From positions 1 to 53,866 of IMG/VR virus record IMGVR_UViG_3300038450_000073: a stretch of 53,866 nt of DNA. One strand, given 5' to 3'. Position 1 is the first letter of the stretch. Every line of letters begins with the position of its first letter. The position numbers and the translations under genes were made by a program. Below, piece after piece: positions 1 to 53,866 of this stretch. The notes beneath the pieces are model-generated. The model worked only from the letters and a program-made list of their open reading frames with translations. It did not search any database and had not been told where the DNA came from. This DNA comes from a virus (taxonomy: Duplodnaviria > Caudoviricetes).

Positions 1-628
1 CAGCTCGGGCGCTGTCACGGCTATCACGGCTGCAATCACGGCAGCGACAGCGATAGCCGCAACGAATACCGAGGGGGTCGCCCTGACCGGGGCAGTCTTG
101 GCATCGGCTGTCACCACCGCGACGAACGCTGAATCGGTGGCCCTCAGCGCCGCGCTTATCCCGTCCGCGGCAGTCACGGCGACGAACGCCGAGCAGGTCG
201 CTCTCAGTGGCGCAGTCTCCGCGTCGGCTGCTACCACGGCGACGAACGCCGAGACGGTGGCCCTTGCCGTTTCGCTCTCCGCGACCGCGGCAGTCGGGGC
301 AGCCGTCAGCCACATCGAACCGCTGACCTGCGCGGTTACGGCCGGCGCGTCGCTGTCGGCTCCGAACGCCGAGACGGTCGCGCTCTCTGGTGCAGTCACC
401 GTGTTCGCCTCGCTCGCCTCGTCCGTGTCGACCAAGTGGGTCACCTCACCCGCCTTCTCGACGGTATCGAACCGCCTCGTGACCAGCGCCTCGGCGTCGA
501 ACCGCCTTGTGACAAGCGCCACGGTGACGAACGTCTCAGTAACTAGAGCCTCGGCCGCGAACCGCGCGGTGACTATCGTGGAGACGACGGACGAACTCGT
601 GACATCGGCGGAAGGCTCGACGACATGA
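1..628 (+). CDS. 5'-truncated Ala/Ser/Thr-rich repetitive virion protein (fibre/decoration-like)
   Basis: Frame of ORF 98..628 is open back to position 2 (SSGAVTAITAA...). It has 20-aa repeats (TATNAExVAL) and lies upstream of the neck genes. Confidence 0.6.
   Translation, partial: SSGAVTAITAAITAATAIAATNTEGVALTGAVLASAVTTATNAESVALSAALIPSAAVTATNAEQVALSGAVSASAATTATNAETVALAVSLSATAAVGAAVSHIEPLTCAVTAGASLSAPNAETVALSGAVTVFASLASSVSTKWVTSPAFSTVSNRLVTSASASNRLVTSATVTNVSVTRASAANRAVTIVETTDELVTSAEGSTT
61..400 (+). repeat. 60-bp (20-aa) degenerate tandem coding repeat
   Basis: gacgaacgc at 121, 181, 241, with variants at 61 and 361. Confidence 0.8.
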
Positions 629-966
629 ACTCCTACCCCGAAGGCTCCCTGGTCCAGTTCCAGAACATCTTCCGGGACGACAACGGCTACCCCGTCGACC
701 CCGAGGTCGTGACGTTCGCCTGGGGGCTGGGGACGCTCACGGGGGACACATGGACGCCGAGCGGGCCCCCGAACGCGCCGATCACCTACTCCGGGGCCAC
801 GACCCCGGCGGTCGGCACCCTCGCCCGCGTCACCCGCGGCCATTACCTGACGTGGGTGGACGCGACAGGCGTGGCGAACGAGAACATCGCCGGCAAGTGG
901 GTCGCGACCGGCACGGGCCAGGCGGAGAAGTGGGACTACGTGTACATCCAGGCCGCGCCGTTCTAG
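625..966 (+). CDS. hypothetical virion protein
   Basis: ATGA overlap with upstream gene, high GC3 codon pattern, structural module context. Confidence 0.6.
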   Translation: MNSYPEGSLVQFQNIFRDDNGYPVDPEVVTFAWGLGTLTGDTWTPSGPPNAPITYSGATTPAVGTLARVTRGHYLTWVDATGVANENIAGKWVATGTGQAEKWDYVYIQAAPF

Positions 967-977
967 GCGGGTGAATC

Positions 978-991
978 CCCAGACGTCTAGG
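978..991. promoter_or_regulatory. 14-bp palindromic site, 1-mismatch copy (CCCAGACGTCTAGG)
   Basis: Matches the genome-wide motif CCTAGACGTCTAGG and is followed by caat. Confidence 0.7.
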
Positions 992-1090
992 CAATCGGGT
1001 GATTAAGCAACGTCTGCTCACCAGGTATTTGCTATCCGTTCAACAGCATATCCACGGCTTATGCTGCGTCGTCCCGTACCATTGGGGGGC

Positions 1091-1318
1091 GTGGAGGACG
1101 TCATCACGCTCGCGGTGGTCGGCGGCCCGCTGAAGGCCGTCCAGATGGGCCGCGCCGTGGCGACGTTCTGCCCGGAGTGCGGCGATGACGAGGGCGCGGT
1201 CGTGTCGAAGTTCGCCCTAGTGGACTTCGACGAGCTGGCACTGAAGGCCACCGTCGTCGTGCTCACCTGTCGCGTGCACGGGCCACTCCTGGTGGTCCAC
1301 GGGCCGCCGCCGCGCTAG
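1091..1318 (+). CDS. small Zn-ribbon-like hypothetical protein
   Basis: CPEC...CRVH motif. Start is uncertain (1061 or 1091). Confidence 0.5.
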   Translation: MEDVITLAVVGGPLKAVQMGRAVATFCPECGDDEGAVVSKFALVDFDELALKATVVVLTCRVHGPLLVVHGPPPR

Positions 1319-1319
1319 G

Positions 1320-1350
1320 GATAGTTTCTGTCTTCAGAGCAGAAACTATC
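1320..1350. terminator. AT-rich inverted repeat (terminator or operator)
   Basis: gatagtttctg-N9-cagaaactatc, perfect 11-bp stem directly after a stop codon. Confidence 0.45.
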
Positions 1351-1404
1351 TGTATATCCATCATGCAAGGTGTCCGGCTGGTCGTGGTCCTACACTGAGA
1401 GCTT

Positions 1405-2433
1405 GTGAGCGTCCCCTATTCGCCCGCGCTGCTCGCCACGCCGGTCATCTCACCCGCGGTGGGCGGGTTCAATCGCGCCTTCCCCTACGTGTCCCCCTCG
1501 CAGTACGTGTTCACGCCGACGGCGATGGACCTGTCGAACCTGGTCACGGCGCCGGGCGCGAGCTCGGCCGACCAGACGCAGGCGCTCTCCGACCTCATCC
1601 GCCGCGCGTCGTCCGAGGTGGACCGCTACCTGTTCGGCGCCAGCCCGTCGGCCAAGCAGCCGAGCCTGTGCGCGACGAACGACGTCGAGTCGTGGCGCTT
1701 CCCGGTCATCCAGGGGGAGCTGCGCGTGGTCTGCGACTACGGGCCGCTCATCGCGCTCACCGGCATGGACGTGGGCCTTTTCCAGAACGAGCTCCAGTCC
1801 ATCGGGCCGAACATCGCCGCGCTGGTCTCGGCGCTCCGGCGCACGTTCATCGTCCCCGTCTGCGGCCTGCCGCTCTACTCGCCGCAGGGGCTGAACGTCG
1901 GGGGCATCGCGCGGACCGGCCAGCGGCTCTACGTCGTCTGGTCCTACGACAACGGCTACCCGCACACGATGCTCGCGGAGGCCGCGGCGGCGGCCGACGA
2001 ATCGCTGGTCGTGGAGGCCACCAGCGCGGCGGGCGGCCTCATCGGTGTGTTCCCCGGCACGCAGCTCGACGTGCTCGACTACACGATGAGCGTCGCTTCC
2101 GGTGTGGAGACCGTCACCGTCGCGTCCGTCGAGGCCAACACGCCCGCCACCGGGCAGGCGACCGTCGCCCTGGTAGCGCCTCTCCAGTACGCCCACACGC
2201 CGCCTGAGGCCCCGGACTTCATCCCGGTCTCGGCCATCCCCTGGGCGGTCCAGCAGGCCGTCATCCACGCTGTGACGGCTCTGGTGAAGGGCCGCGGCGA
2301 CGACGCCCTGCTCTTGGAGGGCGTCGGCGAGGCGCGGACCGGCGAGACGGACCCTGGCGAGAAGACGGTGGACATCGTGCGGGCCTTCAAGGCGCTCCAG
2401 TCCTACCGCACGGCCGTCAAGATCAAGACCTGA
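1405..2433 (+). CDS. putative head-tail adaptor/neck protein
   Basis: LIRRASSEVDRYL N-terminal helix and IPWAVQQAVI...L..YR C-terminus resemble gp15-like adaptors. Position is upstream of the tail genes. Confidence 0.6.
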   Translation: MSVPYSPALLATPVISPAVGGFNRAFPYVSPSQYVFTPTAMDLSNLVTAPGASSADQTQALSDLIRRASSEVDRYLFGASPSAKQPSLCATNDVESWRFPVIQGELRVVCDYGPLIALTGMDVGLFQNELQSIGPNIAALVSALRRTFIVPVCGLPLYSPQGLNVGGIARTGQRLYVVWSYDNGYPHTMLAEAAAAADESLVVEATSAAGGLIGVFPGTQLDVLDYTMSVASGVETVTVASVEANTPATGQATVALVAPLQYAHTPPEAPDFIPVSAIPWAVQQAVIHAVTALVKGRGDDALLLEGVGEARTGETDPGEKTVDIVRAFKALQSYRTAVKIKT

Positions 2434-2753
2434 TGGCCGCGGGCGATATCACCGTCGGTCGGCGGGTCGCCACGATGGACGACCTCGAACTGCCGGGTGA
2501 CTACGCTCTCGGCTCCGTCGACGACGACGGGGACGTTCGCCCGCAGATTTGGTTCCTGCTGCCGATTCACCACGGGGCGACGATGTACGACCACGCCAAC
2601 GAGGGGAGCGGGCTACACGGGATCTCGTCGCCGCCCTGGACGTTCCGAGAGTGCCCGGACGGTTCGATCGAGGTGCGCGCGTCGATCGCCTGCGGCCACC
2701 CGGTTTACTGGCACGGCTACCTCGATGAGGGCCACCGCTGGAGGGAGGTCTGA
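2433..2753 (+). CDS. hypothetical protein (DUF6527-like)
   Basis: WTF...GSIEVRASI...WHGYL..G.W motif, coupled stop/start on both sides. Confidence 0.5.
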   Translation: MAAGDITVGRRVATMDDLELPGDYALGSVDDDGDVRPQIWFLLPIHHGATMYDHANEGSGLHGISSPPWTFRECPDGSIEVRASIACGHPVYWHGYLDEGHRWREV

Positions 2754-3304
2754 TGGCCGCGCCCTTCCCCGGCCGCGCATCGCTCCGGGCGGCCATCGTC
2801 TCGTACCTGGAGACCGGCATCGCCAGCAACGCCATCGAGGGCCTGGGCACCGTCTACGCCCACCCGCCGAAGATCACCCCCGAGGGCGACTTCATCGTCG
2901 CCTCCGAGGACCCCGGCTCCAGCATGGGCACGGTCGTCTACGTCTACATCGGCCCGGCCAAGCACAAGCGGCTGGGCACGGGGGGACCCACTTCCGGCAT
3001 CAAGGCGGCGCTCTACCCGGTGACGTTCATCTGCTTCACCCGCTCGGCGTCGGCCCAGTCCCAGGAGTGCGGCGCGGCGAACGACACGTTCGTCGACTCG
3101 TTCCGCGCCTACATCGAGGCCAACCGGACGGCCGGCACCACGCCCGGGAGCGGGGCCGTCTGGCAATGGGGCGAGGGCGAGGCGTTCGGCCAGGAGGACA
3201 TCGAGGAGGACTTCACCATGCCGCGCCTGCTCCGCGGGAAGATGGGCCTCACGCAGGTCTGGGGCACCATCACCGTGAAGGCGTGGCAGCAGTACTACGC
3301 GTGA
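2753..3304 (+). CDS. putative tail terminator/neck protein
   Basis: Size and position just upstream of the tail tube, N-terminal RAAIVSYL helix. Confidence 0.5.
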   Translation: MAAPFPGRASLRAAIVSYLETGIASNAIEGLGTVYAHPPKITPEGDFIVASEDPGSSMGTVVYVYIGPAKHKRLGTGGPTSGIKAALYPVTFICFTRSASAQSQECGAANDTFVDSFRAYIEANRTAGTTPGSGAVWQWGEGEAFGQEDIEEDFTMPRLLRGKMGLTQVWGTITVKAWQQYYA

Positions 3305-3339
3305 ATCCCACGCCTCGACCCCGCGGGTGCGTAGACTCG
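3298..3339 (+). promoter_or_regulatory. putative late promoter, CGCGTGAATCCCACGC-N12-GGTGCGTAGACTCG
   Basis: Identical bipartite motif at 40695-40736. Contains a TAGACT -10-like hexamer. Confidence 0.6.
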
Positions 3340-3345
3340 GACTCG

Positions 3346-3582
3346 ATGTCCTTCACGTACAGGTCGGTGCTCGACCAGCGGGCCGTGTTCGCGGATGAAA
3401 CGCGCGATGACGGCCGGACGCTCGAACTCGACCCCGGCGAGACGTTCGTGACGTTCCGCAAGCGGAACCACCGCTACCTCGCCCTCGTACCCCCGAAGAC
3501 CCCGTCCCGACCCGAGCCATCTGAGGAGGTGACCGTGCCGGACGTTCCCACCATTGCGCCGGCACGACCGGCCATACCGTAG
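3346..3582 (+). CDS. small hypothetical protein
   Basis: C-terminal part of ORF 2497..3582. ATG lies 8 nt after TAGACT. Confidence 0.5.
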   Translation: MSFTYRSVLDQRAVFADETRDDGRTLELDPGETFVTFRKRNHRYLALVPPKTPSRPEPSEEVTVPDVPTIAPARPAIP

Positions 3583-3591
3583 GAGGCCGGG

Positions 3592-4641
3592 ATGAGCCAC
3601 CGCTTCTTTGACCCGAGGTACGAGGAGTTCGCCCGTATCGCCCGCCGCTACGGGATGCGAATGGCCGCCGCGCCCAGCATCCCGGCGACCGAGAACGCCT
3701 GGATCGGCTACGCGGCCGAGTCGACGCCCGGCACCGCCGTCACCGCGGCGCTGTGGACGCCGTTGCACGACCCGGCCTGGGTGCCGAAGCAGACCTACCT
3801 GCAGGACGTGGGACTCCGCGGCGACCCGTCGATGGACCACGACGACGTGCTGGGCGTGGCCTCGGCGGAGATGGGCTGGAAGACCAACCTGTTCGCCGAC
3901 GCCTGGCCGTACCTGTTCCTGGGGCTGTTGGGGAGTGACAACGTGACCGGGACGACCGCGCCGTACACGCACACCCACACGCTCCTCAACAACACGACCG
4001 GTTCCCAGCCTCCGTCCTTGACCGTCTCGTACTTCGACGGCGGGCACGGCTGGTATGCACCGTGGACGCAGCTGACCAAGATGGACATCGCGATGGCCAT
4101 CGACGCCGCGATCGAGGCGACCATCGCCTCCATCACGCTGCCCTTCACCACCCAGTCGCTGTCGGGCAACACCTACAACGCCGAGCACATGGTGCCGTCG
4201 TGGGACACGTCGATCACCCTCGGCACGCTGACCTCGGTCGCGGTCGAGTCCTTCGACTGCTCCATCGAGCGCATGAACTCGGCTCCAATCCACACGGCGG
4301 GGCAACAGTCGGCGCACGCCAACTTTGCCGGTTCGATCCGCGTGACGGGCAAGTTCGCCTTCGTCTACGACAACAACGACAACATCGCGCCGAACGTCAT
4401 CACCGAGGGCCTGGAGCGGCTGCAGCAACGGCTGTACGTCGTGTTCACCGACCCGGTGACCTCGCACACCGTGGCGCTGCAGATGACGACCACGCAGCTG
4501 GAGGACCCGAAGCTGGAGGTCGACAAGTCCTACCTCGGCGTGTCCTCCAACTTCCGGGCGGTCGCCAACGCGACGGACGCCTCCACTGGCACGTCGCCGC
4601 TCAAGGTTATCTGCACGAATGGCCAGTCAGTAGCGGCATAG
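3592..4641 (+). CDS. major tail (tube) protein
   Basis: WIGYAAESTPGTAV N-terminal motif and YTHTHT...PPSLT motif. Strong SD (aggagg). Upstream of chaperone and tape measure genes. Confidence 0.8.
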   Translation: MSHRFFDPRYEEFARIARRYGMRMAAAPSIPATENAWIGYAAESTPGTAVTAALWTPLHDPAWVPKQTYLQDVGLRGDPSMDHDDVLGVASAEMGWKTNLFADAWPYLFLGLLGSDNVTGTTAPYTHTHTLLNNTTGSQPPSLTVSYFDGGHGWYAPWTQLTKMDIAMAIDAAIEATIASITLPFTTQSLSGNTYNAEHMVPSWDTSITLGTLTSVAVESFDCSIERMNSAPIHTAGQQSAHANFAGSIRVTGKFAFVYDNNDNIAPNVITEGLERLQQRLYVVFTDPVTSHTVALQMTTTQLEDPKLEVDKSYLGVSSNFRAVANATDASTGTSPLKVICTNGQSVAA

Positions 4642-4655
4642 CCTAGACGTCTAGG
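4642..4655. promoter_or_regulatory. 14-bp palindromic site CCTAGACGTCTAGG
   Basis: Perfect copy directly after the tail tube stop. Confidence 0.8.
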
Positions 4656-4675
4656 CATTTCACCAAGACAGGAGA

Positions 4676-5392
4676 GTGGTCGATGTGCGACGGATCGAGC
4701 TGCCGAGAGGCCGCTGGGCGGAGATAGCGGAGGAAGACGACCTCACCGTCCAGGAGCAGTGGGACATCGAGCACGCCGGGATCGCCTCGGAGTCGGTGGC
4801 GGCCAAGACGACGGTGCTCCAGCTGGAGGAGCTGAGGAGCCTGGAGACGGCGCTGCCCGACGCGGCGCGCACCCTGGAGACGGACCTGCGGGCCATCGTG
4901 GCGGCCAAGTCCACGCCCGCGGCGCGGAAGCGCGAGGCGGAGGCCCGGCTGAAGCTGATGACCGACGCCCGCGCGACCAACGCGCTCGCCCTCGCCTACC
5001 AGAAGCTCGGTCCCGAAGAGTACGCCCCCATCGACCGCTTCGAGGTGGTGCGCGTCATGTGCTCCCTGCGCGCCTGGGACGTGACGGGACCGGACGGCCA
5101 GGTCATCCCCATTCCGCCCGACCGGACGCCGGAGTCGGTGGCAGCCTTCGCGCGGACGGTCCCCAACACGGTGATGAAGGCCATCTCCGCCGAGACGGCG
5201 CGGACGAACGTCACGCCCACGGACTTCAACCGGAGCCCGGAGGCCGTGAGGGACCCAAAAGCCCCTACCGGAGAATCCAACGGCTCCGGATCGGCCGAGG
5301 AGTCGAAATCCGCGAGCGCGTCAACGGCACCCGCTACCGGCTCACGCTCACCCCGCAAGCGCAGCGCCTCCTCGCCGAGGACCGCGAGCTAG
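4676..5392 (+). CDS. tail assembly chaperone (gpG-like)
   Basis: Between tail tube and tape measure, SD aggag, in-frame slippery heptamer. Confidence 0.75.
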   Translation: MVDVRRIELPRGRWAEIAEEDDLTVQEQWDIEHAGIASESVAAKTTVLQLEELRSLETALPDAARTLETDLRAIVAAKSTPAARKREAEARLKLMTDARATNALALAYQKLGPEEYAPIDRFEVVRVMCSLRAWDVTGPDGQVIPIPPDRTPESVAAFARTVPNTVMKAISAETARTNVTPTDFNRSPEAVRDPKAPTGESNGSGSAEESKSASASTAPATGSRSPRKRSASSPRTAS

Positions 5393-5538
5393 TTCGCCTG
5401 GACCGGATGGTCCAGTTCTTGCTGGCGTTCCCGTCCTACACTGAGGATGAGTACCTGAGGCTGCCGTTCCGGAAGGTCGAGCTGATGATTGAACTGGCGG
5501 AGGTGGAGCGCCTAGCAGCGGCCGCGGAGAGGGGCTGA
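5254..5538 (+). CDS. -1 programmed frameshift extension of tail assembly chaperone (gpGT-like)
   Basis: C CCA AAA (5254-5260) is in frame with 4676. The -1 frame stays open to 5538 (FPSYTEDEYLRLP...). Confidence 0.75.
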   Translation, partial: PKSPYRRIQRLRIGRGVEIRERVNGTRYRLTLTPQAQRLLAEDRELVRLDRMVQFLLAFPSYTEDEYLRLPFRKVELMIELAEVERLAAAAERG

Positions 5539-5539
5539 C

Positions 5540-6016
5540 GTGCCCGGCGGCCTGGAGTTCCACACCAGCCTCGACACGTCCGACATGCAGGCGGCCGTGG
5601 ACAGACTCGCCGACCGGGCGAACGCCGCGGTGGAGCTGGCGACGCGACGGGGCATCGCCTTCTTCGTCGGTGCCGCGATGGCACACGCGCCGGTCGCCAA
5701 GTCCGTCCAGGCCCCACGCCACGTCGGGGGCACGCTCCGCCGCAGCATCCACATCGTCGAGGTGACGCAGACCGGCCCGGGCCGCTGGCTCGCCACCGCG
5801 GGCCCCTCGGTCATCTACGGGCGCTTCCGCGACCTCGGTGGGACCATCCATGCGAAGAACGGGCCGTACCTGAAGTTCCAGATCGACGGCAACTGGGTCC
5901 AGGTCGAGTCGGTGACGCAGACGGGCAGCTTCTACATGGAGAAGGGCCTGGACGACCTGGAGGGGGCGATAGAGGGCATCTTCGCCGCGGCCTGGTCCGA
6001 AGTGATGAGGGCCTGA
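5540..6016 (+). CDS. HK97 gp10-like neck/tail-completion protein
   Basis: APV...GGTLRRSI...YGRFRDLG...FYME motif. Confidence 0.7.
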   Translation: MPGGLEFHTSLDTSDMQAAVDRLADRANAAVELATRRGIAFFVGAAMAHAPVAKSVQAPRHVGGTLRRSIHIVEVTQTGPGRWLATAGPSVIYGRFRDLGGTIHAKNGPYLKFQIDGNWVQVESVTQTGSFYMEKGLDDLEGAIEGIFAAAWSEVMRA

Positions 6017-6017
6017 C

Positions 6018-9000
6018 ATGGCCGGGGGCATCCTTCCGCCCATATTGGGCGAATTGCAATTGTCGGCCAGCCAGTTCATCGACAAGCTGGCCGAGGTCCG
6101 CGACGTCCTCGGCGAGACGGCGGGCTCGACCGATGACCTCGACCTCGCCCAGGCCCGCGCCGAGGCGACCAGCTCCCAGCTCGCCGACGCCCAGGAACGT
6201 CTTGCCGCGACCTCCGCTGACTTGATCGCGACCCAGGACGCGATCAACAAGGGGCAGATCACGGGCGAGGAAGCGTCCACCGCGCAGTCGGGTGCCCTCG
6301 ACCGGCAGGCCGTCGCCGAGAAGGAGATGCGCGACGCGACCCTCGCCAACGCCGACGCGCAAGGGCGTCTCGCCGAGGCCGAGGTGGCGTCCGCCGACAC
6401 GGGGGTCCTCCAGGACGAGCGGCTGATCAAGGCGGGCAAGCTCGTCACGCTCGCCTTCCTCGGCATCGGGGCCGCGGTCGGCGTCATGTCCGTCAAGATG
6501 GCGATGGACTTCCAGACCAGTCAGGCCAAGGTCCAGGCTGCCTTGGGCCAGTCCACCAAGCAGTCGAACGACCTCGCCAACGCGCTCCTCGGCACCGCGG
6601 GGTCGACCGAGCAGTCGGCCAACGCGATGGAGGCGGCGCTGGCCCCGGTCGCCGCCCAGTTCAAGTCGCTGCAATCCGGCGCCTACACGACCGCCGAGGC
6701 CCTGGAGGAGATGAAGGCGGCCACGTCGCTCGCTGACGCCGGGCTGGGGTCACTCTCGGACACGACCGGCGCCCTCGCGGGGGTGATGCAGGCGTTCCAG
6801 CTGCACGCCAAGGACGCCGCCTCGACCGCCGACGTCCTCTACTCGGCCTCGCAGATGACCGGCCAGGGCGTCGACTCGCTGACCTCCGGCCTGGAGCGGA
6901 CACGGACCAAGCTCGGCGCGCTCTCGCCCTCCCTCGGGCAGCTCTCCGGCCTCTTGGTGGACATGACCGAGCACGGCGAGACCGGGCGAGCCGCGATGTC
7001 GATGCTCACCACGACCATGACCGCGCTCTTGAAGCCCGCGGCCGACGCCGCCAAGGCGCAGATCGCGTTGCGGGTGGCGAGCGACACCCTGCCACCGTCG
7101 CTCCAGGGACTGGCCGCGCAGTACGTCGCCGGGACGGTCACCGCGAAGGAACTCACGACGGCGACCCAAGGGATGTCGTCGAGCCAAGCGGTGGCCTGGA
7201 AGGCGTTCACCTCCGCGGCCGACGGGGCCAAGACCGCCCAGCTGGCCTCGGCCAAGCTTGGCCTGACGGTGACGGACGCCAAGGGCCAGTTCGTCGGCTG
7301 GGCTTCGGTCATCTCCCAGCTGGCGGAGAAGACCAAGGGCATGACCACCGCCCAGGCGACGGCCGAACTCACCGCGCTGGGCTTCGGCTCCGCGTCCGCC
7401 AAGGTCCTCGCCCTGGTCCGTGCCGGCCCGGAGGCGTTCGACAAGGCCACCGCGGCGGTGACCAAGCACGGCACGGCGGAGAACGCGGCCAACCTCCAGA
7501 TGAAGACCCTGCACGGCCAGCTGCACATGCTGGAGGCCGCGGTCGACGACTACGGGGTCCGGCTCGGGCGGGTGCTCATCCCCAAGATTGAGACGGTCAT
7601 CCACGTCACCGCCTCGGTCGTCGAGTGGTTCAACAAGAACCGCATCGCGGCCTACACGCTCGCCGCGGTGGTGGTGGGCGTGCTCGGGGTCGCGGTGACC
7701 GCGTTCGCCGTGAACGCCCTCGGCAAGCTCGTCGCCAACGCGCAATCGGCGTACCAGGCGGTCCTCAAGCTGTTCGGACTGAAGGGCGGCCCTGACGAGA
7801 CTTCGGCCCTGAACACCGACGCCTCCCAGGCGTCCGAGACGCTGCAGCAGGGAATCGCCAAGGCCGGTGAGCAACTGATCGCCGACGCGAAGACCGCGGC
7901 CGCGTCCCTCACTGCGGGTGGCTCGACAGCCGCCGAGGACCTGGGAACTGGCGGTGCCACGGCTGCTGAAGACCTGGGCGCCGGGGGTGCGACTGCCGCG
8001 GAAGACCTGGGCGCTGGCGGTGCCACGGCTGCTGAAGACCTGGGCGCGGGTGGTGCTGCTGCTGCCGAGGATGTCGGTGCGGGCGGCGCGGCTGCTGCGG
8101 AGGATTTGGGCGCTGGCGGTGCTGCTGCTGCTGAAGACGTAGGCGCTGGGGGCGCCTCGGCCGCGGAGGATTTGGGCGCTGGGGGCGCCTCGGCCGCGGA
8201 AGACCTGGGCGCGGGTGGCGAGGTGGCCGGAGAGGATGTCGGCGCGGGTGGCGCGGCTGCCGCGGAAGACCTGGGGGCTGGTGGTGCCGGAGCGGCAGAG
8301 GACTTGGCCGCGGGTGGCGAGACGGCGTCGGAGGACCTGGTGGCAGGTGGCGCAGGCGCCGCCGAAGACGTCGCGGCTGGCGGTGCCACGGCAGGCGAGG
8401 ACCTGGGTGCAGGCGGAGAGGACGCCGCCGAAGCGGCGGGAGCCGCGGGCGCGGGGGCCGGTCTCGCGCTGGGCGGCGGCGCCGCGGCTGGTGCGGGAGC
8501 CGCGGGCGCGGGAGAGGCTGGAGGCTTTAGCGCGGCCAGCCTGATTCTGCCCGTCATCACCGCGCAGATCGCCTCACTGGGGACGAAGCTCATACCGGGG
8601 GCCGCGGCGGGCGAGGCCGCGATGCCGTCGTGGATGAAGGACGTCTCTTCGATCCCGTTCGTCGGCGCGATACCCAAGATCGGGGCCGACCTCGCGGGCG
8701 GTTTCCTCGACGCAATCGGCGCGCTGCCCAAGACGGTGCCGAGTGAGAAACAGATCGCAGCGAACGCGGCACTCGGCAGTTACGACACCGGGCGGTCGGA
8801 CATCGAGCTCACGAAGGCCCAGAAGGATCAGGTCGTCGGGCTGATGAAGATGGGCGAGTCGCTGAAGGAGGCCCAGCAGAAGGTCCTCGGGATCAAGACC
8901 TCGACGGACAAAACGACCATCGCCGTGAACTCGCTCGGGTCGAAACTCGCCAAGACGCCCGACATCGCGGCGGTGACTGCTGCGACCCTGAAGCTCGCCA

Positions 9001-9245
9001 AGCCTGTCGACATCGCCAAGGTCACCACCGCGGTCAACACCGCGACCACCGCCGTCAAGTCCGTGAAGTCCTCGGTCGACGCGGGCCACACGGTCAACGT
9101 CTCGGGCGACCTCCACACGACCGTCGTTCTCGATGGCCGCACGCTGGCGACGGCGGTCCAGAAGTACATGCTGCGCGGGGCGCGTGCCACCGGCCAGAAC
9201 GTCCTCAACTCGCGCTCGGTCGGCCGCGGGACCGGCAACCCGTAG
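6018..9245 (+). CDS. tape measure protein
   Basis: 1075 aa, Ala-rich, with a TP901-like core (AMDFQ...TADVL...LG) and hydrophobic segments. Confidence 0.9.
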   Translation: MAGGILPPILGELQLSASQFIDKLAEVRDVLGETAGSTDDLDLAQARAEATSSQLADAQERLAATSADLIATQDAINKGQITGEEASTAQSGALDRQAVAEKEMRDATLANADAQGRLAEAEVASADTGVLQDERLIKAGKLVTLAFLGIGAAVGVMSVKMAMDFQTSQAKVQAALGQSTKQSNDLANALLGTAGSTEQSANAMEAALAPVAAQFKSLQSGAYTTAEALEEMKAATSLADAGLGSLSDTTGALAGVMQAFQLHAKDAASTADVLYSASQMTGQGVDSLTSGLERTRTKLGALSPSLGQLSGLLVDMTEHGETGRAAMSMLTTTMTALLKPAADAAKAQIALRVASDTLPPSLQGLAAQYVAGTVTAKELTTATQGMSSSQAVAWKAFTSAADGAKTAQLASAKLGLTVTDAKGQFVGWASVISQLAEKTKGMTTAQATAELTALGFGSASAKVLALVRAGPEAFDKATAAVTKHGTAENAANLQMKTLHGQLHMLEAAVDDYGVRLGRVLIPKIETVIHVTASVVEWFNKNRIAAYTLAAVVVGVLGVAVTAFAVNALGKLVANAQSAYQAVLKLFGLKGGPDETSALNTDASQASETLQQGIAKAGEQLIADAKTAAASLTAGGSTAAEDLGTGGATAAEDLGAGGATAAEDLGAGGATAAEDLGAGGAAAAEDVGAGGAAAAEDLGAGGAAAAEDVGAGGASAAEDLGAGGASAAEDLGAGGEVAGEDVGAGGAAAAEDLGAGGAGAAEDLAAGGETASEDLVAGGAGAAEDVAAGGATAGEDLGAGGEDAAEAAGAAGAGAGLALGGGAAAGAGAAGAGEAGGFSAASLILPVITAQIASLGTKLIPGAAAGEAAMPSWMKDVSSIPFVGAIPKIGADLAGGFLDAIGALPKTVPSEKQIAANAALGSYDTGRSDIELTKAQKDQVVGLMKMGESLKEAQQKVLGIKTSTDKTTIAVNSLGSKLAKTPDIAAVTAATLKLAKPVDIAKVTTAVNTATTAVKSVKSSVDAGHTVNVSGDLHTTVVLDGRTLATAVQKYMLRGARATGQNVLNSRSVGRGTGNP
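7915..8440 (+). repeat. about 15 tandem 33-bp repeats encoding GGAxAAEDLGA
   Basis: Visible in both DNA and translation. Confidence 0.9.
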
Positions 9246-12227
9246 ATGGCGACCACGCTGACCCAGTCGGCGCACGCCTCGAACGCGGGCGCGACGACGC
9301 AGACGGTCGCGCTCTCCGGCGTCGGCAAGGGGCACCTGCTCGCGCTGGTGGTGTTCACCGGGAACGGCGTCGCCACGGCATCCGTCACGGACTCCCAGGG
9401 CAACCCGTGGATTCGCAACACCGACGCCTACGCCTCGGGCTCCCTCGGCATCGAGGAATGGAGCGCGTCGGGCGCGGTGGGGGGCAACACGACCGTTACG
9501 GTCACCCTCGCCTCAGCCTCGGCGACGGACTTCACGCTGGTGCTCATGGAGTTCACTGGGCCACCGACCGTGAACGCGATGGACCAGGAGAACGCTAACG
9601 CGGGGACGTCGTCCGCGCCGGAGATCGGCTTCGCGATGCAAGGCTTCCAGGCGGGCGAGTTGTTCATCGGGGTCGCCAAGACCTCCGTCGCCGTGACCTC
9701 CACGCCCACGGGCTTCACGCCGGTCGCCACGGGGACCACCGGGGATTCAGTCGTGTACCTGGTCGACTCGGGGACGAGCTCACACCAGCCGACGTGGGGC
9801 CTCGGCTCATCCGTGCTTTGGCTGGCGCTCGGGGTGAGCTTCTGCGCGGTCCTCCCGGGAACCCCCGCGACGAACACGCCGGGGGGGAATATGCCCCAGG
9901 TCCAGGTGGAGATTTCCGCCGACCCCTACCCGTTCACGAACAACTGGCGCAACGTGACGCGCTACGTGCGGTCCTTCAAGACGACGCTGGGGCGCCAGCA
10001 CGAGCTCGACCGCATCGAGGCCGGGACGCTGGACATCGTGCTCGACGGCAGGGACGGGACGTTCGACCCCTGGAACGCCTCGAGCTTCCTTTCCGCCTCG
10101 GGAACCGGGATGCAGCCCATGAACGCCGTGCGCGTGACCGCGGCGTGGCAGGGGGTGACGTACCCGGTTGCCTGGTGCTACCTCCAGTCGCTCACGCCGG
10201 GCCTCGACGACCAACTGAACGTCGAGGTGACGCTGCACGCCGTGGACGCCTTCCAGTTCTTGTCCCTGCGCTACCTGGCGGGGGACAACTACGCGCAGCT
10301 CATCGAGGCCGAATCGACGCTCTGCGCCTACTGGCGCTGCGGCGACCCGGTGGGGGCCGACACGATGCAGTCCGCGACCAAGCCCACCCAGCTCCGCGAC
10401 TCCACCCCCTCGACCGCCTCCGGCTACGGCCCGTTCCCGGGTCAGCTCCTGAACGGCCCCGGCGGCCTGCCGCTCTTGGGTGCGACGCCCCAGTTCGTCT
10501 ACGACCCGTCGACCTCGCTCGACCTCTCGAACGCGACCAACGCGCCGAACGGCGGGTTTGCCACGCTCGGCAACCCGCTCGGCTCGGCCTCCGCCTGGAC
10601 GTTCGAGGCGTGGATTCAGTACCTGGGCGCGCAGCCCGTCGGTACGACCGCGACGTCGAACTCGAACAACGAGCTCACGAGCGTCGGATCAACCACGGGC
10701 GTGGAGGTGGGCTGGGTCGTGGTCGCGGCGGACGTCCCGAACAACACGACGGTCACAGCGATTGTCGGCTCGACGGTCTACATGAGCGGGAACGCGACGG
10801 GGAGCAACGTCGGGGAGGCGGTGACCTTCGCGCCGCTCTGCACATTGTTCTCGGGAACCTGTACGGGGGGAACATTCAACATCCTGGTCGGAGCCTACTC
10901 GACAGGTTCCGGAGCAACGGCATCCACCAACTACGGGCGCCTTCTTCTCAATGCCAGTTACCTCCTCGATGACCCGTACTCGAACTCGCAGGTGCTGATG
11001 GACGGCTCTCTCCACCACGTCGTCGTCACCTTGTCTGGTTCGTTATTTTCGTTCTATATTGACGGTGCATTCGACGTATCATGGGGGATCGGGCCGAGTC
11101 TGACTGACCTCACCGCGGTCACCGTTGGTTGTTCTGCTGGTCCCTCCCAGGGTTTCGCGGGTCTCATCCAGGACGTCGCCCTCTACTCATCGGCGCTTAC
11201 CCAGCCTGACGTTGCGTCCCACTACACGACCGGCTGGTGGTTCCAGGGCAACGACCTCGGCGCGTCGAACGCGGCGGGGGCCTCGGCGCGGCTGAACAAG
11301 GTGCTCGCCGTTGCCGCGTTCCCGGCGGGCCTCACGGCCATCGGGACGCCGTTCAAGACCTCCGTCTACGGCGAGACCCAGCCCGTCACCACGACGACGG
11401 CGCTCGACTACGTGCAGCTCATCACCGAGACCGAACCGGGGCTCATCTTCCAGGGCCAGGACGGGAACATCTACGCGCTGAACCGGCAGTACGTCATCGG
11501 CCAGGGGGGCGCGGTGGGGATCATGAACTCGGCCCGCGCCTACACCTCGCAGGGCATCTTCGGCGACACCGCGGCCTGCACCTACCGCTTTGTCGCCAAG
11601 GGGTTCGCCCTCGGCATCGACGACCTGGACGTCTGGAACGACATCCAGGCGCAGAGCGCGCGGCCCTCGGCGGCGAACGACAATGGTAAGTCGGCGAGCA
11701 GCGGCAACCCCATCCAGGTCTTCTCGCAGGTCCAGGACGCGCGGATGGCGGTCTCGGCCAGCCAGTTCGGCGACCGGACCCTCCAGGGGCTCACCTCGCT
11801 TTTGTTCCTCTACGACTCGGACGCCCTGCTGGTCGCCGAGTGGTACGGGGTGATCTACGCCGCGGCCCAGGTCCGCCCCTCGGCCTTCACGCTCGACCAG
11901 ACCTTCAACCTGGGGGCGAACCTCCCGCAGATGCTCGGGCGCACGCTCTACGACCAGATCACCGTCGAGTACCAGGGCATGGCCGGCAGCCCCGCGTTCT
12001 CGCCGGGGAGCGAATACACGGGCAACGTGCTCATCGAGTCGATTGAGCACGACGTGGACTTCGGGACGAGCGGGGACGGGCCGTGGTGGAGGACGACGCT
12101 CGTGACCAGCCCGTTCGAGCTGGCCCATGTCTCCGGGTCCTCGGCACCGCTCACGGTCAGCGCCACGGTGCCAATCGTGCTGGGTAGCTGGCAATTCGGG
12201 TCCGCTACAGGGGTCCTAACGTTGTGA
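9246..12227 (+). CDS. large minor tail protein with LamG/ConA-like domain
   Basis: NVTRYVRSF...GRQHELDRIEAGT tail motif, AYWR...WTFEAW...HHVVVT...FYIDG...GLIQDVALY LamG signature. Follows the tape measure gene. Confidence 0.8.
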   Translation: MATTLTQSAHASNAGATTQTVALSGVGKGHLLALVVFTGNGVATASVTDSQGNPWIRNTDAYASGSLGIEEWSASGAVGGNTTVTVTLASASATDFTLVLMEFTGPPTVNAMDQENANAGTSSAPEIGFAMQGFQAGELFIGVAKTSVAVTSTPTGFTPVATGTTGDSVVYLVDSGTSSHQPTWGLGSSVLWLALGVSFCAVLPGTPATNTPGGNMPQVQVEISADPYPFTNNWRNVTRYVRSFKTTLGRQHELDRIEAGTLDIVLDGRDGTFDPWNASSFLSASGTGMQPMNAVRVTAAWQGVTYPVAWCYLQSLTPGLDDQLNVEVTLHAVDAFQFLSLRYLAGDNYAQLIEAESTLCAYWRCGDPVGADTMQSATKPTQLRDSTPSTASGYGPFPGQLLNGPGGLPLLGATPQFVYDPSTSLDLSNATNAPNGGFATLGNPLGSASAWTFEAWIQYLGAQPVGTTATSNSNNELTSVGSTTGVEVGWVVVAADVPNNTTVTAIVGSTVYMSGNATGSNVGEAVTFAPLCTLFSGTCTGGTFNILVGAYSTGSGATASTNYGRLLLNASYLLDDPYSNSQVLMDGSLHHVVVTLSGSLFSFYIDGAFDVSWGIGPSLTDLTAVTVGCSAGPSQGFAGLIQDVALYSSALTQPDVASHYTTGWWFQGNDLGASNAAGASARLNKVLAVAAFPAGLTAIGTPFKTSVYGETQPVTTTTALDYVQLITETEPGLIFQGQDGNIYALNRQYVIGQGGAVGIMNSARAYTSQGIFGDTAACTYRFVAKGFALGIDDLDVWNDIQAQSARPSAANDNGKSASSGNPIQVFSQVQDARMAVSASQFGDRTLQGLTSLLFLYDSDALLVAEWYGVIYAAAQVRPSAFTLDQTFNLGANLPQMLGRTLYDQITVEYQGMAGSPAFSPGSEYTGNVLIESIEHDVDFGTSGDGPWWRTTLVTSPFELAHVSGSSAPLTVSATVPIVLGSWQFGSATGVLTL

Positions 12228-12252
12228 AGCGCTCTGACCTACACTGACACCG

Positions 12253-13953
12253 ATGCGCGTGCCCGGAATCGCCCCCGTTCTTGACCACGCAGAGGTTCAC
12301 GCCGCGTATTTGCCGCGTCCCGGCATCGACCGGCTCCAGATGGCGGGCAACGTCGCCGACCAAATCCGCCGCCACAAGCACGAGAACCCGGCCGACCACA
12401 TCCACGACAAGCTGGTGGACTCCCTCGTCGCCCACGTCCGCGCCGTCGTCGCCGACCCGGCGCAGCAGCCCGAGGACCCCGCCTGGACGCCCCCCCAGCG
12501 CATCGTCTGGCGCTCGGCGGCCGAACACCGCGGCCAGGTGCCACTGTCGCCTGAGCGCAAGCTGGAGGTCATCGCCGACCGCTCGGTGCACCCCACCGTC
12601 AAGGCGATGGCCTACGTGAACGCGGGGCGCTGGGTCGTCTCCTGTTTTGCTGGCGAGGAAAAGTTCCTCACCCCCGATGGCCCGAAGACGTTTGCCGAGA
12701 CGGCTGGAACGATCCAGACTGTGCTCACGACAGCTCAGAATGGTGGCGTATGGGTTCCAGCGCCAATCACTGAGCGCGGGGTGCAACAGCTATACGCGCT
12801 CAACCTCGTCAGGAGCAAGCGACACAGGACCATCTACACGACAGCGGAGCATCGTTGGTTGGTCCGTTCCAGGGCCGATCCGTTGCGACGTGACATGCAC
12901 TCGGTGCTCACCAAAGACCTTGTCGCAGGACAACGCCTGGCTTCATTGATGCCGTGTTCGTTATCCCGTGGGAAAGGACTACGCCCATCGCAGTTCGGTA
13001 TTGCTCGGGGGTTCACGTTCGGCGATGGGGCGCGGTACGCGCTGGGTAGCCAGGTCACCCTTTATGCGGAGAAAGACGCCGCGTTGCTCAAATATTTCTC
13101 AGAGTCTCATACTTACGAAATCTCAGGGCGAGACGCCCTACGCGTCGTTGATCTTCCTGCGTACTTTAAGGTGCTCCCGTCGCTCGATGAGTCGCCGTCC
13201 TATCTCTATGGCTGGTTGGCTGGCTACTTCGCGGCTGACGGTCATGTGACCAAGAAAGGCCAAGCGGTTCTATATTCTGCTCGACTTGAACACCTGCAAT
13301 TCGTCGAACGTCTGGCGTTGCGTCTCGGACTCGGTACATACCCGATCATCTCGCGGACACGCAAAGGCATCAAAGGTGTGTGGTCTGAGATTCATAGCAT
13401 TGGTTTCGTTCGTTCTCGGCTAACCCCAGAGTTCTTTTTGATTGCCGAACATCGCCGCCGCTATGACCACTGGGCATCGGTTCAGAATGCTGAGGTGATT
13501 GACTACGAGGTTGAAAGCGTCGAGGCGACTGACCGATATGAGCCGGTGTATTGCGCGACGGTCCCTGGAACAGAGAGCTTTGTTCTCGACGGTTATATCC
13601 ATACCGGGAACTGTCCCTTCCCTGGCTGCAACTCCGCGCAGATGGCGAGCTTCACCGACCGTCGGTTCTTCTGCTGCGACTGCGCCAACGCCGCGGTCGG
13701 AGGTCAGTGGGTCGAGGTGGTCTGGCCGGCGAATCACACGGAGGTGGAGAACTGGGTCGCCAGTCGGCCGTTCGACGTGCGGCACTGGTTCCCCGGCGAG
13801 ACGGCCGAGGACATTCGGTGGCAGGACGATGAGGCGATGGGGCGGGGGTTCGCGCCAGGGCCGACCGGAGGCAAGCCTGGTGAGTCGGTCGCGACCCACG
13901 TCGCTCGTGAGCGGAAAGCGAACCCGCGCTCGGGGCGAAAGGCGAAGGTGTAG
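12253..13953 (+). CDS. Cys-rich phage tail-region protein interrupted by an intein
   Basis: Extein reads YVNAGRWVVS|CPFPGCNSA...FFCCDCAN...W.PGET. Confidence 0.75.
   Translation: MRVPGIAPVLDHAEVHAAYLPRPGIDRLQMAGNVADQIRRHKHENPADHIHDKLVDSLVAHVRAVVADPAQQPEDPAWTPPQRIVWRSAAEHRGQVPLSPERKLEVIADRSVHPTVKAMAYVNAGRWVVSCFAGEEKFLTPDGPKTFAETAGTIQTVLTTAQNGGVWVPAPITERGVQQLYALNLVRSKRHRTIYTTAEHRWLVRSRADPLRRDMHSVLTKDLVAGQRLASLMPCSLSRGKGLRPSQFGIARGFTFGDGARYALGSQVTLYAEKDAALLKYFSESHTYEISGRDALRVVDLPAYFKVLPSLDESPSYLYGWLAGYFAADGHVTKKGQAVLYSARLEHLQFVERLALRLGLGTYPIISRTRKGIKGVWSEIHSIGFVRSRLTPEFFLIAEHRRRYDHWASVQNAEVIDYEVESVEATDRYEPVYCATVPGTESFVLDGYIHTGNCPFPGCNSAQMASFTDRRFFCCDCANAAVGGQWVEVVWPANHTEVENWVASRPFDVRHWFPGETAEDIRWQDDEAMGRGFAPGPTGGKPGESVATHVARERKANPRSGRKAKV
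12643..13611 (+). mobile_element. intein (323 aa) with LAGLIDADG homing endonuclease
   Basis: Starts CFAGEEKFLT, block B TTAEHRW, LAGLIDADG motifs RGFTFGDG and WLAGYFAADG, ends VYCATVPGTESFVLDGYIHTGN with +1 Cys. GC is visibly lower than the flanks. Confidence 0.92.
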
Positions 13954-13955
13954 CC

Positions 13956-14447
13956 GTGGCCGTGTGGGGGACGCCCCCGGTACACGTTACGGGTGACACC
14001 CTCGCGGTGAGCGATTGGAACACAATCGCCAACAACGAAACCTTCCTGGCCGAGGCGCCGTATGGACTGTATTACAACTCAGTAGCGGTGACCTTAGTGC
14101 TCGGTGCGTCAACCCAGATCACGCTTGGCGGGACTGAGGCGAGTGGTTACGGCTTCAGCGTCGCGTCAAACAACGCTGTGGTGCCAATCGCCGGTCTTTA
14201 TTCCACAACCTGTAGCGTATACATTTCGGCCGCTGAGGTCCTGTTAACCGCTCTCACTTACCACAATGGGTCGCAAATCCGCCAAGGCTCCTCGGGGACC
14301 CTCATCGGGAGCACCACATCAGGGCTTGTGAAGTGTGCAGCAAACGACACCCTGGGGTTTTATGTCTACCAGAATGGTGGCGCACCGGCCACTATCGCCG
14401 GGTCGGGTAGCACCTACCTCCACGCCTTTTACGTCGGCTCAACCTAG
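13956..14447 (+). CDS. minor tail protein, C1q/TNF-like beta domain
   Basis: W.TP....GD.L...DWN N-terminus typical of actinophage minor tails, VPIAGLY...VYQ beta-sandwich. Confidence 0.65.
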   Translation: MAVWGTPPVHVTGDTLAVSDWNTIANNETFLAEAPYGLYYNSVAVTLVLGASTQITLGGTEASGYGFSVASNNAVVPIAGLYSTTCSVYISAAEVLLTALTYHNGSQIRQGSSGTLIGSTTSGLVKCAANDTLGFYVYQNGGAPATIAGSGSTYLHAFYVGST

Positions 14448-14488
14448 CCCCAGCGTCTGCCTGCCCGCCGACCCGACCAGGGCGTGCG

Positions 14489-15343
14489 TCAGGTCGTCGG
14501 TTCGTAGGTGACGGAGAACGAGGCACCCTGCGGCTGGCTCGGCATCGCCTCCACCGTGCCGCCGGATGTCTGCATCTCGATCGCGTCGGCGTAGGTGAGC
14601 GCGCTCGTCGGGACGACTTGGAGGTTGGTGAACGTCACGATCCCGAAGTCGGCGAGTGGGGTGAGGTCCGAGCTGCCCTGCACGGTAGGGTCCTCGGTGA
14701 CCCACTCGGCGGAGGAGCCGGCGTAGACCGCCGAATCGCTCGCGGTGGCGCTCTGGCCCGAGGTCACGTCCGTGACCGTCGCCGTCCACGTCCCCGAGGA
14801 CGACTGCTGGACCTCGGCCGAGATCACGTCGCCCGCGTTTACCGCGAGCTGGTCCTGGGCGACGTAGCCGAGCGCCGCGTCAGTCCACCAAGCGTCATTA
14901 GCCTGCACGCCATTCACGCAGGCCGACTCGCTCCCCGTCTGGAAGAGGTTCGCCGAGCCGTCCCAACCGTTGACGCCAACCCAGTCCACAGTGACCCCGC
15001 CCGGGACGACGGCGCAGTTGAGCGTCGGGACGGTCCACTCACCGCTCACCGCCTGGTACTCACCCGTTAGGACGTAACCGGACCAGTTTGTCGAGGCAAG
15101 GCCGGGGGTCGCGACGGGTGCCGACAGGGACGAGACGACCGGGTGCCAGATGCAATCGACGTAGCCGCGCAGGATGCGCCGACCGCCGACCGTGACCCAG
15201 TGGTGCCGGACTAGCCCGCGGTAGCCGACGTGGCACGACAGAGCGTGACCGCGCGGGTAGCTCGCGTGGGTCACCGCGCCCGCGGGGGTCGCGAGGCCCA
15301 ATGTCGCGAGGGCGAGGGCTGCGGCTACGGTGAGCTTTCGCAT
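14489..15343 (-). CDS. secreted G1-family glutamic peptidase (eqolisin-like)
   Basis: Signal peptide, then STNWSGY, GEWTVP, WVGVNG, LFQTG (catalytic Gln), SAEWVTEDP (catalytic Glu), LADFG. Confidence 0.85.
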   Translation of the reverse strand: MRKLTVAAALALATLGLATPAGAVTHASYPRGHALSCHVGYRGLVRHHWVTVGGRRILRGYVDCIWHPVVSSLSAPVATPGLASTNWSGYVLTGEYQAVSGEWTVPTLNCAVVPGGVTVDWVGVNGWDGSANLFQTGSESACVNGVQANDAWWTDAALGYVAQDQLAVNAGDVISAEVQQSSSGTWTATVTDVTSGQSATASDSAVYAGSSAEWVTEDPTVQGSSDLTPLADFGIVTFTNLQVVPTSALTYADAIEMQTSGGTVEAMPSQPQGASFSVTYEPTT

Positions 15344-15364
15344 GGTCGGTTCCTCTCTGAATTG

Positions 15365-15378
15365 CCTAGACGTCTAGG
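15365..15378. promoter_or_regulatory. 14-bp palindromic site CCTAGACGTCTAGG
   Basis: Perfect copy that supplies the stop of the 15366..15584 gene. Confidence 0.8.
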
Positions 15379-15584
15379 GTTTTCGAGGTGGGCGCGGTGT
15401 CATGGTCGATCGCCTCGTCGAAGTGCCGCCGGACGACGAGGTAGCACGGGAACACGACGATCCACAGGCATATGGCGCCGATAACCCACCCGGTGACGCT
15501 CCCCCAGGAGCGGCCCTTCTGTCGGGCGTCGGCAATCATCCACACGATGGTCCCGAGGACCACCAACACGACCAGAGCTCCCAT
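15366..15584 (-). CDS. small two-helix membrane protein
   Basis: Two hydrophobic segments with DA...GW...W...FP.YL.RR pattern, strong SD. Confidence 0.7.
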   Translation of the reverse strand: MGALVVLVVLGTIVWMIADARQKGRSWGSVTGWVIGAICLWIVVFPCYLVVRRHFDEAIDHDTAPTSKTLDV

Positions 15585-15611
15585 CGCTTCCTCCCTCCCA
15601 GGACACCCCTA

Positions 15612-15628
15612 ACGGTAGCCGACTCCCG
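15612..15628 (-). promoter_or_regulatory. 17-bp promoter element CGGGAGTCGGCTACCGT
   Basis: Exact copies at 18535 and 26433. Ends in a TACCGT -10-like hexamer. Confidence 0.7.
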
Positions 15629-15688
15629 TGGCAAAGTAAAGCCGCCAAATCCCCGGTCGTCTGGGCCGCCGCGGTTAGCATCTCACGC

Positions 15689-16387
15689 GTGGCCCTCACG
15701 CGTGGTGAGTACGTAGCGGCCTGCCTCGCCGCCGTCCCGTCGCCCGCGACCGTCGAGCACCGGGTGGCGCTCCAGGCCCGCGTGCTCCAGGAATGGTCCG
15801 AGGCGACCGACCGCGGCCCGACCGACGACGCGCTCGACCTGACGGAGTACGAGCCGGGCGCGGTGCCGTTCAACTCGTTCGGCAATCCCCCCGAGCACGT
15901 CTGGAACTACCCGACGCTCGCCGAGGGAGCCCGGGCGTTCCACGACATCCTCCAGGCCCGCGAGTACGCCGCGCTGGTCGTGATGCTCCAGTCGTCCGCC
16001 TCGACCGCCGACCAGATCATCGCCACGTGGAACAAGACCGCCTGGGGCTACTGCCATCCGGCGCTCGTCGCGATGGCGCGGGCCAACCTCGCGGCCCTCG
16101 AAGCGCTCGTCGTCCCCGGCGCCGGGGTGCCGGTCCCGCCCCTCGTCCCGCCGCCCTCGGGACGCCCGACCGCGGACCAGCTGGTCGCCCGCCAGCTCGT
16201 CGTGCTGGGCGACAGCTTCGCCCCAGGCATCGTCTCCCAGGACGCCACCGTCGCGCGGCGCAACGGCTGGGCCGTGTTCTACTTCGCGGGGGACCATTTC
16301 GTCGCCGTCCCCGCGACGCATCCCATCCCGGCCGGGACGTGCTGGCTGTACGCGAACGAGCACTACGCGAGCAAGCGGGAGGGCTGA
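15689..16387 (+). CDS. putative lysozyme-like endolysin
   Basis: EPGA..FNS....VWNYP....G....Y motif resembles actinophage lysozyme-like domains. First gene of the lysis module. Confidence 0.5.
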   Translation: MALTRGEYVAACLAAVPSPATVEHRVALQARVLQEWSEATDRGPTDDALDLTEYEPGAVPFNSFGNPPEHVWNYPTLAEGARAFHDILQAREYAALVVMLQSSASTADQIIATWNKTAWGYCHPALVAMARANLAALEALVVPGAGVPVPPLVPPPSGRPTADQLVARQLVVLGDSFAPGIVSQDATVARRNGWAVFYFAGDHFVAVPATHPIPAGTCWLYANEHYASKREG

Positions 16388-16389
16388 GA

Positions 16390-16848
16390 GTGGCCGACGT
16401 CGTGACCATCGTCGAGACGGTCTGCACGACCATCGTGGCAGGGGGTGTCGTCGCCCCGTTCGCCTGGAAGCGGTTCGGCAAGGTCGCCGCTGAGAGGCAC
16501 ACCGACGACCTGTTTCTCCACGGCTCGCCCGCGGTCCCCGGAATCCGCCCCGTCCTGGAGACGGCAGGGGTTCGCTTGGAGAACGTCGAGCGGATGGTTG
16601 GCGAGCACGGCGAGATCCTGACCGACATCCAGAAGTCCCTTAAGATGAGCAACGGGCACACCTTGGGCCAAACGGTCGAGATCGCCGCGAAGGAAGCCCG
16701 TACCGCTGCGGCCGCCGCGAAGGACGCTGCCGTTGCTGCAGCTTCCGCTGCTGAACTTGCTGCAGTTTCCGCTGCTGAACGTTGCGAAGCACACCGAACC
16801 GCCCGGCCCCGTCGGGCACAGACAGGAGGCACCAATGACAACCCCTAA
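16390..16848 (+). CDS. single-TM lysis-module protein
   Basis: N-terminal TM helix followed by a coiled segment and NGHTL motif. Confidence 0.55.
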   Translation: MADVVTIVETVCTTIVAGGVVAPFAWKRFGKVAAERHTDDLFLHGSPAVPGIRPVLETAGVRLENVERMVGEHGEILTDIQKSLKMSNGHTLGQTVEIAAKEARTAAAAAKDAAVAAASAAELAAVSAAERCEAHRTARPRRAQTGGTNDNP

Positions 16849-17410
16849 CCTGCTACCGCGCTGGACGAACCCGGCCTCGGTGACCGCGTTCCTCCTCGCC
16901 ATCGCGGGCTACGCGACCGCGTTCATCGTCGCCATCCACCCAGGGTTCGCGCCCCCGACCATCGTCGCCGCGCTGATCCCCTCGGCGGGCGTGGTTGTCG
17001 CGGCCCTGGCGACCATCTTCGTCATTGTCATCCACCGCAAGACCGTCTCGGCCGTCTCGGCCTCGGGGGGCACGGTCGTGCAGCTGCCGACGTGGACGGA
17101 CGCCGGGAGCGTGCTCGCGTACTTGACCAGCATCGTCTCGGCCGTGTTCGCGGTCGTGACCGGCCTGCACCCGGGGTTCACCGAGCCGTCCGTCGTCGTG
17201 GCCATCCTGCCCTCGGTCGCCGTCCTGGTCGCGGTGGTCGCGCAGCTGGTCAACCTGGCAACGCACCACGCGGCGGTTGCCGCGGTGAGCGGGGGGCAGT
17301 TCCTCGAAGCCTCCGCGGTTGCCGTGCAGCCCGCGCCGACCGTCACCGTCACGATTGACGGCCGGAAGCTGGCCGACGCGATTGCGACGCACCTAAAGAC
17401 GCGCGCATGA
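16835..17410 (+). CDS. holin-like membrane protein (internally duplicated, 4 TM)
   Basis: Two repeats of LPxWT..SV.A.L...HPGF..P..V.A..PS, SD aggagg. Confidence 0.65.
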   Translation: MTTPNLLPRWTNPASVTAFLLAIAGYATAFIVAIHPGFAPPTIVAALIPSAGVVVAALATIFVIVIHRKTVSAVSASGGTVVQLPTWTDAGSVLAYLTSIVSAVFAVVTGLHPGFTEPSVVVAILPSVAVLVAVVAQLVNLATHHAAVAAVSGGQFLEASAVAVQPAPTVTVTIDGRKLADAIATHLKTRA

Positions 17411-18171
17411 CCGCGGGCCTGCGCGGCCTGCTCCCCGAGACGCGCTTCGCGCCGTCGTTCGAGGAGCGCCTGACCAAGCCCCTGCCCGCGGCACCCGCGA
17501 AAGCGTTCGACTACGCGGCCAAGGTCACGGGCGGGTTCCCGATGGCGGACAACGACTCCATCGGCGACTGCACCATCGCGGGCTGGGTGCACCTCTGCCA
17601 GCTCGCCTACGCGCTCGTCGGCGTGCCGTACACGTACCCGGGGGACGACGCGGTCGCCGCGGCCTACTGGGAGCTCGTCGGGCACGGCCCCGAGTACGAG
17701 GGCGACCCTGGACCGGGCTTGCAGATGACGCAGGTGCTCTCCGCGGCGTCGGCGGGCGCGGGGCTGCTCGGCGTGAAGGCGGTCGCCTGGGGCTCGGTGA
17801 ACATCCACTCCAAGGCGGCGCTGCGGAACGCGCTCTACAACTTCGGCGCGCTCTACCTAGCGGGTGACATCCCGCAGGACGCAGAGACGCAGTTCCCCGG
17901 CTGGTGGCACCTCGTCAGCGGCGCGCACCCGGGCGTCGGCGGGCATTGCTTCGTCGCGAGCGGGGACCTCGACCTCGGCTCGTTCGCTGGCCTCGACAAC
18001 ATCACCTGGGGTGGCGAGAACGGGTTCACCTGGCCGTGGTGGACACGCTATTCGGTGAGCGCGTTCGTGGTCATCCCCGAGTGCTACGTCACCGCCGGGC
18101 ACGGGCCGCTCGACGCGGTCGACGTGGCCGCGTTGGAGGCGGACGTGCACGGGTTCGCGGCGAGCGCCTAG
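17407..18171 (+). CDS. papain-like cysteine peptidase (putative lysin)
   Basis: ND.IGDCTIAG and GGHC, ITWG motifs. Confidence 0.7.
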   Translation: MTAGLRGLLPETRFAPSFEERLTKPLPAAPAKAFDYAAKVTGGFPMADNDSIGDCTIAGWVHLCQLAYALVGVPYTYPGDDAVAAAYWELVGHGPEYEGDPGPGLQMTQVLSAASAGAGLLGVKAVAWGSVNIHSKAALRNALYNFGALYLAGDIPQDAETQFPGWWHLVSGAHPGVGGHCFVASGDLDLGSFAGLDNITWGGENGFTWPWWTRYSVSAFVVIPECYVTAGHGPLDAVDVAALEADVHGFAASA

Positions 18172-18212
18172 CGCGCTAGTCTGCACACGTTCCTTTCTAC
18201 CCAGGGAGGAAG

Positions 18213-18241
18213 CAAGGACCCCGGCCCGTCCGGGGTCCTTG
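18213..18241 (+). terminator. hairpin after lysis module
   Basis: caaggaccccgg-N5-ccggggtccttg, 12-bp perfect stem without a U-tract. Confidence 0.6.
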
Positions 18242-18262
18242 TGCGTCTGGGGGCTCGTCATC

Positions 18263-18487
18263 GCCAACTACCATGAAACTTGGTAGTAGGTTCTTGGCAC
18301 CCCGCCGTTGTCGGCTAGGAAGGCAGCGGTCAGCAGGGCCCCGATGCTCGGTCTCCTAGAACCGGGCTCGGGGCCCTTGCGCGTCTGGGACACCCCCGCG
18401 CTAGAGTGCGCGGTGCACGGTCGTTTCCGCCCACACGGCCGGTGTAGCCAAGGGGGGCGGCCCGGAGTCAGAGCCGGGTCGCTCCCC
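18263..18487 (+). ncRNA. candidate structured non-coding RNA
   Basis: Five consecutive hairpins, three with G-U pairs that form only on the plus strand. No convincing ORF. Confidence 0.4.
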
Positions 18488-18492
18488 GATTG

Positions 18493-18506
18493 CCTAGACG
18501 TCTAGG
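18493..18506. promoter_or_regulatory. 14-bp palindromic site CCTAGACGTCTAGG
   Basis: Perfect copy just upstream of the early promoter. Confidence 0.8.
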
Positions 18507-18522
18507 GTTTTCGCGGCGGTAC

Positions 18523-18551
18523 TGGACACGGCGGCGGGAGTCGGCTACCGT
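18523..18551 (+). promoter_or_regulatory. putative early promoter (TGGACA-N17-TACCGT) containing the 17-bp element
   Basis: Sigma70-like spacing, upstream of the early operon. Confidence 0.7.
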
Positions 18552-18580
18552 GTGAGTGTTCCTGGGGAGAAGGGAGTGCG

Positions 18581-18892
18581 ATGGAATCCCGCACGCAAGT
18601 ATCGGCGGAGTTCGACAGCGGTGCCCGGCTGACCGTCGATGTCCGCAAGGACGGCTACTCGGTCCTCGACCTGCTCGGTGCGAAGGACGTCACGGTCCAG
18701 GTGCAGGGCACCGGGACGCGCTACGTCACCGTCCGCGCCAAGGGCAAGTTCGGCCTCGCCGACGTGACGGTCCTGCTCCCGCTCGGTTACGCCGCCGCCA
18801 TCGGTGCCGCGGCCGAAGCGGAACTGGAACGGCTCGCCGGGTCCGCGGCGACGCTCGCGGCCGAGCGCGCCAGTGTCGGGGCGACGTCGTGA
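18581..18892 (+). CDS. hypothetical protein
   Basis: SD and codon pattern, first gene after the promoter. Confidence 0.65.
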   Translation: MESRTQVSAEFDSGARLTVDVRKDGYSVLDLLGAKDVTVQVQGTGTRYVTVRAKGKFGLADVTVLLPLGYAAAIGAAAEAELERLAGSAATLAAERASVGATS

Positions 18893-19152
18893 GCCGCGGC
18901 GACGTGGTGACTGTCCTCGTCGATTCCGGCGCGGGGACGACGCAGCAGTTCGAGGTCGAGGCGACCAAGAAAGGCCGCAAGGTCGAGGTGCGCGAGCAGG
19001 GCCGCACCACGTCCGTCGTCGAGATCGACCACGGCGGCAACACCGTCCGGACCAGCCGGTTCCGCAACGACCGCATCATCGCCCTCGTCGAGCACAAGGT
19101 AGACGAGGAGCCGGGTGCCGTACAGCCGCCGCTCCCCGGGGTGGCATTGTGA
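18889..19152 (+). CDS. hypothetical protein
   Basis: GTGA overlap, C-terminal part of ORF 18556..19152. Confidence 0.6.
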   Translation: MSRGDVVTVLVDSGAGTTQQFEVEATKKGRKVEVREQGRTTSVVEIDHGGNTVRTSRFRNDRIIALVEHKVDEEPGAVQPPLPGVAL

Positions 19153-19427
19153 CCGTCCTGACCATCGAGGACCGCGTCGCCCGCGGCATGGCGACCTACG
19201 ACGCGTTGCTGCCGGGTGCCACGCCCGAGCAGCGCGCCGCGGCCGAGGAGAACGTGCGCCGGTCCGTCGCGCGCGGCGACGACCTGCGCGGGGTCGGCAT
19301 CGCGCCCGTCGCCTGCCAGGCCAGCCCGGCGTTTGGCGCGGCAGTCTGCGCCCACGGGCGCAAGCCCGCCGAGTGCGAGGACTGCGCCCTCATCCGTGAC
19401 TGCAACGACCTGGAGGACGCCCGATGA
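19149..19427 (+). CDS. hypothetical protein with C-terminal Cys cluster
   Basis: GTGA overlap, CAHG...CEDC. Confidence 0.55.
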   Translation: MTVLTIEDRVARGMATYDALLPGATPEQRAAAEENVRRSVARGDDLRGVGIAPVACQASPAFGAAVCAHGRKPAECEDCALIRDCNDLEDAR

Positions 19428-20194
19428 CCCGCCCCACCTACTACAAATGGCTGTCGCCCCAGAACGCCGGCGTCTACGGCCACGGGGACTACACCGACCA
19501 CCTGCCGCACGGCAAGCGCCCTGGCAAGTGGCTGCCGCCCATTGCTGACCCGAGGCCATGCGCCCGCGGCTACCACGTCGTCACCGCGTCACACCTGTTC
19601 GACCACTGGGGCCGCGAGGGCTCGGTGCTCTACGTTGCCGAGGTGCGCGGGGCCATCGCCACCGACACCGACAAGCTCGCCTGCGAACAGACCCGACTGG
19701 TGGAACGCGTCGGTGTGCTCACGCGGGGCGTGCTCGTCACCTTCGCGGCCGACTGCGCGGCACGGGTCCTGCCGATCTTCGAGGCGAAGTTCCCCGACGA
19801 CGACCGGCCCCGCAAGGCCATCGAGGCCGCGAGATTGGGCGCCGCCGACGCCGACGCCGCCCACGCCGCCTACGCCGCCGCCAACGCCGCCCACGCCGCC
19901 TACGCCGCCGCCAACGCCGCCTACGCCGCCGCCGCCGCCGCCAACGCCGCCTACGCCACCGCCGCCGCCGCCAACGCCGCCGCCGCCGCCGCCGCCGACG
20001 CCCACGCCGCCAACGCCGCCGCCAACGCCCACGCCGCCGCCGACGCCGCCGCCGACGCCGCCCACGCCGCCGACGCCGCCGACGCCGCCAACGCCGCCGC
20101 CGCCGACGCCAAGGAGCGCGCCTGGCAGGGGCGGCACCTGCTGGCGCTGCTGAGAAAGGACGCCTGTGACCGATACGAGGAGGAGGGGCTGTGA
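19424..20194 (+). CDS. Imm5-like domain protein with Ala-rich low-complexity tract
   Basis: FAADCAARVLPIFE...DDRPRKAIEAAR motif. Confidence 0.6.
   Translation: MTRPTYYKWLSPQNAGVYGHGDYTDHLPHGKRPGKWLPPIADPRPCARGYHVVTASHLFDHWGREGSVLYVAEVRGAIATDTDKLACEQTRLVERVGVLTRGVLVTFAADCAARVLPIFEAKFPDDDRPRKAIEAARLGAADADAAHAAYAAANAAHAAYAAANAAYAAAAAANAAYATAAAANAAAAAAADAHAANAAANAHAAADAAADAAHAADAADAANAAAADAKERAWQGRHLLALLRKDACDRYEEEGL
19841..20110 (+). repeat. GCC/NAC trinucleotide low-complexity repeat
   Basis: About 90 codons, nearly all GCC or NAC. Confidence 0.9.
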
Positions 20195-21165
20195 ACGAGA
20201 CAGGAGAGGTCACCGAGACGGCCGTGGTGCCGTCGAGGGCCGGGTCGGCGCTGATCGTCCCGGCCGCGTCCGGGGCGCAAATACGGGCGCAGCAGGAGGC
20301 GTACCAGGAACTGGTGAAGGACCTCCTGGACGCGAAGGAGGACTACCAGACCATCGGCGGGAAGGCGTTCAAGAAGAAGTCCGCCTGGCGCAAGCTCTCG
20401 CTCGCTTTCGGGGTCGACCTGGAGATCAAGTCCGTCACCCACGACCGCGACGCGACCGGGCGCATCGTCCGCACGGAGGTCATCGCCCGGGCGACGGCAC
20501 CGAACGGGCGTTTCGCCGACGGCATCGGGTCGTGCAGCGTCCGCGAGAAGTGCTGCGCCGGGCAGGGGGTCTGCACGCGCCCCGAGCAGTACGCGGACAG
20601 CGGGAGACCGACCGGCCACACCCACTGCAAGCCGGACTGCCCGGGCTGGGTGCACTTCTCGCACGCCGAGCACGACGTGCCGGCCACGGCCGCGACGAGG
20701 GCCACGAACCGGGCCGCGTCCGACCTGTTCGCCGCGGGCGAGGTCTCGGCCGAGGAGATGGCCGACGGGGGGACCGGCGGACAGGCGGCCGACGCGGGTC
20801 GCGGGGACGACCGGCGCTCGCCGGACTACCGCGACGCAGGCCGCTCGGCCATCCAGAACGCGACCGCGAAGCAACTCGACACGGTGCTGAACATCGCCCG
20901 GCGCGAGAACCCGGACAGCCAGACGCTCGAAGGCGAGGCCCGCGAGGCGCGCGACTGGCTGACCGACCGCGCCGAGGGCGAGTGGCCGGTCACGGACGAC
21001 CTGGACCGCTGGCTGACCGCCAAGCTCGGCGTCGCGGTGACGTTCTCCGCGCTCACCAAGGCGCAGGCGTCGCTCATCATCGGCGGCGCGTCGAGCAAGG
21101 GGAGCAACGGCGGACGCAGCCGGTCGGTGCCGAACGAGCCGCCGGATGACGAGGAGCCGTTCTGA
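20191..21165 (+). CDS. putative ssDNA-annealing/recombination protein
   Basis: DYQTIG...KKSAWRKL...F...G.GSC...ATAATRATNRA...SAEEM fold pattern, acidic DDEEPF C-terminus. Confidence 0.5.
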   Translation: MNETGEVTETAVVPSRAGSALIVPAASGAQIRAQQEAYQELVKDLLDAKEDYQTIGGKAFKKKSAWRKLSLAFGVDLEIKSVTHDRDATGRIVRTEVIARATAPNGRFADGIGSCSVREKCCAGQGVCTRPEQYADSGRPTGHTHCKPDCPGWVHFSHAEHDVPATAATRATNRAASDLFAAGEVSAEEMADGGTGGQAADAGRGDDRRSPDYRDAGRSAIQNATAKQLDTVLNIARRENPDSQTLEGEAREARDWLTDRAEGEWPVTDDLDRWLTAKLGVAVTFSALTKAQASLIIGGASSKGSNGGRSRSVPNEPPDDEEPF

Positions 21166-21347
21166 TGGCGACGTGCGTGCTGTGCGGACACCCCGCCGAG
21201 CGCCATTGGGGCATCGGCGAACGGCGGTGCACGGTTGGCCGCGAATCGCCACAGGGCGAGGGGACGAAGGGCTACCCCGGCTGCGAGTGCCCTGGCCTAC
21301 TGCTGCCGCTAGGCGTCGCCCTCGACGCGTTCGAGGCTGCGCCATGA
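21165..21347 (+). CDS. small Cys/His-rich hypothetical protein
   Basis: C..CGH...H...C...C.C, coupled start. Confidence 0.55.
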   Translation: MATCVLCGHPAERHWGIGERRCTVGRESPQGEGTKGYPGCECPGLLLPLGVALDAFEAAP

Positions 21348-21474
21348 GTTCGCCGGGGCGGGCGTCAAAGCGTCCGACACAGCGCCAAGGCGGGGAGGGG
21401 CTCTTGACCTTTCTATGCCCCGTAGAGCCGCCTGCGCCCGCCCTGGGTACGTGTAACCGGGACAGGAGGGAGAC

Positions 21475-21747
21475 ATGGGCCTAGTCGCCGTCGAGCGCAC
21501 GCTGGCCGTCCCAGGCGTCGTCTGGGGGCCGCTCGCGCTGTGCACCGCCGCGGTGCTGGCTTGGCATCGCTGGGCCGCGCCCAGACTGGTCGCGCGTCGG
21601 CAGCGGAAGCGCCGCGAGGAGGTGGAGTACCAGCGCGTCGTGGCAGAAGTGGCCCGACAGTTCGACGACGTCCAGACCACGCTGTGGGCGACGTACGCGG
21701 CGTGTGAACGTGCCCGACGGGGCCGACAGGAAGGGATGAGGGGATGA
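21475..21747 (+). CDS. small membrane-anchored hypothetical protein
   Basis: SD aggaggg, one hydrophobic segment. Confidence 0.5.
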   Translation: MGLVAVERTLAVPGVVWGPLALCTAAVLAWHRWAAPRLVARRQRKRREEVEYQRVVAEVARQFDDVQTTLWATYAACERARRGRQEGMRG

Positions 21748-21992
21748 ACAAGAACCAGCGGGTAGCAGCCATCCTGGACCGAGCGGTGGACCGCCTTAGC
21801 GCGGACCCTTCCCTGTCCATCGTGGCCGCGCTGAACCCGCCCGAAGGGAAGCCCGGCCATCTGGAGGACTTCGTGATGGCGCTCAAGAAGGCCGGGCTGG
21901 GGAACCTCCCGGCGGATAAGGCGTGCGGCTGCGAGGCCGTAATCGGAGCCCTCCGCAGCGCTTCAAACGCGCTGAAACCGAGGCTGGCATGA
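21744..21992 (+). CDS. hypothetical protein
   Basis: ATGA overlap chain. Confidence 0.55.
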   Translation: MNKNQRVAAILDRAVDRLSADPSLSIVAALNPPEGKPGHLEDFVMALKKAGLGNLPADKACGCEAVIGALRSASNALKPRLA

Positions 21993-22273
21993 CCGTGTTC
22001 CGCGTGAAGGTCCTACCGCAGCAGCACTACGACCAGCCGCACCGCGAGGTCTCGGTCTGCGTGGTCGAGGGGGACGCGCTGCGCGGCTGCGGCGTGGTGA
22101 GGATGCGCCCCGACGAGGCGCGGGCGTTCGCCGCGTCGTTCGACGAGCTGGCCCTGTCGCGGGAGATTCTGAGCGAGGACCGGCTTTCGCAGCTCGCCAT
22201 CTCAGACGACATCGCTGGGCTACGGATGCTGTACCTCACCGCGCGTGGGCGGGCGACGGAGGGGACGACATGA
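21989..22273 (+). CDS. hypothetical protein
   Basis: ATGA overlap (MTVFRVKV...). Confidence 0.55.
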   Translation: MTVFRVKVLPQQHYDQPHREVSVCVVEGDALRGCGVVRMRPDEARAFAASFDELALSREILSEDRLSQLAISDDIAGLRMLYLTARGRATEGTT

Positions 22274-22593
22274 GCCGAGAGACAGCGCGGGTACGGCTGG
22301 ACATGGCGACCGAGGGGTTGCCGTGGATTCGACCGTGGCAGACGTGGCAGAGCCTCGCCATTCACTCCCCGGTTGGTGACGTCGCTTTCGCCGTGACGCA
22401 GGAGGTAGGGGACTTCATCGCCCACGCGCCAGAGGACCTGCGACTCGCGCTCGCCGTGGTCAACGCGGTGAGGTACGACCCAAAAACCGAGACAGGCCAC
22501 GGCCACGTTCACGGCATCGTGAACCTGTGCACCTGCGGCGCTGTTAGTTGCGCGGCCCTCGCCGCGCTCGACGCGCTGGAAGCGTCACTGTGA
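22270..22593 (+). CDS. hypothetical protein (Ead/Ea22-like motif)
   Basis: DFIAHAPEDLRL motif shared with 30156..30527. Confidence 0.5.
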   Translation: MSRETARVRLDMATEGLPWIRPWQTWQSLAIHSPVGDVAFAVTQEVGDFIAHAPEDLRLALAVVNAVRYDPKTETGHGHVHGIVNLCTCGAVSCAALAALDALEASL

Positions 22594-22598
22594 CAATG

Positions 22599-22612
22599 CC
22601 TAGACGTCTAGG
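22599..22612. promoter_or_regulatory. 14-bp palindromic site CCTAGACGTCTAGG
   Basis: Perfect copy upstream of the replication module. Confidence 0.8.
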
Positions 22613-22737
22613 CCATCTGCCGCGCCAAAAAGCCACGCGGTGTCCGTACGGGAGGCGTATGGTCGCGGGAGTAAAAGACGAAGCGGCCCGGGCTCGTCAT
22701 CCGGACCGCTTCTGAGACCAGAGGAGGTGTAGTCCTC

Positions 22738-23223
22738 GTGTCGAGAGTGATCCTAACAGGCATCCCGGGTGGTCAAGCGCCACGCTGGGGACGCCCCACC
22801 GTCTACAAAGGCATCCGGATGCGGTCGCGTCTCGAGGCGCGGTGGGCTGCATCCTTCGACGAGGAGGTCGTCGACCCGACCTGTTGGCTCGTCTCGTGGG
22901 AGTACGAGCCATGTGCTTTCGCCAACGAGTCGGACCAGTACCTCCCGGATTTCCGTCTTTCCTATCGGGGCGAGAACGGCGAGCCGGTCGAGAGCCAGTC
23001 GGGCACTGTCTACCTCGACGTCAAGGGGATGCTCGAAGACCCGTTCCCGGTCATGGCACGCATGGAGACGATCCTCTCGTCAGAGAGGGATGTTGGGCTT
23101 CACTTAATCGTCGGGTCGCCAGAGGAGCCTTCCCGGTGGTGGAGCGGCATTGTCGAAGACAATCGCCTTGCCTGGTACAACGTCAACGACTTCGATACGC
23201 CAGTCAGGATGCGCCCGCTATGA
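22738..23223 (+). CDS. PD-(D/E)XK nuclease
   Basis: YKGIRMRSRLEARWA...WEYEP...YLPDF...YLDVKG. Confidence 0.75.
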   Translation: MSRVILTGIPGGQAPRWGRPTVYKGIRMRSRLEARWAASFDEEVVDPTCWLVSWEYEPCAFANESDQYLPDFRLSYRGENGEPVESQSGTVYLDVKGMLEDPFPVMARMETILSSERDVGLHLIVGSPEEPSRWWSGIVEDNRLAWYNVNDFDTPVRMRPL

Positions 23224-23975
23224 GTGACGAGGGACGCGCCTACGTCAAGCTCTATTCAACCTTCACTGGCACGACATTCTGGGTGCATTACGTGTTCGGT
23301 GATATGGCAAATGCACAGCACCGATACGAGCTATTTTGCGGCGACGCGTATATCCGTCACGAATGGCGCGCCCTGTCCCTACGGGCGATCAAACGAGCAC
23401 GGGCCGAGCTGGTCGCGAGCGGACACCTCACGGTCATCGACGACCGACGCCACGCCGGGCACCCCGCCGTCTATCGCTTCGAGTTCCTGGGCCACGAGGA
23501 GATGCGAAAGACAACCGGGGACGATTTGGCCCCGGTACAGGGGCCAGACCGGCCACCAGCGGGGCCAGACTCGGAAACCTGTCCTCTTATAGGAACTGAA
23601 GGAACCAACACCCCAGAGAGTGACCCCTTCGACGAGTTCTACGCGGTCTACCCCCTGCACAAGGCACCGGACGCGGCGCGGCGTGCTTTCACCCGAGCGC
23701 TGAAGCGGGCATCCTTCGAGGAGATCATGAACGGGGCGCGGTGCTACCGCGATGACCCGGCCCGCAAGCCCGACTTCACGAAACACCCTGCGACCTGGCT
23801 GAACGCTGGGTGTTGGCAGGACTACGCCGACGACCCCGCGGGCCACGCCGAGGCGCTGCCACCTGGGGGCATCCGCCCCTTCCCGCCGGCCGAGGTCGGT
23901 CCGGACTTCTCCGTGGACGCCGACGCCCGCCGCGCCCAACGCGAGCGCCTGGCCGCGCTGAAGGCGGGGACGTGA
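23220..23975 (+). CDS. phage replication initiator (lambda O-like architecture)
   Basis: N-terminal wHTH-like region, C-terminal FDEFYAVYP..K...KHPATWLN...W.D domain. Confidence 0.75.
   Translation: MSDEGRAYVKLYSTFTGTTFWVHYVFGDMANAQHRYELFCGDAYIRHEWRALSLRAIKRARAELVASGHLTVIDDRRHAGHPAVYRFEFLGHEEMRKTTGDDLAPVQGPDRPPAGPDSETCPLIGTEGTNTPESDPFDEFYAVYPLHKAPDAARRAFTRALKRASFEEIMNGARCYRDDPARKPDFTKHPATWLNAGCWQDYADDPAGHAEALPPGGIRPFPPAEVGPDFSVDADARRAQRERLAALKAGT
23517..23610. other. putative replication origin (iterons inside the initiator gene)
   Basis: GGGGCCAGAC at 23540 and 23561 (21-bp spacing), an inverted partial copy at 23527, then an AT-richer stretch. Confidence 0.45.
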
Positions 23976-24568
23976 TGACCGACATCATGGCTGACGGACC
24001 GTTCCACGACAACGGCGATCTGATCGCCCACGTCGCCTCGCTCGGTTACATCGAGGGGCGCGTCCTCGATCTCACCTACGGGCGCGGGAAGTTCTGGACC
24101 GATTTCACGCCGGAGCGCCTGTGGACGAACGACATCGACGAAACGACCGACGCCTTTCTCAACCACGACTTCAGGGCGACCGGGTTCGAGACGGGCGCCT
24201 ACGACACGGTCGTCTTCGACCCGCCCTATCGCCTGCGCGGGACACCCTCGCTCGGCGAGATGGACGACAGGTACGGGACGACCGACCCCGCGACGCGTCG
24301 CGACGTCATAGCGCTGCTCGTCGGGGGCGCCGCCGAGGCGTGCCGCCTCTCGAACAAGTGGGTCCTCGTTAAGTGCCAGGACCAGGTCGAGGGGGGCCAG
24401 GTCCGCTGGCAGACCGACGTCGTCACTGCCGTCGCCTGGGCAGCGAGCTTCGACAAGGTCGACTGGTTTATCCTGAACGGCGGTCGTCGGCAGCCTGCAG
24501 GACGGTCCCAACAGCACGCCCGCCGGGAGTTCTCGACGCTCCTCGTGTTCCGGCGGAAGCCGCGATGA
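23975..24568 (+). CDS. amino-DNA methyltransferase (m6A/m4C)
   Basis: LDLTYGRGKFW (motif I) and VVFDPPY (motif IV). Confidence 0.75.
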   Translation: MTDIMADGPFHDNGDLIAHVASLGYIEGRVLDLTYGRGKFWTDFTPERLWTNDIDETTDAFLNHDFRATGFETGAYDTVVFDPPYRLRGTPSLGEMDDRYGTTDPATRRDVIALLVGGAAEACRLSNKWVLVKCQDQVEGGQVRWQTDVVTAVAWAASFDKVDWFILNGGRRQPAGRSQQHARREFSTLLVFRRKPR

Positions 24569-25095
24569 CCGTCGCCAGCCATCGGTTCAACAACGACCTC
24601 CGCTACCGCGACGCGGCCCACCCGAACAATACGCAGTTCACGCCTGCCTACGTGCTCGACGCCGTGCGAACGGTCCTCGGTGGCCGTATCGAGCTGGACC
24701 CGTGCACGACCGCCGACAACCCCGTGGGTGCGGAGCGGTTCTACTTCCCACCCGACATGGACGGGCTGGCCCTGCCGTGGGACGCCGCCACCATCTACGT
24801 CAACCCGCCCTACGGGAAGGCCCGCGAACCGTGGGTCGACCGCTGCATCGAAGCCATGACCGAGGGGAGCAAGGTGGTGCTGCTCATCCCGGCGCACACG
24901 GACACGAAGGTCTTTCAGAAGGCGTGGGCCAGTTCTGCTGGGGCTGTGTTTATCAAGGGCCGCGTGAAGTTCGGCACCCTTCGGCCGAACCGTCGCCAGG
25001 TCGCGGCGTCGCATCCCAGCGCGCTAATCGGCTGGAACGTCGAGCTTTGGCCAGCCGCGTACCTCGGATTTCAGGCGCACAATGAAGACTTCTAG
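24565..25095 (+). CDS. phage N6-adenine DNA methyltransferase (phage Dam family)
   Basis: TP...LDPC...DGLALPW...IYVNPPYG...LLIPA.TDT...GRVKF. Confidence 0.85.
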   Translation: MTVASHRFNNDLRYRDAAHPNNTQFTPAYVLDAVRTVLGGRIELDPCTTADNPVGAERFYFPPDMDGLALPWDAATIYVNPPYGKAREPWVDRCIEAMTEGSKVVLLIPAHTDTKVFQKAWASSAGAVFIKGRVKFGTLRPNRRQVAASHPSALIGWNVELWPAAYLGFQAHNEDF

Positions 25096-25459
25096 GCCCC
25101 TCCGTCGCACCCGCCTGCGCCCGCGCTCCGACAAGGCCATCGCCCGCGACGAGGCGCGCCGCGCCTGCGTGGCCGCGGTCATCCGCCGCGACAAGGTGTG
25201 CCAGTTCCAGCAGGCGGTAGGTGCGTATCCCGGGTACATCCGCGAACTGGAACTCCCGCCGTCATGGCGCGGGTGCGTCGGGGCGCTCGACGCGCACGAG
25301 CCCAGGGAACGCTCCCACGGGGCCGACCCGACCGACCCTGACCAGGCAGTATGTCTGTGCCGCAAGCACCACGACTGGGTGCACGCGCACCCCGCGGTCA
25401 GCTACCGCCTGGGCCTGCTGGTCCGGGGCAACGCCGAGCCGTACCGGAGGCGGGGATGA
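25082..25459 (+). CDS. HNH endonuclease
   Basis: RRDKVCQ...DAHE...RSHG...LCRKHHDWVH. Confidence 0.75.
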   Translation: MKTSRPLRRTRLRPRSDKAIARDEARRACVAAVIRRDKVCQFQQAVGAYPGYIRELELPPSWRGCVGALDAHEPRERSHGADPTDPDQAVCLCRKHHDWVHAHPAVSYRLGLLVRGNAEPYRRRG

Positions 25460-25663
25460 CACTGCGCCACGACTATTGGTTCTGCCAACTGACGTATTGG
25501 TGGCGGAAACACGCGCATGGCTCACCGGGGCTTTATTGCCCGTGCAGGTGTCACCGGAGGCGGGGATGACCTGGTTCATGGTCCAGGCGGCCGTTGACTG
25601 CATCCTTTTCGGCGGGGTGCTCTTACTGGCCTGGGCGGTTCAAGACCAAGGGAGGCGGGGCTG

Positions 25664-25861
25664 ATGTTCGCCAGCCGCGACGACCTGCTCCGCTGGGCGC
25701 GCACCGAGTGCCCCAAGGCCGTCCTGGAGACGGACCCGAGGACCGGCGAAATCTGGGTCGGGACGGGACTGGAGGACACCGCCGACCCGGCAAATCCGCG
25801 CCCGAAGCACGATTCGCGGCAAAGCTCTAGCAGACCCCCAAGGCAAGGAGACGCGACATGA
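25664..25861 (+). CDS. small hypothetical protein
   Basis: SD and coupled start. Two further tiny coupled ORFs lie at about 25456-25664. Confidence 0.45.
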   Translation: MFASRDDLLRWARTECPKAVLETDPRTGEIWVGTGLEDTADPANPRPKHDSRQSSSRPPRQGDAT

Positions 25862-25925
25862 CTACCTACCGTGGCAGGAGAAGCGAGGCAGCGAGAGGCA
25901 CCGAGACGGAAGAAGGGCGAGATGG

Positions 25926-26414
25926 GTGAAGGCGGCACGCCGCAGGGCGGCGCACACCCGGGCCGCGGGCCTTGTCCTAGCGGCGAGCATGATGATTTTC
26001 TCCGCTACTTCCTCCCCGGCGATGATGCGGACTTCGCCGGTTGGGCGCTCGTCTGCTGTCACTGTGGCGGCGTCGCTGCGGCCCTCCCCAGTCGTGTGGT
26101 CGGAGGAGCCGACGTGGTTGGGGCCGCTCAGGCACTACTCGCTGAAGCCGACGCCGCTGACACCCGAGCAGCAATGGCTCGCCACCCGGGCGGCCAAATG
26201 CGTGAAGTGGGCCGAGAGCCGGGACGAGTACCGGATCGGGGGCGACGAGCCTCACGGTGGCGCGTGGCAGTTCTCGGTTTCCACCTGGCATGGGATCGGG
26301 GAAAGCGGGATGCCGAACGAGGCGAGTCCGGCCGAGCAGGACGCCGCGGCCTACAAGCTCTGGCTCCTGGCGGGCTGGGACCAGTGGGAGACGGCGGCGG
26401 GATGCGGGGTGTGA
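25926..26414 (+). CDS. secreted Rpf-like lytic transglycosylase
   Basis: Signal peptide, then C...AES...GAWQFSVSTW.GIG..G.P..AS..EQ...A..L....GW.QW...C. Confidence 0.85.
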   Translation: MKAARRRAAHTRAAGLVLAASMMIFSATSSPAMMRTSPVGRSSAVTVAASLRPSPVVWSEEPTWLGPLRHYSLKPTPLTPEQQWLATRAAKCVKWAESRDEYRIGGDEPHGGAWQFSVSTWHGIGESGMPNEASPAEQDAAAYKLWLLAGWDQWETAAGCGV

Positions 26415-26432
26415 AATAGGTGGCGCCGGGCG

Positions 26433-26449
26433 CGGGAGTCGGCTACCGT
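26433..26449 (+). promoter_or_regulatory. 17-bp promoter element CGGGAGTCGGCTACCGT
   Basis: Third exact copy, followed by a cctggggaga leader as at 18560. Confidence 0.7.
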
Positions 26450-26478
26450 TAGAAGCATCCTGGGGAGAGGAGCACGGG

Positions 26479-26793
26479 ATGGGCGCAGAACCGCAGCATC
26501 GGCTACGGGTCCGGATGGAACTGGACGACGAGCACCCCTACATCGGCATCGTCTGTCCGTTCGACCCGGACGACCCGGCGCGGCCGTGCCTCATCATCGA
26601 CTGCCCGGTCTGCGTAGAGTCGGCAGCTCGGGAGTGCCTCGTGGAGCACGGCGCCACGGCCCAGTCCGGCTGCAACTTCCGGGAGTGGCACCAGGAGGAC
26701 GGAACGCGGATGAAGTTCCTAGTCGAACTGCCGATCACGTCCGTCGAGTGGACGGGAGAAGGCTACGACCTGATCGTGGAGGTGACATCGTGA
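26479..26793 (+). CDS. Cys-rich hypothetical protein
   Basis: SD gaggag, start MGAEPQH. Confidence 0.55.
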   Translation: MGAEPQHRLRVRMELDDEHPYIGIVCPFDPDDPARPCLIIDCPVCVESAARECLVEHGATAQSGCNFREWHQEDGTRMKFLVELPITSVEWTGEGYDLIVEVTS

Positions 26794-27173
26794 CCGCTGA
26801 ACCCCTGAGCAACGAGGAGCTGGCCGGGCTGCGGCGAGCGTGTCGAAAGGGCGTGACTGCGCCTGACAATCGCTTGGCGGCGCTGACCTACCGAGAGGCC
26901 CGTGGGCTGCTCACCACCATCGACGCCAGGGACGCCGAGATCGCGTCGCTGCGCGACTCGTGCGCCGAGGCGATCAACGTGGCGGTGCCGTTGAAATGGG
27001 ACCGTGACCACATGCTCCACGAGCTAAAGCGCATCGGCGAGATGGCTCAGGAAATCATCGACTTGCGACCGCCTCCGAGCCCAAGCACCGTCGCGTTGGC
27101 GAAGGCGGTTAGCAAGAGAGTCTCCGCTGGGCTTGCTTTACCGAACGTGTCGAACAACTGGGGGACCGAATGA
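26790..27173 (+). CDS. hypothetical protein
   Basis: GTGA overlap. Confidence 0.5.
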   Translation: MTAEPLSNEELAGLRRACRKGVTAPDNRLAALTYREARGLLTTIDARDAEIASLRDSCAEAINVAVPLKWDRDHMLHELKRIGEMAQEIIDLRPPPSPSTVALAKAVSKRVSAGLALPNVSNNWGTE

Positions 27174-27754
27174 CGCGCGACGCGGCCCGCTGCCCCACCT
27201 GCGGCGCGAAGATCGTCCGCTACCGGCACACGATGAACCGCGGGCTGGTCGAGGGCCTGGTCGCGCTCGCCGAGGTGGGGGGCGAGGCGTCGCTGGCCGA
27301 CCTCGGCCTCACGCGCAATCAGGTGGACAACTTCCAGAAGCTTCGCTACTGGGGGCTCGTCGAGAAGGTCCACCGCGACGACGGGACGCGGGTCGCGGGC
27401 GTCTGGCGGGTGACGCTGGCGGGGTATCGGTTCCTCGTGGGTGACTGCGTGCGTTCGCCGAGGCGACCCAGGGGGTGCTTCTCGATGCCTAAGCGCGTCC
27501 AGCTCTCGCGGCGGAAGGGCTACCGGAAGCCCGAGGGGGCGATCAACGTCGCCCGCCCGACGAAGTGGGGGAACCCGTTCCCGGTCGCGGCGGGTGGTCG
27601 CGAGTGGGCGGTCGCCTCCTACCGGCGGTGGCTGAGGAGCTGGGTGCTGGACGAGCAGATTCGTCGCGAGCTTGGCGGCCACGACCTCGCCTGCTGGTGC
27701 CCGCTCGACCAGCCCTGCCACGCTGACGTGTTGCTGGAGCTGGCGAATGCGTGA
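27170..27754 (+). CDS. wHTH-like N-terminus fused to DUF4326-like domain
   Basis: From M at 27485: PKRVQLSRRKG...RPTKWGNPF...L.G.DLACWCPLDQPCHADVLLELAN. Confidence 0.7.
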   Translation: MTRDAARCPTCGAKIVRYRHTMNRGLVEGLVALAEVGGEASLADLGLTRNQVDNFQKLRYWGLVEKVHRDDGTRVAGVWRVTLAGYRFLVGDCVRSPRRPRGCFSMPKRVQLSRRKGYRKPEGAINVARPTKWGNPFPVAAGGREWAVASYRRWLRSWVLDEQIRRELGGHDLACWCPLDQPCHADVLLELANA

Positions 27755-27989
27755 CGACCTCGCCCGGGCCCAGGCCGACCTCGCCGCGTTCGAGGCGCTG
27801 GTCGCCCGCCGTCGCGAACTGACCGCCGAGTGGGTGGAGCTCGAAGGGCTGATCCGTCGCCCCGACGCCTGCCCCCACTGCGGGCGCGCGCTCACCGTGG
27901 ACCCGTTCCCGGATGGGGCGGAGCGGGCAGCGGCGATGGCGGGGGAAGCGGCGCGGGTCTTCGCTAGGACCGCGAAGGAGGTGTCGTGA
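27747..27989 (+). CDS. hypothetical protein with CPHC motif
   Basis: Overlapping start MRDDLA. Confidence 0.5.
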   Translation: MRDDLARAQADLAAFEALVARRRELTAEWVELEGLIRRPDACPHCGRALTVDPFPDGAERAAAMAGEAARVFARTAKEVS

Positions 27990-28618
27990 CGCTCGCCGCG
28001 GTGGACACGCCCGTCGCCTCCTGCGTCGAGTACGGCGAGACGGGGCTGACGTTCCCGCGCGAGCTCACGTTCGACGAGTGGCAGGCGCTCGGCGCGACGC
28101 TCGGGCGCATGGCCGAGTCGGTCATGTTCTGGCTCGGAGACTGGTGGCTGTGGGGCGAGCACCACTACGGCGAGGCCGCGGCCCAGGCCGCCCCCACCGG
28201 CTACGCCACGGGGACGCTGCAGGAGGCGGCGCGCGTGGCCGACCGCATCCCATCGCCTAGGCGTCTAGGCAGTCTCTCGTGGTCGCACCACCAGGCGGTC
28301 GCGGCGCTCGACGAACCGGCCCAGGACGCGCTGCTCGGGCGCGCCGTCGCGGAGCACCTGTCGGTTCGCGACCTGCGGCACGAGGCGGCGCGCGCCAAGG
28401 CCCTCACCGCGCCGGAACCGTCGCCGGGCGACATCCTGGCCGCGGCCGGGCGGGAGCTGCGCGAGTGCACCGAGGCCATCGAGGCGGCATCCGCGCGGCG
28501 CGCTACAGCCTGGGCGCGCTGGGCCGCGGTGGGCGTGACGGTCGCGGACCTGGCGCGGATGAGCGGGGTCACCGCCTACGAGGTACGGTCGGTGCTGGGA
28601 GAGAGGGGGCAGGGATGA
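27986..28618 (+). CDS. LmbU-like DNA-binding regulator with extra C-terminal HTH
   Basis: GL..P..LTFDEW...G..L......FWLGDW..WGE..YG...G....TL...A.V.......RR...LSWSHH..VA.L....QD.LL..A....LSVRDLR. Confidence 0.75.
   Translation: MTLAAVDTPVASCVEYGETGLTFPRELTFDEWQALGATLGRMAESVMFWLGDWWLWGEHHYGEAAAQAAPTGYATGTLQEAARVADRIPSPRRLGSLSWSHHQAVAALDEPAQDALLGRAVAEHLSVRDLRHEAARAKALTAPEPSPGDILAAAGRELRECTEAIEAASARRATAWARWAAVGVTVADLARMSGVTAYEVRSVLGERGQG
28256..28269. promoter_or_regulatory. 14-bp palindromic site, 1-mismatch copy (CCTAGGCGTCTAGG), inside the LmbU-like gene
   Basis: Encodes PRRLG using codons that are rare in this genome (cct, agg, cta). Confidence 0.7.
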
Positions 28619-28881
28619 GCGCATCGGGTCTGGACTACGTGCCTAATAACCCAGTGAACAGGGAACTTGTCCAGGTTGCCGCGGTCGCCGTTGCGACACT
28701 GGAAGCTCGCGGCTGCGGGCTGGGTAACGTTTTCGCTGCGATTCAGGACGAGCGGCAGCGCCAGGATGAGAAGTGGGGGGCTGGCCGTCACTTGCCGATG
28801 ACGACGTGGCTCACCATTTTGACCGAGGAGGTCGGAGAGACTGCCGAGGCAATTCTGAAATCGGGCGAGTTCGACCAGTGA
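28615..28881 (+). CDS. MazG-like NTP pyrophosphohydrolase-fold protein (permuted motif order)
   Basis: ELVQVAAVAVA.LE, ERQRQDEKWG, W.TILTEEVGE.AEA. Confidence 0.65.
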   Translation: MSASGLDYVPNNPVNRELVQVAAVAVATLEARGCGLGNVFAAIQDERQRQDEKWGAGRHLPMTTWLTILTEEVGETAEAILKSGEFDQ

Positions 28882-29096
28882 CCCCTGACCTGCTCATCCA
28901 GGCCGCCCGCGAGCTTGGCCCCGTTCAGGCCCGCATCGACGCGGGGGACGCCCAGGCCGCCGCGGCCCGCGACGAGCGCGCGGCCATCTGGCGCAAGTAC
29001 CTGCGCCTGGGCGTGCAGATGACGCGCCTGGCGGAATTGTCGGGCCTCGACCGCACGGCCGTCCGCGACGCCCTGACGATAAGGAGGGGACGATGA
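28878..29096 (+). CDS. small HTH protein
   Basis: GVQMTRLAELSGLDRTAVRDAL, similar to the C-terminus of 27986..28618. Confidence 0.65.
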   Translation: MTPDLLIQAARELGPVQARIDAGDAQAAAARDERAAIWRKYLRLGVQMTRLAELSGLDRTAVRDALTIRRGR

Positions 29097-29338
29097 GTGA
29101 AAGCACGTTGGCAAAGCGACTGCATTTTCATGACCAGCAGTGGGGCTGGTGGCGGTCACGGGCACGTTGTTGCTGTGGTTGGCGAGGGCCTTGGCGCTAT
29201 TCGCTGCGCGTTCCTGCTCCTTATTGGCAGGCAATTGAGGATGACTGGCAAGCCCATTTTGATGAGCAGCCAGAGGAGATTCGTCGTGAGGCCCGCCGTT
29301 ACATGGTCGATATCCCTGCGACAAGGAGGACGCCATGA
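29093..29338 (+). CDS. hypothetical protein (lower GC)
   Basis: ATGA overlap, C.CGW.GPW motif. Confidence 0.55.
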   Translation: MSESTLAKRLHFHDQQWGWWRSRARCCCGWRGPWRYSLRVPAPYWQAIEDDWQAHFDEQPEEIRREARRYMVDIPATRRTP

Positions 29339-29627
29339 CTGTCGTGTACCTGATGGTGGGGCTCATCGTCGTGGCCGTCGTGGGGATGACCGTGCTGGCG
29401 CTCCGCGACTTGCCGCGGAAGGCGCACCGATGAGGACGCGGGCCAGACACCGAGGCAAGAGGATGGGCGACGGCGCTGCCGGTGGTTGGGCGCCCCCCTA
29501 CCGTGTCGCCCGTCGCGCCCGCGTACTCCATCGCCGCGACGCAATCGACGCGCGCCTCCGGCGCCTGGCCGCGGTGGAGAGACAGCGCGGGCGTAGACTG
29601 CGGGCGCTGGCGCGGATGGTCGAAAAG

Positions 29628-29641
29628 CCTAGACGTCTAGG
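29628..29641. promoter_or_regulatory. 14-bp palindromic site CCTAGACGTCTAGG
   Basis: Perfect copy upstream of the 29657 start. Confidence 0.8.
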
Positions 29642-29656
29642 CAATGTGGAGGCACC

Positions 29657-29926
29657 ATGCCGCTGACAGTCGAGGAGTTCGAGCGTGCCTACGCTGAACG
29701 GTCTGGCACGACTGTCGCCAAGCTTCATGCCTGGGGCCGGTACGGCGAGCCTTGTGACTGCGGCGATGACCTCTGCGAGGGCTTCCAGATGACGCACGCC
29801 TGGGAGGACGCCATTATCGAGGACGTGCTGAGAACGGGCGCGATGCTGCTAGCGCGGGCCGACGAGCTTGCCGCTGGGCTGAGTGAGGCCCTGCCAGAGG
29901 GGTTAGAAGTGCGATGGCTGACTTGA
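29657..29926 (+). CDS. hypothetical protein
   Basis: SD ggagg, FERAYAERSG...PCDCG...CEGF motif. Confidence 0.6.
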   Translation: MPLTVEEFERAYAERSGTTVAKLHAWGRYGEPCDCGDDLCEGFQMTHAWEDAIIEDVLRTGAMLLARADELAAGLSEALPEGLEVRWLT

Positions 29927-30156
29927 CCGACGACCAGCTGGACGACCTGGAGCGCATCGCCCGCGCCGGTTCCCCCGGACCGTTCCAGGCCGCGTTCAGC
30001 TACCGCGACCCGGGGAACGTCCTGGCACTCCTGGCCGACGTCCGCCGAGCGCGCTACCTGCTCGCTCGCGCCGAGGTGCGCCTGCGCAACAACAAGACGA
30101 GCTGGTCGCAGGCTGACGAGATTCGAGCGTTCCTAAACGGGGCCGAGGAGGGCTAA
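29914..30156 (+). CDS. hypothetical protein (Ead/Ea22-like)
   Basis: LTDDQLDDLE...PGP...P..VLALLA.VRR. Confidence 0.5.
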   Translation: MADLTDDQLDDLERIARAGSPGPFQAAFSYRDPGNVLALLADVRRARYLLARAEVRLRNNKTSWSQADEIRAFLNGAEEG

Positions 30157-30527
30157 TGGTCGGACCGACGGATGAGCAGCTGGACGAGATTGAGGCGCGC
30201 CTGGACGCGGCAACGCCGGGGCCGTGGACGTTACGTGTAATCGACGGCTCTAACGTGGTCACGGCTGGCGAGTATCCGATGCGTTCTATCATCGGCCCGA
30301 ATCGTGCCGACCTCGGCTTTATCGCCAATGCACCATCTGACCTGCGCTTACTCCTGGCGGCGGTTCGGAGGGGACGCCGCATTGAGGCCGAGCGCGATAG
30401 GGCGGTTGAACTGCTCATTCACGTGCTGGAGGCTGAGGTGCAGCAGAGATGGTCGGCTAACGTCAGCCTGCACGGGGAGATTCAGAATTACCTACTGGAG
30501 CTGCGCGCCGCCCTCGACGGTGCCTGA
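30156..30527 (+). CDS. hypothetical protein (Ead/Ea22-like)
   Basis: LDEIEARLDAATPGPW...FIANAPSDL..LLA.VRR. Confidence 0.55.
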   Translation: MVGPTDEQLDEIEARLDAATPGPWTLRVIDGSNVVTAGEYPMRSIIGPNRADLGFIANAPSDLRLLLAAVRRGRRIEAERDRAVELLIHVLEAEVQQRWSANVSLHGEIQNYLLELRAALDGA

Positions 30528-30529
30528 TC

Positions 30530-30733
30530 GTGGCTGACGAACCGGCAAAAGGCGACCCGGCCGTTGTGGTCGGCGTCGATGAACGCTACGGCGTCATCTT
30601 CGCGGACCCGTCGACCTGGCCCGAGACGGACGACCCCGAGGACATTCGGCGTGCGCTGGCATCGGGTGGCATCGCGCCGACCCTGCGGACCCGGCCATCG
30701 CTGCCGACGGACTACAGCGAGCTGACCCCGTGA
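30530..30733 (+). CDS. small hypothetical protein
   Basis: Fills the gap, GTGA overlap with the next gene. Confidence 0.45.
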   Translation: MADEPAKGDPAVVVGVDERYGVIFADPSTWPETDDPEDIRRALASGGIAPTLRTRPSLPTDYSELTP

Positions 30734-31446
30734 CAGACCCCCAGCCCTCGCGACCCGACGACAGCCGCTGGTGCCTCGCCAAGACCAAGGGCGGCCCCGG
30801 CTACTGCCACCGCCCGGCAGGCTGGGGCACGCCGCACCCTGGCATCGGGCGCTGCAAGCTGCACGGCGGGTCCAGCCCGAACGCCATCCGCGGCGCGGAG
30901 AAAGTCCTGGCCCAGCAGCGTGTCGCCAAGGCTGTCGAGGTCGCCAACGCCTTCGGAATCGGCATCACCCCCGGCCACGTCGACCCGTTCGAGGAAATCC
31001 TGATCTCCCTGTGGCGGCGCAAGGTGGCCCTGCGCTACATCGAGGGCGAGGTGGGCAAGCTGCGCGCCGAGGAGGTCGTCTGGGTGAAGGCCGAGCAGGA
31101 CGAGTCGCAGGCCAAGGTCACTGAGGAGGGGACGGGGACCGGCGCCAAGGGTGGCGACACGTCGATGGAGCGGACCACGAACGAGGCGCGCATCAGACGC
31201 CGCGCCGAGGTGAACGCCTGGGTGCGGCTGTGGCAGGAGGTCCAGCGCGACCACGACCGGCTGGCCGTCGAGGCCGTCCGGCTAGGCTTGGCTGAGCGCG
31301 AGGTGCGCGTGACGGAGCTCCTGGGCGGCCAGATGTACGACGTGCTCCAGGCCATCTTCGCCGACCCGGCACTCGCCATGACCCCCGACCAGCTCGAACG
31401 CGTACCCGAGGTCGCCAGCCGCCACCTGGAGCTGGTGCCGGCGTGA
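30730..31446 (+). CDS. terS: terminase small subunit (HGGxSTG-type Zn motif)
   Basis: CLAKTK....C..PAGWGT.H.G.GRCKLHGG.SP, upstream of TerL. Confidence 0.7.
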   Translation: MTDPQPSRPDDSRWCLAKTKGGPGYCHRPAGWGTPHPGIGRCKLHGGSSPNAIRGAEKVLAQQRVAKAVEVANAFGIGITPGHVDPFEEILISLWRRKVALRYIEGEVGKLRAEEVVWVKAEQDESQAKVTEEGTGTGAKGGDTSMERTTNEARIRRRAEVNAWVRLWQEVQRDHDRLAVEAVRLGLAEREVRVTELLGGQMYDVLQAIFADPALAMTPDQLERVPEVASRHLELVPA

Positions 31447-31658
31447 CCGTGGACGCGGAACCGCTCGTCGACTTCCCTCGGCGCCTGCCCGCCTACCCCA
31501 AGGCACCAGGGCGGCCCCGCGTCGGCATCGTGCACGTGACCAGCGTGTACGCGGACGGGGGCGCGGTGGAGTGGTCCTGCTCCTGCGGGGACGGGGGCGA
31601 GGAGGCGACGCGGGGGGAGGCCATGCGCGCCGCGGCGAGGCACCGGGCGCTGGCGTAG
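31443..31658 (+). CDS. small hypothetical protein
   Basis: W.CSCG...H motif, GTGA overlap. Confidence 0.5.
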   Translation: MTVDAEPLVDFPRRLPAYPKAPGRPRVGIVHVTSVYADGGAVEWSCSCGDGGEEATRGEAMRAAARHRALA

Positions 31659-31694
31659 TATCCCCGCGCAGTATCGCGTGGTAGTATCACGGAC

Positions 31695-32006
31695 ATGGCA
31701 CGCGCGAAGAGCACGAACGTCCTCGTCCGGTTCCCCCCCGAGACGCACGAGGCAGTGAAGGCGGCGGCGGCCCGGCTCAGGTTGTCGTTCAACACTTATG
31801 TCGTCCTCGTGACCGGTGGCGACGCGTCGAGAACGCTTGCTGAGCCGGAGCACCCAGTTGGGGTCGTCGCGGGGGACGCGGGTGCCGTGGCCATTGAGCA
31901 TGTCGCCGAGCAGCGCCGTGCCGTGCTGGGCCAAACGCAGCACGAGCCAGTTCGGCGGGGTCGCTCCTCCAAGAAGGACGCCTACCTCAGAGGGAGGAAG
32001 ACGTGA
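31695..32006 (+). CDS. ribbon-helix-helix (Arc-like) regulator
   Basis: VLVRFPPETHEAVKAAAARLRLSFNTYVV. Confidence 0.7.
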   Translation: MARAKSTNVLVRFPPETHEAVKAAAARLRLSFNTYVVLVTGGDASRTLAEPEHPVGVVAGDAGAVAIEHVAEQRRAVLGQTQHEPVRRGRSSKKDAYLRGRKT

Positions 32007-32182
32007 GTGAGCAAAGGCCAGAACGCCCGCGCGATCACCTCGACGATGTGTTCGACCGTTACGCGGAAGTCATGCAGTGCGAATACTGCGGTAAGGTCGC
32101 GCCGTGCCGCCCCGACCCCTACGGCCAGCGGCCCGCGTGCAAGACGGACTGGGACGGCATCGTCGGCGGGTTCGACGAATAG
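32003..32182 (+). CDS. small Zn-binding hypothetical protein (59 aa, not in ORF track)
   Basis: GTGA overlap with SD ggagg, CEYCG...C motif. Confidence 0.5.
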   Translation: MSEQRPERPRDHLDDVFDRYAEVMQCEYCGKVAPCRPDPYGQRPACKTDWDGIVGGFDE

Positions 32183-32196
32183 TCTAGACGTCTAGG
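32183..32196. promoter_or_regulatory. 14-bp palindromic site, 1-mismatch copy (TCTAGACGTCTAGG)
   Basis: Upstream of terL, followed by caat. Confidence 0.75.
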
Positions 32197-32270
32197 CAAT
32201 CGCGACCGTCCGTGACTCGCGCCTCCCCGCGTCCTAGCCTTGTCCCCGTGGCCGGGCGTAGGGTGACGCG

Positions 32271-34058
32271 GTGACCCTCGTCGACGACCGCCAGGTGTTC
32301 CTAGCCGCGGCGCGCGCCTTTCGCCCGCGTACGGCCGAGCAGGTCCCCTACTGGTCGGACCCGGTGGGCTGGGCGCGGGACTGCATCCGCTGGCCGCGGG
32401 GGCAGGGGCTCCGCGAGTCGCAGGCGCGGTTCATGGCCAACCTCATCGAGCACAAGCGCGAGGCGGTCCGCGGCCCGCACGGCCTTGGCAAGACGACCGC
32501 CGCCTCGCTGCTGGTGCTGTGGTTCGCCCTAACTAGAGAGGCCGCGGGCGTCAACTGGAAGATCGGCACGACCGCCTCGGCGTGGCAGCAGCTCACGCAC
32601 TATCTCTGGCCTGAGATTCACGAATGGGCCGAGCTGGTCGACTGGGCCAAGGTCGGCCGTAAGCCGTTCAACGACCGGCGCGAGCTGCTGAAGTGGGAAC
32701 TCAACCTGCGTCATGGTCGGGCCTGGGCGATGGCGTCGGACCGGCCCGCGGCGATGGAGGGAGCGCACGCCGACCACCTGCTCATCATCTTTGACGAGGC
32801 GAAGGAAATCCCGAGCGCGACGTGGGACGCCATCGAGGGCGCCTTCTCGACTGCTGGCGAGGGTGGCACCGAGGCGTTCGCCCTGGCCATCTCGACACCC
32901 GCCGAGCCATTGGGACGGTTCTACGAAATCCACGCCCGAGCGTTCGGGACCGAGGACTGGCACACGACGCACGTCCGGCTGAAGGACGCGATCAACGACG
33001 GGAGTGTCACCGACGAGTGGGTAGAGCAGCACAAACGCCTCTGGGGCGAGAAGTCCGCCATCTACCAGAACCGGGTGCTGGGCGAGTTCGCCTCGTCCGC
33101 GACCGATGGCGTCATCCCGCTCACCTGGCTGACGGCGGCCAACGACCGCTGGCGCGCCATGTTCGGCGACGAGCACGACCCGGGCAAGGAGCGCGACCCG
33201 ACCGATGGGACGTGGCGCATCCTCGCCGACGACGCCCCGGTCGACCGGCTAGGCGTGGACATCGCCGAGGGCGGAGGCGACAACTCGACCATCGCTTTCC
33301 GGGTCGGCAACGTCATTACCGAGATCAAGCGCTACCCGTTCGTCGATAACCCGGTCGACCTGGCCACGATCGTCATGGAGGAACAGAAGGCCCACCAGCT
33401 GCCCGAACCGACCGCGACCGGCCAGCGCTATCCGAAGGCCATCGTCGACTCCCAGCCGTCTGGCGTGTTCCATTTCATGCGGAAGGCCCACCGTCCGGTC
33501 GAGGGGTTCGTCGCTGCTGAGGGCACGAAGATGAAGGACCTGTCCGGCGAGTTCGGCTTCCTGAACAAGCGGGCGCTGGCCTGGTGGAACCTTCGCGAGA
33601 TGTTGGACCCGTCTTGGACGGGCGAGCCCGTCGCCTTGCCGCCCGACGACAAGCTGACCGGCGACCTGCTGGCGCCGCGCTACCGTGAAATCACAGGCGG
33701 CCGGATTCAGGTCGAGATGAAGAAGGAAATCCGGAAACGGATCGGGCGTTCGACCGACGACGGCGACGCCGTGGTCATGGTCATGCTGGACCGGAACGCC
33801 GGATCGGGGTTCGCGTCGTACATGCTCGCGGAGGTTCGTAAGCGCGACGAGGAGGTGGGGCAGATGGCCGACGAGGGCAGGCCCTTGTCCAAGGGCGAGC
33901 TGGCAATCGACCGGGAGCGGGCGCGGCTCGCGCGGTTAGCCGCGCGCCCGACGCGCGTCCCGCGCCACGACCACCTCTACGTGCGCCAGCCGGACGGGGC
34001 GATACGGTGCAACGTGTGCCAGCAAGTGCCGCCGTGGCAGCCGCCGGACAAAGCCTAG
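32271..34058 (+). CDS. terL: terminase large subunit
   Basis: Walker A RGPHGLGKT, Walker B LIIFDEA, ISTP coupling motif, nuclease LGVDIA...D and STDDGDA. Confidence 0.95.
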   Translation: MTLVDDRQVFLAAARAFRPRTAEQVPYWSDPVGWARDCIRWPRGQGLRESQARFMANLIEHKREAVRGPHGLGKTTAASLLVLWFALTREAAGVNWKIGTTASAWQQLTHYLWPEIHEWAELVDWAKVGRKPFNDRRELLKWELNLRHGRAWAMASDRPAAMEGAHADHLLIIFDEAKEIPSATWDAIEGAFSTAGEGGTEAFALAISTPAEPLGRFYEIHARAFGTEDWHTTHVRLKDAINDGSVTDEWVEQHKRLWGEKSAIYQNRVLGEFASSATDGVIPLTWLTAANDRWRAMFGDEHDPGKERDPTDGTWRILADDAPVDRLGVDIAEGGGDNSTIAFRVGNVITEIKRYPFVDNPVDLATIVMEEQKAHQLPEPTATGQRYPKAIVDSQPSGVFHFMRKAHRPVEGFVAAEGTKMKDLSGEFGFLNKRALAWWNLREMLDPSWTGEPVALPPDDKLTGDLLAPRYREITGGRIQVEMKKEIRKRIGRSTDDGDAVVMVMLDRNAGSGFASYMLAEVRKRDEEVGQMADEGRPLSKGELAIDRERARLARLAARPTRVPRHDHLYVRQPDGAIRCNVCQQVPPWQPPDKA

Positions 34059-34067
34059 ACGTCTAGG
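34054..34067. promoter_or_regulatory. 14-bp palindromic site CCTAGACGTCTAGG
   Basis: Perfect copy that supplies the terL stop codon. Confidence 0.8.
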
Positions 34068-34307
34068 GTGTTCAGACAGGAGGCAGGGGTGCTCCACCTT
34101 GCACCGTTGAAAGAGGACGACGAGCCGCTGTGTGGGGCGATTGCTCCCGATACGCCCGAGGTTATCTTCTGCCAACGCGCCGAAGGTCACGACGGGTGGC
34201 ACACGGCCGCGGTGCGCCCAGCCAAGGCAGACGGCACCGAGCCGATGCTGGTCGATGAGGACGACGAGGTCGTGCCGCTGACTGTTTATGAAACGTGGCC
34301 CCAGTGA
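34068..34307 (+). CDS. small hypothetical protein
   Basis: C...C....GH.G.H motif. Start uncertain. Confidence 0.45.
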   Translation: MFRQEAGVLHLAPLKEDDEPLCGAIAPDTPEVIFCQRAEGHDGWHTAAVRPAKADGTEPMLVDEDDEVVPLTVYETWPQ

Positions 34308-34561
34308 TGAGACAGCTCCGCGCTCGGTGGATCGACTTCCGCAACGGCATCGACAGCGGCTACCCGTTGTGCTGTGTGCTGCGCTTCGCGTTGTGCCGCT
34401 ACGCGAACCAGGGCGCGCGCCGGGGTGGCGAGCATGAGTGGGTGGCCTGTGGCATCTTCCACCGCAAGACACACGACTGGGATTGGGACGGCTACCTCGG
34501 CCCCGGCTGGCGCGCCGAGCGCTACGACCCGAGCAAGGCCCGTCGTCTCTGGCGCACCTGA
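34307..34561 (+). CDS. small hypothetical protein
   Basis: G..SGYP.CC..RF motif, TGATG coupling. Confidence 0.45.
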   Translation: MRQLRARWIDFRNGIDSGYPLCCVLRFALCRYANQGARRGGEHEWVACGIFHRKTHDWDWDGYLGPGWRAERYDPSKARRLWRT

Positions 34562-34626
34562 CAATCACCGCTGCGCTCCAGCCGCGGTCCTACACTGAGG
34601 GGCAGCTAGTCACCGAAGGAGGCGCG

Positions 34627-34863
34627 TTGCCCGGATTCTCGACTCGCTTTCAGAGTGGCTTCGTGCAGCTGGTCGGCCTCGGCGTCGCCGATGCCGCGAC
34701 CTGGCGCTTCGCCGGGCCGAACGCCGGGCTGCTCGTCGCCGCGGCCGTGCTCGTGCTCATCGGCTTCGCGATGGACGGGGGTGAGATAGACGCGGTCGGG
34801 GCCGTGGGGAAGCTGCTCGCGCGGCTGGGCGGGCTGTTGAGCCGCCACGAGGCGTCTGAGTGA
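34627..34863 (+). CDS. small two-TM protein preceding portal
   Basis: SD aaggagg plus TTG start, hydrophobic. Confidence 0.55.
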   Translation: MPGFSTRFQSGFVQLVGLGVADAATWRFAGPNAGLLVAAAVLVLIGFAMDGGEIDAVGAVGKLLARLGGLLSRHEASE

Positions 34864-37800
34864 GCCTCGTCCGCGACGCCGTCAGGGGCACCCGCTACCG
34901 CCCATCGGCCGGTGAGAAGGTCGTCCAGGCCAAAGCCGTGAAGGACGCGGCGCGCACCGCGGCCTCGGCCATCGTGGCGACGCACACGGCCGACGACATC
35001 GCCTCAGGCCGGGTCAACCTCGCCGCCGTCGCCGCCGCGGCCTCGGGCGCCTACGCGCCGCGCACGACGCTCACACCCGCGGACATCGAACTGGCGCTCA
35101 TCGAGCAGGGCATCTCCTTCCAGCCCCCGCTCGGCCCGGGGACGCCCATCCGGCCGTTCCACGGCTACAACGAGCCCCCGCGGCTGGCTGATTACATCCC
35201 CGGCTCGAACATCGCCGTCGAGACGAGGTCCGGGCGCATCCCGTTCCGCACGCTGACGCAGATCGTCGAGGGCTACGACATGGCCCAAATCTGCATCAGC
35301 CACATCATCGCCGACCTGTGCTCGATGCCGCTCTTGTTCCGTGCTATCGACGGCTACGAGGGCGACGTGTCGAAGGAAATCGCCCAGGCCAAGCAGTTCT
35401 GGAAGAAGCCGGACGGGAAGCACCCCTGGCGCGTCTTCCTAACCAAGCTGCTCTACCAGCAGCTCGCCTATGACTGCGGGATGCTCTATAAGGTCCGCGA
35501 CAAGGGCGGGAAGCTGAAGGCGGTCCAGGTGCCGGACGGCCGGATGTGGGCACCGATCATCGACTACTGGGGCGAGCGCCCCGACGCACCCGCGCCGGCC
35601 TTCGCCCAGTTCGTCGAGGGCCTGCCGTGGGGCTGGACCGACGAGACGCTGGTCATCTACGAGCCGTACACGTCGCGCCCCGACGACCCTCGCTATGGCC
35701 TGGCGCCCATCGAGTGCATCCTGCTTAACGCCAATACCGACGTGCGGTTCCAGTGGCACTTCCTCAACATGTTCACGGGCGGCCAGGTGCCGGAGGGATT
35801 CGCCGAGGCACCGCCCGAGCAGTCCGACCCCGACCAGCTCAGCCTGTGGCAGGAGCTATGGGATGACTGGATGTACGGCGACCAGTCGAAGCGCTGGGGC
35901 GTTCGCTGGCTACCATTTGGGGCCAAGTTCACGAGCTACAAGCCGACGACGTTCGATGCCAAGTTCCCCGAGCACCTGATGCGGAAGACGGTGGCAGCGT
36001 TCCACCGGACGCCGCAGGACCTCGGTATCCTTGATGACGTCAACCGCGCGACCTCGGAGACGCAGGTAGACGAGCAGTTCCGCATCTCGACACGGCCCCG
36101 GACCGGGTTCATCGAGGACGTCTTCCTCGACCCGATCACCCAGGACGAGCTGGGCCTGCCGATCCACTGCTATTTCGACCTCGGCCAGGAAAAAGAGGAC
36201 CGGGTCATGGTCATGCAGGAGCAGGTCGGCTACATCAAGGCGGGCGTCATCTCCCCCGACGACGTGCGCGAGCGCATCTTGGGCCTGTCGGTCGACCCGG
36301 AGAACCGCATCCCCCGCTTCTACGACGCGGGCGGGCGGCTGGGCGCGACGCCGCTCGGTTACATCGAGGCCGTCTCCAAGTGGTTCAGCGACTGGGATCC
36401 GACGACGGGCGCGCCCATCCTCGCCCAGGTGGAGCCGCGCGAGTTCATCGTCCCCGGCGAGCTCGCCGCCGCGCCCGCCGCGACTGGGGGTGCCACGCCT
36501 GCGCTCGGTCTGCCACCTGGTCAACCGCCCGGACAATCTGGTGGACAAAATCCGCCTCGAAATCCCCTGAAACCGCCTCCGACCAGCCCCGCGGCCACGC
36601 CTGCGCCGGGCCAGGAACCGGCCCACGACGAGACCAACGTCGCGCCCCCGGCAGGCTTCACCGCGCCGCCCAAGACCGCGCCCGCGGCCAAGTCGGTCGT
36701 CGACGTCGGCGGGCTGGTCGTGAAGGCGATGGACACTGGCCGCGTGCTCATGATTCAGCGCGCCTTCACGCCCGACGACCCCGCGGCCGGCACGTTCGAG
36801 TTCCCGGGTGGTCACATGGAGGGCGACGAGACGCCGCTGCAGGCCGCGGTCCGGGAGTGGCAGGAGGAGGTCGGCGAGCCGCTGCCCGACGGCTACTTCG
36901 ACGGCTCGTGGACCAGCCCGAACGGCATCTACCGCGGGTTCGTCTACGTCATCGCCTCGGAAGCCATGCTGCACCTCAACCCGGACCCGGAGAACCGCGG
37001 CGTGCTCAACCCGGACGACCCGGACCAGGACAACATCGAGGTGGTCTGCTGGCTGGAGCCCGCGGACATCCCGGCGATGCCGAACCTGCGCGAGGAGTGC
37101 CACACCTGCGACTGGGTGGTCATCTCCCAGGCCGGGACGGTTGCCAAGTGCGAGACCGAGGGCATCACCGCGGAGACGGGCCTCACGGGCGTCGACCTCA
37201 CCGGTTTCGACGACGAGGACGATGACGACGCGGAGGAGCAGCTGCAGAAGGTGCTCGGCCAGTGGCAGTCGAACGCGCTCCTGGCGGTGCGCCGCGGGCG
37301 TAAGCCGCGCTACTTCCACGACGAGGTGATCCCGGTCGAGGTCGGCCACCGCATCTACAAGGCGCTCGCCAAGGCGAAGACCAAGGAGCAGGTGCGCGCG
37401 GTCTTCAAGGCGGCCAAAGCCGACCCAAAAGGTTCACGGTGGCCGGGCTCGGGCCTCCGCCACCGAATCCCCCAGGCGTACGCGCCGAAGATCGCCGAGG
37501 CGCTGCGGGCGGGGACGAAGGGGATCGACGCCGCGGTGGCCTCTATGGTGACGAGGGCTACCAAGGCTTCACCCCCTACACCCCCGACGAGCGGGCCCAG
37601 CGAGGCGCGGGCCGCGGTCGAGGCGAACGTCTCGATTGACGCCGACCGCACGGGCGCGGTCTTCGCCCAGATGTACGCCGACGCCTACGGGGGCGGGGTC
37701 AAGGCCGCACGCGCCGCGCTGGGCGTGGACGCGCGCGCCCCGTCGTGGCTCTCCGGCGACATGCTGACGACCGTCTCGCGTGACTGGGAGGCGTGGACGC

Positions 37801-38252
37801 CGGGCTGGTCCGACGCGGCGCTGCAGGACGCCGGGGGCGGGCTGGCGACGCTCCTCGACGCGCGGGGCATCACCATCCAGGGCATCACCTCATCGGCGAT
37901 GGACCGCATCGGCACCGCGCTCGCCGACGGCATCGCCGCGGGCGACGCGCCCGCCACCATCGCCCAGGCCATGTCGGACGTCATCGCCGACCCGCAGCGG
38001 GCGTTCACCATCGCGGATACTGAGTGCGCCCGGTCATTTACAGCGGCGAGCATCGACACCTACACCGAGAATGGCGTGGCCGAGGTGGACCTGCTCACGT
38101 TCGACCCCTGCGAGGAGTGCGAGGAGATCGAGGACTCGAACCCCTACCCGATTGACGACGCGCCTGACGTGCCGATCCATCCCAACTGCCGCTGCGCGCT
38201 TGCCCCGGCGAACATCCCCGGCGCGCCATCGACCGAGGAGGGCGGCGAATGA
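34860..38252 (+). CDS. portal protein fused to Nudix hydrolase and MuF (minor head) domains
   Basis: Portal core (YGLAPIE...G.VPEG...AF...PQDLG...VNRATSE...SPDDVRE), Nudix box GGHMEGDETPLQAAVREWQEEVG, MuF RA.TIA.TE...C..C...P.HPNCRC. Confidence 0.9.
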   Translation: MSLVRDAVRGTRYRPSAGEKVVQAKAVKDAARTAASAIVATHTADDIASGRVNLAAVAAAASGAYAPRTTLTPADIELALIEQGISFQPPLGPGTPIRPFHGYNEPPRLADYIPGSNIAVETRSGRIPFRTLTQIVEGYDMAQICISHIIADLCSMPLLFRAIDGYEGDVSKEIAQAKQFWKKPDGKHPWRVFLTKLLYQQLAYDCGMLYKVRDKGGKLKAVQVPDGRMWAPIIDYWGERPDAPAPAFAQFVEGLPWGWTDETLVIYEPYTSRPDDPRYGLAPIECILLNANTDVRFQWHFLNMFTGGQVPEGFAEAPPEQSDPDQLSLWQELWDDWMYGDQSKRWGVRWLPFGAKFTSYKPTTFDAKFPEHLMRKTVAAFHRTPQDLGILDDVNRATSETQVDEQFRISTRPRTGFIEDVFLDPITQDELGLPIHCYFDLGQEKEDRVMVMQEQVGYIKAGVISPDDVRERILGLSVDPENRIPRFYDAGGRLGATPLGYIEAVSKWFSDWDPTTGAPILAQVEPREFIVPGELAAAPAATGGATPALGLPPGQPPGQSGGQNPPRNPLKPPPTSPAATPAPGQEPAHDETNVAPPAGFTAPPKTAPAAKSVVDVGGLVVKAMDTGRVLMIQRAFTPDDPAAGTFEFPGGHMEGDETPLQAAVREWQEEVGEPLPDGYFDGSWTSPNGIYRGFVYVIASEAMLHLNPDPENRGVLNPDDPDQDNIEVVCWLEPADIPAMPNLREECHTCDWVVISQAGTVAKCETEGITAETGLTGVDLTGFDDEDDDDAEEQLQKVLGQWQSNALLAVRRGRKPRYFHDEVIPVEVGHRIYKALAKAKTKEQVRAVFKAAKADPKGSRWPGSGLRHRIPQAYAPKIAEALRAGTKGIDAAVASMVTRATKASPPTPPTSGPSEARAAVEANVSIDADRTGAVFAQMYADAYGGGVKAARAALGVDARAPSWLSGDMLTTVSRDWEAWTPGWSDAALQDAGGGLATLLDARGITIQGITSSAMDRIGTALADGIAAGDAPATIAQAMSDVIADPQRAFTIADTECARSFTAASIDTYTENGVAEVDLLTFDPCEECEEIEDSNPYPIDDAPDVPIHPNCRCALAPANIPGAPSTEEGGE

Positions 38253-38444
38253 GCCGCGCCTCGCGTCGCACGCCCCCCGTCGAGCACCGCGGGCGCGTCA
38301 CCGTCCGCGCCATCCCGCAGGCGTCGGGCGCGCCGTCGGCCACGGCCGCGATGCGCGCCAAGGCGGAGCAGGCACGCAGGCGCGGTATCCGCGACTTGCT
38401 GGCGCGGTCGCGTAACCTGGCGGAGACAGGAAGGGGTGAGGCGG

Positions 38445-38768
38445 ATGCCTGACGAGGAACGGGCGGCGCTGCTCGCCCAGCTACGCGACGCGAACGACGA
38501 GCGGGCGCGGACGATGCGCGCCGAGACGGGCAAGGCCCTGGCGGGCATGTCGAACGTCTACATCGTGGCGCTCTTGGAGCAGCTGCTGGGCGGTCCGGGC
38601 TCACTAGCCCACGTCGAGGCGTGCGTCCTCTACGAGGAACGCCGCGCCGAGGCGCTGGACCAGATCGAGCCCCAGGCGCGCCAGATGCACGACGCCGAGG
38701 TCGAAGCGGCGAAGGAGATGGCAAGGAACCGGGCGGGCCCGCGGCTCGTCGTACCAGGGAGGAACTGA
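38445..38768 (+). CDS. hypothetical helical protein
   Basis: SD and codon pattern. A small ORF 38249..38452 precedes it. Confidence 0.55.
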   Translation: MPDEERAALLAQLRDANDERARTMRAETGKALAGMSNVYIVALLEQLLGGPGSLAHVEACVLYEERRAEALDQIEPQARQMHDAEVEAAKEMARNRAGPRLVVPGRN

Positions 38769-38770
38769 CC

Positions 38771-39310
38771 GTGGCCATCCAATTCACGGACATCACCAGC
38801 TTGCAGGTACTACTGGCGCCAGAGCAGGGGGCCGAGATTCACGCCACGGTGCTGACTGAGCTCGCCCTGATCAAAGCGGACGGGGCCTCGCTCTACTCGT
38901 CGCAGTACTCGTTCACCTGCGAGGACATCGCCCAGGCGATGAACGCGTGCTGGCTCGCCAACCCCAAGGGCGTCGGTATCTTCGACGCGTCGTGCTACCA
39001 CGATGACAGGCTTGACAAAACCTGCGTCGGCATCGCGACCGCGGGCATCGCCGCGGCGCGGTGGGCCGTCGGGTCGATGCCGGGCAACGAGATCGTCCAC
39101 GACAAGCTCTACTGCTCGCCTGAGCTGGGCCTCGTCTTCACCGGCTCTTATAACTTGTCCAGCTCGGCGTCGAAAGAGGCGAATAACGCCTTGTTCATCA
39201 CGTCGAAGTCGATGGCCGCCTTCTTCGCCGCGGAGATCGAGAAGAACCTGGTCATCGTCCGCGCCAACCCAGGACTGTCGGTCGCGACACCCGAGAAGCC
39301 GAGCTACTAG
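38771..39310 (+). CDS. phospholipase D-superfamily (HKD) nuclease-like protein
   Basis: YSFT...HDK......VFTGSYNLS.SA...NN. Confidence 0.8.
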   Translation: MAIQFTDITSLQVLLAPEQGAEIHATVLTELALIKADGASLYSSQYSFTCEDIAQAMNACWLANPKGVGIFDASCYHDDRLDKTCVGIATAGIAAARWAVGSMPGNEIVHDKLYCSPELGLVFTGSYNLSSSASKEANNALFITSKSMAAFFAAEIEKNLVIVRANPGLSVATPEKPSY

Positions 39311-39556
39311 ATGGCCAAGAAGAAGCGCGTCACGGTGGAGTGGACGGACAGCACTGGTCCGCCTGGTGGCAGAACTACGGTCTGGACTGACCTTGCCAAT
39401 TACGACTCGGCTCCCAGCAAGATCGTGACGAGCGGCTACATCGTCAAAGAGAAGCACGGCTACATCGTGGTCGCGTCTTCAATTTCGAGCACTGGACACG
39501 TCGCGGGCCTTATGACCATCCCCAAGAGCGCGATCACGAAACTGCGGAAACGCTGA
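39311..39556 (+). CDS. hypothetical phage protein
   Basis: V.VEW.DS...SGY......IP...I pattern, lower GC. Confidence 0.6.
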   Translation: MAKKKRVTVEWTDSTGPPGGRTTVWTDLANYDSAPSKIVTSGYIVKEKHGYIVVASSISSTGHVAGLMTIPKSAITKLRKR

Positions 39557-39759
39557 TGGCCTCCGCCAAGCGCATCGACCCCGAGGACACGGTTGACAAC
39601 GTCATCTTCGGCATCGTCAAGCTGCAGAAGGAGGGCTGGGCGCTAGTGAGCCTGTCACTCGACTTTGCCTACCAGGAGCCCCAGCCCGCCGGCCAGAAGC
39701 CGAAGAAGCACAAGCTGCCCGTCGAGGCCACGATGGTCGTCCGGCTCCGGCCCGCCTGA
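39556..39759 (+). CDS. small hypothetical protein
   Basis: TGATG coupling. Confidence 0.5.
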   Translation: MASAKRIDPEDTVDNVIFGIVKLQKEGWALVSLSLDFAYQEPQPAGQKPKKHKLPVEATMVVRLRPA

Positions 39760-39916
39760 TGCCGCGCCGCAGCGGGTCGTCGCGTTGGAGGCGCCTGTCG
39801 TGGTGGCCGCCCAGACGCCGCGGCTCTGGCGCGCACGGGCACCAGCAGTGGCAGCTCTCGCGCCGCAAGCCACGGGAGAACCGCGTGCCGGTCGTGCGGA
39901 AGGCGGTGGAGCGGTA

Positions 39917-40279
39917 ATGCCCGTCGCCTGCTTCGACCTCGACGGCACGCTGGACAGCTACGTCCCGACGTTCGTCCCGCTGCTCGGCGCGATGAAGAAG
40001 GCCGGGAACTGGCACATCGTCGTGCTCACTGGCGACGAGCAGGACACCGTCACCGCGGAGAACATCGCCCAGAAGCAGGAGTACCTGGCCGAGCTGGGCT
40101 ACGGCGCGTTATACGACGAGGTGACCATCGTCGCCAAGCCGACAGCATCGAACAAGGCGCTCTACATCGCGGACAACCACGTCGTGCTGTTCGTGGACAA
40201 CAGAGCCAAGAACCTGAAGGCCGCGCTGGACGCCGCGCCGGGGTGCCTGTGCCTGTTGCCGTGGGCGACGCGGGAGTGA
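39917..40279 (+). CDS. HAD-superfamily phosphatase-like protein
   Basis: FDLDGTL, VLTG, K...LFVDN motifs. Confidence 0.75.
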   Translation: MPVACFDLDGTLDSYVPTFVPLLGAMKKAGNWHIVVLTGDEQDTVTAENIAQKQEYLAELGYGALYDEVTIVAKPTASNKALYIADNHVVLFVDNRAKNLKAALDAAPGCLCLLPWATRE

Positions 40280-40283
40280 AATG

Positions 40284-40297
40284 CCTAGACGTCTAGG
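40284..40297. promoter_or_regulatory. 14-bp palindromic site CCTAGACGTCTAGG
   Basis: Perfect copy between convergent genes, supplies the stop of 40293..40613. Confidence 0.8.
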
Positions 40298-40613
40298 ATT
40301 TTGGCGGTGCCAGATAGCGATTCCCGAACTCGTGCGCCTCAGCTGGCAGGGTGGTGTTGAACGCGCCGTTGTTGTTCTCGTCCTCCACCCACGCCCATTC
40401 CTGCGGGCGGTAGGAGTGATGGGGTGGCTTGCTCATGTCGCCATAGACGTACAGCGTCCCATCTGGGTCGACCGCAAAGCTGGAGTCGCCGTGACGTGCG
40501 AAAAAGCCGTGGTCAGGGACGAACTCGTAGCCAAGCGGGTCTTCCGGCGTTGCCGCGGGGTCCAGAACTCGGACGCTGATCTCGCTGCCGACGTGACCAT
40601 GCAGGATTTTCAT
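40293..40613 (-). CDS. hypothetical protein (opposite-strand moron)
   Basis: SD ggaggg upstream on the minus strand. Confidence 0.55.
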   Translation of the reverse strand: MKILHGHVGSEISVRVLDPAATPEDPLGYEFVPDHGFFARHGDSSFAVDPDGTLYVYGDMSKPPHHSYRPQEWAWVEDENNNGAFNTTLPAEAHEFGNRYLAPPKS

Positions 40614-40694
40614 GGTGTTCCCTCCGTTGGTTTACCTTCCGACGCGCGCCACCCTACACCTGCGCTGTATCAGTGTGGTCCGGTGTCTGACTCC

Positions 40695-40736
40695 CGCGTG
40701 AATCCCACGCGTGACGTTCGATGGTGCGTAGACTCG
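40695..40736 (+). promoter_or_regulatory. putative late promoter (second copy of the 3298-3339 motif)
   Basis: Same two blocks and same 12-nt spacer, upstream of the head genes. Confidence 0.6.
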
Positions 40737-40786
40737 CCCCAAGCGAGCGATGAGGTGAAGGTGGTGACCCGGCAAGGAGCGCGAGC

Positions 40787-41146
40787 GTGAGCGACGGGCG
40801 CGCGGAGCGCGCGCACCAGGTCGCCCAGCCGTTCCTTACCTCGCTGGACCGGCACCGCCGCCGCGAAGTCCTCGACAGTGCCCGGCAACTGCTCCGCGAG
40901 CACGGCCCGGAAGGGCTGCTCAGCGACCCTGGGGCTGTGCCCAAGATGACCCGCGCCCAGGTCCGCCAGATGTACCGGGCGATGGGCTGGCGGGGGAGCA
41001 AGGCGCACCGGCACAACCTCGACCGCCAACGCAAGCGCGTGGCGCAGGCCCTCGCCCTCGACCAGGCGCTCACCGCGGCCGACGCCGAGGCGCGCATGGG
41101 GCCAATCGAGCACGCGCGCTATCGCATCAGGGAGGCCGTCTCGTGA
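40787..41146 (+). CDS. hypothetical protein
   Basis: SD aaggag. Confidence 0.55.
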   Translation: MSDGRAERAHQVAQPFLTSLDRHRRREVLDSARQLLREHGPEGLLSDPGAVPKMTRAQVRQMYRAMGWRGSKAHRHNLDRQRKRVAQALALDQALTAADAEARMGPIEHARYRIREAVS

Positions 41147-41670
41147 GCGGCCGCGCTGTAGTCATCGAGAGCCCGAGCGACGAGGTGCTGGCGAAGCTGC
41201 TCGAATCACCTGCCGCGTCCCCGCCGACGTTGCCACCGCACATTGAGGCGTCCCAGCCTGGCACGGTCATAAAAGCGCAGGCTGCCGACCGATTTCTCCT
41301 GGTCGTTGCGTACCCAGCGATGAAGGCCGACGTGGGGGTGGCCAAGGACGGGTTCCGCGATTTCGCCCGTGCTGATGCCGTCGAGAAGGCGTGCTGGGCC
41401 TTCGCCCGTCACGGCCTGCAGCTCGGGCTGTGGCATGAGAAGGGCCACGAGGATTGCGGCGAGGTGGTCGAGAACTGCATCTACCGCGGCCCGGACTTTA
41501 CGGAGAACGGCCAGTCGATTTGTAAGGGCGACTGGCTGGTCGGCTCCATTCTCTCCCCTTACGCCTGGGAGATGTTCGAGAAGGGCCTGATCGGAGGGGC
41601 CAGCATCGAGGGGCCGTGTCGCCGGAACCTCACCCCGCCGCCCGAAGTGCTCGCGTCGCTGAGGAGCTGA
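41143..41670 (+). CDS. XkdF-like prohead serine protease
   Basis: AYP....D...D.....VEKA.W.F......LWH......GEVVE..I......KGDWL.G......W.....G.I.G.SIEG. Confidence 0.75.
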   Translation: MSGRAVVIESPSDEVLAKLLESPAASPPTLPPHIEASQPGTVIKAQAADRFLLVVAYPAMKADVGVAKDGFRDFARADAVEKACWAFARHGLQLGLWHEKGHEDCGEVVENCIYRGPDFTENGQSICKGDWLVGSILSPYAWEMFEKGLIGGASIEGPCRRNLTPPPEVLASLRS

Positions 41671-41671
41671 G

Positions 41672-43450
41672 ATGACCACGGAAATCTCCGAACTCGAAGA
41701 CCTGGACGTGCACACGCTCCACTTTGTCAAGGCTGGGGCCAACGGCTTCCGCGAACTGCTCGCCAAGGCCGAGGGTGACACCCCGTGCCCGACGTGCGGA
41801 GGGAAGAAGACGATTCTCCAGGGCAACCGGAAGTGCCCGGACTGCGCCGGGACCGGGAACGCGACGACCGTTGAGAAGGCGCTGGCCTGCGAGTGCGACG
41901 CCTGCCTGGTGCTCTCGACGCTCCAGAAGGCGCTCGTCGCGGGCGACGACGGCGAGATCGCCAAGGCCGAGCTGTCGAGCGCCAAGATCAACGACCTGCC
42001 GGACAGCGCATTCGCGTACATCGAGGGCGGCGGCAAGAAGGACGACGAGGGCAAGACCACCCCGCGCTCGCTGCGCCACTTCCCCGTCCACGACGAGGCG
42101 CACGCCCGCAACGCGCTCGCCCGCGCGCCCCAGTCGCCGTTCGGCCCCAAGGCGATGCCGAAGATTCGCGCCGCCTGCCACAAGTTCGGCATCGAGATTT
42201 CCGACGAGGCCGACAAGGGCCTCACCATCAAGGACGGGGGCGCCATCGTCTCGGCGCTCAACCAGGCGGGCAGCTCGGGGCCGTACCCTGGCTCGCCTGA
42301 GTGGGAGGCGCAGGACGCGCAGATTCTCATCGACGCCGGCACGTCCCTCGCGGACGCCGGTCGCAAGCTGCAGCAGGTTCTCGACAGGGAACAGACAGAG
42401 GTCGCGGTCGGAGGCAAGCCCCACGACGTGGAGGATGTCTTCGACCTCGAAGACGCGCTCAGCGCGTTGGACGCAGTGCTCGGCATCACAGCACGGATGG
42501 CTTTCACGGAGCAAGCCGAAGGCCAGGCCGCGGGCGTGTCGAAGGCTGGACGGAGGTTGTCGGGCGTGTCGGTCGACAAGGTCGTCGCGGCACGGACAGC
42601 GGCCGACCAGTTGCGTACTCACCTAACCGACTTGCTCGGTCCGGACGATCCGGCCGCGGCGGGCGGTAAGACCGCCACGAAAGGGGCGTTCGACATGGAA
42701 ATGACCCAAGAGCAGTTCGACGCGGCTGTGACCGCCAAGGCCGGAGAGGTCGCCGCCAAGGCGATTGCCGACCACGAGGCGGAGAAGGCCAAGGTCGAAG
42801 CGGATGCCGTGAAGGCGGCAGCCGACGAGAAGGCCGCGAAGAAGGCGGCCAAGAAGGCGAAGCAAGAGAAGCGGGCAACCAAGGTCGCGGCGGCAGCCAA
42901 GGCCGAGGCGGACCGCAGGGCGACGATGAGCGACACCGAGCGGGTGGCGGACGACGCGGCGAAGGCCGAGGCCGACAAGGCCAAGGCGGACGCGGCGATG
43001 CTCCGTACCCTCGCCAAGCTCGTCGCCAAGAAGGGTGACGCCGACGCGCTCATCCGGGCGGCCAAGGCCGTCCAGAGGGGCGAAGCTCCCGACGAGACGC
43101 GGAAGGAAATCGCAGAGCTCCGCGCGACGGTCGAGAAGGTTGCCGGCGAGGTCCCCCACTCCGGGAGGTTCCCACTCAGCCCCGGAGCAGGCACGGACGC
43201 AGCCGCGGCAGCGTTGAAGGCGTTGGCGGGGTTCACCCGCGGTGACGGCATCGGCGGGGAGACCCAGGAAGCCGTCGCCAAGAGCTTCGACGACCGCATC
43301 GAAGCGGCCGTGAAGGCTGGCAACGACATGGAGGCCGACTGGCTCCGTGCCGAGAAGGCCCGCATCATCATGACCAGGGCCGAGATCGGCCGCGGTTTCC
43401 CGACGGACGGCGGACCCGAGAAGGTCCCGTCCCCGGCGGTGCCGCGGTAG
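41672..43450 (+). CDS. scaffold/head assembly protein with Zn-finger and DUF6582-like domain
   Basis: N-terminal EL.D......FV..GANG, CPTC/CPDC, DLPDSAFA...RHFP.HD.AH.RNALAR, Ala/Lys-rich coil. Directly before the capsid gene. Confidence 0.7.
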   Translation: MTTEISELEDLDVHTLHFVKAGANGFRELLAKAEGDTPCPTCGGKKTILQGNRKCPDCAGTGNATTVEKALACECDACLVLSTLQKALVAGDDGEIAKAELSSAKINDLPDSAFAYIEGGGKKDDEGKTTPRSLRHFPVHDEAHARNALARAPQSPFGPKAMPKIRAACHKFGIEISDEADKGLTIKDGGAIVSALNQAGSSGPYPGSPEWEAQDAQILIDAGTSLADAGRKLQQVLDREQTEVAVGGKPHDVEDVFDLEDALSALDAVLGITARMAFTEQAEGQAAGVSKAGRRLSGVSVDKVVAARTAADQLRTHLTDLLGPDDPAAAGGKTATKGAFDMEMTQEQFDAAVTAKAGEVAAKAIADHEAEKAKVEADAVKAAADEKAAKKAAKKAKQEKRATKVAAAAKAEADRRATMSDTERVADDAAKAEADKAKADAAMLRTLAKLVAKKGDADALIRAAKAVQRGEAPDETRKEIAELRATVEKVAGEVPHSGRFPLSPGAGTDAAAAALKALAGFTRGDGIGGETQEAVAKSFDDRIEAAVKAGNDMEADWLRAEKARIIMTRAEIGRGFPTDGGPEKVPSPAVPR

Positions 43451-43518
43451 CAACACCCACAGAAGGCGCGCGCGATCCCGCGCGTGCCCGGACATCGACG
43501 TAAGGAGCACAACCCAAG

Positions 43519-45018
43519 ATGAGTGCTGGAGCCGATCTCCTCGGCGTGACCGAGGAGACCTTCAACGCGATCAAGGGGACCCTCACCACCGGCCTCACGG
43601 CCTCGACCGGCCTGCAAGGTGTGAACCTGCAGGACTACGTGTCGTTGGTCCCGTGCAAGACGCCGACCAGGGACTCCCTGCCGCGTGTAGCGGCACCGCA
43701 AGGTGCCCAGTACGCCTACTGGCGCACGTTCCTCAACGTGAACGCCCTCCAGGCGGACGGTGCCGAGCCCACCGACTTCGGCGGTTCGGCAACCGAGATG
43801 GACCTGCAGAACGTCTTCGCGCCCTTTGGTCTCATCGCCAAGCACGGCATCGTGACCGAGGACGCCATCGCCCTGGCCGGCGGCTACGCCGACGCCCTGG
43901 CGGTGCAGACCCTGGAGACGATGAAGCAGGAGTTCATCACCGAGAACATCAACGTCCTGCACTCGCAAGCGTACGCCGTCCCAACCCTTGGAACCATCTC
44001 GCTCTCGGTGAGCGCGACGAATGGCTACATCGGCTCGGGCGCGACCGCCTACGTGTGGGTCGCGGCCCGCAGCGGGAAGAACTACTTCTACGGCGGGTCG
44101 GGACCGGCCAGCGCGTCGTCCCACACCTCTGTCGGGACCACGTCGACGACGAACTCCGTCTCGGCGTTCATCCCGGCGGTGCGGACGGCGGTGGCCTGGG
44201 ACTGGTTCGTGGGTTCGTCCTCGTCCAACGGGGTCTACTACACGACCACGACCGTGAACTCGGTGACCATCACGACCATCCCCACGACCCCGCAGGCGGT
44301 TCCGAGCCTGGCGCTGATCTCCAGCGTCCAGCCGACGACCCCGCCGACGGCGGACACGTCCTACCAGTCCTACTGGATCAACGGCTACGTGGCCTCGATC
44401 CTCGGCGACTGGTCGACGGGTGCGTTCGGTTCGTCCTACGTGACGCCCGGACAGGGCACCGCGCAGGGGTCCATCTTCACCTCGCTCGACGGCGGGCAGT
44501 TCCACGTCGAAGGCGCGGCGATCCTGGAGCTCGACGAGCTGGACCTGGCGATCTACAACAACTACCCGGGGGTCTCCCCGGCGCGGTTCATCGTCGGCAC
44601 CCAGATCGTGAACGACCTGGCCAACGCGGCCCTGTCGTCCCCCCAGGCGATCCTGTTCTACCAGGGCGCCCTGGAGGACCGGCAGCGGCTGGTCATGGGC
44701 GGCACGGTGGCGAACTACCTGAACAAGACCGACGGGCAGACGCAGATCGAAATCTTCGTCGACCCGTACATGGTGCCGGGCGAGCTCATCGCCGAGGTGC
44801 GTGCGGTCCCGTTCATGGGTTCCAACGTGAAGACGGCAAGCCGAGTCGAGACGCTGCGTGACTACCAGCGCTTCGACTACTTCCCGAACTACGTCGCCAA
44901 CTCCTCGGCCGGCGGCCCGCGTCACGAGTTCGACGTGCGCTGCTTCGAGGCGTTCGAGACGGTGGTCGGGCCGACGATGGCGGTCCTCGCCAACATCGCC
45001 CCCGGGCTCGCCTCTTAA
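43519..45018 (+). CDS. major capsid protein with Ser/Thr-rich inserted domain
   Basis: Position after the scaffold, strong SD, LVP..TP.RD.LPRV, DPYMVPG and AVLANI motifs, followed by a hairpin. Confidence 0.8.
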   Translation: MSAGADLLGVTEETFNAIKGTLTTGLTASTGLQGVNLQDYVSLVPCKTPTRDSLPRVAAPQGAQYAYWRTFLNVNALQADGAEPTDFGGSATEMDLQNVFAPFGLIAKHGIVTEDAIALAGGYADALAVQTLETMKQEFITENINVLHSQAYAVPTLGTISLSVSATNGYIGSGATAYVWVAARSGKNYFYGGSGPASASSHTSVGTTSTTNSVSAFIPAVRTAVAWDWFVGSSSSNGVYYTTTTVNSVTITTIPTTPQAVPSLALISSVQPTTPPTADTSYQSYWINGYVASILGDWSTGAFGSSYVTPGQGTAQGSIFTSLDGGQFHVEGAAILELDELDLAIYNNYPGVSPARFIVGTQIVNDLANAALSSPQAILFYQGALEDRQRLVMGGTVANYLNKTDGQTQIEIFVDPYMVPGELIAEVRAVPFMGSNVKTASRVETLRDYQRFDYFPNYVANSSAGGPRHEFDVRCFEAFETVVGPTMAVLANIAPGLAS

Positions 45019-45032
45019 CGACAACGGAAGGG

Positions 45033-45064
45033 GACCGGCGGGTGCTCCTGTCCACCCGCCGGTC
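45033..45064 (+). terminator. hairpin after major capsid gene
   Basis: gaccggcgggtg-N8-cacccgccggtc. Confidence 0.6.
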
Positions 45065-45102
45065 TCCGCTGGCAGGGACAGGAACGAGACAGGGAGGCAG
45101 GA

Positions 45103-45546
45103 ATGTTCATCAAGCACTTCGCCAAGAAGACTTGGCGTGAAAAGAGCCCGGTCAACCCCGGCCACAGCGTCACGACCTACCAGTGGACCGGGAGCGGCAC
45201 GACCAAGATCGTCCACGGTGAGCGCGAGTACGAGGCCGACGACAACGGCTGGATCGACGCACCGCCCGACGTGGTCGAGACGTACCTGCGGATGCACGTC
45301 ACGGTCGGCCGCGGCGACCAGTCCACATGGATGACGCAGCCCGACGCCCAGGCCCAGGTCCGGGCGGGGTTCATGGACGAGGCCGAATCGGTCTTGGGCA
45401 AGACCGTCGTGCCCGTGCTCACGCGCCCGCGGCTCGTCGCGCCCCCGCTCCCGGCCGCGCGTCCCCGCCCTACGCCCCCCCCGCGGCGGGGACCGGCCAA
45501 CCGCGGGCTGGGGGACGACGGCGCACGCCCGCCGTCTGCTTCGTAG
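45103..45546 (+). CDS. hypothetical post-capsid protein
   Basis: SD ggagg, Pro/Arg-rich tail. Confidence 0.6.
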   Translation: MFIKHFAKKTWREKSPVNPGHSVTTYQWTGSGTTKIVHGEREYEADDNGWIDAPPDVVETYLRMHVTVGRGDQSTWMTQPDAQAQVRAGFMDEAESVLGKTVVPVLTRPRLVAPPLPAARPRPTPPPRRGPANRGLGDDGARPPSAS

Positions 45547-46097
45547 CGGTCCACGCCCACCCACTGGCGCTCGCGGCCCTGCGGCGCTTCGCACCGGGAG
45601 CGGTGGTCGTCACGGTCAAGGCGGGCGACACGACGGCCTACAGCCGCACCTGGGCCGAGTGGTGGGCCGCTGGCGAGGCGTTCGCTCTCGTCGAGCAGGA
45701 CATCGAGATTCACGGCACGGTGCTCTCGCAGTTCCGGCGCTGCGCGGAGCCCTGGTGCGTCTTCCCCTACAACGGCCCCGGCTACGGCGGCGTGGGAGGC
45801 GACCCGGTCCTCTACGGCGCGCTCGGCTGCGTCCGGTTCTCCGCGGCACTGCTCGCGGCCGAGCCGGACCTGCCCGCCTACGTGGGCGCCATCGACGACG
45901 CGCCGGGGCTCGCCCGCGGGGACTGGCGGAGGCTCGACGCGCGCGTCCTCGGGGCATTGCGTGACCGCGGGTACTCCCCGCACCTACACTGGCCCGAAGT
46001 GGCACACCACAGGCGCTACCACGGGCTGTGCGCGTGTGGCCGCGAGCACGAGGCGTACCCGGTGGACACGGAGGGGCGCTATGCGCCCGAGGGGTGA
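45530..46097 (+). CDS. GT-A-like glycosyltransferase (start unresolved)
   Basis: VEQD...C.EPWC..PY...LGCVRFSA...D. Paralog of 51208..51708. Confidence 0.55.
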
Positions 46098-46102
46098 GGC
46101 CG

Positions 46103-46285
46103 ATGGATGATAAGCAGGGCGCCCGTGAGATACGAACCGTCGATGTCGTTTTTGACGGTCCACCTGGGCCAGTCGCGGGAAGATTCGTAGAGGTCGAGGA
46201 CGAGACCGCGGCAAGCGTGAAGGTCGGCGAGTGGGTTGAGCGCGACGACGGCTATTGGGCGCTCCGTCTCCGGGTGGCTGAGTGA
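46103..46285 (+). CDS. small hypothetical phage protein
   Basis: DVVFDGPPG...GRFVEVED...GEW...W.LR. Confidence 0.55.
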   Translation: MDDKQGAREIRTVDVVFDGPPGPVAGRFVEVEDETAASVKVGEWVERDDGYWALRLRVAE

Positions 46286-46409
46286 GGGGCTACCTGGCCT
46301 ACCTCCTGCGACGCTTCCGCACCGCGTGGAGCGGAGTACCCGTGTGCCGTACCCGCCGTTGCGGGAGGCAACGCGATTACTGGGCGGGCGACTTCTGCAA
46401 GCTGCACCG

Positions 46410-47114
46410 ATGACCGTCACCGTCATCATGCCCGTGTACGAAGCGGCCGACTGCCTGCCCGCGGCCATCGGCTCGGTCATGGCCCAGACCTACGAGGACT
46501 GGGAGCTGGTCGCCGTCGATGACAACTCAGCCGACCCGCGGGTCATGCAAATACTCGACGCCGCGGGACGTGACCCGCGCGTGTTCGTCGTCCATCTCGG
46601 CACGACCGAGGACGAGCGCCGGCAGTCGGTCCGGTACGCGACGATCTTCAACCTCTGCGCGGAAATCGCCGAGGGCCATCTGACCTTCCTCTGCGGCGAC
46701 GACTTCTACTACCCGGATCGGTTAGAACGGATGGTGCGGAAGCTCGACGAGGGCAACGACGTGGTCTACGGCGCGCAGCGGCTGGTCCCGATGCCGGGGG
46801 AGTACGGCGAGCGCGTGCTGCACGGCACGGAGGCGATCCGCCACTGCCAAGGAGTCTTGACCGACGCCTACCACAAGGTTGACCTCAACTCGGTCATGGT
46901 GACGCACACGGCGTTTGACATGGCTGGCGGGTTTCCAGACCGCCCGCCGACGCCGCAGATGTGGCGCGAAGCCGACGCCTTGTTCTGGCAGCGCCTAGCG
47001 TTCGCCGGTTACGTCTTCGTCCCGGTCGATGATCCGGAGCGGCCGACCGACTGCAAGCGCTACAGAGACGACGGGGCAGATGCCCGCGTGATTCGAGGGG
47101 AGACGCCGTGGTGA
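46410..47114 (+). CDS. GT2-family glycosyltransferase
   Basis: VTVIMPVY...SVMAQTYEDWELVAVDDNS...FLCGDD.YYPDRL. Confidence 0.9.
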   Translation: MTVTVIMPVYEAADCLPAAIGSVMAQTYEDWELVAVDDNSADPRVMQILDAAGRDPRVFVVHLGTTEDERRQSVRYATIFNLCAEIAEGHLTFLCGDDFYYPDRLERMVRKLDEGNDVVYGAQRLVPMPGEYGERVLHGTEAIRHCQGVLTDAYHKVDLNSVMVTHTAFDMAGGFPDRPPTPQMWREADALFWQRLAFAGYVFVPVDDPERPTDCKRYRDDGADARVIRGETPW

Positions 47115-47791
47115 TCTCGTTGCTGTGCCCCAGCCGTGGCCGACCGGAGAACCTCCGGCGGTTGTCCGAGAGCGCTTTCAGCCTGGCAGCATCCCCGCCC
47201 GACATCGAAGTGCTCGCCTATGTCGATCTTGACGACCCGGCCCTCCCGCAGTATGCGGCGCTCGACTGTGCCGAGATTCACACGGGGGAGCGGATCATGT
47301 TCACGGACTACTGGAACAAGCTGGCGGAGGTCGCCCACGGCAACATCATGGGCATGATGGGCGACGACGTCGTCTTTCGCACTCCCGGCTGGGATCGCAT
47401 GGTCGAGGACGAGTTCGCGAAGTGGCCCGACCGGATCGTGTTCGTGAACGGTAGGGACGGTGCCCACGGGCCGGCGCTCGGCACGCACGGGTTCCTGCAC
47501 CGTCGCTGGGTGGATGCTGTCGGCCGGTTCTGCCCGCCGTACTTCAGCCATGACTACCCGGACCTGTGGCTCACCGAGGTCGCGGACGCGCTCGGCCGGC
47601 GCGTGTTCCTGCCCGAACTGTTCACTGAACACCTTCACCCCAACCTTGGGAAAGCACCGGACGACGACACCTACCGCGAGGGGGTGGCGCGCGGCGTACG
47701 CGACAACTGCCCGCAGCTCTACATCGACACGCTCCCCGAACGTGAACAGGAGATCGCGACCCTGCGGGCCGTGATCGCGTCGCATGGTTGA
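47108..47791 (+). CDS. GT2-like glycosyltransferase
   Basis: ISLLCPSRGRP...YVDLDDP...MGDDVVFRTPGWD...YPDLW...EHLH. Confidence 0.8.
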   Translation: MVISLLCPSRGRPENLRRLSESAFSLAASPPDIEVLAYVDLDDPALPQYAALDCAEIHTGERIMFTDYWNKLAEVAHGNIMGMMGDDVVFRTPGWDRMVEDEFAKWPDRIVFVNGRDGAHGPALGTHGFLHRRWVDAVGRFCPPYFSHDYPDLWLTEVADALGRRVFLPELFTEHLHPNLGKAPDDDTYREGVARGVRDNCPQLYIDTLPEREQEIATLRAVIASHG

Positions 47792-48449
47792 GTACCGACC
47801 GTCCGAGAGTTGCTGCGGGGTGAGCCCCCTGTTCTTGCTGCCCTCCGAGGACATGCGCGCGGTCTTCGCCGGCAGTCCCGGTGGGCTGCCCGAAGCACCG
47901 TTGATCGACTGGGCGTGGCGCGAGTTCGGTGGCGAAGGCTTGTTCGTGGACGTGGGCGCGCATGTCGGCCAGTGGACGCTCCCGTTCGCCGCCGCCGGGG
48001 TGCCCGTCGTGGCATTCGAGCCCAACCCGCCCATCCGCGCACTTCTCAGCGCAGCGATTCGACAAAACGGTCTCGCCGTGTCTCTTTGGCCTTTCGCGCT
48101 CGGCGCGGCAGCCGGGAGCGGCCATCTGACCGCGCCGGAGATCGGCGGCGGCATGGCGTCCATCGTGTGCGAGTTTCCTGGTGGCCCCGTCAGTGAGACC
48201 GTCGAGGTCCGTTCCCTCGACCACTTCAGCCTCGCGCCGCGCCTGCTCAAACTCGACGTGGAGGGCGCGGAGGTTGACGTTCTGCGCGGTGCTTATGAGA
48301 CCATTCGCCAAAACAGGCCGGTCGTGATCTTCGAGTGCTGGGAGGATGAACGCGGCCAACGAACCGGCGAGCTGTTCGCGACCCTTGCCGAGTACGGCTA
48401 CCGCACCGAGCGCAACTCGTGGCCCGAGACCTGGGTGGCCTACCCGTGA
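47784..48449 (+). CDS. FkbM-family O-methyltransferase
   Basis: FVDVGAHVG, AFEPNP, LKLDVEGAE..VLRGA...RPV..FE. Confidence 0.9.
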   Translation: MVEYRPSESCCGVSPLFLLPSEDMRAVFAGSPGGLPEAPLIDWAWREFGGEGLFVDVGAHVGQWTLPFAAAGVPVVAFEPNPPIRALLSAAIRQNGLAVSLWPFALGAAAGSGHLTAPEIGGGMASIVCEFPGGPVSETVEVRSLDHFSLAPRLLKLDVEGAEVDVLRGAYETIRQNRPVVIFECWEDERGQRTGELFATLAEYGYRTERNSWPETWVAYP

Positions 48450-49126
48450 TCTCGCTGCTTGTCCCGACACGCGGGAGACCTCACAACATTGCGCGGCTGC
48501 TCGACAGCCTCGACAGCACCACGACAGGGAGGATCGAGGTCGTGTGGTGCGTCGACGACGACGACGCCCCGAGCGTCCGTGCGCTGGCCGATCAGACCTA
48601 CGGCCCGGTGGTCGTCGGGCCGCGCGAGTGCCCGAACCAGCTCTGGAACACGGCGTGGGTCGGCGCCAAGGGCGACATCCTGGCGCCGATGGGCGACGAC
48701 GTCGTCTTTCGCACTCCCGGCTGGGATCGCATGGTCGAGGCGGCGTTCGGGTCGGTCCCCGACCGGATGGTCTTGGTGTACGGCCGCGACGGATTTCGCA
48801 ACCAGGTTCATGCGTCCCATCCCTTCCTGAGCCGTGAGTGGTGCGAAGTGCTCGGCTACCTCTACCCGCACCCGGAGGTGTTCACGCAGGACATGGTCGA
48901 CGTTTGGGTGTTCGAGCTCGCCCAAGCGGTCAACCGGACCATCTACCTGCCGGAGCTGTTCACGCAGCACATGCACCCGGACGACCCCAGCCTCGGCGTC
49001 GAGTTCGACCAGACCTATCGGGACAACGCCATGAGGCGTGAGCGCGACCGGACGCACGAGCGTTACGCGGACTATGCCGCGGAGCGTGCCGCGGATGTCG
49101 AGAAGCTGAGGAGGGCACTGCGATGA
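48446..49126 (+). CDS. GT2-like glycosyltransferase (paralog of 47108..47791)
   Basis: ISLLVPTRGRP...VDDDD...MGDDVVFRTPGWD. Confidence 0.8.
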   Translation: MISLLVPTRGRPHNIARLLDSLDSTTTGRIEVVWCVDDDDAPSVRALADQTYGPVVVGPRECPNQLWNTAWVGAKGDILAPMGDDVVFRTPGWDRMVEAAFGSVPDRMVLVYGRDGFRNQVHASHPFLSREWCEVLGYLYPHPEVFTQDMVDVWVFELAQAVNRTIYLPELFTQHMHPDDPSLGVEFDQTYRDNAMRRERDRTHERYADYAAERAADVEKLRRALR

Positions 49127-50097
49127 CGGACGGGCGGGTTCTCGTGGCAGGGGCCGGTGGGTTTATCGCCGGGCATCTCGTCAAGCGGCTGGAAGCCGAG
49201 GGGCGCGAGGTCTTCGGCGTCGATATCAAGCCCCTCGGCGAGTGGTGGCAACCTGGGAAGGCTAACTGGGAAGCGGACCTCTCACTCGCTGATGAGTGTG
49301 ACGACGCCGTCGAAGGCTGCTCGACGGTCGTGAACCTCGCCTGCGACATGGGGGGCATGGGGTTCATCGCGCTGAACAAGGCCGCCTGCATGCTGAACAT
49401 CCTGATCAACACGCATCTGCTGATGGCGGCCAAGCGGGAAGGCGTCGGGCGGTACTTCTTTGCCAGCTCGGCCTGCGTTTACCGGCAGGACCGCCAGGAC
49501 GGCTCGGTGCTGAACTACGCGCTACGCGAGAAGGACGCCTACCCGGCTGACCCCGAGGACGGCTACGGCTGGGAGAAGCTGACCTCGGAGCGGATGTGCC
49601 GGCACTTCCGCGAGGACTACGGGCTGGAGACCCGCGTCGCCCGCTTCCACACCGTCTACGGCCCGCACGAGACGTGGCAGGGCGGCCGCGAGAAGGTCCC
49701 GGCGGCGTTCTGCCGCAAGGTCGCCGTCGCCAAGCTGACCGGAGGGCGTGAGGTCGAGGTGTGGGGCGACGGGACGCAACGGCGGAGTTTCCTCTACGTC
49801 GATGACCTCGTAGATGGGGTCCTGCGCCTGATCGACTCAGATCGTGCCGAGCCGACGAACATCGGGGCGACCGGCTCCGTGACGATTGAGGAGCTGCTGG
49901 CGCTGGTCGAGTCAATCGCCGGGGTGCCGACATTGAAGCGCGTCTACGACCCGACGAAGCCGCTCGGGGTCCGCGAGCGCGACTGCGACGGCACGGCGAT
50001 GACCGAGGCGACCGGCTGGCAGCCGACGATCTCGCTCGAAGCCGGGATGGAGCGGACCTACGCCTGGGTCGAGGACCAGGTGCGGGCGGCGATCTGA
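49123..50097 (+). CDS. NAD-dependent epimerase, GDP-mannose 3,5-epimerase-like
   Basis: GAGGFIA, NLA.DMGGMGFI, ASSACVY, P...YGWEK, GGREK.PAAFCRK. Confidence 0.85.
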   Translation: MTDGRVLVAGAGGFIAGHLVKRLEAEGREVFGVDIKPLGEWWQPGKANWEADLSLADECDDAVEGCSTVVNLACDMGGMGFIALNKAACMLNILINTHLLMAAKREGVGRYFFASSACVYRQDRQDGSVLNYALREKDAYPADPEDGYGWEKLTSERMCRHFREDYGLETRVARFHTVYGPHETWQGGREKVPAAFCRKVAVAKLTGGREVEVWGDGTQRRSFLYVDDLVDGVLRLIDSDRAEPTNIGATGSVTIEELLALVESIAGVPTLKRVYDPTKPLGVRERDCDGTAMTEATGWQPTISLEAGMERTYAWVEDQVRAAI

Positions 50098-50588
50098 TGC
50101 ACGACGCGGCCTTCGCGTGGGTCGTGCGCTGCCTCGGCGAGATCGGCACGCCCCGCGTCGTCGTCGAGTTCGGCGCGCTCGACGTGAACGGCTCGGTGCG
50201 CGGTCTGTTCGCGGGCACCGACTACACGGGCGTCGACCTCCTCGCGGGGCCAGGCGTGGACGTGGTCGGCGACGCGGCCGACTACGAGCACCCGGTGCCG
50301 GTCGACCTGGTCGTGTGCTGCGAGACGCTGGAGCACTCCGACCACGCGGGGGCCATCGTCGCCGCCGCGGCGCGCCTGCTCGGTTCCGGGGGGTGGCTGA
50401 TCCTGACGACGGCTGGACCGGGACGCCCGCCCCACGCCGCCGACGGGAGTGACAGGGGACCGCACCCCGGCGAGTGGTACGCGAATGTCTCGCCGGACGC
50501 CCTCGACGACTGGCTGCGCGCCGCGGGGTTCCGGCGCTGGCAGACCGACGAGACCGGCGTCGATGTCCGGGTGCTGGCGCAGCGATGA
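50097..50588 (+). CDS. class I SAM-dependent methyltransferase
   Basis: VVEFGALDVNGSVR...YTGVD...GPGVD...CCETLEH. Confidence 0.8.
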   Translation: MHDAAFAWVVRCLGEIGTPRVVVEFGALDVNGSVRGLFAGTDYTGVDLLAGPGVDVVGDAADYEHPVPVDLVVCCETLEHSDHAGAIVAAAARLLGSGGWLILTTAGPGRPPHAADGSDRGPHPGEWYANVSPDALDDWLRAAGFRRWQTDETGVDVRVLAQR

Positions 50589-51211
50589 CCGTGCCGGTTT
50601 TCATCTGCGCGCGCGACCGCCTGAACTGCATGAAGCGCCTCGTCGCCTGGCTGGAGGAGGCCGGGCACGACCGCATCACGTTTCTCGACAACGACTCGGC
50701 GTGGCCGCCGTTGCTTGACTACTACGCGACAACGCCGCACGAGGTGGTCAGGCTCGGCGAGAACCTCGGCTCCAAGGCGCTGTGGAAGGCCGGGCTGGTC
50801 CCCGACGAGCCCTACGTCTACACCGACCCCGACGTGGTGCCAGTCCCGGAGTGCCCGCTGGACGTGGTCGCCTACCTCGCCAAGGTGCTGGCAACGACCG
50901 GCGTGCCGAAGGTCGGCCTGGGGCTGCGTATCGACGCGCCGTTCATCGACGAGGCGAGCCTAGAGGTCGAGACGCGCTGGCGCGACCCGACGCGCGAGCA
51001 CTGGCAGGGCCTGTTCATGTCACCCATCGACACGACGTTCGCCCTCTACCCAGCAGGCTCGGACTTCCACTACGCCGCGGTCCGCACCGGAGCGCCGTGC
51101 GAGCTTTTGCACCTGCCCTGGTATGAGAAGCCGACCGAGGAGGACCGCTTCTACCTCTCCAGGGCCTCGACCGACGACCACGGCTCACGCTGGGCGAGGC
51201 GGGCGCGATGA
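50585..51211 (+). CDS. GT2-like glycosyltransferase
   Basis: VFICARDR...FLDNDS...YVYTDPD...IDTTFALY. Confidence 0.8.
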   Translation: MTVPVFICARDRLNCMKRLVAWLEEAGHDRITFLDNDSAWPPLLDYYATTPHEVVRLGENLGSKALWKAGLVPDEPYVYTDPDVVPVPECPLDVVAYLAKVLATTGVPKVGLGLRIDAPFIDEASLEVETRWRDPTREHWQGLFMSPIDTTFALYPAGSDFHYAAVRTGAPCELLHLPWYEKPTEEDRFYLSRASTDDHGSRWARRAR

Positions 51212-51708
51212 TTGTCGTGCTCGCCTACGTGCCCCCAATGAGCCCCAAGGTGGTCATCGCGCTGAACAAGACCGGCCGCGAGTTCCAGCGCGTCGACGTC
51301 TCCCGGAGCGACGAGCACTACTGGCGCTACTTCCGGGCCATGTGGGCGAACGGCCAGGACTTTTGCAACGTCGAGCAGGACATCCAGGTGTCGCCCACCA
51401 TCCTCGACGAGCTGGAAGCCTGTCCCGAGCCCTGGTGCTCAGTGGCGTACCCCTACCTCGGAGGCGAGTACGCCGGGCTGGGGTGCGCGCGCTTCAGCGC
51501 CGAACTCATGCGACGGCACCCGGGAGCGGTGGACGAGGCCGGGAAGTGGTCGAACGCCCAGCACCACCCGCGCCACTGGTGCACGGTCGATCACAGCCTC
51601 ACGCTGACGCTGAACCGGATGGGCGAGACCAAGCACGTCCACTACTCGGGCGTCACGCACCTAGGGGACCACTGGCCCAGCCACGGTTGCGTCCCTCGCA
51701 AACCCTAG
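51208..51708 (+). CDS. GT-A-like glycosyltransferase
   Basis: NVEQD...C.EPWC...LGCARFS...D...H.H....H. Confidence 0.6.
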   Translation: MIVVLAYVPPMSPKVVIALNKTGREFQRVDVSRSDEHYWRYFRAMWANGQDFCNVEQDIQVSPTILDELEACPEPWCSVAYPYLGGEYAGLGCARFSAELMRRHPGAVDEAGKWSNAQHHPRHWCTVDHSLTLTLNRMGETKHVHYSGVTHLGDHWPSHGCVPRKP

Positions 51709-51717
51709 ACGTCTAGG
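51704..51717. promoter_or_regulatory. 14-bp palindromic site CCTAGACGTCTAGG
   Basis: Perfect copy that supplies the stop of the last glycosylation gene. Confidence 0.8.
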
Positions 51718-51799
51718 TAATTGTAATTCCCCGGCCTCGCAGCGTGCCGCGACCGCCGGCGCCGGGGCTGTAGCATCTACCCAGCGAAAGGAGTTGACC

Positions 51800-52723
51800 A
51801 TGCACGTTCAACTCACGGGCCACGTTCGACCGCGGCTCATTCTCCCCGACCTCCCCGACATTCAGGTCGCGGCGTTCCGCAGCCCTGAGCTGGAGCACGC
51901 CTACCGCGACCCGAGGCTGGAAAAGGTCGCCAAGGCCGCGCTCGAACGCCACGCGATGATGATGCCGTTCGCCCAGTACAGCGAGCAGGCCATCCTCAAC
52001 GGGCTGTTCGGGAACTGCTGCGGCTGCGTCCGCACGCAGATCAACGCCGCGGCCACCGCGCAGACCACGATCAACACCGGGTCAATCGCGACCGGCGGCG
52101 TGTCGGGCAACATGGACCAGACGCCGAACACCACGGCGAAAATCTGGATCGGGACACCGGGCTCTGGGGCGACGCAGAACCAGTACACCGCGCCCCACGC
52201 CTTCGTGCTGACGGGCTCGGCAGCGACCTCGCTGACCATCGCCTCGCAGTCCATCGGGCTCGCGATCTCGGTGGGCGACTTCATCTTCCTGGGCGGCTCC
52301 GCCTCGGCAGGTGGGGCGACGACCAACGCTGGCCCGATGTGGTGTCTGAACACCCTCTACATCGGCCTCACCACGCAGGCCGTCGCGGGTGCCACACAGG
52401 CGAACGTCCTCTCGGGCGAGCCGACCTCGACGGGCAGCTACGCCCGTATCGTCGTCACGAACAACCAGACGAACTTCCCGATCGCCACCGCGGCGAGCCC
52501 ATCGGTCCTCACGGCCGGTGGCCCGTTCTCATTCGCGGCGAGCACGTCGAGCGGCTGGTCTACGGGCGCGACGAACCTGGTGCAGATGTTCATTGCCGAT
52601 GCCTCGACATTGGCAGGTGGGAACGTCATCGCCTTTGGTGCGCTGGGCACGCCCCAGGCAGTCAACGCGGCCGGGATCACCCTGTCCTTCGCGGCAAACG
52701 CAATCACGATCACCCTGACCTGA
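51800..52723 (+). CDS. virion structural protein (fibre/cement-like)
   Basis: F..YSE.AILN.LFG...LYIGL.T...EP...SYAR...F.A...W......I.DA....GN...G.L...ITL pattern, SD aaggag. Confidence 0.65.
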   Translation: MHVQLTGHVRPRLILPDLPDIQVAAFRSPELEHAYRDPRLEKVAKAALERHAMMMPFAQYSEQAILNGLFGNCCGCVRTQINAAATAQTTINTGSIATGGVSGNMDQTPNTTAKIWIGTPGSGATQNQYTAPHAFVLTGSAATSLTIASQSIGLAISVGDFIFLGGSASAGGATTNAGPMWCLNTLYIGLTTQAVAGATQANVLSGEPTSTGSYARIVVTNNQTNFPIATAASPSVLTAGGPFSFAASTSSGWSTGATNLVQMFIADASTLAGGNVIAFGALGTPQAVNAAGITLSFAANAITITLT

Positions 52724-52738
52724 GAAAGGACCATTGAC

Positions 52739-53095
52739 ATGACCGACATTCAAGAGCAGGTCGCGGCTATCCGAGCCAAGGTGGCCGAAGAGGAAGCAGA
52801 GCGAGAAGCTGATCGCGCAGCCGAAGAGGCTCGGGTGCAGGAAATGAGTGCTGCAAAGGCTGAATGCTTCACTAAGTGCGGACCGATTGCTGAAGCAATT
52901 GCTGCTGCCGAGTCCGACGAGGAGCGCGAGCTACTTCATCAGCTTGAAGCCGAGACTCACGCCGAGCACACAGCTGATCTTGAGGCTGCGTACCTCAAGT
53001 TCTCAGGTCAGGGCCAAGAGGAGAGCAACCCGGCGCCTCCGGGCGAGACGGCCATCGACGCTCACGTCACGGTGGTTTCCGAGCAGTCCGTCTAG
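52739..53095 (+). CDS. acidic coiled-coil hypothetical protein
   Basis: SD aagga, Glu/Ala-rich. Confidence 0.6.
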   Translation: MTDIQEQVAAIRAKVAEEEAEREADRAAEEARVQEMSAAKAECFTKCGPIAEAIAAAESDEERELLHQLEAETHAEHTADLEAAYLKFSGQGQEESNPAPPGETAIDAHVTVVSEQSV

Positions 53096-53113
53096 CACCA
53101 AGGGCGGTGAGCC

Positions 53114-53500
53114 GTGACGATTGCTCGCGTTACCGCCCATGACGGGGTAGGCACCACTAGCGCTACGTTCGGGGGAACCCCGACCGCTGGGCGCCTTCTG
53201 CTCTGCGGTGTCAGTCAGATCGCTTCAAGTTCCCCCCCGACGGTGAGTGGCTGGACTCCCATCACGTCCGAGACGTGGCAAGTGAAGTTCCACGCCGGTA
53301 TGAGCAACGGCGAAGGCCGCACATCCCACCGAGGCAAGACCATCCATCTGTCGAAGCACCCGACACTCGGAGTGGTGTTACACGAAGTCGCTCATGCGCT
53401 GGACCCGCGACCGCCCACGGTAGATGGTCACTGGGGACATCACGCCGACTTGATGCACAATCTTTTTGACGAGTACACGCCGTGGAGGGCGAAACGATGA
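53114..53500 (+). CDS. apparently chimeric ORF: virion-protein-like N-terminus plus HEXXH zincin fragment
   Basis: Thr/Gly-rich start (TPTAGRLLL...SGWT), then VVLHEVAHAL...H. Confidence 0.5.
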   Translation: MTIARVTAHDGVGTTSATFGGTPTAGRLLLCGVSQIASSSPPTVSGWTPITSETWQVKFHAGMSNGEGRTSHRGKTIHLSKHPTLGVVLHEVAHALDPRPPTVDGHWGHHADLMHNLFDEYTPWRAKR

Positions 53501-53670
53501 CCGATGCAGCAAGGCCCAACATTCGCGGCATTTGGGAGCTAGAGCCGTTGATGATCCTCGACGGCTACCTCGTGCTCGAAGGGATTGTCGCCACCCGATT
53601 CGACTGGATCAAGGTCCGCAAGCTGGACAATGGTAACTGGCTTTGCCGTAAGCAGGAGGGCCACGGATGA
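53497..53670 (+). CDS. small hypothetical protein
   Basis: ATGA overlap, lower GC. Confidence 0.4.
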   Translation: MTDAARPNIRGIWELEPLMILDGYLVLEGIVATRFDWIKVRKLDNGNWLCRKQEGHG

Positions 53671-53761
53671 GAGCAACCCCGCGCCTCCGGGCGAGACGGC
53701 CATCGACGCTCATGTCGCGGTGGTTTCCGAGCAGTCCGTCTAGCACCAAGGGCGGTAAGCT

Positions 53762-53866
53762 GTGGCCTACGCCCTAGTTGCCGGGAGCCCTGGCGATACT
53801 GGCGCGCATGTCCTCGTCGACTCTGGTTCAGCGGGCACGATCCTCGGCGTCAACTCGACAGTAGGC
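53762..53866 (+). CDS. 3'-truncated gene (MAYALVAGSPG...), possibly the start of the gene ending at 628
   Basis: GTG at the same position in the second repeat copy, frame open to the window end. Confidence 0.45.
   Translation, partial: MAYALVAGSPGDTGAHVLVDSGSAGTILGVNSTVG

Follow-up and report, generated by a model that had tools for sequence, protein, structure and literature searches.

The LmbU-Like Gene and Its Predicted Fold

The window, by which we mean the whole 53,866-nucleotide stretch of phage DNA analyzed here, carries on its plus strand a gene for an LmbU-like protein, and the codons of this gene include a near-copy of a palindrome that recurs at gene boundaries of the same DNA. 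The two features at the locus are listed below.

27986..28618, plus strand: LmbU-like gene encoding 210 aa (open reading frame call; NF038070, AF2, VIA-align and homodimer prediction)
28252..28273: in-gene site in its extended 22-bp form, with the core at 28256-28269 (pattern match, codon rarity and flanks)

The first-pass annotation had called the product LmbU-like. The kinship holds, as the NCBIfam model NF038070 matched the protein over model positions 2-163 of 171 with 87.6 bits (E 9.2e-25; 87.8 bits in the genome search), but this score lies under the curated cut-off of 125 bits, so the protein falls short of membership in the family as curated. PHROGs holds no family for ORF 27986-28618, tblastn of the ORF found nothing among 50,697 phage records, and a profile search of PDB sequences with the protein was likewise empty at E ≤1. 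Megablast of 26000-31000 returned only ~100 bp of similarity, which lies under the neighboring DUF4326 gene.

The AF2 model of the 210-aa protein (pLDDT 90.5) has a ParB/Noc-type DNA-binding domain at residues ~45-143 and a long C-terminal helix, the predicted dimer-forming part. VIA-align superimposed model residues 45-143 on ParB/Noc/Spo0J DNA-binding domains with Z scores of 10-11.6 and rmsds of 2.1-2.7 Å over 90-99 residues, and all 12 of the top entries shown were ParB/Noc/Spo0J, so that the HTH domain has the ParB/Noc fold. Foldseek found nothing for the protein at E ≤0.001 (best E 0.026). With Pfam HTH_ParB (PF17762), the window protein scored 15.3 bits, under the gathering score of 22.6, and a viral homologue, L062, passed with 25.6 bits. 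The N-terminus is short (44 residues), the structural matches start at about residue 45, and the window protein gave no Pfam match to the N-terminal ParB-type CTP-binding domain at E ≤1; with no such domain found, a sliding clamp is not expected. The profile match and the structural model together identify the protein as an LmbU relative with a predicted ParB/Noc-type DNA-binding domain.

Homodimer prediction for the 210-aa protein gave an ipSAE of 0.66, compared with 0.00 for the best of three controls; the ipSAE mark used for homodimers is one that 20 of 30 known homodimers and 1 of 23 single chains reach. The runs share at least 87% of contacts, the partner pLDDT is at least 82, and the predicted interface takes in residues 93-95. 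One of these, R93, is invariant in 14/14 aligned sequences.

A Palindrome Dispersed over the Window

The 14-mer CCTAGACGTCTAGG occurs exactly eight times in the window (4642, 15365, 18493, 22599, 29628, 34054, 40284 and 51704), three times with one mismatch (978, 28256 and 32183) and once with two mismatches (23013). These 12 matches compare with 0.15 expected from shuffles, and 0/100 shuffles reached 12. Ten of the sites are intergenic and one lies within the LmbU-like gene, a layout of dispersed palindromes at gene boundaries like that of KorB. The sites outside the gene are as follows.

978..991: intergenic site, one mismatch, 12 nt past the stop of ORF 625-966
4642..4655: intergenic site, exact, adjoining the TAG stop of ORF 3592-4641 and 21 nt ahead of the start at 4676
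15365..15378: divergent intergenic site, exact, 22 nt upstream of the minus-strand Peptidase_A4 gene 14489-15343
18493..18506: intergenic site, exact, 75 nt ahead of ORF 18581-18892
22599..22612: intergenic site, exact, with a TGA 5 nt ahead of it
23013..23026: doubtful member, a pattern match with two mismatches and without A/T-rich flanks
29628..29641: site, exact, 15 nt ahead of the ATG at 29657, with a ribosome-binding site between
32183..32196: site, one mismatch, adjoining the TAG stop of ORF 32003-32182 and 75 nt ahead of the large terminase gene
34054..34067: site, exact, including the TAG stop of the terminase gene 32271-34058
40284..40297: intergenic site, exact, 5 nt past the stop of ORF 39665-40279
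51704..51717: site between convergent genes, exact, including the TAG stop of ORF 51208-51708

The ten intergenic sites have a common half-site, A-W-W-S-CCTAGAC, with A at -11 in 20/20 half-sites. The closest site upstream of the LmbU-like gene is that at 22599, 5.4 kb away. The same dispersed layout is found in three relatives of the phage (L040, L042 and L238), and in L040 the counterpart of the 32183 site is exact. Within 15000-34999, a promoter scan returned no promoter-like sites and a terminator scan returned six terminator-like sites, all of them away from the palindromes. The viral contigs bearing the window's palindrome in multiple copies were all fragments of relatives of the window phage. 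The exact 14-mer was present in 35 viral stretches, 18 of which show no similarity to the window and hold one copy each; we take these single copies to be chance.

A Near-Copy in the Codons of the DNA-Binding Loop

The in-gene copy at 28256-28269, CCTAGGCGTCTAGG, agrees with CCTAGACGTCTAGG at 13 of 14 bases, with an A to G change at position 6. Its dyad falls between C28262 and G28263, the first and second bases of the Arg93 codon. The first-pass annotation had described this copy as read in frame as P-R-R-L-G, spelled in codons rare in this genome and located between an HTH-like segment and the LSWSHH motif, with an Arg pair next to the recognition surface, and each of these points was borne out. 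ORF 27986-28618 reads the copy as CCT AGG CGT CTA GG, that is, P91 R92 R93 L94 G95. In the AF2 model, the helix T75-R87, which contains TLQEAARVA, precedes the copy and LSWSHH (residues 97-102) follows it, and R92 and R93 lie in the loop directly after the recognition helix. The further description of the gene as carrying the genome-wide palindrome itself stands only in part, because the near-copy is present but, at 13/14 bases, is not itself perfectly palindromic.

The codons of the copy are rare ones. In a base of 7616 codons from 17 long ORFs, CCT accounts for 6.5% of Pro codons, AGG and CGT for 4.2% and 8.2% of Arg codons and CTA for 2.3% of Leu codons, which gives the four a joint probability of 5e-6. 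The LmbU-like ORF has 15 A/T-ending sense codons, five of them within codons 89-96. The extended flanks are also kept, A(-11)/T(+11) and G(-8)/C(+8), by way of the rare codons CCA89 and AGT96. From the rare codons and the extended flanks, the in-gene site is under selection at the DNA level. The mismatch adjoins the dyad and is found on the other half in the relatives L041 (71%) and L113 (60%), which may point to decay of the copy and not to tuning.

Palindromes at the Same Codon in Homologues

Counted at ≥9 of 12 complementary pairs, a palindrome of up to 28 bp has its center at the C/G of the invariant Arg codon in 14/51 rows of the viral set, in 40/80 loci from bacteria and in 48/75 genes from metagenomes. 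The bacterial and metagenomic loci were picked by the peptide pattern L[ST][WF][SG]HH..., so that their fractions describe that subfamily, and because the homologues are related to one another, independent events are fewer than the percentages suggest. The whole family comprises 12,767 cluster representatives at E ≤0.001. Within each bacterial locus, the background fraction at ≥9/12 pairs is at most 0.003. The center of the palindrome lies 17 nt ahead of a W/F-x-H-H motif (14 nt in L044/L045), and the palindrome sequences differ among lineages, in unrelated genomes. The proposal that homologues encode their own variant palindrome is thus upheld for many of them, at the exact Arg codon, but about half of the homologues have no palindrome there. 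In a genus sample of Streptomyces LmbU-family genes of the LSFQHH type, 30 of 30 were without one, with 3-8 of 12 pairs.

Across the homologues, both the synonymous positions and the mirrored amino acids covary. Among 114 distinct 30-mers, synonymous third positions at 2, 5, 8 and 11 from the center pair in 63, 71, 68 and 54% of cases, compared with 28, 38, 40 and 27% expected. At position 2, the 46 palindromic 30-mers have AT in 21, CG in 12, TA in 7 and GC in 3, with no G-T excess. The mirrored amino acids follow the reverse-complement rule (S-D/E, C-Q/H, V-T, P-G and F-K/N), and of 111 distinct peptides taken from the family representatives, 24 conform to it at each of the three mirrored pairs, a number that 0/2000 shuffles reached. 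The earlier remark that S-R-R-R-D is intrinsically palindrome-compatible is correct.

Regulators that bind palindromes and have dispersed operators are well known, and so, probably, are isolated instances of a regulator whose own gene contains its binding site. Our searches of the literature on LmbU, and on LmbU with phage, found no family-wide, position-locked operator in DNA-binding-loop codons. What we have not found in print is a position-locked rule over a large family that sets an operator in the codons of the DNA-binding loop and fixes the residues flanking the key Arg.

Second Copies in Other Genomes

The array of dispersed sites beside the in-gene copy, the other element of the system proposed at first pass, belongs to the window lineage and, as weaker local clusters, to three actinomycete genomes. 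It was absent from the five other viral genomes scanned whole (three of them complete), none of which has a second copy of the full 20-24 bp palindrome at ≤5 mismatches, and from six of six Solirubrobacterales genomes, in which the in-gene copy stands alone or almost alone. Matches to the 14-bp core with two mismatches, two in the viral genome G001 and one in G002, whose homologue is a methyltransferase fusion, are probably chance. The flanks of 32 palindrome-bearing loci, 251 kb in total, contain no second 16-mer core at ≤2 mismatches. With no or almost no second copy in the five viral and six Solirubrobacterales genomes, a regulon is not a general property of the family.

The three actinomycete genomes (G008-G010; 8.8-10 Mb) have true LmbU-family genes (197-225 bits). 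Inside the LmbU-family gene of each lies the 18-mer TGTCCCGCCGGCGGGACA, which contains the published LmbU site CGCCGGCG. The three genomes hold eight further copies of TGTCCCGCCGGCGGGACA at ≤2 mismatches, and six of these lie 5-40 kb from the gene: one in G008, exact, at 8.7 kb, three in G010, within 17 kb, and two in G009. The distant copies, with two mismatches each, are on contig C78 of G008 and at 9.07 Mb in G010. Two near copies whose surroundings were inspected lie in apparently intergenic sequence. A reversed control pattern gave 2, 0 and 1 matches in the three genomes at ≤2 mismatches.

A Probable Model for the Site and Its Binder

The sites, the fold of the protein, the selection on DNA and the family-wide in-gene palindromes are established by these data, and the explanation that we consider probable is that a dimeric ParB/Noc-type LmbU-family protein binds a 22-bp site and thereby has a ten-site regulon and an operator in its own gene. 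The LmbU-like dimer would recognize the twofold symmetric site A-W-W-S-CCTAGAC/GTCTAGG-S-W-W-T (slash, dyad), and the ten gene-boundary sites would form the phage regulon. The binding, the dimer and the effect on transcription we infer. Several sites are too near the next start for a promoter or overlap a stop codon; there, blocking or gating of read-through transcription appears most likely, the bound protein acting as at an operator or roadblock and not recruiting polymerase. The eleventh copy, slightly weakened and centered on Arg93 in codons 89-96, is maintained by selection on DNA and most likely serves feedback on the gene's own transcription, or capture of newly made protein on the genome that encodes it.

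The array might instead be bound by another protein, from the phage or from the host, the in-gene copy being one more member that controls the LmbU-like gene. That the LmbU-like protein is the binder is a prediction, and a Pfam scan of 31 of the ~54 ORFs called in the window left most without a match, so another DNA-binding protein could hide among the ORFs. In addition, the in-gene copy is the sole site in the 7-kb block 22612-29628, and a regulator of that block would need one. We nevertheless think a different binder quite unlikely, as it leaves unexplained both the different palindromes at the same codon in homologues from unrelated genomes and the extra copies clustered beside the LmbU-family gene in three actinomycete genomes, and the LmbU family is known to bind palindromes. 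There is very little chance that the palindromes work as RNA or single-stranded DNA hairpins (a terminator, attenuator or processing site) rather than as double-stranded binding sites. Several intergenic sites are followed by a short T run, and the perfect 22-28 bp palindromes of homologues could make stable hairpins. However, the RNA folds of five window sites are unremarkable, with 5-6 bp stems and z of -0.6 to -1.9 relative to shuffles, and no terminator was found at the six sites within 15000-34999. Moreover, pairing is kept right up to the dyad (position 1 in 46/46, position 2 in 43/46), where a loop needs none, and mismatches show no excess of G-T.

The slimmest prospect of all is that the in-gene palindrome is a by-product of a conserved S-R-R-R-D/E peptide and codon bias. 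By the genetic code, TC/GA and CG/CG self-pair, so the peptide gives five of seven inner pairs free, and many RRR homologues are near-palindromic. Yet third positions pair at about twice the expected rate and covary, the palindromes reach into variable, covarying flanking residues, and the same RRR peptide occurs without a palindrome in, for example, L073, L081 and L083; in the window, P-R-R-L-G is off the consensus and four rare codons spell the phage's own site. The palindrome could also be a DNA methylation or restriction target, with the domain serving only to aim a methyltransferase. Seven of 10 palindrome-bearing viral homologues scanned are indeed DNA methyltransferase fusions, to MT-A70 in L056, L062, L046, L067 and L078 and to N6_N4_Mtase in L057 and L063. 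We regard such a role as highly improbable, given that the window protein and the majority of palindrome-bearing homologues in bacteria stand alone (190-260 aa), that the scan of 31 window proteins turned up no methyltransferase, and that sites of 20-28 bp occurring once per genome are unlike restriction-type targets.

Returning to the LmbU-family dimer and its 22-bp site, we offer tentatively, and as a rather doubtful extension, a coupled code, in which, family-wide, a single stretch of DNA is both the operator and the coding sequence of the protein segment that reads it. The invariant Arg lies at the axis of the predicted dimer, from where it could read the CG at the center, and the arms of the palindrome would fix the residues flanking it. 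A change in the site would simultaneously alter the reading loop, giving each lineage a private pair of site and protein that recombination could not split. The window phage would then represent a lineage whose private site went on to occupy gene boundaries and turned into a switch for the whole genome. If binding is confirmed, the recognition sites of thousands of uncharacterized regulators, and of phage methyltransferases, could be read from their own genes. The family would also offer a clean natural system for the joint divergence of protein and site specificity, and a way into the gene regulation of a phage group in which hardly any genes are annotated.

Comparison with Known Systems

The closest relative by sequence is LmbU of Streptomyces lincolnensis (NF038070; E 9e-25 for the window protein). 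In the available text of PMC6510168, LmbU is a homodimer that binds the palindrome CGCCGGCG and represses its own promoter, and its binding to DNA strictly requires R101, with which the HTH ends. The LmbU literature, in the parts available, places the sites in promoters and not within lmbU. True family members, in G008-G010, do carry an in-gene palindrome with the CGCCGGCG core, in contrast to the sampled Streptomyces LSFQHH-type genes. The window protein differs from LmbU in scoring under the cut-off, in being phage-encoded and in having another site.

ParB and Noc dimers bind 16-bp palindromes, TGTTTCAC-GTGAAACA and TATTTCCC-GGGAAATA (PMC7383237, available text). The window protein has the fold of their DNA-binding domain in common with them, and TTTCAC or TTTCCC occurs in the half-sites of several in-gene palindromes, three bases farther from the dyad. 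Unlike the ParB-parS and Noc-NBS systems, the window protein showed no CTP-binding domain, the half-sites are more widely spaced, and no ParA partner was seen. In Bacillus subtilis, a parS located within spo0J provides a precedent for an in-gene site. A structure in parB mRNA was considered as the same phenomenon and rejected, as in the available text of PMC13371061 it concerns the 5' end of parB.

The Lac repressor limits its own transcription by an operator roadblock at O3 (PMC3711431, available text), which is the likeness to the feedback proposed here; O3 lies outside the codons of the DNA-binding surface and does not reflect a family-wide rule.

With the stoperators of cluster A mycobacteriophages, the window phage has in common many copies of one short intergenic site. 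Stoperators are numerous short sites in short intergenic gaps at which the bound protein stops transcription; they are asymmetric and oriented and are bound by a different kind of repressor, whereas the window site is a perfect palindrome with symmetric flanks. KorB of plasmid RK2 is a global regulator of the ParB family with about a dozen OB palindromes dispersed over a mobile genome. It has a CTP-binding domain and a partner, KorA, and its own DNA-binding codons are not known to us to contain an operator. The window phage resembles this system in having one palindrome dispersed over its genome.

A palindrome dispersed over gene boundaries and repeated within one gene

The window is a viral record of 53,866 bp with a G+C content of 68%, in which the 14-mer CCTAGACGTCTAGG occurs in eight exact, three one-mismatch and one two-mismatch copies (0.15 expected from shuffles). 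Gene boundaries hold every exact copy and two of those with one mismatch, and the sites and the gene considered here are as follows:

4642 and 32183, sites abutting the preceding TAG stop codon
34054 and 51704, sites containing the stop codon of the upstream gene
4642, 29628 and 34054, sites 15 to 35 nt ahead of a start codon
15365, site within a divergent intergenic region
27986-28618, plus strand, gene for the LmbU-like protein
28256-28269, palindrome copy inside that gene

The ten boundary sites have conserved flanks beyond the core: among their 20 half-sites, A is present at −11 in 20, A/T at −10 and −9 in 19, and G/C at −8 in 18. Therefore, the unit is a 22-bp site with two-fold symmetry. 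Only weak folding was seen for the window's own sites. The TAG in or directly before the palindrome is the stop codon of four genes (4639-4655, 32180-32196, 34054-34058 and 51704-51708), and the divergent site at 15365 adjoins a gene for a Peptidase_A4 family protein (E 6e-28; 14489-15343, minus strand). Elsewhere in the window, a single 1130-aa ORF (34860-38252) combines phage portal, NUDIX hydrolase (E 3e-16) and Mu F-like domains, an unusual setting for a NUDIX domain, and an Imm5-like immunity-protein domain (E 2e-9) is encoded in the early region (19424-20194, plus strand).

The third one-mismatch copy is the one at 28256-28269, where CCT AGG CGT CTA GG is read as P91 R92 R93 L94 G95. As the other two frames of the palindrome contain TAG, P-R-R-L-G is the sole reading possible inside a gene, on either strand. 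The statement of the first-pass annotation that the gene carries the array palindrome applies to 13 of the 14 consensus positions; the mismatch is at the third base of the R92 codon, beside the dyad. Codons 91 to 94 are rare in the genome, accounting for 6.5, 4.2, 8.2 and 2.3% of their amino acids (joint probability 5e-6). Codons 89 (CCA) and 96 (AGT), the source of the extended site's A(−11) and T(+11), are likewise rare, and 5 of the 15 A/T-ending sense codons of the ORF fall within codons 89 to 96. The copy is unchanged in relatives of 98% identity (L040, L237-L241), and in those of 71% and 60% identity (L041, L242, L244 and L113) the mismatch is instead at the mirror-image position. As judged from the sequence, the constraint on the in-gene copy is one that acts on DNA, beyond the peptide alone.

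The best match among bacterial genomes (60% identity) is L113, on a 27-kb contig of an Acidimicrobiaceae MAG. Its in-gene variant is identical to that of the viral relative of 71% identity, a hint of the host group or of a prophage. The metagenome contig L245 (1973 bp only) encodes a 57% identical protein reading P-F-R-R-L-K-G; its palindrome, with half-sites CCTTTAGAC and GTCTAAAAGG, is intermediate between the window's site and the family consensus. Directly upstream of the LmbU-like gene, a DUF4326 gene (27170-27754) is the sole part of 26000-31000 that resembles known phages at the nucleotide level (∼100 bp at 83-92% to Gordonia and Mycobacterium phages).

The LmbU-like protein has a predicted ParB-type fold and dimer

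The window's protein matched the NCBIfam LmbU model with an E of 9e-25 and 87.6 bits, missing the cut-off of 125 bits; Pfam returned only a weak HTH_ParB match, and no match was found in PHROGs, phage records or PDB sequences. In an AlphaFold2 model (mean pLDDT 90.5), residues 45 to 143 align to ParB/Noc/Spo0J DNA-binding domains (Z 10-11.6, rmsd 2.1-2.7 Å over 90-99 residues), the family to which all of the best 12 structural matches listed belong. In the model, helix 75-87 occupies the position of the recognition helix, and P91-G95 lies in the loop directly after it. The protein scores too low for the LmbU family and has no ParB CTP-binding domain; it is a relative of both families and a member of neither.

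A homodimer was predicted with an ipSAE of 0.66, a model confidence and not a measurement, whereas none of three controls exceeded 0.00; this mark is attained by 20 of 30 known homodimers and 1 of 23 single chains. At least 87% of the contacts agree between runs, with pLDDT of at least 82. The predicted dimer forms via the long helix 150-195 and places residues 93 to 95 of both subunits at the interface.

Many homologues encode their own variant palindromes

Following a proposal of the first-pass annotation, we extracted the DNA beneath the motif from homologues. The palindrome is centred between the C and the G of an invariant Arg codon (Arg93 in the window), 17 nt ahead of a W/F-x-H-H motif (14 nt in L044 and L045).

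Complementary base pairs, out of 12, around the dyad at the invariant Arg codon. The bacterial and metagenomic sets were picked by peptide pattern, and their shares are therefore those of the subfamily, not of the entire family.
Viral rows (n = 51): at least 9 pairs in 14 (12 distinct sequences); 8 pairs in 4 more, including the window
Bacterial loci, mostly Actinomycetota (n = 80): at least 9 pairs in 40
Metagenomic genes, 72 of 79 loci (n = 75): at least 9 pairs in 48

Thus, a large share of homologues do encode their own variant, as had been suggested, with a sequence that varies by lineage. The longest perfect arms in the viral rows are 11 to 14 bases, with perfect palindromes of 28 bp in L044, 24 bp in L043, L056 and L078, and 22 bp in L046 and L057. 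Of ten palindrome-bearing viral homologues that were scanned, seven (L046, L056, L057, L062, L063, L067 and L078, all viral contigs) are fusions with a DNA methyltransferase, from either the MT-A70 or the N6_N4_Mtase family; the bacterial bearers are for the most part stand-alone proteins of 190 to 260 aa. Streptomyces LmbU-family genes of the LSFQHH type (n = 30, from a 151-genome sample) have just 3 to 8 of 12 pairs. On the metagenome contig L307, homologous genes at 6698 and 7851, ∼1.1 kb apart, each have their own variant, with half-sites GTCCCGAC and GTCGGGAC, and GTCACGAC and GTCGTGAC; the actinomycete genome G010 similarly has two paralogues, 12 kb apart.

The dyad falls between the first and second base of a codon, such that third positions pair with third and first with second. 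Hence the S-R-R-R-D/E consensus is self-complementary at non-synonymous positions, and the palindrome compatibility of S-R-R-R-D noted in the first-pass annotation holds. This self-complementarity alone, however, does not explain the data. Some homologues have an identical R-R-R without a palindrome, and paired third positions are complementary to each other in 63, 71, 68 and 54% of 114 distinct 30-mers, whereas column compositions predict 28, 38, 40 and 27%. In 46 palindromic sequences the pair beside the dyad is AT in 21, CG in 12, TA in 7, GC in 3 and mismatched in 3, so that all four Watson-Crick types occur, and G-T is not in excess. The peptide itself covaries: mirrored residues obey a reverse-complement rule (S-D/E, C-Q/H, V-T, P-G, N-L, F-K/N), and 24 of 111 distinct peptides of family representatives fit this rule at each of the three mirrored pairs, a count reached in 0 of 2000 shuffles (1 to 8 in five of these). 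Since pairing persists up to the dyad and G-T is not tolerated, these sequence patterns point to double-stranded DNA recognised by a symmetric dimer rather than to a hairpin, in line with the weak folding of the window's own sites.

Further copies are confined to some lineages

Over-representation of the same palindrome in the same genome, as first proposed, was found in the window's lineage and, locally, in three actinomycetes, but not in five other viral genomes and not, or hardly, in six Solirubrobacterales genomes. In the 98% relatives, exact copies are found at matching places (four in L040, one plus one near copy in L042, two in L238), and all multi-copy viral contigs with the window's 14-mer are fragments of the phage's relatives. 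The actinomycete genomes G008-G010 (8.8-10 Mb) encode LmbU-family genes above the cut-off (197-225 bits), whose in-gene 18-mer, TGTCCCGCCGGCGGGACA, contains the published LmbU core CGCCGGCG.

Further copies of the in-gene 18-mer in the actinomycete genomes.
G008: one exact, 8.7 kb off; one with two mismatches on contig C78
G009: two with two mismatches, 24 and 40 kb off
G010: three with one mismatch within 17 kb, one in the paralogue's own codons; one with two mismatches at 9.07 Mb, ∼7 Mb off

Six of these eight copies (up to two mismatches) lie beside the gene; with the pattern reversed as a control, the genomes had 2, 0 and 1 matches. Two of the near copies were inspected together with the sequence around them, and both look intergenic. 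In the whole viral genomes G001, G002, G004, G005 and G006 (three complete), the in-gene palindrome is the sole match at up to five mismatches over its full 20-24 bp, and two-mismatch matches to the 14-bp core (two in G001, one in G002) are probably due to chance. For four of the methyltransferase fusions, examined over the whole genome (L046, L056, L067 and L078), no second copy of the 22-24 bp in-gene palindrome was found at up to five mismatches. A search of 251 kb flanking 32 palindrome-bearing loci, with the 16-mer core at up to two mismatches, likewise found no further copy. The six Solirubrobacterales genomes have no or almost no further copies; their few near matches are in-gene-type palindromes themselves or lie 65-75 kb off. 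In L272, a perfect 16-bp palindrome at 11762 corresponds to one half of the site within the neighbouring gene; it follows directly on a stop codon ∼1.4 kb downstream of that gene, beside a terminator-like hairpin.

A proposed model for an in-gene operator

The simplest account covering all observations is a reading in four parts. Proteins of this family would bind, as dimers, a CG-centred palindrome; in many lineages one operator would reside in the gene's own codons, at the loop behind the recognition helix; selection retaining this operator would be strong enough to mould the protein; and, in the window's phage, copies of the same site would have come to occupy ten gene boundaries, with dimers bound there gating transcription that reads through. 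The in-gene copy may serve as a feedback roadblock. Alternatively, it may capture new protein on its own genome, which would suit the methyltransferase fusions. On balance, we favor the window's protein as the binder, with a functional in-gene copy. A bolder idea, that site and reading loop diverge together because they are one and the same DNA, is only hinted at by the predicted contact of residues 93 to 95 across the dimer axis.

Comparison with known systems

KorB acts at dispersed palindromic operators, and a parS within spo0J and O3 within lacI are binding sites inside their binders' genes. Each part of the system is of a known kind: the domain of ParB/Noc type, the LmbU family, operators that are palindromic and dispersed, and a site in the binder's gene. 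Excerpts of the LmbU study (PMC6510168) describe a homodimer that binds the palindrome CGCCGGCG and represses its own promoter, with an HTH modelled on Spo0J and loss of DNA binding when R101, at the HTH end, is changed. Feedback by roadblock has a precedent in Lac repressor O3 (PMC3711431). A position-locked, family-wide in-gene operator with a peptide imprint was not found in the open literature, subscription journals aside, which included excerpts of PMC6510168 and PMC10763038. The parS/NBS half-site cores TTTCAC/TTTCCC are also present in in-gene half-sites (L057, L046, L135, L131, L296 and others), but there they lie three bases further off the dyad than in parS/NBS, for example in TTTCACGAC and GTCGTGAAA.
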